From positions 1 to 64,000 of the IMG/VR virus record IMGVR_UViG_3300028883_000007: DNA of 64,000 bases; one strand, 5' to 3'. Below, one piece after another: positions 1-64,000 of the stretch. Source of the stretch: a virus. The position numbers and the translations under genes were made by a program. Below the pieces are notes generated by a model, which made no database searches, was not told where the DNA came from, and worked only from the letters and a program-made list of their open reading frames with translations. How positions within the stretch are numbered: position 1 is the first letter of the stretch; each line of letters begins with the position of its first letter.

Positions 1-391
1 AACGAAAAGCTGCCGGAGAAGTTATCTCAACAGCATTACAGGGCTCACCTGCCCCTGATGGCTGAGAACAATTATATGTCCCTAAATTGGTCTCTTCTCC
101 TGAAAAGCTTCCTGTATCACTTCCTAAGACTTTGATACTATCAGGAAAGCCATTTTGAGTGCCCCCATTTCTGGCCCAGAAAATAAAAGACGCAACTGAA
201 ACGGCACTAAGAAAATCCCATTGAATCCAACAAGAGCCGTCAGATTGTGGACCATCGGAGTCTGAAAGCCAAGCGTCATCACTGTCTGTTAAAGTGCCAT
301 TCCAAGCTTTATAGCCATAAAAACTTGAATAATTTGATGACACTGTACAATTGGCTTTTATTGTATCCGATCCTACTAAAGTAATGGCCAT
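1..391 (-). CDS. Tail fibre / receptor-binding protein, N-terminal part only (gene runs off the left edge of the window)
   Basis: ATG at 391-389 is preceded by GAGGTG. I checked the frame by hand and found no stop down to nt 2. Translation MAITLVGSDTIKANCTVSS...DDAWLSDSDGPQSDGSCWIQWDF resembles the core of discoidin/F5-8 type C sugar-binding domains. It is absent from the ORF track because no stop lies in the window. Confidence 0.45.
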   Translation of the reverse strand, partial: MAITLVGSDTIKANCTVSSNYSSFYGYKAWNGTLTDSDDAWLSDSDGPQSDGSCWIQWDFLSAVSVASFIFWARNGGTQNGFPDSIKVLGSDTGSFSGEETNLGTYNCSQPSGAGEPCNAVEITSPAAFR

Positions 392-422
392 AATTCACCT
401 CAAATATTTAAACAGAAACGTT

Positions 423-1082
423 TTAAACAGAGACATCCTGTTGGGCCACATTCTGGATTTTAATGCCTGAAAGAGTAATCGGTTGTCCGGAAGATAAAGT
501 ATGGTCTTCTCCAAAATCAATCACTCCATCAACAGGCTTCTGGGCATGAGTATCGTTATAAATACAAGCCGCCCCTGTTGGTCCAACAGACCCTGTTGCA
601 GTTATCGTAATATCGGAAGACGTATATTCAGCTTGGTTGTTGGCTTCGTCCTCTGCCAATCCATCTGAACTCCCCGTCCCAAGTGTCTCCGGCCCTGTAT
701 ACCCGTTTTCTTGAGTTATTTCATCTTCACTGGTATTGTAACTCCAAAGTTCCCAAGTCGCACCATCATCAACAACTTCGTCTCCCCAATCGGCTCCAGA
801 AGAATCCTCCGGTGTTGGCCAAGTGGGTTCTCCTGAATCAGAAGTTCCTGCTGAAGTACAACGATAGAGATATCCGTTTTCCACAGTGGGTTTGCAGACG
901 TCTCCAACGCTATAAGCTGTTGTAGCTGCCCATGCTGTAGCATCCCACGCCTTGTGTTTATCCGGGTCAAAGGAGAAGGTGTCATTCATCAAGGCAACTT
1001 TAAAAGTATCCGAATCATAATCAATTTCTTTCGCCATTTCCAATAAACAAATATATACAGCCTTACTGCTTAAAACTGCCAT
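423..1082 (-). CDS. Small tail-fibre-associated protein carrying an NGYLYRC..AGTS..EPTWP..W cassette
   Basis: 219-aa ORF with a strong RBS, lying in the fibre gene block. Its acidic, W-rich sequence carries ENGYLYRCTSAGTSDSGEPTWP...DDGATWELW, which recurs inside the host-specificity protein. Confidence 0.5.
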   Translation of the reverse strand: MAVLSSKAVYICLLEMAKEIDYDSDTFKVALMNDTFSFDPDKHKAWDATAWAATTAYSVGDVCKPTVENGYLYRCTSAGTSDSGEPTWPTPEDSSGADWGDEVVDDGATWELWSYNTSEDEITQENGYTGPETLGTGSSDGLAEDEANNQAEYTSSDITITATGSVGPTGAACIYNDTHAQKPVDGVIDFGEDHTLSSGQPITLSGIKIQNVAQQDVSV

Positions 1083-1098
1083 TTTATTTTCTCCTTTT

Positions 1099-1833
1099 TT
1101 AAGCTATTTCAATCACGTCATAAGACGGAGCAAACATGATAATGTTGGAGGCCTCAGCCTCTCCTACTACCTGAACAAATTGTCCTGAACCGGATGGGGC
1201 TGTATGAGTTAGTACTCCTTGAGTTGCCGAAACAAAAAGAGGGCTTCCTGGAGTCCAACTCCAGGCATCATTTCTTATCTTCCCCCACCGGAGGATTTCT
1301 TTTTCTCCTGTACCTGTTGCCAAAGCAAGCCCCATACATCGCATTGTAGCAAGAGCATCCGCATCAGCTTCGTCTAAATGACCATCAGCAGAGAGACAGA
1401 GAGCCGCCCCTACTCCGACCCCATTTGTGTCCACCGTCATAGTATCAACAAAACCAACAGCCCCTAAATCCGCCAAGGTAACATTCAAATCCACTCTAGA
1501 GATTAAAGCATAAACCCAAGCCGAACCAGAGTAGCGCAAACGAACATTTTCATCAACGCACCATATAGTATGGTTAGTTACAGGAGAATAAAAATGCCAA
1601 GCCCCAGAGTAGTAATGAGCTATATCATTAACATCTGCTGTACTCCACCCATCTGCGGCAGAATCAACAATATAAACATCTCCGTTTGAAGGAGAAACAG
1701 GGGGACCAGAATTTGTTCTGGATAAGACTCTTACAAACATTGCCTCTATTTGACGCAATGCGGTATTGTGAGTCAGATATTTGGCCGACTGATTCTCAGT
1801 CATTTCATCCAAACTTAATATGTCCGTTGCCAT
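1099..1833 (-). CDS. DUF2793-like tail fibre / receptor-binding protein
   Basis: The N-terminus (NQSAKYLTHNTALRQIE...PP.SP.NGDVYIV...GW...IAHYYSGAWHFYSP) fits the DUF2793 pattern seen in GTA and related phage fibres. It sits immediately downstream of the host-specificity gene. Confidence 0.55.
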   Translation of the reverse strand: MATDILSLDEMTENQSAKYLTHNTALRQIEAMFVRVLSRTNSGPPVSPSNGDVYIVDSAADGWSTADVNDIAHYYSGAWHFYSPVTNHTIWCVDENVRLRYSGSAWVYALISRVDLNVTLADLGAVGFVDTMTVDTNGVGVGAALCLSADGHLDEADADALATMRCMGLALATGTGEKEILRWGKIRNDAWSWTPGSPLFVSATQGVLTHTAPSGSGQFVQVVGEAEASNIIMFAPSYDVIEIA

Positions 1834-1845
1834 AATCTTCTCCTT

Positions 1846-4800
1846 TTAAATTGTTGCTTCTCTTCCCGTCCCTCTTCCGACAGTATCTGATATTTGATAT
1901 ACAATTACCTTCACACTTGCTTGAGTGGAACCAAAATCTGTAGTCTGTTGAGCCGCTGTATATATTACTGATGTTGCCGAAGAAACTTCTATTGTTCTTT
2001 TTATTGTTGCCCCACTATAAACATCAATTTCATACTCCTCCGTGTTCTCCAACATTGGAGCTCCAGTTCCTGACCACCCAATAGAAGACCTTGACCGCCT
2101 CACCCATGATATCGTAAGGTTCCCACTACTATCTCTTTCTCCCTGAATATCAACAGGAGAAAAAGGAGCCAACACATTGCCTATACAAGTAAATTCAAAA
2201 GCCATCCCCGAAAGAAGAGAAACTCCAATGGGGGCCATTCTATATTTGATTTCCGTATCCAACTGAGAATCAGGAATGGTTTGAAGAAGGAGCTTGCTTT
2301 CTTCCAAGAGAATAAAAGCATCGTTTGCTTTGTGATTTGCTGTATTATGATCTGTCCCTTTTCTACCCCTTACAAGATTCGTGAGAGTATAAGACCCATC
2401 TGCATTCTGCACTACTCCGGAAAACCCAACAATCTCCCATCTCCCAGAAGTTCCTACTGCTGCATTATTTGTTCCTGAGAAAACCGATTCTAAGGTGGCC
2501 CCTGCCAAAGTCTTGCCATAAGAAGAAAGGACCACCGTCATGGAATTCCCTTCATCAACAACTGTCACTGGCCCATCGGCCAACTCATTGCTAACCGTTC
2601 CAACCGTCAACATATTTTCTATAGCATTTATATGCTCCCAAGTCTGGCCATCATCAATAGAACGATAAAGAAGAGTTGTTTTCCAACCCTCTTCAATGGC
2701 ATAAGCCCCGAAATAAAATGACAATTCATCTTTATATCCAATCAAAGACGGAAGATCTAAAAACACCGGATAAGAAAATGCTGGCTTACCAATATTTTGA
2801 GAGACGATAAACGGGGCCACACTTATACTATTAGATGTGTACGAAGCAGTATCTTCTGCCGCTGCTTCAATTTTTAAAATCAAAGGGAAAGAAACGTCTA
2901 CTTTAGAAATCAAGACCTTGTAAGTACTATCAATAGTTATAAGATCTCCCGGAGACAATTTTATATAATCAGTTGGAATCGCAATTTGATATTTTTTCCT
3001 TTGAACCCACATTGTTTCGAAAAGAGTTTCAACCGCCTGGAGAGCTTTTGTTGCCTGCATCACAATAGGGTATTCAAGCGTTTTGATGTTGTCTGTATTG
3101 ACAGCAGATTTACTCCGGGTGGCTGATTCTATTGCAGGCATATAATCGGCATCAAAATCTCTATACTCCAAAACAATTTTTAAAGGCAAAGAGCTTTCGT
3201 CTTCTATTTTTTCAATAATTGCTTCGGGTTGTTGCCCCCCTTGTTCATGCGCCGCAAGATCTCCCCATGGAATATTCGCAACAACAGATCCTCCTCTTTT
3301 TTTGCAAACAACTTTCCAATCTTGCTCCACAATATCAAACTGAAAAACTCTCATCAGAGGTTTTAAAAGTTCTTCTCCAGACATGACTCCTGTTCGAACA
3401 AAACCAATAGCAGTATCTCCAGAAAGATCTGTTACATCATACTGATCAGAAGTCAAACCGCAGTTTTCTAAAATATCAGCGACCATTTGGTCAACAGCCA
3501 TGGAGCTTCCCGTAAAAAGATCATACTCCATAGGAGTTATAGACCAAGGACCGCAAAGGGCCATTGTAATATAACCCATTCCAGTGGGAACAGCATCGGC
3601 ATAACTTCCCACTCCCAAGACGTTATTATCAAAATAAATTGCCTGCCCCGGCATATAAGAGGCTCCCGGTCCTTCTACTTCATTACTGACAACCGTAGAA
3701 GAATAAAGATCGTATTCAAAAACAACCTTACAAGAGCCCTTTGTCGCAATCGCTATTCCATCGTCAATAATATGAATATTGCTATAAGAAGCCCCAAGAT
3801 CCCTTTCCATCATTAGAGTACAAGAGTAACTTGGATAAGACGTTTCTTCACAAACCCACCGCTGAATTTTAGAACCATTGCCTGTTTCAAAATAATACTT
3901 GTAATGACCTGTTCCGGTTGCCGTTCTCCCGCGATAGAAAGAACACCAAGGCATGGACGGATAACCAAGACGAATTACTTCCTCAATATTGCAAGTCTCC
4001 GGAGGATAAGTATTTATCACATTAAAACAAGTTTCATTAAATCCCCATTCCGTGAACATAACCATAATGTGGTTTAGTTGGTTCGTCAGCGTACAATTCT
4101 CTTCGAAATGTCCTCCAACATCCGCATCGTTGATATTAACATTCCACATTAACTTAGCTCCATTCCCGTATGGGTCAGGAATCCCAGCCCATCTCTGTAA
4201 ATAAGCTGGATCAGAATAGGTGCCACCATCTTGAACACAAACTAAAATACCACCATCTACTTCCCTTAATCGTTGCAAACTGGGAGTCTTCCCAGCAGTA
4301 AAACGGGTGTCGTGATAGGAGTAACAAACCCAAACAGCATCACCATCCTCAACTGTTTCTCCCAAAGTAGTAGGCCAAGTGGGCTCTGTCATTCCAGCAG
4401 TACCACCACCACCAGAAATTGCACTATAAACATATCCATTTGGAGTTGTAGGGTGACACCAGTGCTGAGTCGTGAGTAAGAAACCATATTCACGAATAGT
4501 CATTCCAGGAGACCAAGCCCCTTGAGCAGCTTCTAAAGGATAAGGGATTCTGACCCCGTAATAGTCAGAATCAGAAGCGTCAGCAACTTCAAACTCAAGG
4601 TTGGGGATTCTGTTCGCAAAATCAGCCAACTGCATATCTTCAAAAACAATATAACAAAGCCCACGATACCCTGGAACCTCTCCGGCACCCTCTACTGCCT
4701 CAATAATAGGATCTGCTTCTTGGGTTTCGGAACCCGGATAAAACGTAACAGAAGCAGACTTTGCCATGTTTAAATCTATCCCATAAGCAGAAATGCTGAC

Positions 4801-5175
4801 CCCTGACAAATCCCTCCGGTCATAAATCAATTTGCTATCTGCCCAAATTCTTCTTATCCCTTCAATCTCTCCTTTGCAAATAGCAACAGCGAAGGAGCAA
4901 GTGTATGAATAAGAGGTATAACTTGCTCCACCCTTCCCAACATCTTCTTCATGTTTATGCTCTTTTATACCTTCCGACCAAATTATATTTCCCGCCAAAC
5001 GAACAGAGCCCCAACAATCTCTAATCGGAGTGCCATAAACAGACCCTTGAACAGAAAGGTCTGTCATCTTTGGCCCCTCCGTATGAGTCTTGGGCTGAAG
5101 AATATAGCTAATAGCATATGTCGCTGCCATCTTCAGAAAAAAGGTTCCTGCCGCAGCTAAAAAGGCCATTGTCAT
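1846..5175 (-). CDS. Host-specificity / central tail tip protein (RcGTA g15-like, lambda J-like)
   Basis: 1109 aa. The N-terminus (GSVYGTPIRDCWGSVRLAGNIIWSEGIKE...YSYTCSFAVAICKGEIEGIRRIWAD) is typical of this family. It is the last gene of the DUF2460-DUF2163-NlpC/P60 series. Confidence 0.8.
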   Translation of the reverse strand: MTMAFLAAAGTFFLKMAATYAISYILQPKTHTEGPKMTDLSVQGSVYGTPIRDCWGSVRLAGNIIWSEGIKEHKHEEDVGKGGASYTSYSYTCSFAVAICKGEIEGIRRIWADSKLIYDRRDLSGVSISAYGIDLNMAKSASVTFYPGSETQEADPIIEAVEGAGEVPGYRGLCYIVFEDMQLADFANRIPNLEFEVADASDSDYYGVRIPYPLEAAQGAWSPGMTIREYGFLLTTQHWCHPTTPNGYVYSAISGGGGTAGMTEPTWPTTLGETVEDGDAVWVCYSYHDTRFTAGKTPSLQRLREVDGGILVCVQDGGTYSDPAYLQRWAGIPDPYGNGAKLMWNVNINDADVGGHFEENCTLTNQLNHIMVMFTEWGFNETCFNVINTYPPETCNIEEVIRLGYPSMPWCSFYRGRTATGTGHYKYYFETGNGSKIQRWVCEETSYPSYSCTLMMERDLGASYSNIHIIDDGIAIATKGSCKVVFEYDLYSSTVVSNEVEGPGASYMPGQAIYFDNNVLGVGSYADAVPTGMGYITMALCGPWSITPMEYDLFTGSSMAVDQMVADILENCGLTSDQYDVTDLSGDTAIGFVRTGVMSGEELLKPLMRVFQFDIVEQDWKVVCKKRGGSVVANIPWGDLAAHEQGGQQPEAIIEKIEDESSLPLKIVLEYRDFDADYMPAIESATRSKSAVNTDNIKTLEYPIVMQATKALQAVETLFETMWVQRKKYQIAIPTDYIKLSPGDLITIDSTYKVLISKVDVSFPLILKIEAAAEDTASYTSNSISVAPFIVSQNIGKPAFSYPVFLDLPSLIGYKDELSFYFGAYAIEEGWKTTLLYRSIDDGQTWEHINAIENMLTVGTVSNELADGPVTVVDEGNSMTVVLSSYGKTLAGATLESVFSGTNNAAVGTSGRWEIVGFSGVVQNADGSYTLTNLVRGRKGTDHNTANHKANDAFILLEESKLLLQTIPDSQLDTEIKYRMAPIGVSLLSGMAFEFTCIGNVLAPFSPVDIQGERDSSGNLTISWVRRSRSSIGWSGTGAPMLENTEEYEIDVYSGATIKRTIEVSSATSVIYTAAQQTTDFGSTQASVKVIVYQISDTVGRGTGREATI

Positions 5176-5612
5176 GGCATGTCCTCCTCTACTCCCGGAA
5201 TTTTATAAGCCTGTATCAATCTCCCCATCCATACATTCGCCAATCGGTGTTCAATTACTTTTCCCACCTTAGAATGACAATGGAGCATTCCCAATCCTCC
5301 TCCGTAATAATCAACGGCAATGGCGACATGCTGAGGGTGAACGTCTATTTTAAACAAAAGGGGGTCTCCGGGCCGAATTTCTTCTGGCTGTATCCTCTCC
5401 AAAACAGAATCCATTTGTTTTTTTAAAGAAAAGGTTTCGGGGTTTGTAGTATAGATCAATTGATCGTTGAATTTATCTCCAAGCCCTACTTCCCTTGCAA
5501 TATGAACAAGAGGGCCAGCACAATCAACACCAAGCCTATTTCTCCCCTGATGACGATAAGGAACCTCCAACCACTCTCTGGCCATTTTAACTATTTCGGA
5601 TCTTTTTATCAT
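5172..5612 (-). CDS. NlpC/P60-family cell-wall peptidase, tail-associated (RcGTA g14-like)
   Basis: Candidate catalytic Cys in GVDCAGPLVHIAREVGL and His in HPQHVAIAV. It overlaps both neighbouring genes by 4 nt. Confidence 0.75.
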   Translation of the reverse strand: MIKRSEIVKMAREWLEVPYRHQGRNRLGVDCAGPLVHIAREVGLGDKFNDQLIYTTNPETFSLKKQMDSVLERIQPEEIRPGDPLLFKIDVHPQHVAIAVDYYGGGLGMLHCHSKVGKVIEHRLANVWMGRLIQAYKIPGVEEDMP

Positions 5613-6463
5613 GAGTTAGCATCCGGATATTGGCTTGCCTCATCTCTACCGGGCAAGTGGGGTTCTCCCCTGAAATTGACAATATTATTACTGGCGAATT
5701 TTGTTTTGCAATCTGCCGGAGTACCACTACAGCCAGGAGTTGCAACAAATGTATCTCCTACCTGTACCGTATAAGGAAAATCAAAAAGGCATGTTATTTG
5801 ACCACTGCCAAAGTCTTTTACTTCCCTTGTAAGGCCTGCATTGTTACCAGTAGAAAATTCTATTGTACCATATTTGAAATAATGGTCCGCTTGCCCCAGA
5901 GAAGAGTCTGTAAAAATTTTGGTGCTCGTTACTCCAGTCACAGTTCCGTTTACTTGATAAGAAGCCTTAACCAGCCCACAACGAGAATCTCCAAAATCCG
6001 CCCGACATTTATAGCTGAACACTTCTCCAAGCTCAGTTTTAAGCAAATTCGCAATGCTCATCATCTCCGCATTCGCGCCAAATTCATTGACGTCAATATC
6101 CCCCAAATATCCGGAAACAAGTTTTACAATGCCTTGGGTAGTGTTATTATAATTAATCATAAAAAGACGAACAAAAGCATGGTCAAATTTACCTTTCTGG
6201 ATATCCTCTTTAGTAATATAATCATCGTCAAAGGCAATGCCAACCTCCAAATTATCCGCTTCTGTGCTGGCCACCTGTTCCAAATTGGTAAAAGAAGCCG
6301 CAGAAAAAGGGTCATAATCTATCCCGTCATAAGTAATAGTTCGGTCATGAGTAGTAAATGCAAAAACCTCTGCATCAGTTCTTGTGATGTCAAAACACAA
6401 AGCAACTGTTGTTAGGTCTTCTCCAAAATGAGCCTCAAGTTCAGAGGTTATACTTCTACTCAT
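5609..6463 (-). CDS. DUF2163 / BR0599-type distal tail protein (RcGTA g13-like)
   Basis: N-terminus L.AHF....TTVALCFDITRTD..VFAFTTHDR.ITYDGIDY and C-terminus CDK-like ..NFRGEPHLPG. Position is between the DUF2460 and NlpC/P60 genes. Confidence 0.7.
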   Translation of the reverse strand: MSRSITSELEAHFGEDLTTVALCFDITRTDAEVFAFTTHDRTITYDGIDYDPFSAASFTNLEQVASTEADNLEVGIAFDDDYITKEDIQKGKFDHAFVRLFMINYNNTTQGIVKLVSGYLGDIDVNEFGANAEMMSIANLLKTELGEVFSYKCRADFGDSRCGLVKASYQVNGTVTGVTSTKIFTDSSLGQADHYFKYGTIEFSTGNNAGLTREVKDFGSGQITCLFDFPYTVQVGDTFVATPGCSGTPADCKTKFASNNIVNFRGEPHLPGRDEASQYPDANS

Positions 6464-7326
6464 GTTTCATCCTCCTTTATTTCAATTACAGGGACAGAAA
6501 CCTCTCCTGTCTTATAACCCTGGAGGGTTACAGGGAGCTCATCTGTCTCTAATCTTGCATGCACATCAAATTCATAACCAGCCGTTACAACTGCCCCGTC
6601 GCTGGGCTGGCCATATTTTACACTCCCATCCACCGTTACATCCGGGATTTGTTCGGAGACATGAATTTCTGTTCTGCTATTACCGTCATCGTAAACAGTA
6701 GAGAAAACAGTATAAACCCCGTCATTGCCTGTGCTGCCTGCAATGGCAATGCTTGTCCCGTTTACAATATCTCCAGTATGGTCTCCCGCAATACAAAAGA
6801 AATCGTTCGAACTGGAGGCCTCCAAGGCTGTAACCGCCCAAGTACTTTGGGTGAAGGTGACAATCCCGGTATCTGTATCCACAGTGAAATTAGTTACTGA
6901 AGCCCCATTAACCGCCATAACAACAGTTCCGGAAACAGGTTTTGTGATGTTGCGAACCCGAGAAGCTGCTCCAAAGGAGTACGTCTTTTTCAGCTGAAAA
7001 TCAACAGTCTCTCCATCCCCGGCTGTTAAGGTTTGGTCCGTATTGGCAACATCGGAGTCAACCTTACACGATTTGTAATCTCCCCAATCTTTCCACCGAA
7101 AAGTATGAGCTCTACCAAGTACAACATGGAAGAAAGCAATCAAATCCTCCACATCAGACATCCGCTTTACTCCAGAAGAAGCATCATATTCATGTCTGGG
7201 GTATGCCCATTCAGCATTTCTCTTCTCCCTACCTGACCGCATAGAGATAACAGAGGTTTTATAAATCGGGCCGCCAGTAGAGCCAAAACTAATTGTGACC
7301 GGGAACCTTGTGTCAATAAAGCTCAT
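6460..7326 (-). CDS. DUF2460-family distal tail protein (RcGTA g12-like)
   Basis: N-terminus FIDTRFPVTISFGSTGGPIYKTSVISMRSGREKRNAEWAYPRHEYD matches the TIGR02217/DUF2460 signature. It lies directly downstream of the tape measure gene. Confidence 0.75.
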   Translation of the reverse strand: MSFIDTRFPVTISFGSTGGPIYKTSVISMRSGREKRNAEWAYPRHEYDASSGVKRMSDVEDLIAFFHVVLGRAHTFRWKDWGDYKSCKVDSDVANTDQTLTAGDGETVDFQLKKTYSFGAASRVRNITKPVSGTVVMAVNGASVTNFTVDTDTGIVTFTQSTWAVTALEASSSNDFFCIAGDHTGDIVNGTSIAIAGSTGNDGVYTVFSTVYDDGNSRTEIHVSEQIPDVTVDGSVKYGQPSDGAVVTAGYEFDVHARLETDELPVTLQGYKTGEVSVPVIEIKEDET

Positions 7327-9591
7327 TTATATTCCTCCCATTGCCCCAACCAAGGACCTTTTAAGTTGCCTTGTAGATTGTTTAGACAAGTTACCTTCCG
7401 GGGCTTGCACTGTAATATGGAAGGTGTTATTTTGCTCCCCTCTTGTGGTCTTAAGCCGTTCATTTAGGGTTCTCATTTTATCTTCCGTCAAAACTCCTTC
7501 CCCTTCCTCCAAAATAGCAGGGTATTCTCTTGGAATGAGACCTTTATGAAACTTTGGTGCTGAATTAAAAAGGCTGGCAGGCACTAAACGACCAGCGGAA
7601 GCTCTCCCCGCAATTCCTCCATCGTGAAAAAGGCCTGCAACTAAATCAATCCCTTTGCTTATAAGCCCACTTTTACCATCTCCACCACCCAAGTATTTCG
7701 TAAATTTCAACATCTCCTGCTGGATTAACATTTGGGTGATCATTTTGCCCCACTGAGCAAGGATTTCTTTAAAGGTTGCATCAGAACCCCAAAGCATATC
7801 ATTAAGAGTATTTGCAAATTTATTTCCCCAGCCATCAAACATATTGCTTTCTTGGGTTTGCTGCTTTTCGGTAAGTTTGCTTTTCTCCGCATCATACCAA
7901 GCATCCAAAGATTTTTTATCTGTTATATATTTGGAGTAATAATCATATCGCTTTTGAAGTTCTCTTAACTCCAGTTCGGTTTGAGACAAAGTTGCTTGCT
8001 GATACTCGTTATTAAATTCATTTAAAACAGATAAAAGCTCTTGCTGTCCTTGCTGGTTTATATTTTTTCTCTCCGCATTATACCATTCCTCCAACTGGGT
8101 TTTGTCTGTGATATACTTGGAGTAATAATCATATTGTTGTTGAAGCTGATAAAGTTCATAATCTGTCTGGGACAAGGTCGCCTGTTTATATGCATCTGTG
8201 AAGTTCTCCTGTGCATTCAACCTCATTTTTTCATACTCTGCTTGGGCATCCAACAAGGCTTGTTGTGCTTCGGAAATTCCTGTATCAACTTTAGAAGCAG
8301 GACCAAATTTTTTAAGTTTGTTCACAGGAGTAAGAGTTGCGCTTGGGCCACCCAACTGATCACTATCACTCTCCCCATAAAAAGAAGAGGCTACTGAATC
8401 AAAATCTCCACTGCCACGATCACCAACAGGGGCCAAGGCCTTAAGGGCTCCAGTATTCCAATCCCGTTCTCCCTTAAGTACGCTTTTAATCATTGCCAAA
8501 GCATGGGAGAATTCTTTGGAGTCTTTAACTGCTCGCTGAACAGAGAAGTCATAAGCAGAAAAGGTTTTATCTAAATTTGCCATTGCTTGGTTTATCATTA
8601 ACAGCATGGTGATAAACCGCCCAACAGGAGTCGCGCCTAATAACATTCTTCCAAGGATACCAGCCCCAGCCGCACCAATAACCTCTTTTGGTAAAGAGTT
8701 ATAGATATTTATCAAAGTACTTAAAACAGAGACAATTCCGGAAACTGCCGATTTAATATTGGCAATATACTCCGGGACTTTTTGCTTAATCAAATCCTTG
8801 TTGTTTTCAAGCCAGCCTTTTAACCCTTTATTAATTTCTCCTAATTCCTCTTTTAATAGGTCAAAGACTCCTGCCGCCATAACACTCCTTTGAATTTCGG
8901 CAATATAGCTTTTAAAGGTTGCTGTTAAACCCTGCCAAGAAGTCATTTGACGCTTTGCTGCCCCTCCAAAGTCTCTGTTCAACCCCTCCCAAATGGCGTC
9001 AATTACTTTTTCTATCTCCATGCCAGATTTTTGAACTTCTTCAACTGTCATCCCAAAAGCTTCTGTCAAATACTTACGAGCATTAATGCCAGATTCAGAC
9101 AGCTGATTAAGTTCTTCTGCGGAGAGTTTCCCAAGGGTCTGCATCTGACCCAATGCCCGGGAAATCCTTGGCAAGGTTTCCTCTCCAAAAATAGAAGCAG
9201 TATCGGTAAGAATTTGCATTTTTTCAATGGTAGGATTTAACCCCATTGCTTGCATTTTAACAAAGGAATCCACCGCTTGCTGAGTGTTAACGGGCATATC
9301 CAAAGCCCATTTATTTATCTTCTCCAAGGTCTCTGCCCCCTTGCCCTTTGTTAAAGCATCGAGCTTGACCTCCAATTGTTCAAAACTGGTGGCAGTTGCC
9401 AAAAAACCATTGGCTACTTTGGCAACTCCCCAACCAGCAAAAGACCACATTGCAACTCTCTTCAAGCTTTTAAACCTCGCCTCCATATTATGGGTGGAGG
9501 TTTTTACTTTTCTCTCGGCATAGTTAAGCCCTTTATCCAAGCCCTTTGTATCAACCCCGAGATAAGCCATTAAATGTCCAAGAGTTGCCAT
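7327..9591 (-). CDS. Tail tape measure protein
   Basis: 754 aa, helical and coiled-coil-rich. It contains an internal tandem repeat of about 45 aa (QATLSQT.YEL..LQ..YDYYSKYITDK...WY.AE). It follows the G/GT chaperone pair. Confidence 0.85.
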   Translation of the reverse strand: MATLGHLMAYLGVDTKGLDKGLNYAERKVKTSTHNMEARFKSLKRVAMWSFAGWGVAKVANGFLATATSFEQLEVKLDALTKGKGAETLEKINKWALDMPVNTQQAVDSFVKMQAMGLNPTIEKMQILTDTASIFGEETLPRISRALGQMQTLGKLSAEELNQLSESGINARKYLTEAFGMTVEEVQKSGMEIEKVIDAIWEGLNRDFGGAAKRQMTSWQGLTATFKSYIAEIQRSVMAAGVFDLLKEELGEINKGLKGWLENNKDLIKQKVPEYIANIKSAVSGIVSVLSTLINIYNSLPKEVIGAAGAGILGRMLLGATPVGRFITMLLMINQAMANLDKTFSAYDFSVQRAVKDSKEFSHALAMIKSVLKGERDWNTGALKALAPVGDRGSGDFDSVASSFYGESDSDQLGGPSATLTPVNKLKKFGPASKVDTGISEAQQALLDAQAEYEKMRLNAQENFTDAYKQATLSQTDYELYQLQQQYDYYSKYITDKTQLEEWYNAERKNINQQGQQELLSVLNEFNNEYQQATLSQTELELRELQKRYDYYSKYITDKKSLDAWYDAEKSKLTEKQQTQESNMFDGWGNKFANTLNDMLWGSDATFKEILAQWGKMITQMLIQQEMLKFTKYLGGGDGKSGLISKGIDLVAGLFHDGGIAGRASAGRLVPASLFNSAPKFHKGLIPREYPAILEEGEGVLTEDKMRTLNERLKTTRGEQNNTFHITVQAPEGNLSKQSTRQLKRSLVGAMGGI

Positions 9592-9602
9592 AGTGTTTTC
9601 TC

Positions 9603-10279
9603 CTATCCAAGGAAAGCCGTTTTAATTTTTTCCATTAATTCTTTTGGTGAAGGCCGGAACCTCTTAGGCTTGGGTTTCTGGGGCAAAATATCCGATATGG
9701 CAACACTCTTTTTCATTGACTTACCAGCTGAATTATAAATAGCTTGCGCAATCGCCGCCATGCGTTTATTTGCCGCATCCTCCCCAAACCCAAGAGGCTG
9801 AATTCTTGCAAAGGCCATCCACTCCGAAAGCTCTCTTGACTCCATCTCTTTTAAAAGTTGCTTGACTGTTTTACCGCCAAGGGCCAGAGCAAGATGGAAG
9901 ACAAATTGTCTCTCTGGCCTTTCAATTAGTTTTTTGTGAGCTCTTCTACGTCCTCTTTAGAGAGACGATTCAAAGTCTGAGCCTTGGAGAAAGCCCGGTC
10001 CAAAGCTGCCGCAGATTTTTTGGCCAAGGCGTCAATGTCCTTTTGATTGAAAAGGAGAACACCTTTTTCATCACAAAGGGTACGAACAAGGAGTTTGGAC
10101 CGGAGATTTTTAAAGTTCTTCTCCACATCCCCTTGTTTGTTCAGAAAGGCATCTTTTTCAAATTCATCCCTTTCTTCTCCGTTCATCATTTTGATACCAA
10201 CTTCTCCGCCCCACTCCGGAATCTCAATGGTTTCAATGGTAATGTCCTCTGCCGCCAGAATACTTTCTTTTGTCAACAT
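9603..10279 (-). CDS. Tail assembly chaperone -1 frameshift fusion (gpGT-like)
   Basis: The 9603..9845 ORF is in the -1 frame relative to 9926..10279 (start coordinates 10279 = 1 and 9845 = 2 mod 3). Hand translation from the slip site gives an open frame, LIERPERQFVFHLALALGGKTVKQLLKEMESREL..., into that ORF. Confidence 0.65.
9926..10279 (-). CDS. Tail assembly chaperone (gpG-like, zero-frame product)
   Basis: 117-aa acidic protein between the major tail and tape measure genes. It ends ...ACA AAA AAC TAA, with a slippery heptamer at its 3' end. Confidence 0.75.
   Translation of the reverse strand: MLTKESILAAEDITIETIEIPEWGGEVGIKMMNGEERDEFEKDAFLNKQGDVEKNFKNLRSKLLVRTLCDEKGVLLFNQKDIDALAKKSAAALDRAFSKAQTLNRLSKEDVEELTKN
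9929..9935 (-). promoter_or_regulatory. Programmed -1 ribosomal frameshift slippery heptamer A_AAA_AAC
   Basis: The minus-strand sequence reads ctc acA AAA AAC taa. This is X_XXY_YYZ in the correct phase, immediately before the chaperone stop codon. Confidence 0.65.
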
Positions 10280-10328
10280 GGTTTTTTCTCCTTCTATGGT
10301 TATGATGTTATGTTTTTACTTCTTCAAA

Positions 10329-10374
10329 TTAAGTCGTGGCGATAGCACCAGTTAAGTCGTGGCGATAGCACCAG
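10329..10374 (-). repeat. Perfect 23-bp tandem duplication spanning the major tail protein stop codon
   Basis: ttaagtcgtggcgatagcaccag occurs twice back to back (10329-10351 and 10352-10374). It duplicates the codons for GAIATT plus the TAA. Confidence 0.85.
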
Positions 10375-10780
10375 AAACCTTGATGGTGACATCAACACTC
10401 ATCTTGTCATCCAGCGGTGCATGCGTCTGGATGTTCGTCACAAGCCCAGAGAACTCAAGAGTGGTTGCGGCAGAATCCGGAAAAACGATCTGATACCGCA
10501 CGGTATCATCCGAATTAAAATCCGCCAACCATGCAGCGTGACGGGTTTTCTCGTAATGCATGGACAAGGTAACTTCTCCCCCATCCCGGAACCCCGTCAG
10601 AAATTCCCGATATCCGCTGTTGTTGTCGTCGTGGCTCGTAACATCAAAAGTCTCTCTTGTTCTGTTGGGAGGGTTGATGTCAAAAATCTCTGCAACTTTG
10701 GTGAATTCCCCTCCACCACTGCTGCTGTCGCCGCTACCTCTTTTGATTTCAATTCCTAAACCAGCAATTGCATCACTCAT
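10352..10780 (-). CDS. Major tail protein (TP901-1 / Phage_tail_2-like)
   Basis: 142 aa. G.EIKRG....F.KV.EI.DI.PP...RETFDVTSHDD..YREF..G..D.GEV.L is typical of this family. Position is upstream of the chaperones. Confidence 0.75.
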   Translation of the reverse strand: MSDAIAGLGIEIKRGSGDSSSGGGEFTKVAEIFDINPPNRTRETFDVTSHDDNNSGYREFLTGFRDGGEVTLSMHYEKTRHAAWLADFNSDDTVRYQIVFPDSAATTLEFSGLVTNIQTHAPLDDKMSVDVTIKVSGAIATT

Positions 10781-10837
10781 TTTCTTTCTCCTTTGTTATT
10801 TGTTGATTTTAGGGTTTAATTACTTAAGCCCTACAAC

Positions 10838-10877
10838 CACATTAAAAATTTTTTTCCGTTTAACCTCGGGCAAATGC
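10838..10877 (-). promoter_or_regulatory. Copy E of the bipartite CCCGA(R)NTTAAACG - N12 - TAAT motif, upstream of the major tail gene
   Basis: The minus-sense sequence is GCCCGAGGTTAAACGGAAAAAAATTTTTAATGTGG. Compare copy A, GGCCCGAATTTAAACGGATAAATTTTTTTAATACCC. Confidence 0.4.
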
Positions 10878-10899
10878 TTTAATAAAAAAAACCATTTTA

Positions 10900-11298
10900 T
10901 TAGGAACTTCTATGGCAAAGGAAGTTCAAAGTAAAAACAGGCCTATTATTTGTATCGTACTTCACAAAATTTACATCCCCTGTTACTAAAATTTGGATAT
11001 ACCGAGTGGAGTTAATGGTTGTATCCGTTATTTTATGGAGATAAGTTTTAATTGACTGAGCAATCGCATATGCCCCTGCATAGTCATTTTTCTCTCCTCT
11101 TACCCTTACCATAAAACCCGGTTTGTCGTAAACAACATCTATTACCTCCGGAGGCAATCCAGGGCGATCATAAACAGTAACACATTTATCGGGAGAATTT
11201 GGTTCCTGTCCAATAAAAAGATCTGTCCCCTGAACGAGAGAAAACCCAGAACTTGACTCCACCAAGTGATCCGCAATGTCTTTAGAAACTGGATTCAT
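10900..11298 (-). CDS. Tail terminator / tail completion protein (DUF3168-like)
   Basis: 132 aa, lying between the HK97-gp10-like gene and the major tail gene. The sequence pattern is only weakly diagnostic. Confidence 0.45.
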   Translation of the reverse strand: MNPVSKDIADHLVESSSGFSLVQGTDLFIGQEPNSPDKCVTVYDRPGLPPEVIDVVYDKPGFMVRVRGEKNDYAGAYAIAQSIKTYLHKITDTTINSTRYIQILVTGDVNFVKYDTNNRPVFTLNFLCHRSS

Positions 11299-11753
11299 TT
11301 TATCTTCGCCTTTCTCCGGATAATATCCAAAATTTTATTAAAATTCTCGTACAAGGGGTCTTCCAAAAATTTCCACTTACCAACAGTGGAAAAAACAGCT
11401 TGAGTTGACCGCTTGCCATTTGGGTTTATCGGGGCTTTATACTCTTTCCCACTGGGGCTCACCCCTTCCGTTTTTCCAGCTCTTTCATTTTCGTGAACAG
11501 ACAAAGCATAAACCGCCGAAAATCCTACAACTGCCCCAACTTTTCTCCCTCTGGTTGCATCTTTCACATAGGCGCTGTTTTTCAGGTTGCCAGTAACCAC
11601 TGGGCATTCGGCTTGTGCCTTGCCCTTTACAAAATGGCCAGCAGACATTACTCCAGGCCTTGACCTGCCTTTAATGGCTCTTATCTCTTTGGTTAAGTTG
11701 GCACAAACCTTATCAACACCTTTTATATGTTTTGTGTCTGCCATTATATCCAA
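11295..11753 (-). CDS. HK97 gp10-family neck protein
   Basis: KGKAQAECPVVTGNLKNSAYV matches the P-V-(D/V)-T-G-N-L motif of the HK97 gp10 family. It overlaps the downstream gene by 4 nt. Confidence 0.7.
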   Translation of the reverse strand: MDIMADTKHIKGVDKVCANLTKEIRAIKGRSRPGVMSAGHFVKGKAQAECPVVTGNLKNSAYVKDATRGRKVGAVVGFSAVYALSVHENERAGKTEGVSPSGKEYKAPINPNGKRSTQAVFSTVGKWKFLEDPLYENFNKILDIIRRKAKIK

Positions 11754-12097
11754 ACCTTCCGGCAGTATTCATTTGCTTTTATTCCAGGAGTCTTTTTAAA
11801 ACTTTTAATTTCATAAGCTCCATCAACAACAGTTGGATCAATTTCACTTGCGCCAGAAGAAGAATCACCTAACTCTCCCAAATAAACAAAGTCTCCTTCC
11901 GCCATATCTTCGTCCACAAGGATAACGGCTTGGGATTTCTTTTCCTTCCCTTCCGAATCAAGAAACAACTCTTCTTTTTCCTGCCACCGACAATCCTTAT
12001 TAACAGGATTGGAAAAGGATGGTTTGTTATATACGTCCTGTCCACCCTTTGCCCAATAGATAAGTGTTTGGTTTAATCCTCTTGAATACCAACTCAT
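11744..12097 (-). CDS. Head closure / head-tail joining protein (positional call)
   Basis: 117 aa, immediately upstream of and overlapping the gp10-like gene. Size and position fit; there is no strong motif. Confidence 0.4.
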   Translation of the reverse strand: MSWYSRGLNQTLIYWAKGGQDVYNKPSFSNPVNKDCRWQEKEELFLDSEGKEKKSQAVILVDEDMAEGDFVYLGELGDSSSGASEIDPTVVDGAYEIKSFKKTPGIKANEYCRKVWI

Positions 12098-12537
12098 TTT
12101 AGGTTCTCCCTTATTGCTCTTCGGAAAGCCTCCATATCAAAATTTTTCCCGGGGCATGTTTTGTAACCAGCCAACTCTCTATGGCCCAGAACGTTCTCCG
12201 CCGGAATATGAAAAATCTGACATAAAGAAACTACCAGCTTTATTCCTAATAACCACATCTCCAAAGGAACTACTGTTTTGTCAAAATTGCCAACAAAACA
12301 AATTCCCAAAGAGCAAAAATTCATATGTTTCTGAGAACAATGTGCTCCATGACAATTCATCATTCTCCCGGTAAAAATCTGGTGCCTTTTTTCTACTTGT
12401 TCAATAATGAAATGATATCCAATATCATCCATACCAAGAACATTCACGTGATAGTCTTCTATATTATCCCGCGACACCGTTTTACCATCTTTGGTTAAGC
12501 TGTGATGAACAATAATATATTCAGGGACGATAATCAT
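12094..12537 (-). CDS. N-acetylmuramoyl-L-alanine amidase (Amidase_2 / PGRP, T7-lysozyme-like)
   Basis: IIVHHSLT...DIGYHFII...GAHC...SLGICFVGNFD...VLGHRELAGYKTCPG contains the Zn-ligand and catalytic pattern of Amidase_2. Confidence 0.8.
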   Translation of the reverse strand: MIIVPEYIIVHHSLTKDGKTVSRDNIEDYHVNVLGMDDIGYHFIIEQVEKRHQIFTGRMMNCHGAHCSQKHMNFCSLGICFVGNFDKTVVPLEMWLLGIKLVVSLCQIFHIPAENVLGHRELAGYKTCPGKNFDMEAFRRAIRENLK

Positions 12538-12874
12538 TGTTTGCTACCCTTTGGTTCAGTCTCGTAAAATTTTTATTAAGGCTCTTAACTTCGCAAGTTA
12601 AAGTTTCTATACCTTGCGCAAGATATTTGAAGTCAACCTTCATCTCCAGAACCTCTTTTGGAAGCCTTTTATTTTCCACCATCCAATTCTTTATCTCCCG
12701 GATATCAGCAGAAATCTCCAGATGCTTTTTTATCCATGCGGTATTGGTGTCAATTTGGCTTTTTGTAATCCCGATATAATATACAGCAACCGCGATATAA
12801 CAAAAGGCGACAATAATTTGGATGATGTCTGACCGGCGCAATTTGAAACTCTCCTTTGTCGTTTCAGCTGGCAT
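12521..12874 (-). CDS. Type II membrane protein with an extracytoplasmic coiled coil (i-spanin-like or holin-like)
   Basis: One N-proximal transmembrane segment (IIQIIVAFCYIAVAVYYIGI) followed by heptad-like sequence. It overlaps the amidase gene by 17 nt. Confidence 0.45.
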   Translation of the reverse strand: MPAETTKESFKLRRSDIIQIIVAFCYIAVAVYYIGITKSQIDTNTAWIKKHLEISADIREIKNWMVENKRLPKEVLEMKVDFKYLAQGIETLTCEVKSLNKNFTRLNQRVANNDYRP

Positions 12875-12892
12875 TTTTATCTCCTGTTGCTT

Positions 12893-13258
12893 TTATGGGG
12901 TTTGAACTTTTACCTCTATATAAAGCGTGACCGTAAAACCAGCAGGAGCATTTGGAGGGATATGAGTCAAAACCTCATTTGAATTCCCAGATTCTACTCC
13001 CTCCTCATTATATGCTCGCAAAACAAAATGCCCATTGCCCGGGACTGTAACAGTACAACCTACCGTTTGCCCATCCCAAACAGGGTTTGCATAATCATAA
13101 GTCTCTACTCCAAGAGGGCGATAAAAAGCCCTATATCCCGCCAAGTCAGGTTCTGTATTTGGATCCCACATCAACTTCACTTGTACTGCATGAGCCGCTG
13201 GGACAACGCAAACAAATACAAACAAAAAAGCCAATATCATCAATAAATATTTTTTCAT
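12893..13258 (-). CDS. Secreted FN3-like domain protein
   Basis: I prefer the internal start, MKKYLLMILAFLFVFVCVVPAAHA/VQ (signal peptide with an AHA cleavage site), preceded by GGGGAG. It avoids overlap with the upstream gene. KLMWDPNTEPDLAGYRAFY...VLRAYNEEGVESGNSNEV is FN3-like. Confidence 0.55.
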   Translation of the reverse strand: MKKYLLMILAFLFVFVCVVPAAHAVQVKLMWDPNTEPDLAGYRAFYRPLGVETYDYANPVWDGQTVGCTVTVPGNGHFVLRAYNEEGVESGNSNEVLTHIPPNAPAGFTVTLYIEVKVQTP

Positions 13259-13271
13259 TTTCTTCTCCCCT

Positions 13272-13631
13272 TTACTCCCAATTAATGCATTCAACTTTTG
13301 CCGTCGTTTTGCCAACATTGGCCAATTTCCCAGTGGTATCAAGTGCGATTGCCTGCATGCCATATGGGGTTGCCTCTAAACCCTTGCCCTCCTTTCCCAG
13401 AAAAAATTTTGCTTCCGCTTCATCCATCTTTTTGGATTTCTCCCTTGGGTCACGGATAGCCACAAAGTGAGCCGAAAGCCATCTTTCAATTTCCTTAAGG
13501 AGGTCATCTCCAAGGCTCTCTCCGCCCAAAACACTTTCGACCAACAGGTTCGCGGCAGTAATAAATGGGGCCGTCGTTACTGTTGTATCAATGATTGCTT
13601 TTACTTCTTCCTCTGTTACTCTCGCCGCCAT
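13272..13631 (-). CDS. Head-tail adaptor (gp6-like connector; positional plus weak pattern)
   Basis: 119 aa. VTEEEVKAII...ERWLSAHFVAIRDP resembles gp6-like/DUF4054 adaptors. It is the first connector gene after the capsid region. Confidence 0.45.
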   Translation of the reverse strand: MAARVTEEEVKAIIDTTVTTAPFITAANLLVESVLGGESLGDDLLKEIERWLSAHFVAIRDPREKSKKMDEAEAKFFLGKEGKGLEATPYGMQAIALDTTGKLANVGKTTAKVECINWE

Positions 13632-13640
13632 GATACCTCC

Positions 13641-14333
13641 TTATTTACCAGACCAAAGAGCAGGTTCAATAAAATCCTCAATACTCTCCTTATCCAGTTT
13701 TAAACCCAGCCGCCTTACCACTGCCAAAATGCCGGTATAATCACGGTCAATCATCTCTTGGGGCCAAACATAATTAATATCAAGGCCAGCTTCCTCCATC
13801 TCCAAAAACCTCTCCTTGTGCTGGTCTATCCAATACAACCAACCCGTTTCATTGTTGTAAGCCCTCATAAAACGGGTTTTCAAACAGGAGTTAATCAAGT
13901 CTGTTGATTTTCTCCGTACAATTATCCAAGTTGCTTCGGGGAAAGCTTTATACCATACAGGCCAAATGAGGCACATTTTGGGGTCTTTATTATACCATGG
14001 ACCGCCTTTATACCCCTGTTTTCGCATCTCCTGCATGACTATTTTCCGCCAATTCTCCACTCCTTCGTTGGACATAAGCCAACAGCGGTCAATATCCGGG
14101 AGAGGTTTCTGGGCCATAGGGTCCGCCCCAATGGTTCGCAAATAAGGTTTTACAAGGCTCTCCCGAAAAGCAATATTTTCGAACATGCCTTTAGGATTTT
14201 CTTTTTGCCCGGGATAAAGCTTACCTCCAAATGCTCCCGCCTTTTGTATCAAAGCAGCAGTCATTGAGGTGCCAGAACGAGCGCAACCTGTAATAAAAAT
14301 GGGTTTATCTTTTATGATGTTCATCAGGGCCAT
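13641..14333 (-). CDS. Sulfotransferase-family protein
   Basis: The N-terminal PAPS 5'-phosphosulfate-binding loop is IFITGCARSGTSMTA. A later stretch, WIIVRRKSTDLINS, fits the 3'-phosphate-binding R-x7-S motif. No transmembrane segment is present. Confidence 0.6.
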   Translation of the reverse strand: MALMNIIKDKPIFITGCARSGTSMTAALIQKAGAFGGKLYPGQKENPKGMFENIAFRESLVKPYLRTIGADPMAQKPLPDIDRCWLMSNEGVENWRKIVMQEMRKQGYKGGPWYNKDPKMCLIWPVWYKAFPEATWIIVRRKSTDLINSCLKTRFMRAYNNETGWLYWIDQHKERFLEMEEAGLDINYVWPQEMIDRDYTGILAVVRRLGLKLDKESIEDFIEPALWSGK

Positions 14334-15073
14334 TCTCCGTTCCAGGGCTCAATGTATTTGACAGGGTTGCCATAATATACTCCGGGGACCGAAATGCTTT
14401 TTGTGACCACCGATCCCATGCCAATTAATGTTTTGGGAGGAACTGTTACTCCATTTCTAATTAAAGAACCAAGACCAATATAACAGTTTTTCCCTATCTT
14501 AACAGAACCTCCAATATTTACTCCCTCAATAATAAGAGTATTATCTCCAACGATGCAATTATGGCCAATGTGACAACCACAATCAATTTTAACATTGCAA
14601 CCAATAATCGTTGAATCAAAAATAGCCCTTGCAACAGTCGTAAGAGCCCCAATAGAAACCCCTGAACAAATTCTTACATTGCCCATATGTTTCATGGAGA
14701 TAATTTTATCATCTTTCTTCACATATCGCATTCCTTCTGGACCAATCTCCGCTGAAGGATGAACAAAAGCATCTTCCGAGATATTGTTTTCCTTAGGTTC
14801 CCGGCAAGCATTAATAGCATTGTGTGCAATAACAAAATCAAGAAAGGGAGTAGGTGAATTGACAAGGGTAAAATTGTCTCCAAAATAATCTGTAAGAGAC
14901 TCCGGAATTTTTTTGTTGTTGGGGATAAAAACAGTCAACTCTCCAAGCCAACCAACCAGCTTTTCAAGCATTCTGGTATCTGTAACATATGCCAAACCCC
15001 CATCTACAGGATTATCAATAGAGCAAGTTCTTTTGAAGTTACCCCACTGAAAGTCTTTTTTATTTTTTATCAT
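14324..15073 (-). CDS. LpxD-like left-handed beta-helix N-acyltransferase
   Basis: The C-terminal half, IGALTTVARAIFDSTIIGCNVKIDCGCHIGHNCIVGDNTLI..GSVKIGKNCYIG.GS.I..G..V......G.GSVVTKSISVPGVYYGNP, aligns by eye with the LpxD hexapeptide region. The start is set at MIKNKK (15073) because the longer ORF-track start overlaps the upstream gene. Confidence 0.65.
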   Translation of the reverse strand: MIKNKKDFQWGNFKRTCSIDNPVDGGLAYVTDTRMLEKLVGWLGELTVFIPNNKKIPESLTDYFGDNFTLVNSPTPFLDFVIAHNAINACREPKENNISEDAFVHPSAEIGPEGMRYVKKDDKIISMKHMGNVRICSGVSIGALTTVARAIFDSTIIGCNVKIDCGCHIGHNCIVGDNTLIIEGVNIGGSVKIGKNCYIGLGSLIRNGVTVPPKTLIGMGSVVTKSISVPGVYYGNPVKYIEPWNGEWP

Positions 15074-15908
15074 AATATTCATCCCAAGGGTGGTTATATG
15101 TTCGGTCATTATAAACATCCTGAACCCACTGTTCTTGGCAATGGTGCGGTCTGGGATGTCCGTGAAAGGCCACAATTTTTGCGTCTTCAGGAATGCTCTT
15201 CCCTCTGACATCATTTTTATAACTGTAAAACCCAGCAAAATCATCCTGAAACAACCGTACTTTAATTTCTCCAGTCAATTCTCTTTGAATAAGCTGGGCA
15301 GTGGTATAATCTTCTTCTCCCCGAAATGCTTTCATGTACTCCGGTTTAAAATTTCTGTATATCCAGGACCAGTCTCCATTCCACATCATCATTCCAGAAC
15401 AATATTTATGTCCTTTGGCAAGCCAGCGAGGCTGAGAACGGGTCATATAAAATGTATCCGGGGGGCAGGTAAGGGCAAGTTCTCCAGCCCTGTCAATAGA
15501 GTCTATAATCAAGGTATCAAGGCCAGTGGCAATCACAGGGCAGGCAAGCCGAAACATTTCTACTACAGACCACCATCCCGGCCAGCCATGTTTAAGAGGG
15601 AGAGTTGTTACAAGAGGATCATCAATTTCCATATCTGTAAGACAAACAAAACGGTGAGGCAAATGGAGATTTCTCCTTACCTGATAAGCAAGCGCAATAG
15701 CGTTATCCGGTATATAATCGCCTCCGCTTTTGAGAACGACTAAAAAAGTAAGCCTGACCCTGTTATCTATAAATTCTTTGGTTTGTTTTTTTGTAGGCAT
15801 ACCCTTACATTCCTTTATATAAGAACGTTTAAATTCGGGCCAATCCTTTGGGCTGTATTGCTTACTCCGCCTTAACAAAAGCCCCAATTTTGTTTCTTGG
15901 GGCTTCAT
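15060..15908 (-). CDS. Putative glycosyltransferase (GT-A-like, W-P-G-W-W motif family)
   Basis: VVLKSGGDY...VCLTD...LKHGWPGWWSVVEMFR...GLDTLIIDS resembles phage proteins usually annotated as glycosyltransferases. The true start may be M37 at 15800; that would place motif copy C (15826-15853) in an intergenic gap. Confidence 0.4.
   Translation of the reverse strand: MKPQETKLGLLLRRSKQYSPKDWPEFKRSYIKECKGMPTKKQTKEFIDNRVRLTFLVVLKSGGDYIPDNAIALAYQVRRNLHLPHRFVCLTDMEIDDPLVTTLPLKHGWPGWWSVVEMFRLACPVIATGLDTLIIDSIDRAGELALTCPPDTFYMTRSQPRWLAKGHKYCSGMMMWNGDWSWIYRNFKPEYMKAFRGEEDYTTAQLIQRELTGEIKVRLFQDDFAGFYSYKNDVRGKSIPEDAKIVAFHGHPRPHHCQEQWVQDVYNDRTYNHPWDEYYDKK
15826..15853 (-). promoter_or_regulatory. Copy C of the hairpin + CCCGAATTTAAACG motif
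   Basis: The minus-sense sequence is CCCAAAGGATTGGCCCGAATTTAAACG. It is about 30/31 identical to copy D at 62833-62863, which lies on the other strand. Confidence 0.4.
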
Positions 15909-16536
15909 GCTGGTAAACCATGTTGTATCCGAAATCTCTGGTCATTTGTTTAAACCAGCCCCACCCATCATCCAAAACATGGGTAGACCCTCCACCCTTC
16001 CAAAAATAATTTTTGTTGTGGAGAGGAACTTCAACAACAACAGCCCGAAACCCCATGTCAAAAATCCACTCCACTTCTTGAGCAGTAAAGTGTTCCAGAG
16101 TATGGGAAGAAACAAGAGCTTGTTTGGCAGGGGAAACAAAACCATCCTCCAACTCCCAAAAATCACGGTCCAGGATATTAAGAGAATAGCAAGGATGCTT
16201 GCAAAGGTTTTCCTGTTTCATAAGAGGGTTAATGTCATAACCCCTCCAACTTCGGATAAGAGGATACCGTTCCAATGCAAGCTGGGCCAATACTCCTTTC
16301 CCGCATCCTAATTCAATAAACTCCAAAAAGCTCATTGACAAAACTTCTCCAATAGCTTCCAGGATTTGGGTTTGGTGAAACCTTGGAATATCTTTACAAA
16401 GGGAATAAACCAACTCATTAAACAGCTGAAGCTCCACAAAAGAGAAATGCCCCTGCCGGTAATGGTTGCGGTAAACATCCCAATTCTTTACTCTGCAAGC
16501 ATCAAGAGACTGTTTTACAACAGGAGTTAAATTCAT
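15862..16536 (-). CDS. Class I SAM-dependent methyltransferase
   Basis: Motif I is FIELGCGKGVLA, followed by GYDIN. The start is set at MNLTPV (16536), which forms an ATGA overlap with the upstream stop. Confidence 0.65.
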   Translation of the reverse strand: MNLTPVVKQSLDACRVKNWDVYRNHYRQGHFSFVELQLFNELVYSLCKDIPRFHQTQILEAIGEVLSMSFLEFIELGCGKGVLAQLALERYPLIRSWRGYDINPLMKQENLCKHPCYSLNILDRDFWELEDGFVSPAKQALVSSHTLEHFTAQEVEWIFDMGFRAVVVEVPLHNKNYFWKGGGSTHVLDDGWGWFKQMTRDFGYNMVYQHEAPRNKIGAFVKAE

Positions 16537-17030
16537 TTTCTCTCCTTCGCCGGGACCCCATAAACAACAGCCCCATCCGGAACGTTTTTGATGACTACCG
16601 ACCCGGTTCCAATAAGGGCATTCATCCCCACTGTTACTCCAGGAGCAATGCTGGCCCCTCCCCCAATACGACAACCATTTTTGAAAATGGGAGGTTGTTC
16701 AAAATACTCCTCCTCCAAATACCGGACCATCCTTTTATCGTTTGTGGTAATAACGCCGGGACCAAAGAAAACATTGCTGCCAATTTTTACTCCGGTTGTA
16801 ATGTGACACTGAGATTGAACGGTAGAACAAGATTGAATTATAACGTTCTGCTCAATTACCACATTATGGCCAATAACAACATTGTCTCCAATCCTTACTC
16901 CAGATCGGATAACAGTGTTTGCCCCAATAAAACAATTGTCACCAATTATAACATGGTCATCAATAACCACATTCTCTCTTACTTTTGTTCCGGGGCCAAA
17001 ACATGACGAAAGATCCATAAAGAACTTCAT
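16533..17030 (-). CDS. Hexapeptide-repeat sugar N-acetyltransferase (WlbB/QdtC-like)
   Basis: Continuous LbH repeats, VIDDHVIIGDNCFIGANTVIRSGVRIGDNVVIGHNVVIEQNV...IGGGASIAPGVTVGMNALIGTGSVVIKNVPDGAVVYGVPAK. The start is set at MKFFMD (17030), preceded by AAGGAGA. Confidence 0.7.
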   Translation of the reverse strand: MKFFMDLSSCFGPGTKVRENVVIDDHVIIGDNCFIGANTVIRSGVRIGDNVVIGHNVVIEQNVIIQSCSTVQSQCHITTGVKIGSNVFFGPGVITTNDKRMVRYLEEEYFEQPPIFKNGCRIGGGASIAPGVTVGMNALIGTGSVVIKNVPDGAVVYGVPAKERK

Positions 17031-17050
17031 TGGTTTCTTTTCTCCTTGTC

Positions 17051-17674
17051 CTAATCGCCAATACATAATATTTCCTCAATGGTTGTTTGTTTAAATTGGG
17101 TAATGGCGCTCCCGGGAGTAGCATTTAAAATCTCCAGTCCCAGCTTTTGGGCATCAGCAGCGATGGCGGGAATATGTTTCAAATATTTTTGGTGAATGTC
17201 TTTAGGAGTATTCTCCCATCCAACATATTCTCGGTGAAAATTCTTTTCACCATTTACAGGCCGCATATCAAAGCCAACAAGGACAATCCTCTTAGCGCCA
17301 AAATGATAAGCAAGGTTAATGGCGGACAGGCCAGAATTTCCGTTCCAAGAGATATATCCCGGAGTATCTTCGATTCCGGAGGGCCGGAGACGGTTAATTT
17401 TTTTTGCCCACCCGGAAGCGTCATAAAGTTTACGATGGCACGAGGTAATAACCAGCCCACCAAATGTTCTCTTTACTTGCTCTTTGTAGCGAGCTCCCCA
17501 TTTAAAATCCCCAAAATACAATACATCAATTCCAGGCCATAAAAAACCAGCATTATTGACTGCAATACATCTCTGGTCTTTCAACAGGGAGAAATCAACA
17601 TTGTTGATGGAAGGACCGCCCCCGAGGATAAAGGCGGTCCTGTTGGGCCATATTTGGGGAGGTATCCAGACCAT
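17051..17674 (-). CDS. Putative glycosyl/sugar transferase (DUF115/MptE-like, sialyltransferase-like GGGPS motif)
   Basis: AFILGGGPSINNVDF...NSGLSAINLAYHFGAKRIVLVGFDM resembles the Rossmann-like core of the DUF115/Maf and CST families. The assignment is tentative. Confidence 0.35.
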   Translation of the reverse strand: MVWIPPQIWPNRTAFILGGGPSINNVDFSLLKDQRCIAVNNAGFLWPGIDVLYFGDFKWGARYKEQVKRTFGGLVITSCHRKLYDASGWAKKINRLRPSGIEDTPGYISWNGNSGLSAINLAYHFGAKRIVLVGFDMRPVNGEKNFHREYVGWENTPKDIHQKYLKHIPAIAADAQKLGLEILNATPGSAITQFKQTTIEEILCIGD

Positions 17675-17677
17675 TGA

Positions 17678-18103
17678 TTACTCCTTCTCCTCGATAAGGT
17701 CTTTGGCCTGCTCTTTGGTAAGAAACCCATCATGAATGGGTTTGTCGGTAAGCACATTGAAAACCTGATAACGACCACCACCGCGATGCTCCATTTTCAA
17801 TTCCAGCTCTTCCGGAATTTCGTCCGGAACATTATCTTCATCCGGAGCATTGTCTTCATCCGGTTTTACTCTTCGCTGTCTCCCGGTCTTTCCTTCGGTT
17901 TCCGGTTTGCTTTTAACGGGAGGAGTGCGCCGCCGAGCCGGGACTTCTTCAAACTTATCCTGTGCTCCGCCGAATTCCTCTGCGCTATAGGCATACGCAA
18001 AATCTCCAGGAAACAACCGTTCGGTTTTGCCCGTTTCAGGGTTGCGATAATAATGCGAACCATACCCTTTTTTGAGACAAAATTTTTTCAATTTCATTGA
18101 CAT
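17678..18103 (-). CDS. Hypothetical protein with a charged, low-complexity centre
   Basis: 141-aa ORF with an RBS (AAGGAGG), directly downstream of the capsid-gene hairpin. No recognisable motif. Confidence 0.5.
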   Translation of the reverse strand: MSMKLKKFCLKKGYGSHYYRNPETGKTERLFPGDFAYAYSAEEFGGAQDKFEEVPARRRTPPVKSKPETEGKTGRQRRVKPDEDNAPDEDNVPDEIPEELELKMEHRGGGRYQVFNVLTDKPIHDGFLTKEQAKDLIEEKE

Positions 18104-18140
18104 AACTTTTCCTCCTTACCATTGGTTGGGATGAGTTAAG

Positions 18141-18175
18141 TAATAGGGGTAGAGCGGAATACTCTACCCCTATTA
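18141..18175 (-). terminator. Strong 14-bp hairpin just after the major capsid gene (attenuating terminator or RNA-stabilising element)
   Basis: TAATAGGGGTAGAG cggaata CTCTACCCCTATTA lies about 20 nt downstream of the capsid stop codon. No clear U-tract follows. Confidence 0.45.
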
Positions 18176-18194
18176 AGCTTTATGCTTCACTGAA

Positions 18195-19238
18195 TTAACT
18201 CCAGTGCTGAATGCCAGAACGGCCTTCAGAATCAGCGCGAACCTGCGGAACACTGATGGTCATAACCTTATACTCCTTGGTCAGACCCCCATCATTGCTC
18301 CACTCGACGACGGTGATACCCATACCCTGAACCAGCCGCACAGTTTCCGTATTCATCTGAACGAGAACCACATTTGCGGCGGTCATCTGATCGGAGACCT
18401 TGATATCACTGATGCCTTCAATTTCCAGGAGGCGCTGACGGAGACTTTTGGGATAACTGGAGTTGTAATCCTCATCCAACTGGGTCTCATAGGCCGTGGG
18501 GATGTAGAGAACATACGGACCGTAACAACGATCCGCGATCGCAGCCTGTTTCATAGCAACAACCTGCGCAAGGATGGTAGCACCAGTGGAAGCAGAGGCG
18601 GTCCATGCGGTAAGACTCCCCGTATTTCGGTTGGGAGCATCCAGGTATCCATAAATGGTCCCTCCGCCGAAGGTATAGGTGCCAGAACCATTGAAGAGCA
18701 TTTGCTCCACTTTGTCGGCGCATTTGCGAGCACACATTTCGATCATCGTGGTATCCAACGGCTGGCCATGTTTACGACTGGCGGTCAGCTGGCGGATATC
18801 AAAGGAGAACTCCTTGTGAACGATGGGCAGGGGGAGATAAGCGATGTCGAATTCAGGGCGGTCTTTCCGGCCCTTACTGGCGGCATTCATGCTCATTGTT
18901 GCACCCTGTACATCCTTCATTTTCTGGTACTCCAGAACAGTCGTTCCCAGTCCGTCGCCAATGTTATACACCAACCCCCGGGAGATAAGGTCAGCGACTC
19001 CAATCAACCGACTTTTGAAAGCCTGGATAACGGCTGTATCGATAACTTTCCACTCATCCTTGCGGAGAGTAGCATTGGCAACAGGGACCGCCTTCAGCTC
19101 ATTGCCAATCATTTTGGAGACATACGGTTTCCCGTCGTTTCCAATAAAGGGCCGCAGAGCCAAGGGAGACATATTGTTCGCCATCAGCTTTTCGGCCACG
19201 CTTCCATGGGCCTGTCCATTTACAAAAAAGTCTTCCAT
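18195..19238 (-). CDS. Major capsid protein (HK97 fold; DUF2184/encapsulin-like sequence pattern)
   Basis: 347 aa. LRKDEWKVIDTAVIQAFKSRLIGVADLI...LGTTVLEYQKM.D...A.MSM......DRPEFD..YLPLPI.HKEF.F..R.L resembles the encapsulin/linocin-like capsid family. It follows the scaffold and decoration genes. Confidence 0.8.
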   Translation of the reverse strand: MEDFFVNGQAHGSVAEKLMANNMSPLALRPFIGNDGKPYVSKMIGNELKAVPVANATLRKDEWKVIDTAVIQAFKSRLIGVADLISRGLVYNIGDGLGTTVLEYQKMKDVQGATMSMNAASKGRKDRPEFDIAYLPLPIVHKEFSFDIRQLTASRKHGQPLDTTMIEMCARKCADKVEQMLFNGSGTYTFGGGTIYGYLDAPNRNTGSLTAWTASASTGATILAQVVAMKQAAIADRCYGPYVLYIPTAYETQLDEDYNSSYPKSLRQRLLEIEGISDIKVSDQMTAANVVLVQMNTETVRLVQGMGITVVEWSNDGGLTKEYKVMTISVPQVRADSEGRSGIQHWS

Positions 19239-19298
19239 GATATTTCCTCCGTTAAAAATTTATTTCAAAAAATTTTAGCACTCCAAAAAAAGGAGAAC

Positions 19299-19766
19299 TT
19301 ACAGAATTTCGACGATACAACGACCGGACGGGTCAACTGCACTGGAACCGGACATATCGCAGGCTTCGCGAGCTCTGGCGATAACATGGGTCTCCGTGAT
19401 GATACCACTGGAATCCGGAACCGCTTCAGACAAGGTGCCATCTCCATTGGAGGACAGGTCATCCGCCTTGGCAATTGCTTGACCATTGGCAATCCAGGCC
19501 AGAACTTCGTCTCCAGACCGGAAGATGCCAAACTGGACAAGATCTCCGCTGGCATAATTGTCATCGATGCCATCGCCCTGAAGGTCATCCTCCAGAGCAA
19601 ACATCATCAGGGCTTTGCCTCCCTTGGTGGCATGGGCTTTCACCGTATCGGTGGCCGCACTCGTGCGTTCCAGGAGATATCCGGGTTTTACTACTCCGGA
19701 AGCCAGTGCTTCTCCCTTTACAGGGGTTCCTTTGATGGTAATCGTATCTCTGTCATTTTCAGCCAT
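19299..19766 (-). CDS. Head decoration / capsid cement protein (DUF2190-like)
   Basis: 155 aa, Gly/Asp-rich and beta-rich in pattern. It lies immediately upstream of the capsid gene, the usual DUF2213-DUF2190-capsid arrangement. Confidence 0.55.
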   Translation of the reverse strand: MAENDRDTITIKGTPVKGEALASGVVKPGYLLERTSAATDTVKAHATKGGKALMMFALEDDLQGDGIDDNYASGDLVQFGIFRSGDEVLAWIANGQAIAKADDLSSNGDGTLSEAVPDSSGIITETHVIARAREACDMSGSSAVDPSGRCIVEIL

Positions 19767-19787
19767 TTTATTTTCCTCCAGCTATAA

Positions 19788-19836
19788 GGGTATTAAAAAA
19801 ATTTATCCGTTTAAATTCGGGCCAATCATTTGGCCC
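19788..19836 (-). promoter_or_regulatory. Copy A of the bipartite motif (hairpin GGGCCAA-N4-TTGGCCC, CGAATTTAAACG, N12, TAATACCC)
   Basis: The minus-sense sequence is GGGCCAAATGATTGGCCCGAATTTAAACGGATAAATTTTTTTAATACCC, ending 21 nt before the ATG of the decoration gene. Confidence 0.45.
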
Positions 19837-19854
19837 AATGGTAATGAATTGGAA

Positions 19855-21276
19855 TTAGTCGAACTGTAAAACCGGGGCAGGCATGGCTTCTTCTACTACT
19901 TCCCCTGCTCCCCCGGTATTCGCGGCGAAATTGGCCTTGGTCCCCTCCGGCTTGACATTGGCAAGTTTGGCCAGTTTTTCCAACTGCTCCATGCCCATCC
20001 CTTTGAGCTCGTCCTCCGTAAAAGCATTGGCTTCATTGGCCATAAGGCCAGCAACCAGTTCACTCTTCCGGGCATTGTGTAGGCGGATACTTTCCTGAAG
20101 AACATTCTGAATATCTGCCGGAGCTTCAGCAATAAACTCTTCAGTGGTCTTGGCCTTGGAGGGTTCTTTGTTCTCCACCTTTTTCTCCGTTTTGGGCGGA
20201 ACCGGGAGAGCAGAAAGTTCAACCCTTTCATATGCCTCCTCGTCCAGGTTGTTCAGCCATTCGGAATCGGCTTCGGTGAACTTGGTCCTTTCATTTTCAA
20301 TAAGCGCCTTTACTCTTTTTTCACAGCATCCCATTTTGTTTTCTCCTTTGTTATCGTTTGTATTTTGCAAATCTCTGTCTACTTTTTTGTTTACCACAGG
20401 TTTATACTGCTTTTCAAGGAAAACTTCTACCGCCTCCCCTTTAAATTCTACCCTGCCGTTTTCGATTGGTTTATACTCTTGTTTATACAGTTTGGAAGGC
20501 TGATTCCTCACCGCCTCATTATCCCAGTTCGGCTCTGCCCGGTAAATAAAATAAGAGTCAAAAACATCTTGCACATAATGGAGATATTGGTTGTTATCCA
20601 ATTCATCCACTTTGCGCTGGAGTAAATACCGAGTGTCGTTATGGGAGGTTTCATTTTTCACCAACCCCCATTTTGCCAAAAAGTTCCTGACCTTTTTTGT
20701 CAACGTCTCCTTTTCCTCCTTTTTTTGATTTCGAATGCCACAGCCATCCTCCCAGCTACAGGCCCCCGTCGCCCCCGGTAAAAGGGCCAAATGGTCAGGA
20801 TCAATTGTTTGGACAGCCGCCTGATACTCCTCGTCGTTCCAGACTCCTTCTATTTCCTGTATACTCCCGCCAAGCCCCGTTGATACCTGAAGAACACTAT
20901 GGTTTCGGATTGTCGGTATCACGGCTTGGTTTATTGTATTGGTCCTGTCAATGTCAAGCCATGCCTCCGCCTTAAGGCTTTCTTCCTCCCAGCGAGAATT
21001 CCTTATATGGCCAGCAATAAATCGATCTCCACCTTCCTCATTAACAGAAATTAACTCCCCGTTATTCTCCGGATGCGGGATAGTGACTGGAACATTATTC
21101 CAAGCTTCTACATTTTGGTTAATAACATCCGGAGGATAATAAATGGGACCGGCCGACCCAGAATGTACTCCCTCCTTCAGCATGACAACAGGGGCCACCA
21201 AATAACTCCTCCCCTCCAGGGTCACTTCATGAGTTTGATAATTGTCAAGTACATTGTTTGCAAGATTAATATCCAT
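19855..21276 (-). CDS. Capsid scaffolding / maturation protein (DUF2213-like N-terminal domain plus charged coiled-coil C-terminus)
   Basis: The N-terminus is GRSYLVAPVVMLKEGVHSGSAGPIYYPPDV....WNNVPVTIPHP. The long KE-rich C-terminal half is typical of scaffolds. Position is between the MuF and capsid genes. Confidence 0.6.
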   Translation of the reverse strand: MDINLANNVLDNYQTHEVTLEGRSYLVAPVVMLKEGVHSGSAGPIYYPPDVINQNVEAWNNVPVTIPHPENNGELISVNEEGGDRFIAGHIRNSRWEEESLKAEAWLDIDRTNTINQAVIPTIRNHSVLQVSTGLGGSIQEIEGVWNDEEYQAAVQTIDPDHLALLPGATGACSWEDGCGIRNQKKEEKETLTKKVRNFLAKWGLVKNETSHNDTRYLLQRKVDELDNNQYLHYVQDVFDSYFIYRAEPNWDNEAVRNQPSKLYKQEYKPIENGRVEFKGEAVEVFLEKQYKPVVNKKVDRDLQNTNDNKGENKMGCCEKRVKALIENERTKFTEADSEWLNNLDEEAYERVELSALPVPPKTEKKVENKEPSKAKTTEEFIAEAPADIQNVLQESIRLHNARKSELVAGLMANEANAFTEDELKGMGMEQLEKLAKLANVKPEGTKANFAANTGGAGEVVEEAMPAPVLQFD

Positions 21277-21396
21277 TTTCTCATTCCTCCGTTTCTACTT
21301 CGGTAACTGGCTGGACAATGCCCTCTTCATCAACAAAGCTAATTGACTCCAGCCAAGCATTAAAATCCTCTTCACTCTCTTTATCAATTTTATATA

Positions 21397-23298
21397 TCAA
21401 GGTAGTCCCCCTATAAAATCCCAAACTACAGGATCAATATAACTATTTTTAGCCATTACCGGAGTATTGTGAAGGAACTTGCTGGCCTTAATAGAAACGT
21501 CCCTCACAATTTTCTTTTTCTTTGCCTCCGTTAATGTTTTCCCCCCGTACTTTTTCAATTCGTTATAAGCAATCCTTGTTCCATGATATGTACGATAATC
21601 TTTTAAGGAGTACTTTTTACCATTGGCCAACTCTTTAATATAATCATTTAACTTAGAAGCTGGGATATCCGGAAAAAGATCATCGTTTGGTTTTAACCCT
21701 TTTTTTCTCCCCTCTATCCACTCCGCCAAAACATCATCGCGCAAAGTATAACGAGCCGGAAGCCCTTCTTTAGCGGTAAAACTTAGAGTAATTTTATCTC
21801 CGTCAATTTTGGCATGCTTACTTTTAAGGGTTGTAAGGCCATATGCTTTTTTCTTGGCCTTAAAGTCTGTGCGTGAACCTGCCCGAATTGCTGTTTTATC
21901 TTCAAGCTTTAGAAGTAATGCCCTTTGGTCTCCGGCCGAAATCCCATCCTCCATTTTCTTCCGTATAGTAGGCATATCCCGGGAGAAATCTTTTACTCTA
22001 TCAAATTTTTTGCGAGCAGCGGCTTGAATATGTTTTTGGGAATACCTGTACTGCCACCGACCAGCCGCATCCTGACCAATTGCCTGAACCTTTAATTCGG
22101 GGTTAACTGCTACAACAACATTTCTCCATGCGGGAGGGATGCGCATTTTTTTCAATTTCTCTACTACTTCTTCTGCAACCGCCTCTCCGTTTAAATACCA
22201 GTTACCATCTGAGCCCCTTGTATAATCCCTACACGCATCCGGAGTGTCAACTGTTTTATTAAAAAAATTGCCGATGGAACGGAGTATACAATGGCCAAAT
22301 CTACCAATTGAACTCATAGGCTGGGGTTTGCCAGCATCAGGAGGAGAAACAAAACGAGTTCCTACACTTGCCTCTTCTTCGCCCCAACTATCCAACCAAG
22401 GCCGGAGAGCACAACGACAATTAGGCTCACCAATTAATTCATTTCCCTCCTTGCGAGTATATACTTTGCCATGACGAGCAGCATGGGTACTCCTTACTCT
22501 TTCATCTAATGCCGTCCACCATTTGACTTTAACATCTTCTCCAACAATCCCCTCCAGGGCCTCCATTTCATTAAGGGCCGCAGAGTTATGAGTGTAGACA
22601 ATCTCCGTTCGGGCTATTAACCTTGCCCGAACTATCCCAACCTTATCTACTCTATCATTAAGCTTTTGGGCTATTCTGTAGGGTCCGTCTCCCCTTGCCA
22701 TGCCATTGGCCAATTCCCGGGAAATTTGGGAGTTCATTGCTTCTGTTACTCCCTTAAGCTCGTTGAAAGCCCTTGTATATATAAGGGCCACCCTATCAGC
22801 ATGAAAAGGCTGGTAAAAAGCCGCTCCCAAAGTTTCATCCGTATAAGCTGGTATTACATCTACTCCACCAGCAATCAGATCTTGTCTGGCTTCGGCCAAA
22901 CCCTTTTGATAGGCGGACTGTATATAAACGTTTGTCCAGGGAGTATCTCTCCGGTCCAATATTGACGGGCCACGAGTGATCTCCAGGATACCTTTTTCTT
23001 CTTCTCCCTGAAGCCACTCCATAAACCCAGCAATTTTTTCATCATCTTTAGAATACCGAAAAGCTCTCCTTGGGACCGGGTCCAGGTTCTCCGCCAGTGT
23101 TACAACCTCCCGAGGCTTCAGGTCAAAGCAATCATTGTCTATAATAGACTTGCGGATTACTCCCTTTAAAGCCCGAAAACGCTTGTTCATCTGGGAGCAA
23201 AACTGATTCCGCAGAGTCAACGTCATTGTCGGGTCTTTATCTCTCCGGGAGATATTTGCAACTTGAACTCTCGCTATATGTTGGGAAAGTGTAGTCAT
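21397..23298 (-). CDS. MuF/SPP1 gp7-family head morphogenesis protein fused to a type IB DNA topoisomerase domain
   Basis: MuF part: ARLIARTEIVYTHNSAALNE...WWTALDERVRSTHAARHGKVY...GEPNCRCALRPW. TopIB part (about 21400-22266): IPPAWRNVVV...GQDAAGRWQYRYS, AIRAGS...YGLTTLKSKH, SFTAKEG, KDYRTYHGTRIA, LHNTPVMAKNSYIDP. Confidence 0.85.
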   Translation of the reverse strand: MTTLSQHIARVQVANISRRDKDPTMTLTLRNQFCSQMNKRFRALKGVIRKSIIDNDCFDLKPREVVTLAENLDPVPRRAFRYSKDDEKIAGFMEWLQGEEEKGILEITRGPSILDRRDTPWTNVYIQSAYQKGLAEARQDLIAGGVDVIPAYTDETLGAAFYQPFHADRVALIYTRAFNELKGVTEAMNSQISRELANGMARGDGPYRIAQKLNDRVDKVGIVRARLIARTEIVYTHNSAALNEMEALEGIVGEDVKVKWWTALDERVRSTHAARHGKVYTRKEGNELIGEPNCRCALRPWLDSWGEEEASVGTRFVSPPDAGKPQPMSSIGRFGHCILRSIGNFFNKTVDTPDACRDYTRGSDGNWYLNGEAVAEEVVEKLKKMRIPPAWRNVVVAVNPELKVQAIGQDAAGRWQYRYSQKHIQAAARKKFDRVKDFSRDMPTIRKKMEDGISAGDQRALLLKLEDKTAIRAGSRTDFKAKKKAYGLTTLKSKHAKIDGDKITLSFTAKEGLPARYTLRDDVLAEWIEGRKKGLKPNDDLFPDIPASKLNDYIKELANGKKYSLKDYRTYHGTRIAYNELKKYGGKTLTEAKKKKIVRDVSIKASKFLHNTPVMAKNSYIDPVVWDFIGGLP

Positions 23299-23299
23299 A

Positions 23300-23488
23300 T
23301 TATTTTATCCAGTACAACAAACCAAAATATATGGCCCAAATAAAACCAATTGGGAGCAACCAAAATAACCGAAAGAGTGGAGTAATGTCAAAATAGCCAA
23401 TTGCTCTATATGGCCGAAAGGTAAGCCACAAACACAATAGAGTAAATAAGCTGGGGAATACCCAAAATCCAATTGTAACTTGCATCAC
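23300..23488 (-). CDS. Small two-TM membrane protein
   Basis: 62 aa with two hydrophobic spans. It is tightly packed between the portal and MuF genes (4-nt overlap upstream, 1-nt gap downstream). Confidence 0.5.
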   Translation of the reverse strand: MMQVTIGFWVFPSLFTLLCLWLTFRPYRAIGYFDITPLFRLFWLLPIGFIWAIYFGLLYWIK

Positions 23489-24939
23489 TCTTCTCCTTCA
23501 TCTGGTTCGGGTTCATTATTTTGCCCACCTACTCCACCAGACGCCTCAATTTCTTTGCGCTCTTCCTCCACTTCCTTTTCGTACACCTCTAAAGACTTTT
23601 CCAAAGCATCCAAATCCTCTTGGCTCATCGACATAATTTGGCGGAGAAAAATGTCAGGCGGCATGACAAGGGTTGCAGACGGGCTATTGGAATATGCCAC
23701 CAGCGCATCTGTTTTTGTCTTAGAGATATCCATTTTCTCTTTTTCCGAAGGAGCAGAAAGTTCAGGCCATTTAACGGTGTACCCTTCCTTGGGTTCTGGC
23801 AGTACCCCATACTCTATCATTTTGTCAATGAAGGGCCGGAGTATCATTGGCTCCACATAATCGGTTCTCCGCTCGTCCACCTTCTCGTTCCAGTTCCTTT
23901 GATCTTGGGAACTGGCAAGTTCTCCCCTCTCCGACCCAAGGAGGATTCTTTTGGGGATTCCCGTCGTGGCCGAAATAAGGGTCACAAGGATATCAAAATG
24001 ATTGCTGGGGTCTGCAACTTGTGGGGCCAATTGCTCCACATCTACTCCCTGAAGACGCAAGTGGCGCTGAAGCTTGTGCATGTAGCTCTTGATCTGGGTC
24101 TGCATGTCCGCAATGGTTTGGCCATCTATTCTTGCATCCTTATCCATTTTGAAGTTCAAACCCGGAAACGCTCCCCTCCAGAACATCTCCGCCGAACCAC
24201 CAACAACCAACTGCAAAGAATCAAGGAGGTTTAAAACGGACTTGAGTTTAGGTTCCGCATTCTCATCGTCCTCCAGGAGATCTTCCGCCAAATGCAAAAC
24301 CCTTGTATGGTGTACAATAAGCGCCTTAGTACTTGTCGCCCCACTGGTGCTTAATGAATTGGCAGAGGTAGAAACCGCTTTAATCTTATACTCCTCCGGC
24401 AAACCATACCGTTCATCAAAAACATCCGAAACTCTTTTATTTACTTCGGCGTTACACTGCATATAAGGCCGGAGATAAAGAAGTTTACGATTCCCGGGGG
24501 ATACTGGGTTTTTAAATTCTCTCTCCTCCTTCACATCGTCAAACCCCATAAAAAGGACACCATACTTACCAATCCCTGTCAGTCGGTCCGCCCTGCGGAG
24601 ATAATGAAAAATTTTCTTCTCTTTAAGCAGCTCTGTCCATGCAGTTTCAAAGGCAGTAGAATCAGCATCCTCCGTTTCAATAATATCAGGGGACTTCCGC
24701 CAGCAAGCATCCACAGGACGGTCAATAATAGCCTTGGAGATATCCTGACGAGTATACTTCGCCAAGTAATCATCAAAAGTTGGCTTAGCGTTCCACCCCA
24801 AGGCCTTATAAATATCTCTATCGTCTTGGTACATTTTACCCAAACGAGCAATCAGGTCAGCTCTAGAAGTGAGCTCGTTCACCATATTGGCCAATTGTTT
24901 ATACTCTTCAGATTGCTCCATTTGCCTTTTTCTCCTCAA
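23485..24939 (-). CDS. Portal protein (DUF1073-type)
   Basis: 484 aa. DYLAKYTRQDISKAIIDRPVDACWRK.P.I......AFE.AW..L.....IFHYLRRADRLTGIGKYGVLFMGFDD fits DUF1073 portals. The C-terminus is acidic, and the gene lies downstream of terL. Confidence 0.8.
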   Translation of the reverse strand: MRRKRQMEQSEEYKQLANMVNELTSRADLIARLGKMYQDDRDIYKALGWNAKPTFDDYLAKYTRQDISKAIIDRPVDACWRKSPDIIETEDADSTAFETAWTELLKEKKIFHYLRRADRLTGIGKYGVLFMGFDDVKEEREFKNPVSPGNRKLLYLRPYMQCNAEVNKRVSDVFDERYGLPEEYKIKAVSTSANSLSTSGATSTKALIVHHTRVLHLAEDLLEDDENAEPKLKSVLNLLDSLQLVVGGSAEMFWRGAFPGLNFKMDKDARIDGQTIADMQTQIKSYMHKLQRHLRLQGVDVEQLAPQVADPSNHFDILVTLISATTGIPKRILLGSERGELASSQDQRNWNEKVDERRTDYVEPMILRPFIDKMIEYGVLPEPKEGYTVKWPELSAPSEKEKMDISKTKTDALVAYSNSPSATLVMPPDIFLRQIMSMSQEDLDALEKSLEVYEKEVEEERKEIEASGGVGGQNNEPEPDEGEE

Positions 24940-25195
24940 TGGCTTTTATTACCTTTTCCACTTTTAAAATATCCTCCGGGACGTCAACGCTTATATGACC
25001 CGTGATGGTTTGCTCTGCCACTTCCTGCTTTATTGTGGTTGGGGGCATTTTTATCCCTAATACTCCGTAATACAAACGCCGGACGTCCTCGACATCCAAC
25101 GGAAAGCCCCTTATGTATACCCTGCCTTGGTCCCGGTTTATCTTGGCCATAATGGGCAAGAGGTTAAGTTGAACGTACTCCATGTCTACTGCCAT
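24908..25195 (-). CDS. Hypothetical protein between terminase and portal
   Basis: The start is set at the internal ATG (25195), 1 nt after the terL stop. The ORF-track start would overlap terL by 62 nt. Confidence 0.45.
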   Translation of the reverse strand: MAVDMEYVQLNLLPIMAKINRDQGRVYIRGFPLDVEDVRRLYYGVLGIKMPPTTIKQEVAEQTITGHISVDVPEDILKVEKVIKAIEEKKANGAI

Positions 25196-25196
25196 G

Positions 25197-26576
25197 TCAC
25201 CACACTCCAATTCTACCTGTATTGTGAAGAACAAAATAGCCGCCTGACAAGGAGTCAATTATATCCATATGCCCTTTATCAGTACCATCAAATGACTCCG
25301 CCTTATCCAAGAATTTTTTATTCCAAGGCCCCCGAAGCAGTTTCACTCTACCATGCTCCGCTTGTGCCGAAACAGGTTTAGCCCTTGTGGCTTTACTTTC
25401 CCGCACCACATTTATCTTCACATTAAACTGGGGCAGTAAATCCAAATATGACTCCGCCTCTGCCTTACCTGCCTGTCCCGGGTCTTGCTCTATGCCCACC
25501 ATACAATCTATGCCGTCCTGTATGGCATAATTTTTCACAGTGTTTCTCACTTTGGCAGGAGTACCCCGAAACTCCTCTACATGCTCAATAAAAGTTATCC
25601 CGGAGGCTTCATGATAAGACTGCTTAAGCCCTGCGGTAAAACTGGGGTCGTTATCTGGAGTGGACTCTGTTGCTGCCCGATCCCAATAACGTATTGTCTC
25701 CAGTTCATTACGGGGAGGCAATACATCCACAATTTCAAACCAGCCCCTCTGAAAGAACAAACCAGCAACAGGCCTTACATCCCAATTTCCCCCCAGCAAC
25801 CGCTCCCGGTCTACTTTGGGCATTGCCATAAGGTTTGCCAAGTACTCCGGGTTGTTTTGCATTAAGATTTTGTTATCGTATACATCACTTTTTATAAAGG
25901 TAAAAGATTTAGGGCGAATCATCTGGTTGCCATTATCATCGTAATGGCCATACTTTTTAATCAAGTACTCCGGGGTATTTGCCCAAATCACCTCATCGTT
26001 TAAAGTGATAAAATAACGGATTACTCCCGAACGTTCCTCAATTGCAAAACCGTCCTCACCTATCCACCAATCAATAAAACCCCGGACCCAGCTATCAGGG
26101 TCAGGGTTACAAGTTCCCCTCATGTATGGGCGAATACCACAAAGACTCCGGTTCCGGGAAAGCATGTAGGTAAATTGGCCCCAGCTAAAATGAGTTATCT
26201 CATCAAAACCAAAAAAGGGAACCTGTGCTCCCTGCCAACCTGTTTTATGCTTTTCATGTTGTAAATGAGCAAAACGTACTCTGGCCCCATAAGGAAAAAT
26301 ATACCGCAATTTATTTTCATTAGGTTTGGCCCCCAACCCCGGATATATTTCGGCTGCGGTATCCCATAAGCCGCCTTCATTTGTTACCTGAGTTGACTCC
26401 CGCCTAAAAATAACAGCAAAGAAATTCGGGTTTTCATGGTGGCGCAAGGGCTCAATTAACAGGGCATAAGTTTTCCCGCCCCCAGCAGCACCACCATAAA
26501 AAGCAATATCAGCCGGAGTACTTAAAAAGGCGGTTTGCGGTCCGGGCTGGGGTTTTATAATGGTGCTTTGGGCCAT
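25197..26576 (-). CDS. terL: Terminase large subunit
   Basis: Walker A is YGGAAGGGKTYAL and Walker B is VPFFGFDEITHF. The size (459 aa) includes a C-terminal nuclease-like half. Confidence 0.9.
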   Translation of the reverse strand: MAQSTIIKPQPGPQTAFLSTPADIAFYGGAAGGGKTYALLIEPLRHHENPNFFAVIFRRESTQVTNEGGLWDTAAEIYPGLGAKPNENKLRYIFPYGARVRFAHLQHEKHKTGWQGAQVPFFGFDEITHFSWGQFTYMLSRNRSLCGIRPYMRGTCNPDPDSWVRGFIDWWIGEDGFAIEERSGVIRYFITLNDEVIWANTPEYLIKKYGHYDDNGNQMIRPKSFTFIKSDVYDNKILMQNNPEYLANLMAMPKVDRERLLGGNWDVRPVAGLFFQRGWFEIVDVLPPRNELETIRYWDRAATESTPDNDPSFTAGLKQSYHEASGITFIEHVEEFRGTPAKVRNTVKNYAIQDGIDCMVGIEQDPGQAGKAEAESYLDLLPQFNVKINVVRESKATRAKPVSAQAEHGRVKLLRGPWNKKFLDKAESFDGTDKGHMDIIDSLSGGYFVLHNTGRIGVW

Positions 26577-26577
26577 A

Positions 26578-26913
26578 TTAATTTATCCTCACCAAACCAG
26601 CATTTTTCATTTGTTGGGCATTGTACTCCGAATCAGGCATATGCCCAACAGGGCTTAGGCTACCCTCTCCCGTGAAAACCTCTTCAAGTTGAAAATTGGG
26701 AAGCACAACAGCCCCACAAATTTCCAGCTTGGCAGGGTAACAGGTAATTTCAGCAGTCACCAATTCATTAGCTCCACCATGTATGGTAAAATCAACAACC
26801 CCCTGCAAAGGGTATTCATTACCCTGTTCATCAATCACGAAAAGTAATACATCGTGACCAGTTTTGGGGCCTTGGCCCTTTGTGGTTTTAATTCCTATTT
26901 GCATAGCTGGCAC
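26578..26913 (-). CDS. Hypothetical protein (GTG start) between terS and terL
   Basis: 111-aa ORF ending 1 nt before the terL start. No motif recognised. Confidence 0.45.
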   Translation of the reverse strand: MPAMQIGIKTTKGQGPKTGHDVLLFVIDEQGNEYPLQGVVDFTIHGGANELVTAEITCYPAKLEICGAVVLPNFQLEEVFTGEGSLSPVGHMPDSEYNAQQMKNAGLVRIN

Positions 26914-26946
26914 CTATTCCAAATTCGCGTTTTAAGGCCCCTAATC

Positions 26947-26982
26947 GGCCCAAATTTCAACGATCGTTTTCAGGTATATAAC
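26947..26982 (+). promoter_or_regulatory. Copy F (degenerate) of the bipartite motif, plus-sense inside the minus-strand operon
   Basis: GGCCCAAATTTCAACG - 12 nt - TATATAAC. Same architecture as copies A, B and D. Confidence 0.3.
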
Positions 26983-27060
26983 CATATGAGGGGCCTCACG
27001 ATCGCCCAATTTTGAGCAAATAAATCGGGGTCACTGTCAACCCCAGTAAAATCAGGCCTT

Positions 27061-27125
27061 CACAGCGATTTTTTTCTCGCTGATTTTCGACAATTTTCGC
27101 TGATTTTTGCCGATTTTTGATTTCC
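27061..27125. repeat. Phased T-tract / (C)GATTTTT direct repeats (candidate bent DNA, pac or TerS-binding region)
   Basis: gcgattttttt, gctgattttcg, cgctgatttttg and ccgatttttga recur at roughly 10-20-bp spacing, just downstream of terS. They are flanked by inverted repeats AGGCCCCT/AGGGGCCT (about 26935 and 26990) and two CGATCG palindromes. Confidence 0.4.
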
Positions 27126-27157
27126 ATATCCATAATTTGGCCTGTAACCTATTGATA

Positions 27158-27967
27158 TCACTCAGCTTCTATTTCTTCCCGCCCATTGTCCGGCATGTAA
27201 ATATGCACATTATGCTCAACAGGGCCACCATCTTTTCCAGTAACTTCAACCGCCTTACGGTCGTGCCAGTTGTCCGGGTCACGATTTTTAAGCCAAAAGG
27301 CAATAGCGCCAACATCTGGGGGCAGGGCTTTTTCACTTATCGTTTCCTCATCCAAGACCACTATGTATTCCCCTGTTGGGTTGCCCTCTGCATCCCGTTC
27401 CTTCACCCTTTTAAATTTTTTGCTGGTTTCTGTATACCTGTACCCTGTTGCCTTGGCTTTTAAGCTTTTTTCAATTAAGCTGCCATCAAATGCCGCCTTT
27501 CCTTCTTTTAAGGCACTATCAAAGTTGGGGTATGTATCACGCCACCTTTTAAGGCATGCTGTAGTGGTATTAAAGGCTTGTGCAAGCTCATCATTGGTTA
27601 AACCATGAACTTTGCATAATATTTTCACAATGTTATCATATTCCGGTTTATAACTGGTAGGTCTACCCATACGAGTGGGGTTGCCTTGCTTGTCCCGGTT
27701 TAACAGGGTTATGGCTTTTACTTGTTTTTTATCATAATGGTCAATTTCACCTATATTGGGTAGGGGCTTTGTTTTGCGTTTACGGTATGGGTTGTTGGTG
27801 GGGTAGCTGGAGCTGTTTATATGGTGGCCATTACGTTTAGTGCGTTTACGGGGTTTGGGTTGTTTGTTTTTCATTTTTTTCGTGTCCCTATAGGGCTTAA
27901 ATGAGCATAATGAATATGATTCAGGGTTATTTAGGTTAATTGGTAAAAAAATATTTATTTTTTTCAA
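27158..27967 (-). CDS. terS: Terminase small subunit (HTH type)
   Basis: GRPTSYKPEYDNIVKILCKVHGLTNDELAQAFNTTTACLKRWRDTYPNFDSALKEGKAAFDGSLIEKSLKAKATGY fits the common TerS HTH pattern. The true start may be M32 (27874). Confidence 0.6.
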   Translation of the reverse strand: MKKINIFLPINLNNPESYSLCSFKPYRDTKKMKNKQPKPRKRTKRNGHHINSSSYPTNNPYRKRKTKPLPNIGEIDHYDKKQVKAITLLNRDKQGNPTRMGRPTSYKPEYDNIVKILCKVHGLTNDELAQAFNTTTACLKRWRDTYPNFDSALKEGKAAFDGSLIEKSLKAKATGYRYTETSKKFKRVKERDAEGNPTGEYIVVLDEETISEKALPPDVGAIAFWLKNRDPDNWHDRKAVEVTGKDGGPVEHNVHIYMPDNGREEIEAE

Positions 27968-28124
27968 TAATATAGGGATTTTGATGAGAGATAAAGCATT
28001 TAAATCATTATAATTTCACTCAAGAATAACATTATGTAATAGTTTTGGTTGTTTGTATAACTTTTATTTGGTTTATTTTCTTTATTTTCCATAGTACAAA
28101 GGGGTTAAGTTTGATTGATTAATT

Positions 28125-28400
28125 GGTTGGGAGGCACAGGGGAAACGGTGCCAGCAAGTAAACCCCATTAAAAACATCCCAGCCCAAGCGACCACCCCGA
28201 CCAAATAGGACGGGCTCCCGCCCCACAAGCTGGGCTGACCGCGAAAGGAGGTGAAACCAACAAGGTCACAAGCCCAGCCGGATAACGGCCCCAGTTACCA
28301 ATAACGGTACAAAGGGATTTCCTAAGTGGTGCGAAACGCGCGGGATTTGGGGTTGCCTCTGCCTAATAGGTAAGCGAACTGGATAACAAGGTGCCTTTAC
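28125..28400 (+). ncRNA. GC-rich, helix-rich island in the divergent intergenic region (candidate structured RNA, or a cos/pac-type DNA element; strand uncertain)
   Basis: This is a sharp local GC rise inside a 500-bp AT-rich non-coding gap. Helices seen include GGCAC/GTGCC (28133/28148), GCTGGGCTGACC...GGTCACAAGCCCAGC (28229-28278) and GCCG-GATAA-CGGC (28277-28289). No ORF or start codon follows the AAAGGAGGTGA at 28244-28254. Confidence 0.3.
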
Positions 28401-28469
28401 TTGTTTGGGCTTATTTAATTTCAAAATACTTTTTGGGCTTAAATAAACCTAAACCACAAAGGAGAAAAA

Positions 28470-28652
28470 ATGATATACGCAAAATCAAAAAACCGAGTAG
28501 CATGGTTAATTAATGGGGAAATTTTTATAGCCCCCATTAATGCAGTATTAGATATTAATGGTTTGCCAATGGGTTCAAGATGGGAGTGTAGTTTAAACCA
28601 TTGGGAACGGTATGCAAGTACAGTGTATCCTGATTTTAAAAATGAACACTAA
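28470..28652 (+). CDS. Hypothetical early protein
   Basis: 60-aa ORF, the first gene of the plus-strand block. RBS is AAAGGAGAAAAAATG. Confidence 0.5.
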   Translation: MIYAKSKNRVAWLINGEIFIAPINAVLDINGLPMGSRWECSLNHWERYASTVYPDFKNEH

Positions 28653-28671
28653 TAACCACAAAGGAGAAAAA

Positions 28672-28857
28672 ATGGAAGACGAAAAAAACCCAACTTTTAT
28701 TTTTGCGATGACAGATACCGAACTTTTGGTTAAGGCGGTTAACGGTGAAATTGATTTAAACGCTTTGGCCAAAAAACAATTGGCCAACAGGGGTTTGGAT
28801 AAAAAAGGTGTTTGGGTGGGTTTTGCACAGGCCAAAAAACAATTGAAAGGAGAATAA
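28672..28857 (+). CDS. Hypothetical early protein
   Basis: The start is set at MEDEKN, preceded by AAAGGAGAAAAA. The longer ORF-track start overlaps the upstream gene. Confidence 0.5.
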   Translation: MEDEKNPTFIFAMTDTELLVKAVNGEIDLNALAKKQLANRGLDKKGVWVGFAQAKKQLKGE

Positions 28858-28860
28858 AAA

Positions 28861-29169
28861 ATGGGAGCTGTTATACTGCATTTGGAAATTAAAGGTAAAG
28901 ACGTCAACCGCATGAAAAAAACTTTTGAAAAAATTTGTAAGGCCGAACGCGAAGAATTTGGCCACCAAGAAGGCTATTGTGGGAGCTGGGGATACCATGT
29001 AGGCACTGCCCCTGTTAAAGCTTATGGCCCCGACCATGTGAAAAGGTGGACAAAGCGTAAAAAAGAAGATGCACAAGACTTTCTGGAGCAAATTGTGGAG
29101 AAATATGAACCACCCCGTTACATACAAACCACAAATTCATTTTTGATTTGCGCATGCATACCGGAATAA
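28861..29169 (+). CDS. Hypothetical early protein
   Basis: 102-aa ORF with an RBS (AAAGGAGAATAAAAA). No motif. Confidence 0.5.
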   Translation: MGAVILHLEIKGKDVNRMKKTFEKICKAEREEFGHQEGYCGSWGYHVGTAPVKAYGPDHVKRWTKRKKEDAQDFLEQIVEKYEPPRYIQTTNSFLICACIPE

Positions 29170-29253
29170 ATGCCGAAACGGCCCAGCACTTGGGCCGTCG
29201 TGGTCATGTTGGTTACTGGCCACCTGATGAGGCAAACCAAAAAGGAGGAAAAA

Positions 29254-29553
29254 ATGAGCAAAGACGTTCAAATTGGTGAAGGCGTTCAAATGACCACAAA
29301 GAGAATGACCCTGGATGAAACACACAAGCATTTAACTCACTTTTACAATACCGAATGGTACAAGTTTATTATTGTTTTTGACCCCTTTAAACCTGAAAAG
29401 CCAGTCATGAGGCGGCTATATAAAAAGGCTGGTGGCTTTTATGTAAGGCTTCACCACCAGAATGTTCCCCTTAACTGGTGCGAAAAAATTACTTTTTTTG
29501 AAAAAGGAAAACAAATAGGCACTCCGATTTACAAGTTTTATCCCAATATTTAA
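29254..29553 (+). CDS. Hypothetical early protein
   Basis: The start is set at MSKDVQ, preceded by AAAAAGGAGGAAAAA. Confidence 0.5.
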   Translation: MSKDVQIGEGVQMTTKRMTLDETHKHLTHFYNTEWYKFIIVFDPFKPEKPVMRRLYKKAGGFYVRLHHQNVPLNWCEKITFFEKGKQIGTPIYKFYPNI

Positions 29554-29572
29554 TTCAAAAGGAGGAAGCAAA

Positions 29573-29803
29573 ATGTTTGAAAAAGCAGAAAAACCTTTTT
29601 ACAAGGCAGGCGACACCGCTTGGATTTGGTACTGGAGCGAAAACCAAATTATTTCGGGAACAATTACCCAAGTCATCGTTCATAAAAATGGAGATATTAC
29701 TTACCAAATAAGCTCACTGCCAAACTGTGAATTTGATGAAGCTGAACTGTTTTCCACTTTTAAAGAAGTTTTAGAAGTTGCCCAGCTATGCAAACCACAA
29801 TAA
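29573..29803 (+). CDS. Hypothetical early protein
   Basis: 76-aa ORF with an RBS (AAAAGGAGGAAGCAAA). Confidence 0.5.
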   Translation: MFEKAEKPFYKAGDTAWIWYWSENQIISGTITQVIVHKNGDITYQISSLPNCEFDEAELFSTFKEVLEVAQLCKPQ

Positions 29804-29812
29804 AATCGGCCA

Positions 29813-29838
29813 GTCCCGGGTATGACTTTAAACTGCCC
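29813..29838 (+). promoter_or_regulatory. Early-region 26-bp motif, copy 1 (GTCCCGGGTATGACTTTAAACTGCCC)
   Basis: Intergenic, and 25/26 identical to 30213-30238. It lies about 90 nt upstream of the next ATG. Confidence 0.45.
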
Positions 29839-29928
29839 ACCCTTTGGTCTGGGGCTGTTACTGCCCCACTGATGATGGCCTACAGAGGGCCGAAACCAAT
29901 TTAACCTTAATTTGAAAGGAGCTTGGTT

Positions 29929-30204
29929 ATGAACCTTAACAAAAATGAAAAAGCTGCCCTGATTGCCCTTGTTAGAAGTTGTTTAGACGCTATGGGAGGG
30001 AAACACCCAAGCGACCTTTGGAATGATTTTTATGCATGGGTTGAACCTAGAGACTTGGTAGCTTATAGCAATTTTACCATTAATCAGGCCAAAGGTTATT
30101 TCTCCGATTTTGAAAAAAAGGGTTTGGTTATGGAGCACGAACCGGGTGAATGGTGCTTAACAGAATCCGCTGTTAAGCTGGCTGAAAGGGTTTGGCAAGA
30201 ATAA
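29929..30204 (+). CDS. Hypothetical early protein
   Basis: The ATG at 29929 is preceded by GAAAGGAG. The ORF track begins 6 nt earlier at an alternative start. Confidence 0.5.
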   Translation: MNLNKNEKAALIALVRSCLDAMGGKHPSDLWNDFYAWVEPRDLVAYSNFTINQAKGYFSDFEKKGLVMEHEPGEWCLTESAVKLAERVWQE

Positions 30205-30212
30205 TCCTCTTG

Positions 30213-30238
30213 GTCCCGGGCATGACTTTAAACTGCCC
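30213..30238 (+). promoter_or_regulatory. Early-region 26-bp motif, copy 2 (GTCCCGGGCATGACTTTAAACTGCCC)
   Basis: Intergenic if the next gene starts at 30249. The TTTAAAC ends 17 nt before that ATG. Confidence 0.45.
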
Positions 30239-30248
30239 GGAGAAAAAA

Positions 30249-30476
30249 ATGGCTTACAAAATAACCCTCACAGATGAAGAAGGTATTGTAATTGGCCAAT
30301 ATGATATTGGCACTTTTGAAGAATTTCAAAAGGTGGATTGGGAGGATTTGGAAAGCGAACCACCTTGCGACTATTATATTGAAAATATGGATACCGATTT
30401 AAATGATTTGGCAGAGCAAATACTAAACGATATTAAAGCCAGTGAAGAGTACGACGAAACCATGAAAAATAAATAG
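30249..30476 (+). CDS. Hypothetical acidic early protein
   Basis: The start is set at MAYKITL, preceded by GGAGAAAAAA. The product is strongly acidic. Confidence 0.5.
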   Translation: MAYKITLTDEEGIVIGQYDIGTFEEFQKVDWEDLESEPPCDYYIENMDTDLNDLAEQILNDIKASEEYDETMKNK

Positions 30477-30485
30477 GAGAAAAAT

Positions 30486-30818
30486 ATGCGATACCCAGAA
30501 ACAAACGCCTCAAAAGATGGCCTCAAAAGAATGACCGTTAATGTTGCTCACCGTATTGGACGCGAGGAAATGCGAATAGCAATGGGAGAGTTTATTGACC
30601 GCAAACTCAATTTTAATTTTCCGGATGAACTTTTAAAAGACCACGAAGAAGAAGTTTTGGCAGTGATAAGTAAAGCCGAAATTTTTAAAATGATGAAAGA
30701 ATGCCTTTATTGGAGTGGTGACGGCTTTTGGACCTATGCTGAATGCTGGCAATACGGAGACCAAATTGAGGCCTTCACGGAAAAATATGTTGATAAGTAC
30801 TTTCCTGAATTTGTTTAA
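30486..30818 (+). CDS. Hypothetical early protein
   Basis: 110-aa ORF with an RBS (TAGGAGAAAAAT). Confidence 0.5.
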   Translation: MRYPETNASKDGLKRMTVNVAHRIGREEMRIAMGEFIDRKLNFNFPDELLKDHEEEVLAVISKAEIFKMMKECLYWSGDGFWTYAECWQYGDQIEAFTEKYVDKYFPEFV

Positions 30819-30884
30819 TTGCTTTCCCTGCCCTTGGCTTTGGTCAAGGGTGGGCTAAAACAATTAACCATAAAGGAGGAAAAC

Positions 30885-30983
30885 ATGAAGACAAGAATTT
30901 ATCTTTTTTTGATGTTTCTGGGTTTTGGTTTCTGGATGGTTTTTAGTCTCATAACCTCTTTCGGATTAAAAGCAAGTTGGTAA
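30885..30983 (+). CDS. 32-aa hydrophobic micro-protein
   Basis: Hand-translated: MKTRIYLFLMFLGFGFWMVFSLITSFGLKASW. The RBS is strong (TAAAGGAGGAAAAC). Its stop overlaps the RBS of the sigma-like gene. It is below the ORF-track size cut-off. Confidence 0.4.
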   Translation: MKTRIYLFLMFLGFGFWMVFSLITSFGLKASW

Positions 30984-30994
30984 AAGGAGAAAAA

Positions 30995-31510
30995 ATGGAG
31001 GAGTATAAAAAATATGAAAAAATGATTTACAAATTGTCCTGGAAATATGCCCGTATAGGTTATCCACTTGATGAACTGGTTTCCGAAGCCAACTGGGCTT
31101 ATATGCGAGCCAAGAAAACCTTTAACCCCGATAAAGGCAAGTTCGGCACTCACCTTTACAACAGTATTAGGGGCCATTTGCACAATTTAACCAAGCCCTC
31201 CAATAACTCCTTTATCGAACTTGAACAAGAAGAAAGCCCAATAAAAATGAATAACTTTGCTGCTGGTGGCAACCCAGAAAAAAGAGTTATTTTAAAAGAC
31301 CAAATTGAAAAAGCTAATAATGATTGCACTGTAACTGTAAATTTAATTTTTCAAATGCCTCCAGAATTATACGCATTGTGCAATGAGGTAAGTTGCCCCA
31401 AACTAACAAAAAGGAGATTATATAGATACCTAAAAAATTATAAAGGATGGGAACACAAGAGAATAAAAAAAGCTTTAAACGAAATTGAAACAATTATGAG
31501 GAGTACATAA
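30995..31510 (+). CDS. Putative phage sigma factor (sigma-70 region 2-like)
   Basis: DELVSEANWAYMRAKKTFNPDKGKFGTHLYNSIRGHL resembles sigma-70 regions 2.1-2.3. A weak HTH-like C-terminus (LTKRRLYRYLKNYKGW) is present. The start is set at MEEYKK after AAAGGAGAAAAA. Confidence 0.45.
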   Translation: MEEYKKYEKMIYKLSWKYARIGYPLDELVSEANWAYMRAKKTFNPDKGKFGTHLYNSIRGHLHNLTKPSNNSFIELEQEESPIKMNNFAAGGNPEKRVILKDQIEKANNDCTVTVNLIFQMPPELYALCNEVSCPKLTKRRLYRYLKNYKGWEHKRIKKALNEIETIMRST

Positions 31511-31872
31511 TGCCAAAATACATGATTGAAATAAAAGATAATATGGCAAAAGATGAAGAGATAAAATTTTTAGATAAGGTTTGTATTGCTTATATGCAGG
31601 CCCCAGACAATTACCTGTACGATTTTTTTACCGGAGAAAATTGCAACTGGCTTAAAAACCATATCAGGAGTGATTTTTTTCCTCCCCTACCCTGGAAGAT
31701 GGAAGTTAAATTATCCGAAAAACAATTTGAAATTGACCGATTAAAAGCCCAAGTTGAAGACCTCCAAAAAGAAAATGTTGAACTAAAAACAAGAAACAAT
31801 CATTTAACCAAAAAACTGGAGGCAACCAATTTAAAAATCGAAAATGTTTGCAAGATTGTTGGAGCAATTTAA
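31510..31872 (+). CDS. Coiled-coil protein
   Basis: 120 aa with a C-terminal heptad region (IDRLKAQVEDLQKENVELKTRNNHLTKKLEATNLKIE). TAATG overlap with the upstream gene. Confidence 0.5.
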   Translation: MPKYMIEIKDNMAKDEEIKFLDKVCIAYMQAPDNYLYDFFTGENCNWLKNHIRSDFFPPLPWKMEVKLSEKQFEIDRLKAQVEDLQKENVELKTRNNHLTKKLEATNLKIENVCKIVGAI

Positions 31873-31908
31873 TTTTAAAATACCCACAAAACCGAAAGGA
31901 GCTGGGTC

Positions 31909-33933
31909 ATGACAAAAGAGGAATTAAAAGCCTTAATAAAAAAAGATGATAATTGGGCTGTTGGTTGCCTGTTAACCATTTATAACAACCAACAAGCAGA
32001 TGAACAGGCATACGGTGCCACTGTTCACCGAAATGATATTGGGTTTAATGGCACCGACGCTGGGTTTATGACTTCTCTTGCAAAGAAATATCTCCAGTGG
32101 GGCAAGCTAACCGACCGTCAAATGTACTATGTGCGAAAAAATATGCTTAAGTATGCCAACCAATGTTTGGCATACGGTGCAACCCCTGCGGAAGTAAAAA
32201 CAACCACCAAGCCGAAAGCCAAAAGGCAAAGAGTTATTGAGTTTGTAGATTTAAAAGAAAATACTCTCGAAATTCGTTTTCAGTACCCAAGAGGCAACCC
32301 CAAATTTAATGCAACCTTGGATTTTGTTAAAGGCCTTGAAAACCGTAAGTGGGATAAATTAACCAAAAAATGGTCAGTGCCTGCCTCGCTACAGGCAATT
32401 GAAGACTTGCGGAAGTATGGGTTTAAAGCGACTAAGCCCGTTATTGATTGGTATAAAAAACACCAGTACAAAACCGTTAAAATTAAAAATATCCCGGGCC
32501 TGCCCTTCCCTTTGAGGCCATACCAACATGAAGGGGTTGAATATGTTGACTCCCGCAATGGTCGCGCACTTATTGCGGATGAAATGGGGCTGGGAAAAAC
32601 GGTGCAATGCTTGGCCTATTTGCAGTTGCATAAAGAAACAAGGCCTGCCCTTATTGTTTGCCCTGCCTCCCTTAAGGCCAATTGGGTAAAAGAAGCAAAA
32701 AAATGGCTCCCGGGAGACAACATATATAGCATCTCCGGCCGCTGGTCAAAAAGCAAACCCGTTCCCAACAAGGGAGTGATAATTATTAATTACGATATTC
32801 TCCCGGGCAAATTCAAAAAGGTTATAGATAAAAAAACCAACAAAAAGAAATTAGTTGAAACAAGGAATACCGGCTGGGCAGATGCCCTAGAGAAAATAAA
32901 ACCCCAGTTCATTGCATACGACGAAATTCAGTACATTAAAAACCTGCAAAACCAAAGAGGCATTGTTTGCAAGCGCCTCACCAAAAAAATTCCCAAAGTA
33001 CTCGGGCTGTCTGGCACCCCTATTGAAAACAGACCCTCCGAATTTTTCAATCCTATTTCTCTTATCAACCCCACCATTTTTCCCAACTGGTGGAATTATA
33101 TGCAAACCTATTGTGGAGCAAAACATAACGGCTTTGGATGGGATTTTACTGGGGCCACCAACATTCATGAACTTCACAAAAAGCTTAAAAAAACCATTAT
33201 GATTCGGCGGTTAAAAAAAGATGTTTTAAAAGAACTCCCTGAAAAAAATCGTATGGTGGTTACCCTCGATTTAAACAACAGAAAAGAGTATAACAGGGCA
33301 GACCAAGATATTATTAAATACCTTGCAGAAACCAAAGGCCCAGAAGCCGCAGAAAAAGCACAAAACGCAGAAACCTTAGTCTCTATTGAGGTGTTGAAAC
33401 AACTGGCCATACAGGGTAAAATAAAGGCCTGTATTGAGTGGATTGAAAACTACCTTAAGGATAATGATAAACTGGTTGTTGGTTGTACCCACCAAGAAAC
33501 CATTCAGGCCTTAATGAAACATTTTGGCAAACAGGCAGTAGAAATCCAAGGGTCAACTTCTTTAAAGAAAAGAAACAAAAATGTGGAGCTATTTCAAAAC
33601 TCTCCCGCAACTCGTTTACTTGTGGGCAACCTTAAGGCGGCAGGAGTTGGCCTTACTTTAACAGCAGCAAATGCAACAGCCACCATAGAATTCGGGTGGA
33701 AGCCTGCGGACCATGTTCAGTTTGAAGACAGGGTTCACCGTATAGGCCAAGAAGCAGATTCAGTTTTTGCTTACTATCTGGTAGCAGAAAACACCATTGA
33801 AGAGTCAATTGCAAAACTACTCGATATTAAAATGCAGGTATTAACCGGAGTATTAGATGGGGAGGATGTTGAAGAAATTAACCTTTTGGAACTTCTTATC
33901 AATATGGAAAAAGAAAGGAAAAAAGAAAAGTGA
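31909..33933 (+). CDS. SNF2/RAD54-family helicase
   Basis: Motif I is LIADEMGLGKT and motif II is IAYDEIQYIKN. The C-terminal helicase lobe carries LVGNLKAAGVGLTLTAA...PADHVQFEDRVHRIGQ. Confidence 0.85.
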   Translation: MTKEELKALIKKDDNWAVGCLLTIYNNQQADEQAYGATVHRNDIGFNGTDAGFMTSLAKKYLQWGKLTDRQMYYVRKNMLKYANQCLAYGATPAEVKTTTKPKAKRQRVIEFVDLKENTLEIRFQYPRGNPKFNATLDFVKGLENRKWDKLTKKWSVPASLQAIEDLRKYGFKATKPVIDWYKKHQYKTVKIKNIPGLPFPLRPYQHEGVEYVDSRNGRALIADEMGLGKTVQCLAYLQLHKETRPALIVCPASLKANWVKEAKKWLPGDNIYSISGRWSKSKPVPNKGVIIINYDILPGKFKKVIDKKTNKKKLVETRNTGWADALEKIKPQFIAYDEIQYIKNLQNQRGIVCKRLTKKIPKVLGLSGTPIENRPSEFFNPISLINPTIFPNWWNYMQTYCGAKHNGFGWDFTGATNIHELHKKLKKTIMIRRLKKDVLKELPEKNRMVVTLDLNNRKEYNRADQDIIKYLAETKGPEAAEKAQNAETLVSIEVLKQLAIQGKIKACIEWIENYLKDNDKLVVGCTHQETIQALMKHFGKQAVEIQGSTSLKKRNKNVELFQNSPATRLLVGNLKAAGVGLTLTAANATATIEFGWKPADHVQFEDRVHRIGQEADSVFAYYLVAENTIEESIAKLLDIKMQVLTGVLDGEDVEEINLLELLINMEKERKKEK

Positions 33934-34070
33934 TTAGAACTTTACTTTGTACATTTTGTTTCTGCTTCGGCATTTTGCTTGCTGGAGCAGAAACACCCCA
34001 CTGGGGATATAATGTTTTGGGAGTTGTTATTTTTGGAGGTATATTAATTTTCAAACCAAAAGGAGATTAA
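33930..34070 (+). CDS. Possible 46-aa membrane micro-protein (GTG start)
   Basis: Hand-translated: VIRTLLCTFCFCFGILLAGAETPHWGYNVLGVVIFGGILIFKPKGD. It exactly fills the gap between two genes, with a GTGA overlap upstream and its stop abutting the next ATG. Confidence 0.3.
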   Translation: MIRTLLCTFCFCFGILLAGAETPHWGYNVLGVVIFGGILIFKPKGD

Positions 34071-34337
34071 ATGGAAATAAAAATAAATATCGAAAAATGT
34101 GATTCTTGTATACACCGAACTCACAGTGGCGGTTTTACTGTCAGGGGAGCAAGGCCAATTTGTGGACATCCAGAAGCCTGTAAAATAAGGAGGTCAAAAA
34201 ACGCATTTAAAAAAGAGTATCCAGAATATAGAACAGAGTGTAAAACCGCCGATTGGAAATACCATTGGTTTCACCGAATTATCGACCCTAATACCATCCC
34301 GGACTGGTGCCCGATAAAACACGGAGCAAAATATTAA
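34071..34337 (+). CDS. Cys/His-rich hypothetical protein
   Basis: 88 aa containing CDSC...H..H...C.H...C. RBS is AAAAGGAGATTAA. Confidence 0.5.
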   Translation: MEIKINIEKCDSCIHRTHSGGFTVRGARPICGHPEACKIRRSKNAFKKEYPEYRTECKTADWKYHWFHRIIDPNTIPDWCPIKHGAKY

Positions 34338-34359
34338 TGCCCAAAAGGAGAATTAAACA

Positions 34360-34764
34360 ATGGCAAGTAAAAGAAAAAGCAATGCACAAAAAAGAGCGAA
34401 GAAAGCCCGTCAGGAAGCAAACCGAATTCGAAATCAGAAAAACTTTCGCAAAATCCTCTTCCGCGATTTCAGCGATATGAAACCTTGGCCACCCTGGAAA
34501 ATAGCACTTTATGAACAAGCTCTGGCAACAAATAAAAAACTGGAAAACTGGAAAAAAGAAATAAGCCAAATTAAAAAGAAATATGCAGAATCCCAAGCCA
34601 AAGCCAGAGCGGCTGAAGCTAAACGCCGGGAGATCTTGTTTAGGAAATTTACCAACCCTCCAGAAAAAATAATTATTTTGGGCGATGCAGGACAGCCTTC
34701 CCTTGGAGATCTTTTGCGCGAAGCTATGTACAAGAATGAAGGATTTGCTGTTAAATACATATAA
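34360..34764 (+). CDS. Basic hypothetical protein
   Basis: 134 aa with a Lys/Arg-rich N-terminus (KRKSNAQKRAKKARQEANRIRNQK). RBS is AAAAGGAGAATTAAACA. Confidence 0.5.
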   Translation: MASKRKSNAQKRAKKARQEANRIRNQKNFRKILFRDFSDMKPWPPWKIALYEQALATNKKLENWKKEISQIKKKYAESQAKARAAEAKRREILFRKFTNPPEKIIILGDAGQPSLGDLLREAMYKNEGFAVKYI

Positions 34765-34781
34765 TATCAATACACCTTAAT

Positions 34782-34810
34782 TTCGCAAATATGGCGAGAT
34801 TTTTTATAAT
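34782..34810 (+). promoter_or_regulatory. Candidate sigma-70-type promoter TTCGCA-17-TATAAT
   Basis: -35 TTCGCA (34782-34787), a 17-nt spacer, and a perfect -10 TATAAT (34805-34810). It is embedded in the left arm of a 19-bp inverted repeat. Confidence 0.4.
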
Positions 34811-34849
34811 ATAGGTATAAACCCCTTTTTATAAAAATCTCGCCATATT
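34788..34849 (+). promoter_or_regulatory. 19-bp inverted repeat (operator or terminator-like hairpin)
   Basis: AATATGGCGAGATTTTTTAT ... ATAAAAATCTCGCCATATT, with one bulged T and a 23-nt loop. It lies between the 34360..34764 and 34873 genes. Confidence 0.5.
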
Positions 34850-34872
34850 CAACAACTGACAGGGGGACAAAC

Positions 34873-35064
34873 ATGGAAAAAAGAAGACAGCGTACCAAAT
34901 TTAACAGGCACCCCGAAATTAAACCCGGAAAAACCTTTGCAAGCGAAAAAGAAAAAGAGCACTATATTGTAAACAGGTATATTGCAAAAAAGATGCTTAA
35001 ACAATTTCCATGGAGATCTTGGATGGCAAAAGTAGACATTCCCAAACCGGAGATCACATTATAA
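34873..35064 (+). CDS. Hypothetical basic protein
   Basis: 63-aa ORF with a TAATG overlap with the primase start. Confidence 0.45.
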   Translation: MEKRRQRTKFNRHPEIKPGKTFASEKEKEHYIVNRYIAKKMLKQFPWRSWMAKVDIPKPEITL

Positions 35065-35945
35065 TGTTTGACGCAAAAACATTCTTAGAACAATACGGCA
35101 TAGAACATACTGACCGTGACCCAAAACATGGGCGAACCGGCTGGGTTCAAGTTCATTGCCCATTCTGCTCCGGTCACGAGGGCTGGCATGGAGGTTTCAA
35201 CATTGCCAATGGATATTATAATTGTTGGCGGTGCGGCTCCCATTACCTCCCAAAAGTAGTATCTGCCTTAACCGGAATCAATTACCATGATGCACTTAAA
35301 ATAGTGAAACAACTTTCATCCGGAGAAGTTGGGGAAAGATACAAAACCCGAAATTATGCAAAAGAATTAACACTGCCAGACACAATACCATTAAACCGTA
35401 GAGCAAAAAAATACTTAACTGATAGAAATTATAACCCCGAAAAATTAGAAGCTATATGGGGGATAAAATCTACTCCTCATATTGGGAAGTATGCTTTCCG
35501 AATTTTTATCCCCATTACCCATAACAATAAAACAATCAGCTATACAACCCGAAGTATTACCGGAGCAGAACCAAAATACAAAGCTTGTGATGATGATAAA
35601 GAACTATACCATCACAAATTCACTTTATATGGTGCGGATAAAATAATCAATAAAGACGTCTGTGTGGTAGTGGAGGGACCAACAGACGTATGGCGGCTGG
35701 GGATAGGTGCTGTTGGGCTTTTTGGGATAAATTACTCCGAACCTCAAGTCAATTTACTTTCAAAATTCAAGAGAGTTTTCGTCTTCTTTGACCCAGAGTC
35801 ACAAGCCCAAATACAGGCCGAAAAACTTTATTACCAATTAACCATAAGGAGAGTAGAATGCCAACTTCTAGAAGACGACGGACTAAACGATCCGGGAGAC
35901 CTATCACAGACGATGGCAGACCAACTTATGAAGGAACTGTTATAA
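35064..35945 (+). CDS. dnaG: DNA primase (zinc-ribbon plus TOPRIM)
   Basis: Zinc ribbon HCPFCSGHEGWHGGFNIANGYYNCWRCGSH, and TOPRIM VVVEGPTDVWRL...FFDPESQAQ. The start is set at MFDAKTF (35064). Confidence 0.75.
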   Translation: MFDAKTFLEQYGIEHTDRDPKHGRTGWVQVHCPFCSGHEGWHGGFNIANGYYNCWRCGSHYLPKVVSALTGINYHDALKIVKQLSSGEVGERYKTRNYAKELTLPDTIPLNRRAKKYLTDRNYNPEKLEAIWGIKSTPHIGKYAFRIFIPITHNNKTISYTTRSITGAEPKYKACDDDKELYHHKFTLYGADKIINKDVCVVVEGPTDVWRLGIGAVGLFGINYSEPQVNLLSKFKRVFVFFDPESQAQIQAEKLYYQLTIRRVECQLLEDDGLNDPGDLSQTMADQLMKELL

Positions 35946-36136
35946 AAGACAGGAGAAAAGGAGATCGGAGAACTACAAATCTCGCCCCCAAGTATTGTAA
36001 AAAGCATAAACAGTGGTATGAAAGCTGGTTGCCCGAATGCCCCATTTGCTATGGGGAAAGAATAGGACCAGCAACTCCCCCAAAAAATAAAACTGTTGTT
36101 ATTCGCAAACGCACCAGAACCAAAAAACCGAAATAA
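35858..36136 (+). CDS. Arg-rich zinc-ribbon protein, overlapping the primase 3' end by 88 nt in another frame
   Basis: A good RBS (TAAGGAGAGTAGA) precedes the ATG. The product contains CKKHKQW....LPECPICYGE and basic tails. Confidence 0.4.
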   Translation: MPTSRRRRTKRSGRPITDDGRPTYEGTVIKDRRKGDRRTTNLAPKYCKKHKQWYESWLPECPICYGERIGPATPPKNKTVVIRKRTRTKKPK

Positions 36137-36171
36137 TTAACAGGGTGGAAGGGTGGGGAAAGGAGTTATTT

Positions 36172-36342
36172 ATGGAGATGTTTGATAAAATGAAAATGTT
36201 TAAATGTCCAAATTGCGGATTTAAAACAATGACCCCAAGAGGTTGCATGGTATGCGGAGAACCTTTTGACGATAACCCCGACGTTGACCCCGAAGAGCAC
36301 TTAGGCATTGAAGTTCACAATCCTCCACAGAAAAAAAATTAA
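36172..36342 (+). CDS. Small zinc-ribbon protein
   Basis: CPNCGF...GCMVCGE. The start is set at MEMFDK after AAAGGAG. Confidence 0.5.
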   Translation: MEMFDKMKMFKCPNCGFKTMTPRGCMVCGEPFDDNPDVDPEEHLGIEVHNPPQKKN

Positions 36343-36413
36343 CACTTTTTACGTTTGGTTTTAAAATATAGTTGTGTGGGTAAACTTTTCCTCCTGGAAG
36401 TAAACCCACCAAA

Positions 36414-36478
36414 TTGAGTGAGGCCTTAAATACAAGGCAGGGGAGGGCTTGTCACCTCCCCCTCACTCAATTTTTTTT
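36414..36478 (+). terminator. Rho-independent terminator (compound hairpin plus T8)
   Basis: TTGAGTGAGG...GGGGAGG-cttgtca-CCTCCCC-CTCACTCAA, followed by TTTTTTTT. Confidence 0.75.
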
Positions 36479-36500
36479 ATTTTAAAACAAAGGAGCAAAA

Positions 36501-36779
36501 ATGGATTACGCAAGAAGAGAATTGTTCAAAGTATTTGGTTACAAAGAAGCCACTTTTCTTCAACACCTTATTGACCTACAGCAAGACGCCGAAATGGCTG
36601 GCACTGCCCACCCCGAAGATTGGGTTACTGCCAGCCAAAACAAAATATTGGAAGAAACAGGTCTTACTCCAGCTCTACAGAGAAATATTGTAAATTCCTT
36701 GTTACATGCCGGGATAATAGAAACGAAAGTGATGGGCATGCCTGCAAAAAAATGGTACAAGATTTTGTATAAAGAATGA
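36501..36779 (+). CDS. Hypothetical wHTH-like protein, first gene of the replication-initiation unit
   Basis: 92 aa. It begins a new transcription unit after the terminator. ILEETGLTPALQRNIVNSLLHAGIIE looks HTH-like. Confidence 0.4.
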   Translation: MDYARRELFKVFGYKEATFLQHLIDLQQDAEMAGTAHPEDWVTASQNKILEETGLTPALQRNIVNSLLHAGIIETKVMGMPAKKWYKILYKE

Positions 36780-38218
36780 AGGAGTACAGAATGACACAAC
36801 AAAATTTTAAAATACCTGATTGTTGTAATGCCAGCCTAACAAGAAATTTTACTCAAGTTCCCACCCAAATGCTCCGCAACCCCGAAATCTCCTGCAAAGC
36901 AAAAATCGTCCTCTGCCTTCTTTTATCAAACAAAAAGGGATGGAAAACATATATTGAATCCCTTGCCAAAATGTTAAAAGAAGGAGAATCCACAATCAAA
37001 AGGGCAGTAAAAGAATTAGAAAAAAATGGCTATTTAATACGCATTCATTGCAGGGATATAAAAACCAAAATATGGAGTGGTTCGTTTTGGGCTTATACAG
37101 ATATCCCCCATAATTTTGATTTGGAAGAAACTTTAAATCTCCTTAATGAAGCACAATTAGAGCCCGTATTAAAAGATGAGCAGTTGTTACGAAAACATAA
37201 TGACATGCTGTTATTAAAAACCGTAAGCTTAAAAACCGCCAGCGGAAAAACCGCCAACGGGTTTTGGCCCCCTAAAAATACTAATAATAATAATATATAT
37301 AATAATAATATTAAAACCGACTGTATTATAAATACAGTCAAGCCCTCCTTTGAGGAGGGCAAAGAGAGTACTGGTTTAAAACCTACCAAAAAATTAAGAA
37401 GGAGAAAACCTCCCATTGATATAGATGCCCCAAAAAAAATAAGAAGAACACTCCCAAATAAAAAACAAGTTCCAGATTACGTTCAAAAGATTATACTCCA
37501 GTGGAATGAATACCCCACAACAACCACCCATAAACTTGATGCTCTTTCCCCCTCCAAAACAATAAAAACAATCAGTAGATATCTTTCTCAATTAAAATCC
37601 GGTAGACTGGGGCCTTTTGATCCCATATGGGTTAAAACACTTCCGGCAGGTTGGCAGACCAGAAAGTGGACCCTGGAGGAAATAGAGCAAGGAGTCAAAG
37701 CTTTATCCCTACTCTCCAGAAATGAATATTGGCCAGAAGGCAACAAAGATAATTTTAAAAAACTTTCAAGTTTACTGTACAACCCTAAAACAAAAAGATC
37801 TTATTTTCTTAACGTAATGTACAAGAGGCCCAAAAAGATAACAGAGACAGGAGAAATAAAATTCAAAAGGCTAACCCAAAAATTTTATGATGCAGATATT
37901 TGGAAAGATAAAAAAAGACCTCCCAAAATACAAATTGACCAAGCCCTCCGGAGTACAGTAGAATTTCGCAAATGGCTGTCTATAACAACCATAGAGCGTT
38001 TAAACGGATATGACCATGAACGCTTAGGTCAATCCTTTTGGAATTTCTTTATCCACTTTTTGGAGAATAGCTCTGGCCTTGCCTTAACTTCTCCATATTC
38101 CTTAAGTATTGACGGGTTTGCTACAGAGAGGTTTATAAAAGATTTAGAAGATGAAATTAATGGGGAAGTACAACTAAGCCGCCTTTTAACTAAGTTTAGG
38201 GACAAAAGGGCTACTTGA
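36776..38218 (+). CDS. Replication initiator / replisome organiser-like HTH protein
   Basis: FTQVPTQMLRNPEISCKAKIVLCLLLSN.....YIESLAKMLKEGESTIKRAVKELEKNGYLIRI is the usual phage initiator wHTH pattern. There is an Asn-rich linker. The start could instead be MTQQNF (36791). Confidence 0.5.
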   Translation: MKEYRMTQQNFKIPDCCNASLTRNFTQVPTQMLRNPEISCKAKIVLCLLLSNKKGWKTYIESLAKMLKEGESTIKRAVKELEKNGYLIRIHCRDIKTKIWSGSFWAYTDIPHNFDLEETLNLLNEAQLEPVLKDEQLLRKHNDMLLLKTVSLKTASGKTANGFWPPKNTNNNNIYNNNIKTDCIINTVKPSFEEGKESTGLKPTKKLRRRKPPIDIDAPKKIRRTLPNKKQVPDYVQKIILQWNEYPTTTTHKLDALSPSKTIKTISRYLSQLKSGRLGPFDPIWVKTLPAGWQTRKWTLEEIEQGVKALSLLSRNEYWPEGNKDNFKKLSSLLYNPKTKRSYFLNVMYKRPKKITETGEIKFKRLTQKFYDADIWKDKKRPPKIQIDQALRSTVEFRKWLSITTIERLNGYDHERLGQSFWNFFIHFLENSSGLALTSPYSLSIDGFATERFIKDLEDEINGEVQLSRLLTKFRDKRAT

Positions 38219-38324
38219 GAAGCCCCTCTTGGCCAAGGATTAAACGTTCAAGGGGTGTCCTATGCCAGTGTATAGGGTTAACATAATCATTTTAATTTTA
38301 AGCAAGAGAACGTAAGGACAATAA

Positions 38325-39863
38325 ATGGCCATAAACAGAAGAACTCCACCAGATGCAAAAATAGAACGAAGAATATTAACAGGGATGATTATAAGTAATG
38401 AATTTATGGCTGGTATGCGATCTATGTATGCTCCTGATTGCTTGTTGGCCAAAGACTCCCAAATCATTGCCAAATGGTGTATTGATTATTATGACAAATA
38501 CGAACAAGCCCCCGGGAAACATATTGAAGATATTTTTCGGGATAAAAAAGAAATAGATATCTCTCCGGAGGTTTCTGATATTATAGAGGAATTTTTGGCA
38601 AGCCTTTCGGATGAATATGTTAGAGGAGAAAAATTTAATGCTGGTTATGCTTTGGACCAAGCCGAAAAACATTTTCGGTTAGCACATTTACAAAACGTTA
38701 AATATGAATTATCCAAAGCAGTAACGGCAGGGAGGATAGAAGAAGCGGAGGCAATGTTAAAAGGGTTTGAAAGGGTTGCCCGTATTGAATCCAAAGGCAT
38801 AGACCCACTCCGTGATAAAAAAGCGATTAAAGAGGCCTTTAATGATAACTCCTCAGAAATACTCTTTCGGCTTCCGGGAGCACTGGGAAATGCTATCGGC
38901 ACTTTTGAAAGGAATTATCTTTTTGCTGTACTGGGAGCCCAAGGCATTGGAAAAACTTGGTGGCTTTGGTTTATAGCCCAACAAGCCGCCTTTGCTGGGT
39001 ACAATGTTGTTTTTGTCTCCCTTGAAATGACAGAACGACAAATGATACAACGAATCCAAACAGGAATAACAGGGCTACCAAAAACCAAATATGCCGGGAA
39101 AATTTTAATACCTGTTTGGGATTGCAAGAGAAATCAAAACGGAGCATGCAAATATAAAGCATCTCCGGTGCCTTTGTTACATGACGAAGAGGAAGGAGGA
39201 GATGCTTTAAAGCCCAGTTGGGAGCAGGCCCCCAAAAACTATATCCCTTGCTGCAAATGCAAAGGAGAAAAAAATGACAGGTATCAAGTGCAAACTTGGT
39301 TTAAGCAAGTAGAAAGAGAAGAAATCAATGCAGTAAAGGCAATAAAAAAAGCTGCTAAAATGGAGAACTTCCTTAAAAGGGCAGGGCATATTCGGTTAAT
39401 GGAATACCCTCCAAAAACACTTACCATTGACGAACTTAGAGCTTCTTTATATAACCTGGAGCATTATGAAAATTTTGTTGCGGATGTACTGGTTACAGAT
39501 TATGCGGATGAATTTACTGTAGACAAACGGTTTACCCAGCATAGGCATGGGATTGGAGATGTTTGGGCTGGTCACAAAAAAATTGCTGGGGAGAGAAAAA
39601 TGCTGGTGGTAACTGGATCACAATCAAATACTGCCAGAACAGGCAAGGACATCAAGAGAGGAGATTGGGCAGAAGATATTTCAAAACTTGGGAAAATTGA
39701 CGGGGCGATGGCCATTAATAAAAATGAGGAGGATAAAGGCCGGATGATTTCCCGTATTGGAATTCCCAAAACAAGGCACGATGAAGACGTTTTAAAACAG
39801 ATAACCGTTTTGCAGCAATTAAATATTGGCAAAATTTATTTAGACTCTTATTTAGGAACGTAA
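38325..39863 (+). CDS. dnaB: DnaB-family replicative helicase
   Basis: Walker A is AVLGAQGIGKTWWL, followed by VVFVSLEMTERQMIQRI and Walker B-like VLVTDYADEF. A Cys-rich segment (CKRNQNGACKY...CCKCKG) is inserted between them. Confidence 0.8.
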   Translation: MAINRRTPPDAKIERRILTGMIISNEFMAGMRSMYAPDCLLAKDSQIIAKWCIDYYDKYEQAPGKHIEDIFRDKKEIDISPEVSDIIEEFLASLSDEYVRGEKFNAGYALDQAEKHFRLAHLQNVKYELSKAVTAGRIEEAEAMLKGFERVARIESKGIDPLRDKKAIKEAFNDNSSEILFRLPGALGNAIGTFERNYLFAVLGAQGIGKTWWLWFIAQQAAFAGYNVVFVSLEMTERQMIQRIQTGITGLPKTKYAGKILIPVWDCKRNQNGACKYKASPVPLLHDEEEGGDALKPSWEQAPKNYIPCCKCKGEKNDRYQVQTWFKQVEREEINAVKAIKKAAKMENFLKRAGHIRLMEYPPKTLTIDELRASLYNLEHYENFVADVLVTDYADEFTVDKRFTQHRHGIGDVWAGHKKIAGERKMLVVTGSQSNTARTGKDIKRGDWAEDISKLGKIDGAMAINKNEEDKGRMISRIGIPKTRHDEDVLKQITVLQQLNIGKIYLDSYLGT

Positions 39864-39873
39864 AGGAGGAGAA

Positions 39874-40071
39874 ATGTCAGAAGAAATGGATGTTGAAGAA
39901 TTTTGGGAGAAGAACAGAGAAAACTGTCCTTGGTATGAACCAGACAAGGATGATCTTCCTTTCCCGGAGGCTCCGCAATGCAAAGCAACAGGAGATGAGT
40001 GCTGGTTTTATGAATGTCCGTTTTACTTTTGGATGAACGCAACAGCCGAAATAAAAAAAGGAGGAAAGTAG
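39874..40071 (+). CDS. Small acidic Cys-containing protein
   Basis: 65-aa ORF with an RBS (TAAAGGAGGAGAA). Confidence 0.45.
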   Translation: MSEEMDVEEFWEKNRENCPWYEPDKDDLPFPEAPQCKATGDECWFYECPFYFWMNATAEIKKGGK

Positions 40072-40467
40072 ATGATTGAAATAACCAAAGTATATGAATT
40101 TGAAGCCGCCCATCATTTACCTTACCATCAAGGAGCCTGCCAGCATTTACATGGCCATTCGTATAAACTAGAGGTTACCGTTACAACTTGGTTCGCATTT
40201 TGTATTAATGCAGAGGACGAAAAAAACCCTGAAAGTGGGATGATAATGGATTTCTCCACTTTAAAGGAAGTCATTAAAAAATGCGCTCCTTTTGACCATA
40301 CCAACCTAAACGCCCACTTCGCAAACCCCACTGCTGAAAACATGGTTGGCCATATTGCTTATGAAATTACAAAATGGCTGGAGAAAAAACACCCAAGAAA
40401 AAGAGTCATTCGTGTAAGGTTATGGGAAACGAAAACTTCTTATGCAACCTGGAGGGCAAATGAATAA
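40072..40467 (+). CDS. queD: 6-carboxy-5,6,7,8-tetrahydropterin synthase
   Basis: FEAAHHLPYHQGACQHLHGHSYKLEVTV carries the PTPS/QueD His/Cys pattern. Size is 131 aa. Confidence 0.85.
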   Translation: MIEITKVYEFEAAHHLPYHQGACQHLHGHSYKLEVTVTTWFAFCINAEDEKNPESGMIMDFSTLKEVIKKCAPFDHTNLNAHFANPTAENMVGHIAYEITKWLEKKHPRKRVIRVRLWETKTSYATWRANE

Positions 40468-41107
40468 AATTAAAATCAATGAAATTTTTCAAAGCATTAA
40501 CGGAGAAGTTACTCATTGGACACAAGGGTCCTTGACTACTTTTATCCGTTTTTCTGGTTGTAATTTGGATTGCTCTTATTGTGATGCAAATTATCACAAA
40601 AAAGTAAACGCCGAATTAAATCCGATTGAAGTTTTGGAGATAATTGAAAAAACTGATTGCAAAAATGTTACCATCACCGGGGGGGAACCCACCCTACAAC
40701 CTATGCTCTGGCCCTTGCTTTCATATTTAGGGGAAGAGGGTTATAAGGTCACTATTGAAACCAATGGCACAAACCCAATTATCCCGACCCCATTTATTTC
40801 TTGGGTAGTTGATTATAAATTTAATTACCCCAACCAAATGAATAAAGATAATTGGGACCGCCTTACTTGCCGGGACTGGCTTAAATTTGTGGTAAAATAC
40901 CCTGAGGATTTATTTGCCATTAACACCTTTATAAAGGACAACCCAACCCTGAGCAAAAAAAACCTTGCTATCGGCACAACAGGGCTTGTAAAGCCCTATG
41001 GAATCGTTGATTACCTTATACAAAAACGCATGTATAATTTTATAATAAACTACCAGATTCATAAACAAATCTGGCAAGCGAGGGGGGAAGCAAACCAAAT
41101 TATATAA
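40460..41107 (+). CDS. queE: 7-carboxy-7-deazaguanine synthase (radical SAM)
   Basis: INEIFQSINGEV..WTQGSLTTFIRFSGCNLDCSYCD contains the CxxxCxxC cluster motif. The start is set at MNKIKI (ATGAATAA overlap with the queD stop); the ORF track starts at 40442. Confidence 0.85.
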   Translation: MNKIKINEIFQSINGEVTHWTQGSLTTFIRFSGCNLDCSYCDANYHKKVNAELNPIEVLEIIEKTDCKNVTITGGEPTLQPMLWPLLSYLGEEGYKVTIETNGTNPIIPTPFISWVVDYKFNYPNQMNKDNWDRLTCRDWLKFVVKYPEDLFAINTFIKDNPTLSKKNLAIGTTGLVKPYGIVDYLIQKRMYNFIINYQIHKQIWQARGEANQII

Positions 41108-41124
41108 AAAAAAATGAAAAAATT

Positions 41125-41158
41125 ATGAAACTTTTTCAATTACCCTTTATAATATAAT
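41125..41158 (+). promoter_or_regulatory. Candidate promoter with tandem overlapping TATAAT boxes
   Basis: cTTTATAATATAATca has TATAAT at 41148-41153 and 41153-41158. The -35 is weak (ATGAAA at a 17-nt spacing). It shares the word TTTATAATATA with 34803 and about 49890. Confidence 0.35.
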
Positions 41159-41224
41159 CAGAACACAATGAAACATTAATTTTTCACAAGCCAATTTTGG
41201 CAAACAAACCAAAGGAGAAGAGAA

Positions 41225-41869
41225 ATGAAAAAAGCCGATGTAACTGTAAAAATGCTCAAGGCCATTGCAGAGGATTTGAACGACGTAATGGGGTTCGACA
41301 GCAACCCCATTCCAACCACTGGCAAACGGGCCGAAATTATCAAGGAGGTTTTGGATGCCGCCATCGATATTGAGCAGGCGGACATTGACGGAGAAAAACC
41401 CCTGAAGGCCGACACCATTAAACATCTCAAGGTTCTGGGCTGGGAAGGCCCCAAAGATGCCGAAGAGGAAACCGAAGAAGAACCGGCCGAAGAAACCGCC
41501 GAAGAAGAAACCGCCGAAGAAGAAACCGCCGAAGAAGAAACCGCTGAAGAGCCCACCAAAAAGGAAACTGCCAAGGGCAAGGGCAAAGGCAAAGGCAAGG
41601 GCAAAGCAAAGGGCAAAACCAAGCCCAAAGGCCAAGCCCCAAAAAAGGCTTCTGAAAAGGGTCCCGGCATCATCGCCTCCATCCTGGAGTTCGTCACCGA
41701 GCATGGCCCCATTACCAAGGAGGACATTGTCAAAAGGCTGGAAAAAAGGTTTCCTGATCGGGATACCGTCGCAATGGGTAAAACTGTGCAATGTCAGCTT
41801 CCCAAACGCATGAGCAAGGAAAAGAAAGTAAACATCGTTAAAACCGACGAAGGGTTTGAAATCCAGTAA
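41225..41869 (+). CDS. Highly charged repeat protein with a wHTH-like C-terminal domain (possible DNA-binding/nucleoid-associated protein)
   Basis: It contains (ETAEE)x4, then KGKGKGKGKGKAKGKTKPKG, then GIIASILEFVTEHGPITKEDIVKRLEKRF. It has its own promoter-like element and a strong terminator. Confidence 0.6.
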   Translation: MKKADVTVKMLKAIAEDLNDVMGFDSNPIPTTGKRAEIIKEVLDAAIDIEQADIDGEKPLKADTIKHLKVLGWEGPKDAEEETEEEPAEETAEEETAEEETAEEETAEEPTKKETAKGKGKGKGKGKAKGKTKPKGQAPKKASEKGPGIIASILEFVTEHGPITKEDIVKRLEKRFPDRDTVAMGKTVQCQLPKRMSKEKKVNIVKTDEGFEIQ

Positions 41870-41888
41870 ATAACAGCATCATATGTTC

Positions 41889-41924
41889 GCCCCCCGGGAT
41901 TAATTTCTCGGGGGGCTTTTTTTT
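41889..41924 (+). terminator. Rho-independent terminator
   Basis: GCCCCCCG-ggattaatttct-CGGGGGGC, followed by T8. Confidence 0.85.
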
Positions 41925-41954
41925 GTGCCTTTAACATATCAAAAAAGGAGTATT

Positions 41955-42635
41955 ATGAAAGCAATCGTTTTATTTTCAGGGGGACAAGATTCAACAACTT
42001 GCCTTTACTGGGCCTTAAATGAATTTAAAGAAGTACTGGCTCTTAATATTCAATATGGCCAAAAACATCAGGCCGAAATTAATGCGGCTTATGCTATTAG
42101 CAAATTGACAGGAGTTCAATTAATACCCATGGATCTCTCCCGCATTTTTTCTTTAATTGGAAACTCTGCCCTGACTGACAAAAGTACTCCCTTTTCAGAT
42201 GTCTCTATGCCGCATCCAAAAAACCACGATCTTCCTGCCTCTTTTGTTCCAGGCCGTAATTTAATTTTCATTACTGTTGCTTGCATGGTAGCTTATAAAC
42301 ATGATGCAAACCATGTTATAACTGGGGTATCCCAAGCGGATTACTCCGGTTATCCTGATTGCAGAAAGAGCACTATTGCTGCTTTGTCTGTAGCTGTTGA
42401 AATGGGTATGGAAAAAGCTTTTCACATACATACTCCCTTAATCAACGTAACCAAAAAAGAGGAGGTTTTGTGGGCCAAAACAATTCCCGGTTGTATGGAG
42501 GGTCTTGCCTTTTCCCATACCTGTTACAATGGGCAAATTCCCCCTTGTGGTGAATGTCCTGCCTGCAAATTAAGAGCAAAGGGGTTTGCCGAAGCCCAAA
42601 CCATTGACCCTCTTATTGAAAGGTTAAACAAATGA
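41955..42635 (+). CDS. queC: 7-cyano-7-deazaguanine (preQ0) synthase
   Basis: [17 protein letters not shown] is the PP-loop. The C-terminal Zn cysteines are [18 protein letters not shown]. The start is set at the ATG after AAAAGGAG; the ORF track uses an upstream GTG. Confidence 0.9.
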
Positions 42636-43540
42636 AATACTATGGAGTAAATGAGTTTAACACCGACGTCAAAATCCTATACCGCCAGATTAAAGCATCT
42701 GACAAAAAATACTATGGAATTTATCCAATCCCAAGAGGAGGAATTCCGCTGGGAGTCTCCCTTTCCCATATGTTAAATGAGCCAATATTATCCAAGCCTA
42801 ACCCCCAATGCTTGGTTGTAGACGATATTATTGATAGCGGCAAAACAATTGCTCCTTACCAAGCATATTATGATACGGCTGTTATCCATGTATCGCCAAA
42901 CAACAAAGCTAACACTCCCACTTTTTTCGCTGCAAAAAAAGATCCTAAGGTTTGGATAGAATACTGGTGGGAGAAAAACGAAGCCCCAGTGGAAGATTCT
43001 GTTATCCGACTATTGCAATACTTGGGGGAAGACCCCAAGCGACCCGGATTGAAAGATACCCCTAAACGCTTTGTTAAGGCTTGGAATCATATGTTTGGTG
43101 GCTACCAGCAAAATCCTAAAGATGTAATAACTGTTTTTAACAACAACGAGGATGGGATAGGCAAATATGACCAAATGGTTCTCCTGAAAGATATCGAAAT
43201 ATACTCCACTTGTGAGCATCACATTTTGCCGTTTATAGGCAAAGCCCACATTGCTTATATCCCGGGGGAAAAAATCTTGGGCATCTCCAAGCTTGCCCGT
43301 ATTGCGGATATCTATGCCAAAAGGCTTCAGATACAGGAGAGGTTAACTGACCAGATTACAGCCTGTATTGAAGACCTTATACATCCTCTCGGGGTTGCTT
43401 GTGTTGTTGAAGCGTTTCATTTGTGCATGCGAATGAGAGGGGTACAAAAGCAAAACAGTATGATGGTTACTTCGTCTTTAAAAGGTGTTTTCAAAACAGA
43501 TGCCAGTGCTCGCAAGGAGTTTATGGATTTGATTAAATGA
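42632..43540 (+). CDS. folE: Phosphoribosyltransferase-domain / GTP cyclohydrolase I fusion protein
   Basis: N-terminal about 120 aa: [13 protein letters not shown]...[14 protein letters not shown], the type I PRTase PRPP loop. C-terminal region: [10 protein letters not shown]...[19 protein letters not shown]...ISKLARI...[12 protein letters not shown], which is FolE. Confidence 0.8.
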
Positions 43541-43573
43541 AAGAGCATTTGGCCGAACTCAATACCACTCTTA

Positions 43574-43651
43574 ATTGCCCGGTAAATTGCCCGTATTTAA
43601 ATATTTATCTTGATACGGGTAATTGCTCCTGTTCTTTAGGTTTACGGGTAT
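43574..43651 (+). promoter_or_regulatory. Four ATTGCCCG / CGGGTAAT half-sites (operator-like array or hairpin) upstream of the transporter gene
   Basis: ATTGCCCGG (43574), ATTGCCCGT (43586), ACGGGTAAT (43615) and ACGGGTAT (43644). The middle pair can form a 10-bp hairpin, TTGCCCGTAT/ATACGGGTAA. Confidence 0.4.
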
Positions 43652-43690
43652 CATCCCCAACCAATCTATATAATTATCTGGAGGAAAAAA

Positions 43691-44167
43691 ATGAAGAATA
43701 AATATTTTTGGCCTGTACTGTATTTGCTCAGTATACTCCTTGGAAACCTGTTTGTTATTTGGTTTGGCATTGTAAAAGTACTGGGCCTTGTTTTCCCTGC
43801 CGGAGTCATTTTTATTGGCCTTACCTTTTCTTTTCGGGATTACGTTCAGCGCACTTGGGGAGACTGGGCTTGCTGGGTTTGGATGCTCCTTGCAACCATT
43901 ATAACCTTTTTCCTAAATCAACAAGTTGCCTTTGCCTCTGTTTGTGCTTTCCTTATTTCTGAAGGAGTAGACTGGTTTAGTTTTAAAGTTTTGAAAATGC
44001 CATTTAAAAAGCGGATATATATTTCCAATTTGTTTTCCTGTCCGCTTGACTCCTTGATTTTTGTAACCATCGCCTTTGGCTTTTACTGGCCTGCCATATG
44101 GGGGCAAGCGGTCATTAAATACGCTTCGGGCCTTTTGGTTTTACCCTTTATAAAGGATAAAAAATGA
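43691..44167 (+). CDS. yhhQ: Queuosine-precursor transporter (YhhQ / VUT / DUF165 family)
   Basis: Polytopic membrane protein. VFPAGVIFIGLTFSFRDYVQRTWG matches the YhhQ signature. Confidence 0.7.
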   Translation: MKNKYFWPVLYLLSILLGNLFVIWFGIVKVLGLVFPAGVIFIGLTFSFRDYVQRTWGDWACWVWMLLATIITFFLNQQVAFASVCAFLISEGVDWFSFKVLKMPFKKRIYISNLFSCPLDSLIFVTIAFGFYWPAIWGQAVIKYASGLLVLPFIKDKK

Positions 44168-45093
44168 AAACATATTATGCCGGACAACTTGGCTGGACAA
44201 GTGAAGAGGAAACCGTTTTTAAAAAGGGGCAAGAACGGCTTTTCTCCTATCACTTAATTAATGCTGGGAAAGATAAATGTTTTCAAACGGTCATTCAACT
44301 CATAAAGGATAATCCAGAAAAAAATCTTTCTTTGTTCCTGGACTCCGGGGCTTTTTCGGCATGGTCCAAAGGCATTGAAATTAATATCCAGGAGTATATT
44401 GATTTCATTAAAACCTATCAGGAGCAAATTAAAGTTTATGCTGTATTGGATAGCATAGGTGATCCGGAGAAAACCTTACGCAACCAAATAATTATGGAAG
44501 AAGCTGGCCTTGACCCCTTGCCCTGTTACCATTACGGGGAACCCCTTGAGTACCTGGAGAATTATGTTAAGGAGTATGATTATTTGGCTTTGGGAGGCAT
44601 GGTCCCCATTTCCAAAAAAGACCTCCAGTTGTGGTTGGATATGATTTTTGCGGATTACATTTGTGATGAAAATGGCATGCCCAAAACAAGAGTTCATGGT
44701 TTTGGAATGACCATTTTTAAACTGATAAGGAGATATCCTTGGTACTCCGTTGACTCTACTTCTTGGATTATGACCAGCCGGATGGGAGGGCTTTTTGTTC
44801 CCCAATTCAAAAACGATGATTGGGCATACATTTTGGACCCTATTAAAATAAATATGTCACATAGAAGCCCCAAAAAAGAGAACAATGGCCAGCATTATGA
44901 CACCTTAAACCCCAGTATTCAAAAGCTATATTTGAAGTATTTTATCGAAAAGGGTTTTACTCTGCAAGAACTGCAAGAAAAATATGTACAGAGAGATTTA
45001 TTAAACCTGGAATATTTCCATGGTTTCCAAAGTTGCCAACCAAAATATCCTTGGCCCTTTGCCTGTAAAGGCTTAAGGGGCCTTTGTTTATAA
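44164..45093 (+). CDS. dpdA: DpdA-like DNA (7-deazaguanine) transglycosylase, TGT superfamily
   Basis: LFLDSGAFSAW...YAVLDSIGD...LALGGMVPI...HGFGMT fits phage DpdA-type TIM-barrel transglycosylases. It is co-located with queCDE and folE. Confidence 0.65.
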   Translation: MKTYYAGQLGWTSEEETVFKKGQERLFSYHLINAGKDKCFQTVIQLIKDNPEKNLSLFLDSGAFSAWSKGIEINIQEYIDFIKTYQEQIKVYAVLDSIGDPEKTLRNQIIMEEAGLDPLPCYHYGEPLEYLENYVKEYDYLALGGMVPISKKDLQLWLDMIFADYICDENGMPKTRVHGFGMTIFKLIRRYPWYSVDSTSWIMTSRMGGLFVPQFKNDDWAYILDPIKINMSHRSPKKENNGQHYDTLNPSIQKLYLKYFIEKGFTLQELQEKYVQRDLLNLEYFHGFQSCQPKYPWPFACKGLRGLCL

Positions 45094-45114
45094 ACCAATA
45101 CAAGGAGAAAAAAC

Positions 45115-46185
45115 ATGGCCAAAAGAACCAGAACGAGAACAAGAACGACGGCCCCAAAAAACCCGGAAATATCGGGTGGCATTGACCGAAAAAAGTTTTT
45201 GGGAGTATTGGCGAAAGTGATGCCCGGGATTGCAGATAAAGCTGTCCTGGAGCAATCTACCCACTTCATTTTTGATGAAGACAGAATATGGAGTTACAAC
45301 GATGAAGTCTCCATCAGCCACAAATTTAAAACAGGAGTTAAGGGAGCCTTGGTTGCCAAAAAGCTTTTCAAGCTTTGTAGCAAACTGGAGGAAGATAACA
45401 TTGAAATCAACCAAACTACTTCTGGGGTTGTTATCCGGGGAGAATCTTTCGAAACAAGTTTGGCAATGGATGCTGAAATCAAATTAAAAAAAATAACAGT
45501 ACCCGGGACCAATTCCAAAAAATGGATAAAACTACCCAGCGATTTTATTGACGGAGTAAACCTTTGTTTTTTCTCCGCCAGCACAAACATGGTAAAACCT
45601 GAATTGACCTGTTTGTTTGTTACAGGGGATAATATTTATTCGACGGATACATATCGTGGCACCAAATACATCATGGAAGAAGAGTTTGACGGGGCCTTTA
45701 TTATTCCCGCCAGAATTGCCACCAAGTTGAAAAATTACAACCCTGTTAAAGTTTTGGAGGAGAACAATTGGTTGCACTTTATTAATAATGAAGGCACTGT
45801 TTTCTCCTGTAGAACTTACGACGCTGTCTATCCGGCAGACCTTGTTAAACGGGCTTTCAACACTGAGGGGGAAAAAATAACCCTCCCGGAAAGTTTTGCC
45901 AAAGTGGTTGAACGGGCCTCCATCCTTGTCTCCGAAGATTTTGCTTTGGATAGGATGGTAACAATTTCTGTTTCTTCTGGAGAAATTGTGTGCTCTGGTA
46001 AAGGAATCGATGGCTGGTACAGAGAGAAAAAAGAAATCGATTATGTTGGTAAAGAAATTGACGTTAAAGCCCAGCCAGAATTCCTTAACCAAATACTCCA
46101 CCAGCTAAACGACGTGACCATCGGCAAGGCTCAACTCCTTTTTGAAGGGGATAAGTTCGAACATTTTATGCGACTTTCAGGATAA
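45115..46185 (+). CDS. DNA polymerase sliding clamp (beta-clamp-like)
   Basis: 356 aa. The three-fold internal pattern and length fit DnaN-like clamps, and it is adjacent to dnaE and the clamp loader. The N-terminus carries a KRTRTRTRT tag. Confidence 0.55.
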   Translation: MAKRTRTRTRTTAPKNPEISGGIDRKKFLGVLAKVMPGIADKAVLEQSTHFIFDEDRIWSYNDEVSISHKFKTGVKGALVAKKLFKLCSKLEEDNIEINQTTSGVVIRGESFETSLAMDAEIKLKKITVPGTNSKKWIKLPSDFIDGVNLCFFSASTNMVKPELTCLFVTGDNIYSTDTYRGTKYIMEEEFDGAFIIPARIATKLKNYNPVKVLEENNWLHFINNEGTVFSCRTYDAVYPADLVKRAFNTEGEKITLPESFAKVVERASILVSEDFALDRMVTISVSSGEIVCSGKGIDGWYREKKEIDYVGKEIDVKAQPEFLNQILHQLNDVTIGKAQLLFEGDKFEHFMRLSG

Positions 46186-46186
46186 G

Positions 46187-46257
46187 GCTTACCCAACAGA
46201 CCTCCAAAAAAAACCCCTGCCGCCCTGTTGGGTAGCTTCATTCTGCTGGCGGCAGGG
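46187..46257 (+). ncRNA. Interleaved double helix (H-type pseudoknot topology, or two competing hairpins)
   Basis: Stem A: 46190-46199 TACCCAACAG with 46225-46234 CTGTTGGGTA, plus GC/GC with one bulge. Stem B: 46215-46224 CCCTGCCGCC with 46248-46257 GGCGGCAGGG. The order is A5'-B5'-A3'-B3'. Confidence 0.45.
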
Positions 46258-46277
46258 CCTTAAATAAAGGAGGAAAG

Positions 46278-46541
46278 ATGAAAAGACAAAAATGCATAAT
46301 CAAAAATAAATCTCAATTAATTACTGCTGTTGGATGCGCAATGGATTTTTTTGGAGAAACTGAAATAATTTTAAATAGAAAATCTGGAACAACAAAAATA
46401 GTTTTAAAACCAAGCGAAAGAATAAGATTGGTTTATGATAACAATGATTATCAAAATTTATTAAATATGGAGTTATTTAATAAAGAACTTGGGAAAATGA
46501 GAACCCGAATAAGAAAAACGCCTGCCGAATGCTTTAGATAA
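46278..46541 (+). CDS. Hypothetical protein
   Basis: 87-aa ORF with an RBS (AAAGGAGGAAAG). Confidence 0.5.
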   Translation: MKRQKCIIKNKSQLITAVGCAMDFFGETEIILNRKSGTTKIVLKPSERIRLVYDNNDYQNLLNMELFNKELGKMRTRIRKTPAECFR

Positions 46542-46551
46542 AGGAGATAAA

Positions 46552-49500
46552 ATGTCTTTTTGTCATTTGCATAACCATACTGAATATAGCCAATTAGATG
46601 GAGTAGGTACTCCTCAAAACTATGCAAAAAAAGCTGCCGAATTGGGCTTTAAATATTTGGCGATGACAGACCATGGAAACGTAGATGGAGCAATTCAATT
46701 TCAAAAGGCTTGTAAAGAGAATAATATAAAGTCGATTATTGGTTGTGAAATGTATATTGTGCCATTTATGGGGGCCAAAAACAAAGGAGAACAGCGAGGC
46801 CATATAACGGTATTGGTTAAAAATGAAAGTGGCTGGGAATCGCTTCTCCGCTTGCTTACAAGGGCAAATTTAGAAGGTTATTACTACCGACCCCGGATAG
46901 ATTATGACTCTGTTTTAGAATCTGATCTCTCCGGTTTAATTTTTATGACTGCCTGTGCTGGTTCTTTTCTCCGGTTAGAGGGTGGGGTGGATTTTTTATT
47001 AAACCTAATCCGCAAAAAAGCAGAGTGTTATTTAGAAATAATGCCTCATAATATCTCCGCCCAAAAAAAACAACATGATTTATTGAACAACATATTAGAT
47101 AAATTTTACAATGAAGAAATAGAACCAAAATTCGTGGCAACCAATGATTGTCATTATGTAAATCGGGGAGATTGGAAAGCTCAAGAAATACTCCTTGCCA
47201 TTAACCGTAAAGCCAAATGGGATGACCCTGACCGTTTTAAATTTGGCTTTAAGGGGTTGCACCTCCGAACTGAAACGGAGATGATAAAAGCTTTTGAAAA
47301 ACAAAACTATTGGGATGATGAAACTATTGAAGAGGCAATGGGAAATACTCTTGTTATTGCAAAACAATGTTGTGATTTTGTTATCCCCAAACAAGATATT
47401 TCCTTGCCTGTACCAAGTTATTTTTCTTCTCGTTTTGGAGAAGTATTTGATGACGATACTGTTTTAGAAAACCTCCTTCAAAACAGCCCCCATGTTCATT
47501 TACTTGTTAAAAAAGAGTATACTGAAAGATATAACTACGAATTTGAAATTATATCTAAAAAAGGGTTCTCCCGTTATTTTCTTATCGTTGTTGATTTAAT
47601 TCAGTGGTGCTCCGAAAATGATGTGCCTGTTGGTCCCGGGAGAGGTAGTGTAGGCGGCTCTTTACTGGCTTATTTATTGGGTATTACAGAAACAGACCCT
47701 ATAAAATACGGCCTTTATTTCTCCCGGTTTATTTCAGAGGATAGACTTGACTACCCTGATATTGATATAGACTTTGCGGATAACAAGCGCCATCTTGTGA
47801 TAGAGTATTTAGAAAACACCTATGGCAAATACAATACTGCCGGGATTTCTACTTTTCTCCGTATGAAAGATAGAGGCATCATTCATGACATTGGTAGAGT
47901 ATTTGAAGTGCCTTACCCCGAGGTTGACCAGTTTGCAAAAAGCATTGTCCCTTTTGATGAAAATATGGATACCTTAGAAAAGGTTGCAGAATCAGAAGAG
48001 GGGAGTGAATTTGTAAAAAAATATCCAGAAGTTATCCGCCAAGCTAAAAAACTCAAAGGCCAAATCCGGGGAGCTGGCCAGCATGCCGCAGCAGTGGTTA
48101 TTTCTAAGGAGGATTTACGAGAAACAAATCGTTGTAACCTTTGTATGCGGTCTAACCGAATCATGGCGAATTGGAGTATGTCGGATAGTGAATATTGTGG
48201 TTTAATGAAACTTGATATCCTTGGGCTTAATACTCTATCTGTCCTCGCACAATGCCAAAAATTAATTAACTCCCCCGATTTAAAACTCAGTGCAATTCCT
48301 CTAAATGACAACGATGTTTTTAAAATGCTTTCCAAAGGTGATACAGCCGGAGTATTTCAATTATCCGCTGTCCCTTCAACAAAATTATGTAAAGAAATGC
48401 AGGTACATGATTTTCTGGATATCCCTGCTATCCTGGCCCTTGTAAGGCCTGGACCCTTTTACTCTGGTATGACCGAACTGTATGTTAAGCGCAAGCATGG
48501 AGAAGACTGGGAACCAGACCACCCCATATATGAAGAGATAACAAAAGACACTTATGGCCTCCTTGTTTACCAAGAACAGGTTATGGCTGTCATCTCTAAA
48601 CTGGCGGGATTGCCAGAATCTACCGCAGATAAAATTCGGAAAATTATCGGTAAGAAAAGAGACCCGGAGGAATTTGAAAAATATAAAGAGATGTTTGTAA
48701 AGGGTTGTTTAGAACAAAAAACCTTTTCTGAAAAAAGAGCAATTGAGTTTTGGGAGGGGTTGTTACAGTGGGCCAGTTATGGATTTAACAAGGCCCATGC
48801 TACTGAATACGGCCTTATCTCTTATTGGACAGCATACCTTAAGTATCATTGGCCTGCCCAGTTTATGGCAGCTGAACTGACCTATGGTACTGGAAAAGAA
48901 GACGTCGCCAAAGAAGCCCAAAAAAGAGACATTAAAATCATTCCACCCAAAATAGGGATTTCGCATGCCCTTGAATGGAGAGTAGAAAACAATACTTTGT
49001 TTGCTCCCTTTGTAGAAACCAAAGGGATTGGAGAAAAACAAGCTTTTACTTGCCTGCCCAAAAAAGCGAAGTTATCCAGTTTCTTTGATGATGGGAGGGG
49101 AGAAATCAATGTCACAACTTCAATCGCAAAAATTTTAAACAATATTTGCGCACACGATAAAGACGTTATCCCAGACCAAGAAATTTTACAAGAGTATTTT
49201 GCTGAAGGGTTGTTTACTTTATCTGAAGAGGATAATGATTCAGATGATAGCATGCCTACTCTCCGACGGTTTAACAGGCCAGCAAAGAAAAATTGCCCAG
49301 AGTCTCCTTGGGTAGAAAGAAAAAGAGCAAAATTTGATTTCACAGATTGTACCGCCTGTCAGTTTTATAAAGAGGGCAATGGCCCCATAAACCCCTGCCC
49401 CGGGATTTTAAATGCAGCAATAATAGGTGAGGCCCCCGGTAAAAAAGAGGATTCAACAGGCAAGCTTTTTGTGGGGCCAACAGGAGATTTAATTTGGTCA

Positions 49501-49875
49501 ATATTTAAACAATATGGCGGCTTTACAAGGAGAAGTTTTCACCTCACAAATGTTTGCAAATGTTATCCATATAGAAGCCGAACTCCCAAACCTGTTAACA
49601 TTAAAGCTTGTTTACCACATTTGAAAAAAGAGTTAAAAACAATCAATTGCAAAGTGGCTTTGATTTTTGGAAATGTTGGATTGCAAGCTTTCGCCGGAGA
49701 AAAAACAGGGATAATAAATAAATCAGGAAATGTTCAATATCTCCCTGAATGGGACATCATGGCTTGTTGGTGCGTTCATCCTTCATGGGTACTCCGCGAC
49801 TCAAGAGAGCGGATAAAAGTATTGAGAAAAGGTATCGCTAAATTTCTTAATATTATTGATGATATTCCATTTTAA
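46552..49875 (+). CDS. dnaE: DNA polymerase III alpha (DnaE-type, PHP domain) fused to a C-terminal family-4 uracil-DNA glycosylase domain
   Basis: PHP domain: HLHNHTEYSQLDG...MTDHGNVDG. Polymerase core: GRGSVGGSLLAYLLGIT...YPDIDIDF. UDG4 (about 49321-49872): CTACQFY, GEAPGKKEDSTGKLFVGPTGDLI, NVCKCYPY and HPSWVLR. Confidence 0.85.
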   Translation: MSFCHLHNHTEYSQLDGVGTPQNYAKKAAELGFKYLAMTDHGNVDGAIQFQKACKENNIKSIIGCEMYIVPFMGAKNKGEQRGHITVLVKNESGWESLLRLLTRANLEGYYYRPRIDYDSVLESDLSGLIFMTACAGSFLRLEGGVDFLLNLIRKKAECYLEIMPHNISAQKKQHDLLNNILDKFYNEEIEPKFVATNDCHYVNRGDWKAQEILLAINRKAKWDDPDRFKFGFKGLHLRTETEMIKAFEKQNYWDDETIEEAMGNTLVIAKQCCDFVIPKQDISLPVPSYFSSRFGEVFDDDTVLENLLQNSPHVHLLVKKEYTERYNYEFEIISKKGFSRYFLIVVDLIQWCSENDVPVGPGRGSVGGSLLAYLLGITETDPIKYGLYFSRFISEDRLDYPDIDIDFADNKRHLVIEYLENTYGKYNTAGISTFLRMKDRGIIHDIGRVFEVPYPEVDQFAKSIVPFDENMDTLEKVAESEEGSEFVKKYPEVIRQAKKLKGQIRGAGQHAAAVVISKEDLRETNRCNLCMRSNRIMANWSMSDSEYCGLMKLDILGLNTLSVLAQCQKLINSPDLKLSAIPLNDNDVFKMLSKGDTAGVFQLSAVPSTKLCKEMQVHDFLDIPAILALVRPGPFYSGMTELYVKRKHGEDWEPDHPIYEEITKDTYGLLVYQEQVMAVISKLAGLPESTADKIRKIIGKKRDPEEFEKYKEMFVKGCLEQKTFSEKRAIEFWEGLLQWASYGFNKAHATEYGLISYWTAYLKYHWPAQFMAAELTYGTGKEDVAKEAQKRDIKIIPPKIGISHALEWRVENNTLFAPFVETKGIGEKQAFTCLPKKAKLSSFFDDGRGEINVTTSIAKILNNICAHDKDVIPDQEILQEYFAEGLFTLSEEDNDSDDSMPTLRRFNRPAKKNCPESPWVERKRAKFDFTDCTACQFYKEGNGPINPCPGILNAAIIGEAPGKKEDSTGKLFVGPTGDLIWSIFKQYGGFTRRSFHLTNVCKCYPYRSRTPKPVNIKACLPHLKKELKTINCKVALIFGNVGLQAFAGEKTGIINKSGNVQYLPEWDIMACWCVHPSWVLRDSRERIKVLRKGIAKFLNIIDDIPF

Positions 49876-50129
49876 AAACTTGTTTTCGTTTTATAATATA
49901 GTCTTAAGGGTAATAAATTATGCTGTATAAATCATATAATTTCTCTGGTGCAATATGGAAATCGAAAATTGTTGCAGGTCATGTTATAGTTTTTATTATG
50001 GCACTCCCTGTAGTGGGTTAACACAATGTCTTGAAGGTAATATTGTTGCAAGAGACACAAGGGCTTGTCACAAGTATGAAAGAATAAATAGGCGCAATCC
50101 AAAACCATTAAAAAGGAGGAGAACAAAAC

Positions 50130-51056
50130 ATGCCACTCCATGTAGATTATCGCCCGGCAGAACTGGAAGAAGTGATAGGGAACAAGGAAACAATAAAAAA
50201 GCTGAAAGCCATATTTCTCCGGGAGAACAAAGATTTTCCTCACGCCCTACTCTTCAGCGGTCCAAGTGGTTGCGGCAAAACAACATTTGCCCGGATAATC
50301 AAACACCTCGTAGACTGCGAAGACGAAGACTTCATAGAGATGAACGCGAGTAATACTCGAGGTATCGATGCAGCGAGAGCAATTATTGACACCATGAATT
50401 TTCTCCCCAATGGTGAAAGTCGGGTTTATCTTATTGATGAAGTACATCAAGCCACCAAAGACTTTCAAAACAGTATTTTAAAAGCCCTGGAGGATACTCC
50501 CAAGCATGTCTTTTTTATCCTTTGTACTACCGACCCTCAAAAACTCTTAAAAACCATCCGAAATCGTTGCAGTTGTTTTGAAGTAGAAAAACTCTCCGAA
50601 ACCCAAATTGAAGATCTGGTAAAAGAGATTTTAGATGCGGAGGGCATTACCGATTTCCCAGTTTCCGCCATTGCCAAAATTGCTGAACTTGCGGATGGTT
50701 GCCCCAGACAAGCCCTTGTGCTCCTTGACCAAGTAATTGACTTTGATGAACCGGAGGAAATTGAAGAAGCTCTTAAGGGGCTTTCCATAGGAGAAAACAA
50801 ACAAGTTCTTGATTTATGCCGAGCCTTGGTAAAACAGAGGCCTTGGTCAGAGGTTGGTCCTATTGTAAAGGGGATAAAAGAGGACCCTGAAAAAATAAGA
50901 CAAGGAGTAATTGGATATATGAGAAACTGTGCTCTTAACTCCAAAAGCACTCCAGACCCCACTTTTGCCCTTGTTTTTGAAGCTTTCCGTGAGCCTAATT
51001 TTTATAACGGGACAGCAGGACTTGTTTTTGCTTGTTTGGAGGCTATAGGTGAATAA
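50130..51056 (+). CDS. Clamp loader AAA+ subunit (DnaX/HolB/RFC-like)
   Basis: Walker A is LLFSGPSGCGKTT, Walker B is VYLIDEVH, and sensor 1/SRC-like sequence is FFILCTTDPQKLLKTIRNRC. Confidence 0.8.
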   Translation: MPLHVDYRPAELEEVIGNKETIKKLKAIFLRENKDFPHALLFSGPSGCGKTTFARIIKHLVDCEDEDFIEMNASNTRGIDAARAIIDTMNFLPNGESRVYLIDEVHQATKDFQNSILKALEDTPKHVFFILCTTDPQKLLKTIRNRCSCFEVEKLSETQIEDLVKEILDAEGITDFPVSAIAKIAELADGCPRQALVLLDQVIDFDEPEEIEEALKGLSIGENKQVLDLCRALVKQRPWSEVGPIVKGIKEDPEKIRQGVIGYMRNCALNSKSTPDPTFALVFEAFREPNFYNGTAGLVFACLEAIGE

Positions 51057-51327
51057 ATTAAGAGATATTTGGTTTACTTTTTCTTGTCATATGAAAATAG
51101 TTATCAGCAGTCTTATTTTTTTTATTTTGCTTTCATTGGTTCTTAGCTGGGCTATTTACCAAATAGAGGGATCATGCCAAAGCTGGCAAAAGGTAACAAA
51201 CGAATATAGAGAAAAAGCTGAACTGTATAAACAAGCTTATATTCAATTAATTGTAGACAAAGAAAGATTAAAAAGAGATAACTCTTTTTATCCTTATGTT
51301 TCCCCAACCCCAGAAGAGGAAAAATGA
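51049..51327 (+). CDS. Single-TM membrane protein
   Basis: 92 aa with an N-terminal transmembrane segment (IVISSLIFFILLSLVLSWAIY) and then a coiled-coil-like tail. Confidence 0.45.
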   Translation: MNKLRDIWFTFSCHMKIVISSLIFFILLSLVLSWAIYQIEGSCQSWQKVTNEYREKAELYKQAYIQLIVDKERLKRDNSFYPYVSPTPEEEK

Positions 51328-51584
51328 AAATCGAAGATATTGACAAAGCTATTAGAGCCAAGGAAGAAATTGGGAAAAGAGAAGAACAAATTGAAATGCT
51401 GTCAAAATCTGCCCAGAATACAAATGGAGATGATTTACGTCTTCAAGCCAACAAATTTACCGGGGCTTCTTGTTTTTGTAAAATTACTCTAACTCCAGAA
51501 GAAAAAGCAATAATTGAAAAAATGGTTATTCAGCGATTGGTGATAGAGATTGATACCTTGAAGTTGATAATTGAAAATTTATAA
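51324..51584 (+). CDS. Hypothetical protein
   Basis: 86-aa ORF with an ATGA overlap with the upstream gene. Confidence 0.45.
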   Translation: MKIEDIDKAIRAKEEIGKREEQIEMLSKSAQNTNGDDLRLQANKFTGASCFCKITLTPEEKAIIEKMVIQRLVIEIDTLKLIIENL

Positions 51585-51597
51585 AAAGGAGGTAAAA

Positions 51598-52119
51598 ATG
51601 GCAAACGAATATCAAAGAGACATCGCTATTGATCCGGATAATTTGGAGGAGGAATTTTTGCAGCAACCCTCTTTGTATTTCAAATACAGCGATCTCCGAC
51701 GTGAAGCTGGTGAAGACAGAGACAAAGCCAAAGATCAGCTGGAGCTTTGGAAAGCCCAAACCAGTCTCGCCATCAGAAGTAATCCCGATCAGTATGGATT
51801 GGCAAAGGCAACAAACGATGCTGTTTCAGAAAAATTGACATCGATATTGAATGATAAAGAAAATACAGGACACGATGTGAAAGAAAGATATGATGAAGCC
51901 CTTTATCGTTTCAACATATACTCCAATGTTTTGGCTTCTTTAGACCAAAAGAAAAAATCTTTGGAGATGTTGGTTCAGTTGCATGTTTCAAATTGGTTTA
52001 GTGGTCCCGCAGAACCCAAAACCGTCCCGGGAGGCAAACGCATTGTCGATATTCACTCCGGAGATGTTTCAAACAAAGTGCGCCAAGCCACCAAAACCCG
52101 GACCCGTCGTCGCCGTTAA
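51598..52119 (+). CDS. UvsY-like recombination mediator (tentative), with a C-terminal TRTRRRR tail
   Basis: The N-terminus, IAIDPDNLEEEFLQQPSLYFKYSDL, resembles the I-D-x-D-N-L...P-x-L-x-x-K-Y start of T4-like UvsY proteins. It neighbours the gp32-like and UvsX-like genes. The start is set at MANEYQ after AAAAAGGAGG. Confidence 0.45.
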   Translation: MANEYQRDIAIDPDNLEEEFLQQPSLYFKYSDLRREAGEDRDKAKDQLELWKAQTSLAIRSNPDQYGLAKATNDAVSEKLTSILNDKENTGHDVKERYDEALYRFNIYSNVLASLDQKKKSLEMLVQLHVSNWFSGPAEPKTVPGGKRIVDIHSGDVSNKVRQATKTRTRRRR

Positions 52120-52133
52120 ACACTATTCAAACT

Positions 52134-52178
52134 AAATGATTTAACATTCTTTAAACGTTTTTAATTGTACTAATACCC
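52134..52178 (+). promoter_or_regulatory. Copy B of the bipartite motif (TTTAAACG - N13 - TAATACCC) upstream of the SSB gene
   Basis: AAATGATTTAACATTCTTTAAACGTTTTTAATTGTACTAATACCC. Compare copy A; it ends 22 nt before the ATG at 52201. Confidence 0.45.
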
Positions 52179-52200
52179 TAACATACATGGAGAAGAAAAA

Positions 52201-53370
<1,170 letters not shown>

Positions 53371-53373
53371 TAA

Positions 53374-53565
53374 ATGAAAATTGATCCCAACAGAAGATAT
53401 ATTAGTGTCTCCAAGGCCATAAAATTAGTTTTCTCTTATGGCCTTGGGGTCAAAACCCGTCCAACAATTACTTCTTGGGCTCAAAAAAACAACTTGGGAG
53501 TAAAAGTGGGCGGCAGATGGTATATTGATGAAGAAAAATTTATTTCACATTTAAAAGGAGAGTAA
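53374..53565 (+). CDS. Small HTH DNA-binding protein (excisionase/MerR-like fold)
   Basis: YISVSKAIKLVFSYGLGVKTRPTITSWAQKNNLGVKVGGRWYIDEEKF fits the HTH_17-like pattern. Confidence 0.5.
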   Translation: MKIDPNRRYISVSKAIKLVFSYGLGVKTRPTITSWAQKNNLGVKVGGRWYIDEEKFISHLKGE

Positions 53566-53567
53566 AA

Positions 53568-53888
53568 ATGGAAACAGGCAAAAAAGCTGAAGATTTTTTG
53601 GGTCGCGGAAAAATTTTGTTGGAAGCTCACGATATTATTAATGGGGAACGGCAAGACCAATATGGTGATCCAGAAGACAGTTTTCAGGTCATTGCGGAGT
53701 ATTGGTCTACTTACATTGAAAGGGTTTGGGAGAAACAGAAATGTCTCCTTCCTCTCGATGTCGCAAATTTGCAAATTCTTTTTAAACAAGGAAGAAAACT
53801 GGGGCAATACTCGGCTGTAGACAATTACCGCGACTCTGCTGGATATGAAGGGATTGGAGCAGACATGGTGGAGGAAAATAATGACTGA
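53568..53888 (+). CDS. DUF6378-like phage protein
   Basis: ERQDQYGDPEDSFQVIAEYW...DVANLQILFKQGRK......DNYRDSAGYEGI matches a common phage domain of unknown function. Confidence 0.5.
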   Translation: METGKKAEDFLGRGKILLEAHDIINGERQDQYGDPEDSFQVIAEYWSTYIERVWEKQKCLLPLDVANLQILFKQGRKLGQYSAVDNYRDSAGYEGIGADMVEENND

Positions 53889-55047
53889 ACGACGCAGAAG
53901 AGAAAGGCCCACAAGAAGAAGGCCCCGTCGGTCTGTTGATATGGTTAAAGACATAGAGGAGTCAATTAAGTCTCCCACAAAACATGCTATATCAACAGAC
54001 GTTCTTATCCCCTCTGGCTCTACCATGTTAAATTTGGCCTGTAGCGACAATCCCAATGCAGCTTATGGTATTGGAAAAATCGTTACAATGCCCGGTTCCT
54101 CCTCCTCTGGCAAAACGATTTTGATGCTCACCTCTATGGCAGAAATGGTTAACAACTCCCGGTTTGATGATTACTCTTTTTATTATGATGATGGGGAGGA
54201 AGCCCTTGCATTTGATATGGAATATCTTTTTGGGGAAAAACTTCCGCAAAGGCTTAAACCGCCCGGAGGATATGATGACGACAATCGGCCTGTTTATTCT
54301 AACACTATCCAGGAATTTAAAGCTAACATCTTAACCCGCTGCAAAAATGAAGAGAAGTTTATTTACACTCTTGATTCCCTTGACGCTTTGACCACTGATG
54401 AAGAACTTGAAAAGGAATACAAAAAAGCTCTTCTCTTGGCCAAGGGGGATAAAAAAGCAATTGAAGCATTGACCGGGTCCTTCAAAACAGAAAAAGCAAA
54501 AATCACAGGGGAAGCCTTACGCATGATAAACGGGGCTTTAAAGAAAACAGACTCCGCCCTATTTATCATACAGCAAATCCGGCAAAAGATTGGGGTTGTT
54601 GGGTTTGGCAAAAAAACAACAACCTCTGGAGGGAATGCTCCTTTCTTTTACTCTACCCATCAAGTTTGGCTCAACAAAACAAAAACTCTTAAAAACGATA
54701 AGTTTAAGTTGAAAATAGGCAATTGCGTTAACGCCGAAATCACCAAAAACAAACTTACAGGCAAACTTAGAGATATTGATTTCGATGTCTTTTATGATTA
54801 CGGCATAGATGATATATCCTCCATGGTTGACTACTTAACCAAAACCAAAATCTGGAAAAAGAGTGGAGGGTATATTTATCCCAGCCAGTTCTTGGGTTCT
54901 GCTCCGCCGAAAAAGTTTTATAAAAAAGACCTTGTAAAACTTATTGAACAAGAGGGGGCAGAAAAAGAAGTAAAAGATTTGTGCGGAGAAATTTGGAACA
55001 GCATTGAAGACGCTGTTAAATTATCCGACCGGAAAAGAAAATACTAA
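53881..55047 (+). CDS. RecA-superfamily recombinase (UvsX/Sak4-like)
   Basis: IPSGSTMLNLACS...KIVTMPGSSSSGKTILML is Walker A and IYTLDSLDALTT is Walker B. The start is set at MTERRRRE (ATGA-type overlap with the upstream stop). The N-terminus is Arg-rich. Confidence 0.65.
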   Translation: MTERRRRERPTRRRPRRSVDMVKDIEESIKSPTKHAISTDVLIPSGSTMLNLACSDNPNAAYGIGKIVTMPGSSSSGKTILMLTSMAEMVNNSRFDDYSFYYDDGEEALAFDMEYLFGEKLPQRLKPPGGYDDDNRPVYSNTIQEFKANILTRCKNEEKFIYTLDSLDALTTDEELEKEYKKALLLAKGDKKAIEALTGSFKTEKAKITGEALRMINGALKKTDSALFIIQQIRQKIGVVGFGKKTTTSGGNAPFFYSTHQVWLNKTKTLKNDKFKLKIGNCVNAEITKNKLTGKLRDIDFDVFYDYGIDDISSMVDYLTKTKIWKKSGGYIYPSQFLGSAPPKKFYKKDLVKLIEQEGAEKEVKDLCGEIWNSIEDAVKLSDRKRKY

Positions 55048-55053
55048 ACATAA

Positions 55054-55145
55054 GGGGTGAGCATCAGGGCTAAAACTCTTGTAACGCGAACAAGAGACAT
55101 AAGCATCGCGAAGCTGAACAGGTTCGAATCCTGTACCGCCCCCCA
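55054..55145 (+). ncRNA. tRNA-like element: perfect T-arm, 3' acceptor strand and encoded CCA, but no canonical D-arm or anticodon arm
   Basis: T-arm ACAGG-TTCGAAT-CCTGT (55118-55134), followed by ACCGCCCC-CCA. The 5' GGGGTG can pair with CGCCCC (6 bp including one G-U). The central hairpin is 7 bp (CTCTTGT/ACAAGAG) with loop AACGCGA, which lacks U33. Confidence 0.35.
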
Positions 55146-55169
55146 TTACCAATTTGTTAAGGAAAGATT

Positions 55170-55718
55170 ATGGAAAGAATAAGGAGGTCTGCCAGAAAAA
55201 ACGAACCTATATTTGCCGGTATCGATCCCGGTGCAACAGGAGCAATTTGTGTTATTGACTCTTCTCTTGAAATTCTTGAGCTCCAAGACTATCCCGGAAA
55301 TGAAAGAGATTGCGCACAAATTGTGAATAATTATGCCAAATGGTGGCACCAAAACGGGTTTGAACTCTTTGTTGCTTTGGAATTTGTCCACTCCATGTCT
55401 GGGCAAGGGGTAAAATCAATGTTCTCATTTGGGGAGAACTATGGCATTTGGAAAGCTTGTCTTGCAAGTAATGGAATAAAATATGCAAACCCTTCTCCAC
55501 AACAATGGATGGCAGGGTTGATCAAAAAAAATGTAAAGGGGTTAAACCAAAAAGAGAGAAAAAAGGAAACAGCCCGAGCCCATTTAGTCGCCGCAACAAA
55601 TTTTTTCCCAGAATGGAGGACTTCGTTTAAAGGCCCCAGAGGAGGAATAAAAACCGATCGTTGTGCTGCCGCATTATTGGCCTATTGGCGCAGACAAATT
55701 TATTACAGAGGAGAATAA
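55170..55718 (+). CDS. ruvC: RuvC-like Holliday junction resolvase
   Basis: IFAGIDPGATGAICVID carries the first catalytic Asp. ...LEFVHSM... and C-terminal KTDRCAAALLAYW follow. Size is 182 aa. Confidence 0.65.
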   Translation: MERIRRSARKNEPIFAGIDPGATGAICVIDSSLEILELQDYPGNERDCAQIVNNYAKWWHQNGFELFVALEFVHSMSGQGVKSMFSFGENYGIWKACLASNGIKYANPSPQQWMAGLIKKNVKGLNQKERKKETARAHLVAATNFFPEWRTSFKGPRGGIKTDRCAAALLAYWRRQIYYRGE

Positions 55719-55719
55719 A

Positions 55720-55956
55720 ATGGAAATTAAGATCGAAATCTATTGCGAAAAATGCCATGCCCTTATTAAAGAATCTTATGTTCATATAAAAGATAAAGAA
55801 ATCTTTATGGTTTCAGCTCCTCCTTGCACAAATTGTGAAAAACTTGCTTTTGAAAGAGGCCAATCAAAAGGATACCGTGAAGGAGTAAAAAAGACTCAGC
55901 AAAAACATAAATCGGGAGTTTTAAACGGGGACCTCAAGTTTGGACATTTTTCTTAA
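55720..55956 (+). CDS. Small zinc-ribbon protein
   Basis: CEKCH...CTNCEK. The start is set at MEIKIE after GGAGAATAAA. Confidence 0.45.
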   Translation: MEIKIEIYCEKCHALIKESYVHIKDKEIFMVSAPPCTNCEKLAFERGQSKGYREGVKKTQQKHKSGVLNGDLKFGHFS

Positions 55957-55970
55957 AAAGGAGATTTTTA

Positions 55971-57014
55971 ATGATTGAATATATCCATATTAAAAATTTC
56001 CTATCTCACAAAAACTCCCGGGTTGATTTTGACCCGGGAGTTAACTCCATTGTTGGAAATTCCGATGCCGGAAAATCAGCAATTATAAAAGCCCTGGATT
56101 GGGTATTTAACAACAACCCCTCCGGAGACGAATTTATAAATTGGTATGCAGGCAAAGAACCAGCCATTGTTGAGATAGGGATAAATGGCCATAAAATAAC
56201 CAGACTAAAATCAAAAACTAAAAATCTTTACCAACTTGACGACGAAGAACCAGACAGGGCTTTTGGGGTGGCAGTACCAGAAAAAATTGCCAAAGTAATA
56301 AATATTAATCCTGCCAGCTTACACAGACAACCAGACCCGGCTTTTTTAATATCTCAAAACTCTCCAACAGTTGCGGCATATATTAACAAAATTGCAAACC
56401 TTGAGATAATGCAAAAAAGCGTTTCGGAAATCAATTTGCAAGTAACAAGGGGCTCACGTGGTTTAAAAACTCTTGAATTTGATTTGGAAGAAAAGAGAAA
56501 GGAACAAAAAGAGTTTCGGTGGATAGATAATGCAGAGGGTTTTCTGGTTGGGCTTAAGCAGCAGCAAACCAAAATAAACAAACTCCGAACCAAAATCACA
56601 AAAATTAAAGGAGTTGTTGCCCAGATTAAAGAAAATCAAAAAAGACTCTGCCATTATGATTGGGTTAAAATAGCCATTAATCAATTAGAGGCTTGTAATG
56701 CCCTTAATAAAAAAAGAACAGCCAAAATCAAAGCAATAAAACGGGTTGAGGCGGCAATTACAAGGGTTGCCAATGCCCAAGAAAAACTTAAAAAATTGCC
56801 CAGCTTAAAAAACGCAAAAGAATTAAAAAATTTATTGGTTTTGGGTTATAATATAAAACAGAAAACTAACAAATTTAATGCTCTTATTGATTTAACAGAG
56901 GGAATTAAAAACAAACAAAATCAATTAAAAGACAGGGAAGCTTCCCTAAAAAAGACCGAAGAGAATTTTTATAAATTAATGCCAGACATTTGTCCATTAT
57001 GCGGGAGAGGATAA
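55971..57014 (+). CDS. Rad50/SbcC (T4 gp46-like) N-terminal half: Walker A head, coiled coil, ending at the CxxC zinc hook
   Basis: IHIKNFLSHKNSRVDFDPGVNSIVGNSDAGKSAIIKAL is followed by about 190 aa of coiled coil. The ORF terminates ...DICPLCGRG-stop. Confidence 0.7.
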   Translation: MIEYIHIKNFLSHKNSRVDFDPGVNSIVGNSDAGKSAIIKALDWVFNNNPSGDEFINWYAGKEPAIVEIGINGHKITRLKSKTKNLYQLDDEEPDRAFGVAVPEKIAKVININPASLHRQPDPAFLISQNSPTVAAYINKIANLEIMQKSVSEINLQVTRGSRGLKTLEFDLEEKRKEQKEFRWIDNAEGFLVGLKQQQTKINKLRTKITKIKGVVAQIKENQKRLCHYDWVKIAINQLEACNALNKKRTAKIKAIKRVEAAITRVANAQEKLKKLPSLKNAKELKNLLVLGYNIKQKTNKFNALIDLTEGIKNKQNQLKDREASLKKTEENFYKLMPDICPLCGRG

Positions 57015-57019
57015 AAACA

Positions 57020-57454
57020 ATGATGGATCTTATGCAAAAAAAACTTGCTGATCTCATGGCCAAAAAAATAGATAAAGAAATGCAAAAAATTTATGAGACA
57101 GCATTTGAAGCAGAACCCTTTGTTTCTACTCCCAATTATTCTTTGTCTTTTAAATCGCTCATAAAAATAGCGGCAGAATTAGAAGAGAAAAGGATAAAAA
57201 CCAGAGTTCCATTGAAGATTATCGTCAACCCTCATTTAACAAGAGAAAAGCAAACCCGATTTCCCAAAAAAAAGAAAAATAAAAGATGGGTTAAAAAGTT
57301 CAAAAAAAAGTATTTATATTCCATACCCAACAAAGAGATATACTGGTTTAAACAACAAGGAGTTGTTATTTGCCATCCTATAATGGAAGCCGAAATTAAA
57401 CATCAGTTATCTTTGGGAGGGCTTTATGACAATTATGCATTGCGGGAAATTTAA
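57020..57454 (+). CDS. Hypothetical protein with a basic patch
   Basis: The start is set at MMDLMQ after GGAGAGGATAAAAACA. It contains RFPKKKKNKRWVKKFKKK. Confidence 0.45.
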   Translation: MMDLMQKKLADLMAKKIDKEMQKIYETAFEAEPFVSTPNYSLSFKSLIKIAAELEEKRIKTRVPLKIIVNPHLTREKQTRFPKKKKNKRWVKKFKKKYLYSIPNKEIYWFKQQGVVICHPIMEAEIKHQLSLGGLYDNYALREI

Positions 57455-57599
57455 AGGCAAAGACATCTCCGCCCTGCCGAACTGGTATTTAAAATGGATG
57501 GCGGAGAACTGGTCAGAAAATACTGAACTCAATAAAAAGCTTTGTAAAGAAGCAGACCAAGAATTGAAATGGAGACAACACCATGGAATCGAAATTTAA
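57426..57599 (+). CDS. DUF3820-like small protein
   Basis: Hand-translated 57 aa: MTIMHCGKFKGKDISALPNWYLKWMAENW.... The G-K-x-K-G-x-x-I-x-x-L-P-x-x-Y-L-x-W pattern is characteristic. RBS is GGGAGGG. It is below the ORF-track cut-off. Confidence 0.55.
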   Translation: MTIMHCGKFKGKDISALPNWYLKWMAENWSENTELNKKLCKEADQELKWRQHHGIEI

Positions 57600-58023
57600 T
57601 GAAGCAGATCTTCGGTATGTAACAGCAAACACGCTCAAAACGATGGAGGAATATGAAGAGCAAGTAAAAGAAACCGCTATTTATCCCGGAGTAGATGGAT
57701 TGGCTTTTAAAATTGACCGCGAAACCAGAAAACAAATTCTCTCTGGAAATATTACTGGTTTGCTTTATACCGCTCTGGGGCTGGCAGGAGAAGCCGGAGA
57801 GTTTTCCGATAAAGTAAAAAAAATTCTCCGGGACGACAAAGGGGTTATAAGCCTCAAAAAACGGCTGGCAATGGCTCAAGAATTGGGAGACGTTTTCTGG
57901 TATCTTGCTCGATGCTCTGCTGAACTTCGTTATACTCTAGAAATGATTTCAGACCTTAATTACGAAAAACTTTCCAAAAGAAAAAAAGAAGGAAAATTAG
58001 GAGGGTCTGGCGATGACCGTTGA
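57583..58023 (+). CDS. mazG: MazG-like nucleoside triphosphate pyrophosphohydrolase
   Basis: LGLAGEAGEFSDKVKKILRD...ELGDVFWYLARCSAEL carries the EEXXE/D-type MazG motifs. Confidence 0.8.
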   Translation: MESKFNEADLRYVTANTLKTMEEYEEQVKETAIYPGVDGLAFKIDRETRKQILSGNITGLLYTALGLAGEAGEFSDKVKKILRDDKGVISLKKRLAMAQELGDVFWYLARCSAELRYTLEMISDLNYEKLSKRKKEGKLGGSGDDR

Positions 58024-58909
58024 TGCAATTTTTTGCGCTGATACTCATTTAAGGTCTGACACCCCAAGAAGTCGAACTGATGATTTTTATAAAACCCTCC
58101 AAACCAAATTTGAATTTATTCTTCAAAAAGGAAAAGAATTACAATGTCCCATTTTAATTGCTGGAGACTTGGGACATCGCTCCTCTTGGCCTTGGTCTTT
58201 ATACTCTTGGTTTATTCGTATAATTAATTATTATGACGCTGATATCATTTGTATCCCGGGCCAACATGACCTCCCAAATCATAGGATAGATAAAATGGTT
58301 GATGCCCCTATAGGGGTTGCTGATATGTCAGATTTTATAATAGCCCTAAACGAAGAGAAAATTACCCGAAAGGAGTTTGTTGTTCACGGTTTTCCTTTTG
58401 GAGTAAAGGTGTCAGGGAAGCTTATCCCTGACACTGTTAATATCGCCTTAACCCACCAAATGGTGATTGAAGATAAGCCAGAATGGGAGGGGCAAGCTGG
58501 GACAAAGGCAATAACTTTACTTCGGAGAAATAATTTTGATGTTATTCTTTCCGGAGATAACCATAAACCTTTTGTTGTAAAGTACAAAAATAAATTATTG
58601 GTTAATCCCGGGTCAATGATGCGGTCGAATGCAGACCAAGCAAACCACAAGCCTCGTATTTATTTGTACAATGCAGAAGAAAATGATGTTACTCCGCTTT
58701 TCCTCCCAATTGAAAAAGACGTTTTAAAAGAAGCCCCAAAAGATTCAGAAAACCGTAAAAAAAGATACGAAGCCTTTGTAGAAAACCTCCAGGAAGACAA
58801 AGGTACAACTGTTAAATTTGAGGACAATGTTGAAAGATATTTTTCTACTAACCGCACCAGAAAAAATATAAAGGAGAGAGTGTGGGAGATAATCGAAATG
58901 GTTTCGTAA
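58013..58909 (+). CDS. Mre11/SbcD (T4 gp47-like) metallophosphoesterase nuclease
   Basis: IFCADTHL, LIAGDLGH, IPGQHD, LTHQ and LSGDNH are calcineurin-like phosphoesterase motifs I-V. Confidence 0.75.
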   Translation: MTVDAIFCADTHLRSDTPRSRTDDFYKTLQTKFEFILQKGKELQCPILIAGDLGHRSSWPWSLYSWFIRIINYYDADIICIPGQHDLPNHRIDKMVDAPIGVADMSDFIIALNEEKITRKEFVVHGFPFGVKVSGKLIPDTVNIALTHQMVIEDKPEWEGQAGTKAITLLRRNNFDVILSGDNHKPFVVKYKNKLLVNPGSMMRSNADQANHKPRIYLYNAEENDVTPLFLPIEKDVLKEAPKDSENRKKRYEAFVENLQEDKGTTVKFEDNVERYFSTNRTRKNIKERVWEIIEMVS

Positions 58910-59196
58910 ACCAAATTTATGACAAGTATGAAAATGATTATAACGGAGACCTGATTGGCAGGGCAGTTCTTATTGCAAGTGAAATTAAACAGACAATTGG
59001 AGGGAAAGCTGTTGTTGGTTTTATTTGTGACAAAGAGCTTAAAAAAACTCCCCATGTTTGGGTAGAATGTGCGGGTGAAGACATTGACCCTATTTTTTCA
59101 AATGAATATTCTGGGGCAGTTAAAATTATTGTCCACAAAGACCAAGAGACTTTTGAAATGGTAGTCAATTTTTACAAACCATGGAGGGTAAAATGA
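58882..59196 (+). CDS. Hypothetical protein (GTG start)
   Basis: 104-aa ORF. AAGGAGA lies just upstream of the GTG. It overlaps the nuclease gene end by 28 nt. Confidence 0.4.
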   Translation: MGDNRNGFVNQIYDKYENDYNGDLIGRAVLIASEIKQTIGGKAVVGFICDKELKKTPHVWVECAGEDIDPIFSNEYSGAVKIIVHKDQETFEMVVNFYKPWRVK

Positions 59197-59621
59197 AGGA
59201 AATAAAAGACGAAGAGCTTTTGTATCTTATGGGAGAAAACACTGGTGACTACCACTATCGCACAAAAAAAGAAATTGAAGCAATTGCCGCAGAAAAAAAT
59301 TGTCGGGCTGTTTTTGCAAAACCTAACCAATTATTCGTTGATATTGACAGCCCCCACCAGCTGAAAGTTTTTAAAGATAATTGGCCCCGGTTTCAAGAAT
59401 TATATGGAGGGTGGGTTTCATATTACAAACCTTCCAAAAGTGGAGGAATGAGACGGCATATAATTATAGATCTTCCTTTTGCTCCCGAACCTTTTATCCG
59501 GGTATTTATGCAAAGACTTCTTGGTAGCGACCATAAAAGAGATATGCAATGCCTTTTTGAAATTGCTTCTGAAGCCGAAGTCTCTGTTTGCTTTTTTGAG
59601 CCTATTACAAAGGAGGAGTAA
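59193..59621 (+). CDS. Hypothetical protein
   Basis: The start is set at MKEIKD after GGAGGGTAAA. No motif. Confidence 0.45.
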   Translation: MKEIKDEELLYLMGENTGDYHYRTKKEIEAIAAEKNCRAVFAKPNQLFVDIDSPHQLKVFKDNWPRFQELYGGWVSYYKPSKSGGMRRHIIIDLPFAPEPFIRVFMQRLLGSDHKRDMQCLFEIASEAEVSVCFFEPITKEE

Positions 59622-59857
59622 TGAGCGATTTAACTGACCGATTAACAAAAATAAAAGAAAAAATTGAAAGAGCCAAAGAAGCCCAAGCTAAACTTCAGGG
59701 AGCAATTGAACAAGAAATTAAACAGCTTTCGGAGGAGTTTGGGCTAAACAATATCAAAGACGCTGAAAAGGCTTTGGACAAAATGGAGGAAGAGTTAGAC
59801 ACCATGGAAAACTCTCTGGAAAAAGGAATAAAAAAACTGGAGGGGATGATACCGTGA
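59621..59857 (+). CDS. Coiled-coil protein
   Basis: 78 aa, heptad-rich throughout (LTKIKEKIERAKEAQAKLQGAIEQEIKQL...). Confidence 0.45.
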   Translation: MSDLTDRLTKIKEKIERAKEAQAKLQGAIEQEIKQLSEEFGLNNIKDAEKALDKMEEELDTMENSLEKGIKKLEGMIP

Positions 59858-60153
59858 AAAAAATCATCATAGACAAAAACCAAAACACATTGTGCTTTTT
59901 AAAACTAAAACCTGGAGAAAACACTCTTTGCAATAATTGTCCTTGTTTAAATATTATGGATGGAGAAATCCCTTCCTGTGGGATGGGTTTTAATTGCGAA
60001 GAATTTTATTCAGAAACGGAAGAAAAAAGCTGGCATATATTCTCCTTTGATTGCCAAATGATTTATATTCGATATTGTAACCCCAAAAACCATTCTGAGG
60101 TTCTGAAATATTTCCCAGAAAAGGTTTTGGTAGAAGTGAAAGGAGAAGAATAA
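59854..60153 (+). CDS. Cys-rich hypothetical protein (GTG start)
   Basis: 99 aa containing CNNCPC...CGMGFNC. Confidence 0.4.
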   Translation: MKKIIIDKNQNTLCFLKLKPGENTLCNNCPCLNIMDGEIPSCGMGFNCEEFYSETEEKSWHIFSFDCQMIYIRYCNPKNHSEVLKYFPEKVLVEVKGEE

Positions 60154-60338
60154 TGGAAGTTGAAAAAAGCCTTACAATAAAGTTATATCTAAATCACGAA
60201 GAAGCCCGGTGGCTGAAACAAGCTATGCAAAACCCTCTTTATGGCCAGCATCCAAGCGAAGAAGCCCATGATGATATAGTGATGCGAAATAAATTTTGGG
60301 GAGCATTGCCACCTTTGGAGGAATTAAATGGATATTAA
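60153..60338 (+). CDS. Hypothetical protein
   Basis: 61-aa ORF with a TAATG overlap upstream. Confidence 0.4.
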   Translation: MEVEKSLTIKLYLNHEEARWLKQAMQNPLYGQHPSEEAHDDIVMRNKFWGALPPLEELNGY

Positions 60339-60951
60339 CCAGCTATCCGAAAAAATACAACAGGCCAAGGGAGAACGAGCAAGAGTAGAGAAACAAATTG
60401 CCCAAACAGAAGAGAAAATTAACCAAGCCACCAAACGGTTAGGGAAAGACGAAGCTGCCCAAATCATTATAAAGGCCATTGCCCAAAATACACAAAAAGC
60501 ACTTAAGTATAAAATCAGTGAACCTGTAAGCCTCGCTTTAAAGGCCGTTTTTGATGACCCTTATTCTCTGACCATTGATTTTCCAGAGAGAAGAGGAAAA
60601 ATTGAAGCAGATATTAATTTTGAAAGGAATGGCAATTTACTTCACCCTATGTATGGCTCCGGGCTTGGCCCCGTTGACGTCGCTGGGTTTGGGCTTCGGA
60701 TTTCTTGCCTTACTATGGCATGCCCAAGGCCTACTTTTATCCTTATTTTAGACGAGCCATTTAAACACCTTAAGGGGATAAAAGAAAACATTAGAGTGAT
60801 TCAGATGGTTAAAGAAGTAAGTAAATCACTAAGCCCCCAACTTCAAGTTATTATGGTTAATGATGAAAGAGTACCTTTAGAAGAAATTGAAAAAGGAGCG
60901 GATAAAATAATTAACGTTAAAATCAGAAATGGAGTAAGCAATGTCGATTAA
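60328..60951 (+). CDS. Rad50/SbcC C-terminal half: short coiled coil, ABC signature, Walker B, D-loop
   Basis: YGSGLGPVDVAGFGLRIS is the signature-motif position and TFILILDEPF is Walker B. This parallels T4 gp46 ...SQGEKARIDIALLF...TLILDEVF. Confidence 0.65.
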   Translation: MDINQLSEKIQQAKGERARVEKQIAQTEEKINQATKRLGKDEAAQIIIKAIAQNTQKALKYKISEPVSLALKAVFDDPYSLTIDFPERRGKIEADINFERNGNLLHPMYGSGLGPVDVAGFGLRISCLTMACPRPTFILILDEPFKHLKGIKENIRVIQMVKEVSKSLSPQLQVIMVNDERVPLEEIEKGADKIINVKIRNGVSNVD

Positions 60952-61207
60952 AAACCCTCTTGACTCTGGATATATTTCTCCTTGTAAAAATTGTCCTCAT
61001 AAAGACGAAAATAAAAAAGTAAATAGACGGGGAGGAGCAAGTGACCTCCAAGATGTTTGCAAAGAATGTCCCTACCGATTGGCGTTAATAGAAGCAATGC
61101 TTCAGGACCCAGTGCCTACAGTAGAAGGAGAATATTTCAACCCTATAAACGATGGCCATTGCCCAATCACTACGAATAACACAATGGGATTAAGATGGAA
61201 GGGATAA
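60941..61207 (+). CDS. Cys-rich small protein
   Basis: 88 aa with CKNCPH and CKECPY pairs. Confidence 0.4.
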   Translation: MSIKNPLDSGYISPCKNCPHKDENKKVNRRGGASDLQDVCKECPYRLALIEAMLQDPVPTVEGEYFNPINDGHCPITTNNTMGLRWKG

Positions 61208-61209
61208 AA

Positions 61210-61584
61210 ATGACAGTTGATTGGTATCTCCTTGTAGAAAAGTACAACATAAAAAATAATACTTCATACAACTCTCCAAAAGAGCTTCTTAAAATGTTAT
61301 ATAAAAAAGAAGGCTCTACTACTCGAGTGGGAGACCATTTAATTATCTCCAATGGCCCTGTACGAAAAAAAATGAAAGAACTTGATCTCCCCATTAAAAA
61401 AAAGGGATGGCCAAAAAACTCTCCTTTGAGAAATAAAATTTTGACTTACCGAAAAAACCGTTTTGAAAAAATGACAGTTTCTCAAGTTGCTAAACTTCTT
61501 GGCGGAACCGAACAAGGAGTGAGAAATATCTTTAACAAATTAGGTTACAAATACAAAAAGAGGAATTTTAAAAATGACAAGTAA
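61210..61584 (+). CDS. HTH-containing hypothetical protein
   Basis: MTVSQVAKLLGGTEQGVRNIFNKLGY looks like an HTH. The start is set at MTVDWY. Confidence 0.4.
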   Translation: MTVDWYLLVEKYNIKNNTSYNSPKELLKMLYKKEGSTTRVGDHLIISNGPVRKKMKELDLPIKKKGWPKNSPLRNKILTYRKNRFEKMTVSQVAKLLGGTEQGVRNIFNKLGYKYKKRNFKNDK

Positions 61585-61786
61585 AAATGAAATAGAAGCA
61601 AGAGCAGCAATTGGAATTACCTTGGCTTTGCGGAAAAAGGGATATAAGTGCGGAACAACTATCCCTCAACTGACCCACAAAGAAATCGAATCTATCAGTA
61701 GAGACTTTCATGTGGCCATGCCGGTGATTGCAGCAGCAATGAGGAAGAGAACCCCTAAAATCCATGCAGTGGTAGAAAGGAGATAA
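61574..61786 (+). CDS. Hypothetical protein
   Basis: 70-aa ORF, tightly packed with its neighbours. Confidence 0.4.
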   Translation: MTSKNEIEARAAIGITLALRKKGYKCGTTIPQLTHKEIESISRDFHVAMPVIAAAMRKRTPKIHAVVERR

Positions 61787-61789
61787 ACA

Positions 61790-62095
61790 ATGTATGCTTT
61801 TTTGACTTTTATTATTTGGGTTGCAGGCCTATATGGTTTGTTCACTTGTTTGACAGGACCGTTTATGGCCAAATTCTTTGCTTGTTTGCTTGTTGGTCTT
61901 GTTTCTTTAAATTCTTTTTTGTTGGATATATATACATCCAAAATGACTTCAAAATTGGGGGCTGTGGCTGAAGAAGTAAACAAAACAAGGGAGATGATTT
62001 CTACAATAAAGAAAACAATTGGTGAAATCATCTCCCTTCATAACACCGCAATTCTCAAAACCTACAAAGAAATTAAATCAAAACCCAAAGGTTAA
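61790..62095 (+). CDS. Two-TM membrane protein, last gene of the plus-strand block
   Basis: 101 aa with FLTFIIWVAGLYGLFTCL and FFACLLVGLVSLNSFLL. Its 3' end overlaps the convergent amidase gene by 4 nt. Confidence 0.45.
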   Translation: MYAFLTFIIWVAGLYGLFTCLTGPFMAKFFACLLVGLVSLNSFLLDIYTSKMTSKLGAVAEEVNKTREMISTIKKTIGEIISLHNTAILKTYKEIKSKPKG

Positions 62096-62598
62096 AGAAC
62101 ACCATCATAGATAATTTGCCACAATCCATGCCGGGAGTAAAAACAAACTTGATCAGCAATATTATCTGGGGTGACGCCTCTCCAATGGGGCATCATCCCC
62201 AGATACCAAAAGAACTTGGCTTCCAATTCTGTGCATACCGCCTTTTTTGTAAAAGCCTTACACAATACCGGGGACAAAATATACAAGGGCCTGTAAAAAG
62301 GATAAGTTTGGCCCCAATGCTCCTGAAAAATCTTCCGGAAGGAATAATCAAATTTTTCCGGAGTCATATCTTTGTGACGGAAAATAAGAACTCTCTTCCC
62401 AATGTAATCCGTTATATGGGCATTTCTAACTTTCCACAAAGCCTCCATTGTCGCACCATTCGGGGAGACAATAAAACCTCCGTGAGTTCCCCAGCAGTTT
62501 TCATTTTTATCTGTCCACCGCTGGCCAATTTTGATTATTTTGGAATATAGGTTTTCCGTATCAACAATAAACCCATCTCCAGGAAGAACTTCAATCAT
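62092..62598 (-). CDS. Permuted papain-fold (YiiX/C92-like, NlpC/P60 superfamily) amidase; candidate endolysin
   Basis: The His motif (GTHGGFIV) precedes the Cys motif (KKAVCTELEAKFF), which is the permuted order. It lies directly downstream of and overlapping a holin-like gene. Confidence 0.5.
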   Translation of the reverse strand: MIEVLPGDGFIVDTENLYSKIIKIGQRWTDKNENCWGTHGGFIVSPNGATMEALWKVRNAHITDYIGKRVLIFRHKDMTPEKFDYSFRKIFQEHWGQTYPFYRPLYILSPVLCKAFTKKAVCTELEAKFFWYLGMMPHWRGVTPDNIADQVCFYSRHGLWQIIYDGVL

Positions 62599-62804
62599 TT
62601 TTCCTCCCCATCCTTTTTAGCCCGTTTATCTTCGTTGCGCATGAACTCCCATGCTCCCGTGATAAGAACCGGGAGCATAAACCAGTTCGCAATTTCTTCA
62701 GGAGTAACTACCCACCCGAACAAACTGGCGATGGTAATAATCGCCGCGATGCTACTGGGTTGCTTCAAAAATACCAATAATCTCTTTAATTTTGTAAAAT
62801 CCAT
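62595..62804 (-). CDS. Holin-like small membrane protein
   Basis: 69 aa with two hydrophobic spans (SIAAIITIASLFGWVV, WFMLPVLITGAWEF) and a charged C-terminus (NEDKRAKKDGEEK). Confidence 0.5.
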   Translation of the reverse strand: MDFTKLKRLLVFLKQPSSIAAIITIASLFGWVVTPEEIANWFMLPVLITGAWEFMRNEDKRAKKDGEEK

Positions 62805-62832
62805 GGTTCATCCCCCTTTTTTCATTAATTAT

Positions 62833-62881
62833 GGCCAAAGGATTGGCCCGAATTTAAACGTTCGCACCTTGGGCTATACCC
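62833..62881 (+). promoter_or_regulatory. Copy D of the bipartite motif, plus-sense between two minus-strand genes
   Basis: GGCCAA-AGGA-TTGGCC-CGAATTTAAACG - 14 nt - TATACCCTTATAAGC. Compare copy A, ...TAATACCCTTATAGC. Confidence 0.4.
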
Positions 62882-62895
62882 TTATAAGCCCCCTT

Positions 62896-64000
62896 TTAAA
62901 TCCCGTTTATTTTGCCCACATCAGCAATCGCTATAGCTTGCTTGAGTAAAGACTTTATATTGTTACCTGTTACCCCGTTTAAAGTATGTATCCAATTTAA
63001 AATAATATCCGCCTCAATTTGGGAGTAGCCTTTTATTGGGGGGCAGTTAATCATTATTCCTGCAATAATATCTGCTGTTATCTGGCTATAACCTTTAATT
63101 GGAGCACAAGTTATTGTAATAGGGCCAGAAGATGCATCTGACTCTTCATCTCCAAAAGTAATAAGAGCATCAGTATTTGAGAGATCAGTTGCTTTTAACC
63201 AAGCCGCTGAACGATTTACAATTGAAAGCCGCATTTCGGCAAGGGTACCAGTAAAATAATTATCTGCACTTCCATCGTCTTTACTTCGGCTTCCAATTCT
63301 AAGGTTGCTATTTGTAGCGCCAACAGAGGCGTCTCCGGTATCTGTCGTGTATGTTTGACTCCCATCGGGGCTACCATTTTTATAGAAACTGGCCACATCA
63401 TCATCTACTGCTACAGCACAACCCGTCTCCGTATTATCAGAAATAGTAGAAGTGGATTTTTCTCTTTCATACGTGGAGACATAATTAGAAGCTCGCCCCA
63501 AACTTAACTTATCTGTTTCAAACCCAAGACAAAAAGCAATATGAGACCCAGAGGTTTGTTGTGTCCTGAGTTCAAATATAATATTAACAGGCCTCCAACT
63601 GGAGCCTGGACTAGAACTAATAGTGCCCTTGACTCTGGCTTCCAAAGTATATTGATTATTGTTTCCTATACTTTGCATATTGGTAGGAGCAGGGCAAGAA
63701 TTTACACTAATTATATCATCATTACTCCCATCAAAGGCAATACCTTTACTTACAGCTAAATCAACAAGATCTCCACTTGTCATACTTCCTTCAGGAGTAC
63801 CATGTAAAGCATTGGAAGTAGACTCCAAAATACAATCTGCTCCTCCGGAAGGGTCTTGGCATAAATGCCAAACGCCCACAAAATCATCATCCCAAACCTG
63901 TTGAGAGGCTGTTTGGCTGGTATCACCGACATTGCCATAAACTATATTTTGGGGATCTTCTATATTGGACGCCACATGCTGGGGTATTTGTCCGTCAAAG
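62896..64000 (-). CDS. LamG/concanavalin-like lectin-domain tail fibre protein (possibly 5'-truncated by the window edge)
   Basis: VWDDDFVGVWHL...ALHGTP...GIAFDGSNDDI...YTLEARVK...FTGTLAEMRLSIVNRSAAWLKA is the Laminin_G_3 pattern. The ORF track starts at a GTG (63975), but I find the frame open upstream to nt 64000 (FDGQIPQH-V-ASN). Confidence 0.65.
   Translation of the reverse strand, partial: FDGQIPQHVASNIEDPQNIVYGNVGDTSQTASQQVWDDDFVGVWHLCQDPSGGADCILESTSNALHGTPEGSMTSGDLVDLAVSKGIAFDGSNDDIISVNSCPAPTNMQSIGNNNQYTLEARVKGTISSSPGSSWRPVNIIFELRTQQTSGSHIAFCLGFETDKLSLGRASNYVSTYEREKSTSTISDNTETGCAVAVDDDVASFYKNGSPDGSQTYTTDTGDASVGATNSNLRIGSRSKDDGSADNYFTGTLAEMRLSIVNRSAAWLKATDLSNTDALITFGDEESDASSGPITITCAPIKGYSQITADIIAGIMINCPPIKGYSQIEADIILNWIHTLNGVTGNNIKSLLKQAIAIADVGKINGI

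Follow-up and report, generated by a model that had tools for sequence, protein, structure and literature searches.

A locus of sugar-modifying enzymes with a sulfotransferase (ST) is embedded in the late head operon of the phage analysed here. We propose, with a probability of roughly 0.55, that it glycosylates and sulfates a head protein in the cytoplasm, analogously to flagellin glycosylation; this reading comes from comparative analysis, and the head target is one that we infer. The six genes, at 13641-17674 of the window (the whole 64,000-nucleotide stretch of DNA that was analysed), had been regarded in the first-pass annotation as a peculiar island. They are instead one variant of a hypervariable locus that extends through a phage clade, being present in 52 of the 54 complete intervals of an independent sample anchored on the major capsid protein (MCP).

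Coupling of the island to the late head genes

Translation of the island is coupled to that of the late head genes (Table 1). All six ORFs were found, and they are transcribed from the minus strand in the order g6, g5, g4, g3, g2, g1. The start codon of g4 overlaps the stop codon of g5 as ATGA at 16533-16536, with AAGGAG upstream, and the coordinates give overlaps of 14 nt between g3 and g2 and 10 nt between g2 and g1; this tight coupling is as the first-pass annotation had described it. The gap ahead of g6 is 3 nt, the sequence between the g1 stop codon and the ATG of the adaptor gene is TAAGGAGGTATC, and a search for intergenic terminators at the locus gave no convincing candidate. The public gene call for g3 begins at 15800. 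The island had been placed between the MCP and adaptor genes; it does adjoin the adaptor gene, but on the MCP side the gene for p141 intervenes.

Table 1. Genes of the locus and of the adjoining head module, with window coordinates
Feature	Position	Strand	Assignment
p155	19299-19766	-	small head protein between scaffold-like gene and MCP gene
MCP	18195-19238	-	major capsid protein, HK97-like, DUF6260/encapsulin-like; upstream locus boundary
p141	17678-18103	-	141 aa, conserved, two domains, variable acidic/proline-rich linker
g6	17051-17674	-	DUF115/MptE-like, GT42 (Cst-II)/Maf-like putative glycosyltransferase; first gene of locus
g5	16533-17066	-	WlbB/QdtC/WxcM-class left-handed beta-helix (LbH) N-acetyltransferase; accessory
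g4	15862-16536	-	probable class I SAM methyltransferase; accessory
g3	15060-15908 (likely start 15800)	-	GT8-like retaining GT-A glycosyltransferase, phage P1 PmgQ family; core
g2	14324-15073	-	LbH acyltransferase, C-terminal half LpxD-like; accessory
g1	13641-14333	-	PAPS-type sulfotransferase; last gene of locus
adaptor	13272-13631	-	head-tail adaptor-like protein, phrog_37884 at 4.7e-7; downstream locus boundary

The head genes upstream of the island encode the candidate acceptors. The p141 gene invariably separates the MCP gene from the DUF115 gene, in the same place in 30/30 complete ST-anchored islands, and its family also occurs in L184 and L185, two loci without an island; the protein had no match in Pfam, PHROG or NCBIfam, and it may be an accessory protein of the capsid or may accept the glycan. 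The MCP, itself a candidate acceptor, matches PF19774 (2.5e-25), Linocin_M18 (2e-12) and phrog_771. The third candidate, p155, is conserved across the clade and had no match in Pfam; the gene at the equivalent position in a prophage (L097) is PF22758 (Phage_cement), and the position of p155 fits a cement or decoration protein. Downstream, an adaptor homologue (in L004) gave a weak match to E217_gp27, and the adaptor gene follows the ST in 60 of the 81 metagenomic loci having a downstream gene.

Core and accessory enzymes

The core of the locus consists of the DUF115 protein, the GT8-like glycosyltransferase (GT) and the sulfotransferase, and the two LbH genes and the methyltransferase gene are accessory. 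Profile, PDB and structure-model matches bore out the six enzyme identities given in the first-pass annotation, and the motifs that it had listed (GCARSGTS, R-x7-S, ELGCGKG and ILGGGPS) are all present.

The most conserved gene of the locus is g6, found in 51/54 MCP-anchored islands. It matches phrog_4603 at 1e-38 and Pfam PF01973 (MptE-like/DUF115) at 1.6e-5, the latter under the gathering score, and a 40-sequence profile gave Cst-II at 1e-3, MptE at 0.011 and Cst-I at 0.013. Its motif is ILGGGPS, with G19, G20 and S22 invariant. Given sub-threshold or borderline scores, g6 is a putative DUF115/GT42-like transferase. The g3 product matches phrog_1962 at 3.8e-25, and its AF2 model (pLDDT 94.5) has a GT8-like GT-A fold, for which Foldseek returned LgtC, GlyE and glycogenin (E ~1e-7) as well as LARGE1 and UGGT; a profile match to glycogenin (E 0.02) spans the DxD region and the FHGxPRP motif. 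The g3 family is present in 43 of the 54 MCP-anchored islands, often duplicated or fused, and natural DUF115-GT8 fusions occur.

The g1 product scores 34 bits against Sulfotransfer_3, above the cut-off of 27 bits. GCARSGTS and R141-x7-S149 are invariant across 40 homologues, the invariant residues being R19, S20, G21, T22, S23, E52, R140, R141 and S149. Its AF2 model (pLDDT 92.4) matched sulfotransferase folds in Foldseek, with TPST2, TPST1 and a tick TPST as best matches (E 3e-5 to 1e-4, TMq 0.60-0.64) and Stf1, Stf9 and the CurM sulfotransferase ranking next; the PDB sequence-profile matches were TPSTs (E 0.015-0.07) and one other, SgdX2. The gene is present in 47/54 MCP-anchored islands, lies directly upstream of the adaptor gene and is nearly always last in the locus.

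Among the accessory enzymes, g2 matches PDB LpxD at 3e-25 over residues 97-244 and NCBIfam LpxD at 9e-37 over residues 96-244 only, although with 127 bits against a cut-off of 207 bits; the LpxD N-terminal domain was not detectable with NCBIfam, and the N-terminal 95 residues are without assignment. The g4 product, with its ELGCGKG motif, has weak matches of its own (Methyltransf_25/23 at 2e-3 to 5e-3, under threshold) and an orthologue (in L206) with a firm Methyltransf_23 match; judged by sequence it is a probable SAM methyltransferase. The g5 product matches Hexapep at 9e-33, NeuD/PglB/VioB at 5e-28 (under cut-off) and, in the PDB, 4mzu (WxcM-like, 8.5e-23), WlbB (8e-16) and QdtC (7e-15), and its gene is present in a minority of islands only.

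A hypervariable locus in the clade and its relatives outside

We compared two samples, one of ST-anchored loci (30 complete islands) and one anchored on the MCP (54 complete intervals). The locus occurs in hundreds of related metagenomic phage contigs of ~60-70 kb, an uncultured group, in the fixed order scaffold, p155, MCP, p141, DUF115, variable cassette, GT8-like GT, ST, adaptor. Gene content changes fast, with 161 families in 83 islands; cassettes carry GT2, GT9, GT1/4, GT-D, methyltransferases, extra sulfotransferases, APS kinase, SDR, Zn-ADH, a split transketolase, cupin and radical SAM genes. Four minimal islands have ST and DUF115 only (L014, L151, L176 and L193). The ST is never alone, being accompanied by at least one GT in 30/30 complete ST-anchored islands. 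The core is shared by phages binned with very different phyla, and most of the MAG bins are of Gram-negative sediment bacteria. Two clade members are without any locus, as is the cultured relative Brevundimonas phage MaInes, and the locus is therefore dispensable for assembly.

No hydrophobic segment was found in the six genes of the window, and none of the 218 genes of the 30 complete islands encodes a multi-pass membrane protein, a flippase, a polymerase or an Und-P transferase. The first-pass annotation was therefore right that membrane, flippase and polymerase components are absent. Among the larger ORFs of the window, and by homology to the island genes of relatives, we also found no nucleotide-sugar, CMP-sugar or PAPS pathway, and the sugar donors and PAPS are thus assumed to be host-derived; the earlier statement that nucleotide-sugar synthesis genes are missing holds within this scope.

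Outside the clade, two prophages with unrelated capsid proteins carry the ST inside the head module together with a DUF115 or GT8-like gene, in the order MuF, DUF115, ST, scaffold, cement, MCP in Euryhalocaulis and MuF, LbH, GT, ST, MCP in Microbaculum. In two Halioxenophilus genomes, and in this single genus, an ST homologue (~35% identical) directly follows FlgL in a flagellar locus, with DegT, HMW1C-like GT, FkbM, LbH and other genes downstream. GT8-like genes of temperate coliphages occupy moron positions, which fits host-surface conversion: in Chlobot the gene adjoins int and the tail fibre gene, and in phiNP it separates terS from the lysis genes. Mycobacterium phages were absent from the g3 BLAST hits and from the g6 matches listed. 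The earlier view that the enzymes serve a phage product and not O-antigen is strengthened by the fixed head-module position, the two prophage lineages and the flagellar-locus homologue; the target itself is our inference.

Probable target and comparison with known systems

We propose that the enzymes would act in the cytoplasm during head assembly, with the MCP, the cement-like p155 or p141 as acceptor. The DUF115 enzyme would initiate an O-linked glycan with a CMP- or NDP-sugar supplied by the host, much as Maf does on flagellin, and the GT8-like enzyme would lengthen it using a UDP-sugar. Tailoring of amino-sugar residues or their nucleotide-sugar donors may fall to the LbH enzymes and the methyltransferase, and the sulfotransferase would transfer sulfate from host PAPS, giving a negatively charged, strain-specific capsid coat. 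Cassette contents typical of glycan chemistry and the constant company of ST and GT suggest such a function, and the fast diversification of the locus hints at a selecting agent able to recognise the surface of the virion.

The identification of g1 as a sulfotransferase stands, but the glycan assumed earlier as its target is less secure: its closest folds are TPSTs, so the sulfate may sit on tyrosine and not on sugar. That the GTs decorate a head protein while g1 directly sulfates a virion-protein tyrosine, like TPST or RaxST, nevertheless seems unlikely to us. TPST1/2 and the tick TPST have in common with g1 the RSGT[ST] 5'-phosphosulfate loop, the R-x7-S 3'-phosphate motif and a glutamate where the catalytic base is expected; TPSTs prevail among its structural and profile matches, and g1 lies last, next to the adaptor gene, and is kept in the DUF115-only minimal islands. 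However, the scores are modest (14-17% identity, TMq ~0.6, with g1 ~50-100 residues shorter), Stf1, Stf9 and CurM, whose acceptors are not proteins, do almost as well, and the loop is general to PF13469. Moreover, g1 never occurs without a GT in complete islands, its Halioxenophilus homologue sits among sugar-modifying genes, and the p141 alignment showed no conserved acidic Tyr motif. It is also improbable that a host envelope glycoconjugate (LOS/LPS core, lipid A or capsule precursors) is remodelled from the cytoplasmic side during infection, whether to block superinfection, to keep progeny from re-adsorbing to debris or to aid release. Against a head protein, relatives of the GT8 and LpxD-like enzymes do include LOS and lipid A enzymes, such as the LOS galactosyltransferase LgtC among the fold neighbours of g3; g3-family genes take lysogenic-conversion positions in temperate coliphages, and sulfotransferases are found in O-chain loci of marine bacteria (PMC3542563). 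Yet the 30 islands lack the membrane components described above, the locus is embedded and coupled in a late head operon, three capsid lineages share the link to head genes, and g2 falls under the LpxD cut-off with no detectable N-terminal domain. In addition, a target glycan specific to the host would differ from phylum to phylum, whereas the core is conserved.

Modification of a host protein (flagellin, pilin or another surface protein) by enzymes of flagellin-glycosylation ancestry would accord with the DUF115/Maf-like descent of g6 and with the ST homologue in a flagellar glycosylation locus, but we consider it very improbable. The genome appears lytic, with no integrase among the ORFs scanned, and co-expression late with the head genes leaves little time for an altered appendage to matter; the genes lie inside head modules and not in early or moron regions, and phage DUF115 proteins (~200-240 aa) are far smaller than Maf proteins, which have ~600 aa and extra flanking domains. 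Hypermodification of phage DNA or nucleotides, for example as glycosylated modified bases, is hardly credible. DNA glycosylation is known from other phage systems and this phage clearly modifies its DNA, with a 7-deazaguanine pathway (QueC, FolE and a QueE-like radical SAM enzyme) at 40-46 kb, but these genes belong to the replication module, outside the island. The island itself has no hydroxymethylase or DNA-binding domain, its proteins match folds of transferases that act on protein, LOS or glycan, and the GT2, GT9, transketolase and SDR genes of the cassettes are typical of glycan pathways; to our knowledge, no PAPS-dependent sulfotransferase sulfates DNA.

Modification of a head protein, the reading we prefer, can be set beside several known systems. 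Phage P1 encodes homologues of g6 (PmgO, ~29% identical) and g3 (PmgQ, ~30%; HdmD in P7), named 'putative morphogenetic', non-essential and uncharacterised. The two genes share one lytic-cycle operon, where pmgP and ppp stand between them, and lie outside the head module; P1 has no sulfotransferase. Mycobacteriophages Che8, Corndog and Myrna are described as glycosylating their own capsid and tail-tube proteins with phage GTs (PMC12363180, citing Freeman 2023). Their glycosylation is experimentally demonstrated, whereas ours is predicted; their enzymes appear unrelated to g3 and g6 at BLAST level, and their hosts are Actinobacteria. For that system, our literature search turned up neither a sulfotransferase nor a hypervariable cassette. 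The novelty first suggested for a sulfotransferase-containing set has to be qualified, as sulfotransferases are annotated in some phages and giant-virus clusters were already predicted: in the Megavirinae Moumouvirus australiensis and Cotonvirus, clade-specific fibril-glycosylation clusters with acetyltransferases, GTs, a sulfotransferase and APS kinase are predicted to sulfate virion glycans (PMC10117803). These giant viruses of eukaryotes have complete nucleotide-sugar pathways of their own, with sulfation predicted only; some of the phage islands carry APS kinase as they do.

The closest parallel is flagellin glycosylation, for which Maf/DUF115 enzymes are described as acting by cytoplasmic O-glycosylation and as able to use CMP-Kdo or CMP-Neu5Ac. 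The phage locus differs in its minimal DUF115 protein (Maf is much larger), in its presumed capsid acceptor and in its core of GT8-like GT and ST, and the phage islands examined showed neither a nonulosonate synthase nor a CMP-activating enzyme. In the flagellin islands for nonulosonic acids, soluble cytoplasmic enzymes modify a self-assembling surface protein ahead of its assembly, as we propose for the head protein. In both systems LbH acetyltransferases, methyltransferases and further tailoring enzymes accompany a DUF115-type transferase, and both are hypervariable between strains; one such flagellin locus (Halioxenophilus) includes an ST homologue that is 35% identical.

Layout of the late operon

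The six genes, g6 to g1 in order of transcription, are part of a long minus-strand late operon (see the table) that continues beyond the adaptor-like gene with head-tail, tail-terminator, tube, tape-measure and GTA-like distal tail genes. The tight coupling described in the first-pass annotation is borne out at the junctions: an ATGA at 16533-16536 is preceded by AAGGAG, other frames overlap by 14 and 10 nt, the gap before g6 measures 3 nt, and TAAGGAGGTATC separates the g1 stop codon from the adaptor ATG. The terminator scan returned weak intragenic matches only, promoter and terminator scans staying near background, and the G+C content of the island (0.41-0.45) is the same as that of its flanks.

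Features of the late operon and of the 7-deazaguanine cluster
Feature	Position	Strand	Remarks
Portal	23485-24939	-	First of the listed genes in transcription order
MuF-like protein	21397-23298	-	PF04233; C-terminal fusion to type IB topoisomerase (PF21338 + PF01028)
Scaffold-like DUF2213 protein	19855-21276	-	
p155, 155 aa	19299-19766	-	Between scaffold-like gene and MCP
HK97-like major capsid protein (MCP)	18195-19238	-	DUF6260 at 2.5e-25; phrog_771
p141, 141 aa	17678-18103	-	Between MCP and g6
g6	17051-17674	-	
g5	16533-17066	-	
g4	15862-16536	-	
g3	15060-15908	-	
g2	14324-15073	-	
g1	13641-14333	-	
Adaptor-like protein	13272-13631	-	phrog_37884; after the six genes
QueE-like radical SAM protein	40442-41107	+	7-deazaguanine cluster at 40072-46185
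QueC	41925-42635	+	3e-66
GTP cyclohydrolase I	42632-43540	+	2e-71

Two other parts of this operon deserve mention. The MuF-like/TopoIB fusion also occurs in L206, one of the collected loci with related genes (1034-2902), and these sequences suggest that the topoisomerase on the head protein may be virion-packaged cargo. Its orthologue in a second such locus, L001, ends instead in another domain, one marked by an HEGFH motif, suggesting that cargo domains at the C terminus of MuF-like proteins may be swappable. Between the adaptor and the next head-tail gene (12094-13258, minus strand) lie three genes for a signal-peptide protein, a single-TM protein and an Amidase_2 (PGRP-type) enzyme. This insert looks like a lysis-type cassette within the structural operon, and none of its three genes was detected by phmmer in about 117 other related loci.

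The larger ORFs of the window serve replication, recombination and 7-deazaguanine functions, with no sugar or PAPS pathways among them; we found neither tRNAs in the window nor island-type accessory genes elsewhere in it. Beside the 7-deazaguanine genes, an ORF at 40072-40467 (+) might encode QueD and another at 44164-46185 (+), which has no Pfam match, might encode DpdA. A DnaE-type Pol III alpha subunit with a C-terminal uracil-DNA-glycosylase-superfamily domain (residues 956-1086) is encoded at 46552-49875 (+).

Predicted functions of the six enzymes

By family, motifs and modelled fold, g1 is a sulfotransferase, for which transfer from PAPS is predicted. It matches PF13469 (Sulfotransfer_3) at 34 bits (cut-off 27 bits, E 4.6e-8), and R19, S20, G21, T22, S23, R141 and S149, and likewise the glutamate E52, are invariant among 40 homologues of 45-72% identity; the PAPS-type loop (5'-phosphosulfate) and the R-x7-S motif (3'-phosphate) noted at first pass are both conserved. 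All 16 PDB matches of the AF2 model (pLDDT 92.4) at E <= 1e-3 are sulfotransferases. The best of these in Foldseek are tyrosylprotein sulfotransferases (TPSTs; E 3e-5, TMq 0.60-0.64), followed by Stf1, Stf9 and the CurM sulfotransferase, and a profile search of the PDB gave TPST2 and TPST1 at E 0.015-0.07. Single-sequence PDB searches with g6, g1, g3 and g4 yielded no significant match; profiles and AF2 models were required instead. APS-kinase genes are present in some islands, which lends indirect support to the predicted activity with PAPS. Distant homologues of g1 in three collected loci (L109, L099 and L111) were set aside as context evidence, their neighbours (peroxidase, SelO, RTX) being uninformative, as was the unverified record 'Pseudomonas phage Y4', where the sulfotransferase domain lies within a 414-aa ORF, its neighbour is an APS-kinase-like ORF, and head genes of a phage could not be recognised.

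The g3 protein is, from its model, a GT-A glycosyltransferase (GT) nearest to GT8, with predicted activity. It matches phrog_1962 ('glycosyltransferase') and no Pfam family, and its AF2 model (pLDDT 94.5) retrieves LgtC, GlyE, glycogenin, LARGE1 and UGGT in Foldseek at about 1e-7; TMq is 0.53-0.59 for fold matches including LgtC (1e-7), the GT8 protein 3tzt, glycogenin and GlyE. At the DxD position g3 reads G-L-D against D-A-D in glycogenin; the second Asp (D95) is invariant, and several relatives from other islands have D-L-D there. In the profile alignment, FHGhPRP of g3 pairs with glycogenin HFlGqtKPW, the C-terminal H-x-x-G-x-x-(K/R)-P motif, and F212, G214, P216, R217 and P218 are nearly invariant.

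The assignment of g6 as a DUF115/GT42-like transferase is borderline at the sequence level. It matches phrog_4603 at 1e-38 and PF01973 at 25.2 bits, below the cut-off of 34.6 and over residues 113-138 only, while many homologues have a precomputed PF01973 match. Its profile finds Cst-II (1e-3, whole sequence), MptE (0.011) and Cst-I (0.013), and aligns with Cst-II over the N-terminal GxGPS nucleotide-sugar motif and the central SG...LG...I.L.G.D. Residues G19, G20, S22, G134, D136 and H147, the last a candidate counterpart of the catalytic His of Cst-II, are invariant in the homologues, which mostly have 190-250 aa. Maf proteins are large and multidomain, with regions flanking a DUF115 core. 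Since g6 has 207 aa and no such flanking regions, it is comparable to the Maf core at most and is not a Maf orthologue. A grouping of g3 and g6 into one family, produced by single-linkage clustering through naturally fused proteins, was rejected as an artefact, g3 and g6 being non-homologous.

The remaining three genes encode accessory enzymes. The proposal of a WlbB/QdtC-like N-acetyltransferase for g5 stands, with significant similarity across the left-handed beta-helix (LbH) domain (4mzu at 8.5e-23, WlbB 3mqg at 8e-16, QdtC 3fs8 at 7e-15), and the match to the NeuD/PglB/VioB model is below cut-off. For g2, an LpxD-like LbH N-acyltransferase had been proposed. The likeness holds for the LbH half, where residues 96-244 align with LpxD 165-318, but not over the full length: the N-terminal domain is unmatched and the score against the LpxD family is 127 bits (cut-off 207). 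From its sequence, then, g2 is a putative LbH acyltransferase that is LpxD-like in its C-terminal half only, not an LpxD orthologue. Probably g4 is a class I SAM methyltransferase: it scores 19 bits against Methyltransf_25 (cut-off 27) and has no PDB match, its motif I (ELGCGKG) is present, and its orthologue in L206 firmly matches Methyltransf_23.

A diversifying locus at one site of the head module

The six genes had been taken for an island between the capsid and adaptor genes; that position was confirmed, but the locus proved to be clade-wide rather than private to this phage. Hundreds of metagenomic homologues of g1, with 47-73% identity, were found, many on contigs of 60-68 kb, and we assembled a set of 80 loci from metagenomes and 30 from GTDB genomes. 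Because this set was anchored on the sulfotransferase gene, a second one used only the MCP as its anchor. Scanning IMG/VR with a pattern from the single MCP sequence gave no match, and an alignment-based scan gave more than 532 relatives. In all loci with this capsid type the order is scaffold, p155, MCP, small protein, DUF115 gene, a variable cassette, usually a GT8-like GT, sulfotransferase and adaptor. The synteny search suggested at first pass thus shows the head-module site recurring across the clade. Among 54 complete MCP-to-adaptor intervals the DUF115 gene is present in 51, the sulfotransferase in 47 and the GT8-like GT in 43, and two of the 54 have none of the three. The island comprises 1-16 genes and is reduced at its smallest to DUF115 plus sulfotransferase, or to these two and a GT. 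The best MCP match among isolated phages has 37% identity, and this cultured relative has no island.

The content of the islands varies greatly and is of a glycan-related kind. The 602 genes of 83 islands fall into 161 families, with 117 singletons. Accessory families include GT2, GT9, GT1/4, GT-D (DUF1792), several methyltransferases, Sulfotransfer_2, extra Sulfotransfer_3, APS kinase, SDR, Zn-ADH, a split transketolase, cupin and radical SAM/SPASM proteins; the LbH, methyltransferase and LbH genes of the window are shared by few relatives only, such as L001 and L206. Core enzymes also occur as natural fusions (DUF115+GT8, MTase+GT9+GT8, DUF115+MTase). A GIY-YIG homing endonuclease was found in one island, where the GIY-YIG/NUMOD3 gene lies just upstream of the sulfotransferase and beside a 115-aa APS kinase (collected loci L006, 9118-10008, and L007, 2364-3254). 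Similarity of island content (Jaccard index) tracks MCP identity, with medians of 0.21-0.25 below 70% identity, 0.37 at 70-80% and 0.70 or higher above 80%. With 161 families in 83 islands at a fixed head-module site, the locus behaves like a diversity hot-spot, and this implies that the capsid surface is under strong diversifying selection. We know of no established explanation in phage biology for such selection; candidate causes are adhesion of the particles, their colloidal stability in brines, decoy binding, and escape from recognition by hosts or grazers.

Target of the enzymes and relation to known systems

In every case the locus is found within the head module, to whose genes it is coupled in translation. 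Two prophages keep the same genes among head genes of capsid families that differ between them and from the window clade: that of Euryhalocaulis caribicus JL2009 (TerL, portal, MuF, DUF115, sulfotransferase, DUF2213 scaffold, cement protein, MCP of family PF09950) and that of Microbaculum marinum KCTC 52363 (MuF, LbH, GT8-like GT, sulfotransferase, Gp13-like MCP). In two Halioxenophilus genomes (L103, 8634-18632, and L096), a 35%-identical sulfotransferase directly follows FlgL in a flagellar locus and is itself followed by DegT, an HMW1C-like GT, FkbM, LbH, AMP-ligase and oxidoreductase genes. This locus is a flagellin-glycosylation island, whose gene content hints at sulfated flagellin glycans. 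The portal of the Euryhalocaulis prophage (L097, 6433-8331) is fused at its C terminus to an anti-CBASS Acb1 domain (PF23474 at 2e-34) and may deliver an anti-defence nuclease.

By analogy with Maf-type flagellin glycosylation, we favour a reading in which the enzymes would decorate a head protein in the cytoplasm, because of the head-module site, the two prophages, the Halioxenophilus locus, the range of phyla among the bins discussed below, and a sulfotransferase that is never without a GT (at least one in all 30 complete sulfotransferase-anchored islands). Candidate acceptors would be the MCP, p141 and p155, the last of which occupies the place of a cement protein. Members of the p141 family are always encoded directly after the MCP and are kept in island-less relatives. 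They resemble no known family and have two small conserved domains (...GGGSF...IKPG...F at the N terminus, HRGGGWYDV.N..GK..NEKAL at the C terminus), between which runs an acidic/Pro-rich linker of high variability.

Several observations count against this reading: g3-family genes of temperate coliphages sit in moron positions, P1 PmgO and PmgQ are non-essential, and the cultured relative at 37% MCP identity has no island. The main external rival is remodelling of the host envelope by these enzymes. The MAG bins with phage contigs span very different phyla, which, although binning may be wrong, argues against a host-specific glycan target. Envelope modification of the O-antigen seroconversion type (Gtr, Wzy or membrane O-acetyltransferase) had been doubted at first pass for want of transmembrane segments, and rightly so: the six genes have no hydrophobic segment, and none of 218 genes in 30 islands encodes a multi-pass membrane protein. 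Also counting against head-protein decoration, the DUF115 gene of Caulobacter jumbo phages comes after tail genes, with a methyltransferase nearby. In one of them, CcrSC (L202, 6037-10523), the homologue follows tail-fibre genes and heads a run of hypothetical genes and a methyltransferase ending at the endolysin gene; this run may represent a tailoring cassette of a related kind that closes the tail module.

For the sulfation step, the main internal alternative is direct sulfation of tyrosine by g1, in keeping with the TPSTs that head the fold matches of its model; the p141 alignment contains no conserved acidic-Tyr or Ser/Thr-rich acceptor motif. The 7-deazaguanine pathway of the phage raised the further idea that the island modifies DNA; this was dismissed as the main reading, that pathway being located in the replication module, not in the island.

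Returning to head-protein decoration, we propose, with a probability of roughly 0.4, that uncultured phages of sediments and saline habitats, which form a very large clade, and at least two unrelated prophage lineages coat their capsids with strain-variable sulfated O-glycans, or with glycans and sulfotyrosine. The coat would be made in the cytoplasm with enzymes like those of flagellin glycosylation (minimal DUF115/GT42-like transferase, GT8-like GT, TPST-like sulfotransferase). The two cultured hosts of the related prophage modules make the question testable, and from this locus the uncharacterised PmgO and PmgQ of P1 gain a testable function. Such compact soluble enzymes for protein glycosylation and sulfation could also serve glyco-engineering.

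To our knowledge, phage virion glycosylation has so far been shown for a few mycobacteriophages only. PMC12363180, citing Freeman 2023, gives it as established for Che8, Corndog and Myrna. No Mycobacterium phage was among the listed tblastn matches of g3 in 50,697 phage records or among the listed BLAST matches of g6. In Maf-type systems, according to published work, Ser/Thr residues are O-glycosylated by DUF115 enzymes ahead of export, and CMP-Kdo can serve as a donor; unlike these flagellin systems, the window has no link to flagellin and nonulosonate biosynthesis genes, which were not found in it or in the annotated islands. For giant viruses, fibril-glycan clusters that include sulfotransferase and APS kinase genes have been predicted (PMC10117803), and a few phages, including S-SCSM1 and FoX4, have annotated sulfotransferases. 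A literature search found no paper on a sulfotransferase in a phage structural module, in line with the novelty claimed at first pass. The core of a minimal DUF115 enzyme, GT8-like GT and TPST-like sulfotransferase appears undescribed so far, as do the fixed head-module site, the cassette-like diversification and the prevalence in a large uncultured clade. The locus suggests that many environmental phages may glycosylate their virions, and with a richer chemistry that draws on numerous GT types and adds sulfate, acyl and methyl groups. If our reading is true, no sulfated virion would have been known before from a virus of prokaryotes, and the locus would be the capsid counterpart of O-antigen and flagellin glyco-diversity islands.

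Follow-up and report, generated by a model that had tools for sequence, protein, structure and literature searches.

The window, the whole 64,000-nt stretch analysed here, includes a head module in which the genes for the small terminase subunit (TerS), the large terminase subunit (TerL), a portal protein, a MuF-TopIB fusion, a scaffold-like protein, a decoration protein and the major capsid protein (MCP) follow one another in that order (Table 1). The fusion gene is an uninterrupted ORF with an ATG start and a TGA stop at 21397–21399, and it occupies the position of a MuF/SPP1 gp7 gene, in the head module and adjoining the portal gene. The same arrangement of the head module is found in related loci (L007–L012, L019 and L034). 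When 15 kb of the window was used to query GenBank phages with megablast, no match was returned, and no tRNAs were found in the 64,000 nt. As there is no integrase among the ORFs scanned in the window and the phage encodes its own replisome, it looks virulent.

Table 1. Coordinates of the MuF-TopIB fusion gene, its parts and the surrounding head genes in the window
Feature	Position	Strand	Basis or remark
Small terminase subunit	27158..27967	(-)	PHROG 309, E 2e-34
Large terminase subunit	25197..26576	(-)	Terminase_6N/6C
Portal protein, expected MuF anchor	23485..24939	(-)	PHROG 146, E 1e-67; PF06381
MuF-TopIB fusion gene	21397..23298	(-)	633 aa, 71.6 kDa, pI 9.5; ORF translation and profile/PDB matches
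MuF / SPP1-gp7-type head-morphogenesis domain, aa 7-300	22399..23280	(-)	PHROG 758, PF04233, TIGR01641
Pfam Phage_Mu_F core, aa 191-298	22405-22728	(-)	PF04233
Linker, aa 301-372	22183..22398	(-)	AF2 model
Cassette-specific adaptor motif, aa 327-367	22198..22320	(-)	Sequence comparison of relatives
TopIB N-terminal DNA-binding domain, aa 373-410	22069..22182	(-)	PF21338; 2f4q and 2h7f alignments
TopIB catalytic domain, aa 424-633	21400..22029	(-)	PF01028; Foldseek against variola TopIB-DNA
Catalytic R472 codon	21883-21885	(-)	D. radiodurans R137, vaccinia R130
Catalytic K510 codon	21769-21771	(-)	D. radiodurans K174, vaccinia K167
Catalytic R569 codon	21592-21594	(-)	D. radiodurans R239, vaccinia R223
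Catalytic N611 codon	21466-21468	(-)	D. radiodurans N280, vaccinia H265
Catalytic Y620 codon	21439-21441	(-)	D. radiodurans Y289, vaccinia Y274
Small acidic partner ORF, 39 aa	21281..21400	(-)	Conserved directly downstream of TopIB-bearing ORFs
DUF2213 / PHROG 760 head protein, possibly scaffold or protease	19855..21276	(-)	Directly downstream of the cassette
Head-decoration gene	19299-19766		
Major capsid protein	18195..19238	(-)	

The first-pass annotation had described the gene as a MuF/SPP1-gp7 head protein fused to a complete type IB topoisomerase (TopIB), and profile searches bore out both halves. The Phage_Mu_F core (PF04233) scored 58.1 bits against a Pfam cut-off of 29.6, the longer N-terminal region (aa 7–300) matched PHROG 758, 'head morphogenesis', with an E-value of 1e-47, and the NCBIfam model TIGR01641 scored 39.5 bits, marginally under its cut-off of 39.65. 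The MuF domain terminates with an ...EPNCRC motif. Beyond the linker, aa 373–633 make up a two-domain type IB topoisomerase, with Pfam matches to Top1B_N_bact (PF21338; 33.3 bits, cut-off 27) and, over aa 424–617, to Topoisom_I (PF01028; 86 bits, cut-off 23.7). Among PDB sequences, the best match was the TopIB of Deinococcus radiodurans (2f4q; E 1.5e-30, aa 379–627), and variola TopIB (2h7f) was matched with an E-value of 8e-12.

A frameshift in sequencing or a chimera in assembly could in principle have joined two adjoining genes, and in three related phages the MuF and TopIB halves are indeed separate ORFs. However, an identical 633-aa protein is encoded in the independent Logan assembly SRR8554434, and the MuF-TopIB architecture, with the fusion in frame, is common to at least 40 metagenomic homologues from many samples. 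The split versions have a clean stop and then a start inside the same loop, with no frameshift. An artefact was rejected on these grounds and has a negligible chance of being correct. As the independent assembly is identical and the homologues are in frame, we conclude that the single-ORF fusion is authentic.

Comparison of relatives revealed an adaptor motif in the linker that accompanies TopIB and not MuF. It consists of PMSSIG...C337, a variable loop and P..C356-DY-R..G.W, and the confidence of the AF2 model is low at aa 308–327 and 341–352 of the linker. In L002, L017 and L024, the three phages with a gene of its own for each of the two coupled halves, the fission point is a stop within the loop between the two conserved cysteines, directly followed by an ATG in two of the three. 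Recoding of this stop codon was considered and rejected: in addition to the adjacent ATGs, the stop is a single TAA or TAG, a Shine-Dalgarno-like site is present in L017, and stop usage elsewhere is normal.

Equivalences of the catalytic residues were taken from alignments with PDB sequences and checked by translation. The R-K-R-N-Y pentad is complete in the fusion TopIB and in register with known enzymes, and all of the motifs quoted in the first-pass annotation were found on the catalytic positions, including the bacterial-type Asn and the Tyr; GRWQYRYS is located in the N-terminal domain. The pentad is invariant in 47/47 complete TopIB domains that share 33–70% identity. The fusion ORF ends 13 aa past the catalytic Tyr. 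In the AF2 model, the pLDDT is approximately 90 over the TopIB half, which superposes on the variola TopIB-DNA complex 2h7f (Foldseek E about 1e-13 to 4e-13, target-normalised TM-score 0.70) and has the TopIB clamp fold. Type IB topoisomerases require neither ATP nor Mg2+, and this one looks catalytically competent.

The equivalents of vaccinia Q69/Y70/Y72 (QYRY) are retained in the fusion TopIB, and K133, K135 and Y136 of the vaccinia specificity helix are replaced by S475, T477 and D478. On its specificity-helix contacts, the enzyme falls outside the poxvirus-type, sequence-specific (CCCTT) TopIBs, and as these residues are not conserved a target preference cannot be inferred. The poxvirus target CCCTT is not enriched in the window, with 194 sites against 228 ± 15 expected, a count that is uninformative in this respect.

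Tyrosine recombinases resemble TopIB in both chemistry and fold, and vaccinia TopIB can transfer strands and resolve junctions in vitro. An identity as a tyrosine recombinase or protelomerase was rejected, with no Phage_integrase Pfam match in the whole protein and the TopIB fold matched at 1e-13; XerH and integrases appear in the Foldseek list only at E-values of 0.03 or more (XerH, 0.03). The TopIB might join covalently to phage DNA or recombine it, for example by circularising a terminally redundant genome or capping its ends against exonucleases, and have no role as a general swivel. The binding of DNA by gp7-type proteins (PMC6316719) and the weak XerH match would accord with such an activity, but sequence and fold are firmly those of a TopIB (2f4q, E 1e-30), TerS and the Terminase_6-type TerL are present without sign of fixed genome ends, and neither a repeated site nor an excess of the poxvirus target was found. 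We consider it highly improbable.

At E < 1e-30, there are 476 matching clusters (50% identity). As none has a cultured representative, the family is invisible to experiment. A Pfam scan of the 136 closest clusters found a MuF match in 38, as well as 12 portal-family matches. Of 52 related loci, 26 encode TopIB and MuF in one ORF and two encode TopIB and a portal protein in one ORF; in eight others TopIB is within 300 nt of a MuF ORF. The portal proteins fused to TopIB belong to three Pfam families, Phage_portal, Portal_Mu and Phage_portal_3, and a long N-terminal extension is present in 128 of the 171 TopIB proteins collected. ART, ART-PolyVal, Acb1, 2H phosphoesterase, ATLF-like protease and GNAT domains share polypeptides with related TopIBs. 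Two or more effector domains, as in polyvalent proteins, were found in L032, L046, L047, L030 and L052, whereas the fusion in the window bears just one cargo domain.

The two halves have been exchanged. TopIBs with 55–60% identity are joined to MuF domains that phmmer cannot align with the MuF of the window, and MuF domains up to 72% identical to it bear other C-termini. The C-terminal domain is variable and swapped among relatives, as in MuF toxins, and the TopIB cassette is conserved, mobile and associated exclusively with head-internal anchor proteins. GenBank phage isolates were queried with the complete fusion, with its TopIB half alone, with two portal-TopIB proteins and with a distantly related TopIB; no fusion was returned, only MuF-only or portal-only proteins or stand-alone TopIBs of jumbo phages. 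A fold search of BFVD found no viral UniProt model spanning both halves, and no description of a MuF/portal-TopIB arrangement was found in the searched literature. The initial statement that no example had been described therefore still holds for these sources.

A 39-aa acidic mini-ORF directly follows the fusion gene. It starts at a TTG that overlaps the stop of TopIB (TTGA), downstream of a Shine-Dalgarno-like GGGGGA. The product, which includes the motif EDFNAWLESISFVDEEG, has a net charge of about -11.5, complementary to the pI of 9.8 of the TopIB. The mini-ORF is present in 33 of the 35 loci with a closely related TopIB (L002 and L007–L040; E 1e-10 to 1e-26); of the two without a match, L035 is cut at the contig end and L039 has only a divergent acidic ORF. 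It is absent downstream of MuF genes that bear other cargo, and like the small downstream ORF of MuF toxins it co-varies with the cargo. By sequence, the acidic mini-ORF is part of the TopIB cassette. This mini-ORF, the position of the ORF end relative to the Tyr and the virulent appearance of the phage refine the first-pass annotation.

In P0165 the acidic mini-ORF is fused onto the C-terminus of TopIB. As some relatives have the acidic element within the TopIB chain itself or within the following ORF, it may be a structural or docking element and not an inhibitor. Among the acidic tails and next-ORF N-termini of distant clades, the mini-ORF HMM was significant only for P0165 and L041. A profile-profile comparison of the close-clade mini-ORF with these elements gave a P value of 0.0016 in the expected register, which is suggestive only of a relationship. 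An orphan copy without TopIB was found in a chromosome island of a member of the Desulfobacteraceae, and Desulfobacterota are candidate hosts for phages with the fusion. A search with the mini-ORF profile found nothing in the PDB, and there was no match in PHROGs. A concatenated query lengthened the alignment with poxvirus TopIB by about 12 residues, and the sequence of the poxvirus tail (TTFDEFLSIVVDHV) was verified. Homology of the mini-ORF to this C-terminal tail was rejected as unsupported, because 6.5–15% of shuffled tails score as well (p about 0.07).

We favour, with a probability of roughly 0.6, the interpretation that the gene product is an enzyme carried as cargo inside the capsid, delivered with the genome and acting as an early DNA swivel. 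The same joining of MuF and TopIB in many related phages suggests that TopIB is a passenger of the capsid and reaches the host together with the DNA. This is strengthened by the fusion of the module to MuF or to portal proteins of three families, and by the polyvalent relatives that place TopIB beside known injected-effector domains. In SPP1, a few copies of gp7 enter the procapsid via the portal and support the start of infection, and MuF/gp7 has both the portal and DNA as binding partners (PMC6316719); two to three MuF copies per virion have been reported (PMC12226406). The MuF domain would dock the fusion to the portal and take a small number of copies into the procapsid, in the way shown experimentally for SPP1 gp7, with the complete two-domain TopIB borne on the flexible linker. 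Made late in infection and co-translated with its very acidic partner, the basic TopIB would probably be bound by this partner, a DNA mimic or regulatory element, and so kept off DNA in the producing cell. At the next infection, TopIB would exit the capsid with the genome and serve as a DNA swivel in the first minutes, ahead of any phage gene expression. Its most likely substrate would be the genome arriving with it, whose torsional stress it would relieve as the DNA enters and is first transcribed, like the encapsidated TopIB of poxviruses. We infer packaging and ejection by analogy with MuF and from gene context, and what the acidic partner does and which DNA is acted on are likewise proposals. 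Passage through the tail would need unfolding of a 72-kDa protein, and MuF toxins pose the same question.

The fusion gene lies within the packaging module, with the portal gene on one side and the scaffold gene on the other. With the direct portal-TopIB fusions in three families, and the binding of MuF/gp7 to portal and DNA (PMC6316719), this could mean that a tethered TopIB releases terminase-driven twist in the producing cell or in the filling capsid, and that its injection is incidental. However, MuF cargo inside the shell would reach only DNA that is already packed, and TopIB polypeptides also hold host-directed effector domains (Acb1, ART and 2H phosphoesterase). The dedicated acidic partner on the same mRNA suggests that activity is restrained in the producer. 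Further, to our knowledge, most tailed phages package DNA without a topoisomerase. A role in packaging thus appears unlikely.

Expression of vaccinia TopIB is harmful to E. coli, and the cassette described here is shuffled among MuF lineages. An injected TopIB might be a toxin-type effector that relaxes the chromosome or leaves trapped nicks in the DNA of the host or a competitor, with the acidic mini-protein as the immunity protein that protects the producer. The tight linkage of the small downstream ORF recalls that of the small ORF linked to 89% of MuF toxin genes (PMC5576092), and the orphan mini-ORF in the Desulfobacteraceae island points the same way. On the other hand, the active site matches that of religating TopIBs of the housekeeping type, and the acidic element can be fused onto TopIB. 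MuF toxins have been reported only from temperate phages (PMC5576092), whereas the phage in the window looks virulent, neither a temperate phage nor a prophage, and the cassette was found in only 1 of 185,579 GTDB species genomes, on a phage-size contig. Two or three copies per virion would also be unlikely to outrun host gyrase across the chromosome. We regard a toxin-immunity pair as doubtful, though somewhat less so than a role in packaging.

Poxvirus virions package a TopIB that acts as infection begins. The fusion TopIB shares its enzyme family, fold and catalytic residues with the vaccinia and variola enzymes, and would share the early action of a virion-carried topoisomerase, which is established for poxviruses and inferred here. 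Unlike the poxvirus enzyme, it is covalently joined to a tailed-phage head-assembly protein, has the Asn of bacterial enzymes in place of the pentad His, and does not keep the specificity-helix residues. Bacterial TopIB (D. radiodurans, PDB 2f4q/3m4a) has both domains and the same pentad, but cellular TopIBs are stand-alone proteins with a basic tail of 55–130 aa past the Tyr, whereas the phage cassette stops 12–14 aa past it, begins with an adaptor and is accompanied by an acidic partner. The TopIBs of jumbo phages (Motura, phiRSL1, Lu11 and PaBG; PMC7824862) are also encoded by tailed phages, but share only approximately 25% identity and are separate genes labelled topoisomerase, without MuF or portal.

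Enzymes anchored to MuF or portal proteins are an already known kind of cargo, to which TopIB would be a new addition. As in SPP1 gp7, Mu gpF and the MuF polymorphic toxins (Jamet et al. 2017, PMC5576092), an N-terminal MuF domain is encoded beside the portal, and as in the toxins the C-terminal enzymatic cargo is exchangeable and directly followed by a small ORF. The differences from these toxins are that the cargo is TopIB, which is unmentioned in PMC5576092, that the toxins have temperate or prophage carriers whereas this phage looks virulent, that the small ORF may also be fused to the cargo, and that the cassette has its own two-cysteine adaptor motif. Polyvalent and injected head proteins such as T4 Alt and P1 DarB are enzymes delivered with DNA, as is proposed here, and fusions to MuF and portal are their simplest architectures (Iyer et al. 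2017, PMC5512222). Relatives of the window protein put TopIB beside ART, Acb1, 2H phosphoesterase and metalloprotease domains, although its own cargo is a single domain; PMC5512222 is without discussion of TopIB, and 'topoisomerase' is found only in one reference title. Among what is new here, as judged from sequences, is the presence of the same TopIB cassette on unrelated MuF lineages, on three portal families and on polyvalent proteins with ART, Acb1, GNAT or metalloprotease domains.

A bolder proposal, which we put forward only tentatively, is that TopIB and its acidic partner form a mobile two-part cassette that phages can graft on any anchor within the capsid, be it a MuF, portal or polyvalent protein. 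The partner would silence TopIB as a DNA mimic, and the Cys337-Cys356 loop could be a tether that is splittable or nickable as in AB toxins. Freed once inside a new host, where the cytoplasm is reducing, TopIB would act as a first-minute DNA-topology effector, and bacteria could capture orphan partner genes as a counter-measure.

If the favoured interpretation, a capsid-internal enzyme delivered with the genome, is correct, MuF, portal and polyvalent proteins, on which ADP-ribosyltransferases, nucleases, alarmone synthetases and anti-CBASS enzymes are known, would gain a cargo that acts on DNA. The textbook example of a virion-carried type IB topoisomerase is that of poxviruses, and if tailed phages do likewise, they would control DNA topology as soon as infection begins.

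MuF-TopIB is a single uninterrupted ORF with an ATG start, and the first-pass annotation, which had described it as an SPP1 gp7-type head protein fused to a type IB topoisomerase (TopIB) with every catalytic position present, held on both counts. Pfam and PHROG matches are listed in the table; the SPP1 gp7 model TIGR01641 scored slightly below its cut-off. Among PDB sequences, 2f4q, the Deinococcus radiodurans TopIB, matched most strongly (E 1.5e-30 over aa 379-627); 2h7f, the variola enzyme, was also among the best (E 8e-12). In PDB-sequence alignments, R472, K510, R569, N611 and Y620, whose codons were verified by translation, correspond to R137, K174, R239, N280 and Y289 of the D. radiodurans enzyme and to R130, K167, R223, H265 and Y274 of the vaccinia enzyme. 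As an independent Logan assembly encodes an identical protein, a frameshift artefact was ruled out as the source of the fusion.

In an AF2 model based on 22 homologues, the TopIB half has a pLDDT of approximately 90, and linker segments 308-327 and 341-352 are disordered. With this model, Foldseek retrieved known TopIBs: the D. radiodurans enzyme at E 1e-13 and the DNA complex of the variola enzyme at E 4e-13, with a TM-score (normalised to target) of 0.70. Only at E 0.03 or worse did tyrosine recombinases enter the list, and a role as an end-joining or recombination enzyme is highly improbable. The TopIB is conserved and looks catalytically competent. The vaccinia specificity-helix residues are not matched in the alignment, and a count of CCCTT in the window revealed no enrichment.

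Features of the window and of related loci
Feature	Position	Strand	Remarks
Major capsid protein	window 18195-19238	-	
DUF2213/PHROG 760 head protein	window 19855-21276	-	
Acidic mini-ORF	window 21281-21400	-	39 aa, net charge ~-11.5
MuF-TopIB	window 21397-23298	-	633 aa
Phage_Mu_F	MuF-TopIB aa 191-298		Pfam, above curated cut-off
Top1B_N_bact	MuF-TopIB aa 373-410		Pfam, above curated cut-off
Topoisom_I	MuF-TopIB aa 424-617		Pfam, above curated cut-off
PHROG 758 'head morphogenesis'	MuF-TopIB aa 7-300		E 1e-47
Hydrophobic ORF	window 23300-23488	-	61/62 aa
Portal	window 23485-24939	-	
TerL	window 25197-26576	-	
TerS	window 27158-27967	-	
7-deazaguanine/queuosine-precursor cluster	window 40442-44167	+	
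QueE-like radical SAM	window 40442-41107	+	
QueC	window 41925-42635	+	
GTP cyclohydrolase I	window 42632-43540	+	
Vut_1/YhhQ-like transporter	window 43691-44167	+	
Pol III alpha-UDG fusion	window 46552-49875	+	1107 aa
MuF-TopIB with C-terminal extension	L008 4675-8157		
MuF-TopIB with C-terminal extension	L025 659-3595		
MuF protein with Hint/intein insertion	L052 6947-10807		
ORF after TopIB	L050 4899-6251		2H/LigT/Acb1-like
ORF after TopIB	L047 10925-12166		weak DUF6782 metallopeptidase match
ORF after TopIB	L051 10259-10870		DUF6582
Orphan mini-ORF	L061 10001-10144		47 aa

Among 5.8 billion proteins searched by word index, more than 40, of 580 to 1067 aa, combine PF04233, PF21338 and PF01028, and none of the 47 complete TopIB domains in these matches departs from the catalytic pentad. 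The fused TopIBs all stop 12-14 residues past the Tyr, compared with 67-131 in stand-alone bacterial TopIBs. When the TopIB half (aa 360-633) was used in an exhaustive phmmer search of 1.84 billion cluster representatives, 476 matches below 1e-30 were returned; in 102 of the best 150, TopIB lies at or close to the C-terminal end of a protein that is 450 aa or longer. A Pfam scan of the 136 closest representatives detected MuF in 38, 12 portal-family matches (PF04860, PF06074, PF06381), effector domains (ART/ADPrib_exo_Tox/ART-PolyVal, Acb1, 2H phosphoesterase, ATLF-like protease, GNAT), and NUDIX and Hint/intein domains. Architectures at individual loci include portal-MuF-TopIB (L014), Portal_Mu-TopIB (L041), Phage_portal_3-TopIB (L056), a 2224 aa MuF...ART-TopIB (L032), GNAT-TopIB-Acb1-MuF (L046) and ART-PolyVal with 2H and TopIB (L047). 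Of 52 related loci, 26 encode TopIB and MuF in one ORF and two encode TopIB and a portal protein in one; in eight, a MuF ORF lies no more than 300 nt from TopIB. TopIB is attached or tightly coupled genetically to proteins found inside the capsid at the portal. GTDB species genomes yielded one cassette, in a 61.8 kb contig binned with a Deltaproteobacteria MAG.

TopIB is mobile as a cassette. TopIBs 55-60% identical to the query are joined to MuF domains for which phmmer gives no alignment with the window MuF (e.g. proteins P0020-P0042), and MuF domains up to 72% identical to it bear unrelated C-termini, such as the HExxH metalloprotease-like domain of P0018 (72% MuF identity). Other cargo on related MuF comprises ART, ATLF, NUDIX (P0065), PI3/PI4-kinase-like (P0079 and P0093, like P0065 of the window MuF lineage) and Hint domains. 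Hint/intein domains are also inserted in MuF proteins, in some cases together with a DUF559 or MTES_1575 nuclease-like domain; in P0063, P0074, P0101, P0106 and P0114, the insertion site coincides with the conserved 'PNC(RC)' motif, and another insertion occurs at L052.

The cassette begins with an adaptor (query aa 327-367) that reads 'PMSSIG...C', a variable loop, then 'P..C-DY-R..G-W'. Most close fusions have it, with both cysteines in 38 of 73 by regular-expression count; all 70 MuF relatives carrying different cargo lack it, as do stand-alone bacterial TopIBs. L002, L017 and L024 encode MuF and TopIB as two ORFs in the same frame, split by a single TAG or TAA that falls exactly within the loop bounded by the conserved cysteine pair. 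An ATG directly follows in two of the three, and L017 has a Shine-Dalgarno-like site at the split. Thus, MuF and TopIB can function as individual polypeptides, and the loop is a module boundary; any role for the cysteine pair is hypothetical. In L008 and L025, an extra unannotated segment of approximately 380-500 aa follows the TopIB domain, and the acidic mini-ORF still comes after the whole extended gene.

This acidic mini-ORF is a dedicated TopIB partner. Its TTG start, preceded by a GGGGGA site, overlaps the TopIB stop as TTGA. With a profile of eight homologues, it was detected directly downstream of the TopIB-bearing ORF in 33 of 35 loci with closely related TopIBs (L002, L007-L040; E 1e-10 to 1e-26); of the exceptions, L035 ends at a contig edge and L039 has only a divergent acidic ORF. 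The association spans unrelated MuF lineages and head modules (DUF2213/HK97-like, S78 protease/HK97, SU10-like), and extends to portal fusions, the 2224 aa protein and the split genes. No mini-ORF follows the MuF gene in L059 or L060, which have the same MuF lineage with other cargo. The family forms 89 clusters, all short and unnamed. In P0165, the TopIB C-terminus continues in frame into the mini-ORF element (28.6 bits; none of 300 shuffles scored as high).

TopIBs of distant clades end in, or are followed by an ORF that starts with, an 'LMxDFxE[ST]Vx[FY] + acidic' element similar to the mini-ORF. Its sequence is only suggestive of actual relatedness (hhalign P 0.0016; HMM comparisons mostly not significant). 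Where such a 'DFxE[ST]Vx[FY]'-type element starts the next ORF, it runs into a further effector-like domain (see table). An orphan copy of the mini-ORF lies in a chromosomal island without TopIB in Desulfobacteraceae bacterium Eth-SRB1 (RPGP01000001.1, ~716.6 kb), beside a 58 aa ORF (ribbon-helix-helix by eye), a 222 aa integrase fragment and a serine recombinase; it may have been captured or be left over from a prophage.

The window covers most of a tailed-phage genome of approximately 66 kb. The minus-strand order is TerS, TerL, portal, MuF-TopIB, mini-ORF, DUF2213/PHROG 760 protein, decoration protein and major capsid protein. A very hydrophobic ORF, left uncalled in the Logan assembly, fills the space from the portal stop, which it overlaps (TGATG), to the start of MuF-TopIB; it is missing from L007 and L009, where portal abuts MuF. 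The plus strand encodes a replisome, which comprises primase (DnaG-like), helicase (DnaB-like), a Pol III alpha-UDG fusion, a clamp-loader-like ATPase, and gp32-like, RecA-like and SbcC/SbcD-like proteins. An SNF2 helicase is encoded there too, as is a sigma-70-like factor. The polymerase (PHP and DNA polymerase III alpha) ends in a uracil-DNA-glycosylase-superfamily domain (aa 956-1086, E 4e-23). The window also carries a 7-deazaguanine/queuosine-precursor cluster; no DpdA was identified, and the phage may have 7-deazaguanine in its DNA. None of the window ORFs scanned was identified as an integrase, GenBank phages include no DNA-level relative, and the phage looks virulent. In isolated viruses, the window MuF finds its best matches in tailed viruses of haloarchaea (Hardycor1, 40%; ChaoS9; HJTV-4); in contrast, the window contains a gene for a sigma-70-like factor, and its relatives suggest Desulfobacterota, a host assignment that is only hinted at.

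MuF-TopIB fits with known MuF/portal-anchored cargo. A few copies of SPP1 gp7 are carried into the procapsid by the portal and support the start of infection, and cargo delivery by MuF fusions has been proposed (PMC6316719). MuF is DNA-binding, with 2-3 copies reported per virion (PMC12226406), and MuF/portal fusions have been viewed as the simplest injected effectors (PMC5512222). The first-pass annotation knew of no described example; likewise, full-text searches of open-access papers and bioRxiv revealed no description, no isolated phage has a head-module TopIB, and no viral UniProt model spans both halves. TopIB genes of isolated phages differ in being stand-alone, in jumbo phages, and approximately 25% identical.

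MuF toxins have been reported in temperate phages only and carry different cargo, whereas the window phage looks virulent; that TopIB and its acidic partner form a toxin-immunity pair directed at host DNA is unlikely. A swivel acting during packaging is also rather improbable. We favour the co-injected genome as the probable target, because copy number is low, MuF binds DNA and poxvirus TopIB, which is encapsidated, provides a precedent for a topoisomerase carried in the virion. MuF would load TopIB into the capsid, and the acidic partner, whose role is hypothetical, would keep it off DNA during late-infection synthesis. TopIB would then be ejected together with the genome and serve as an ATP-independent swivel.
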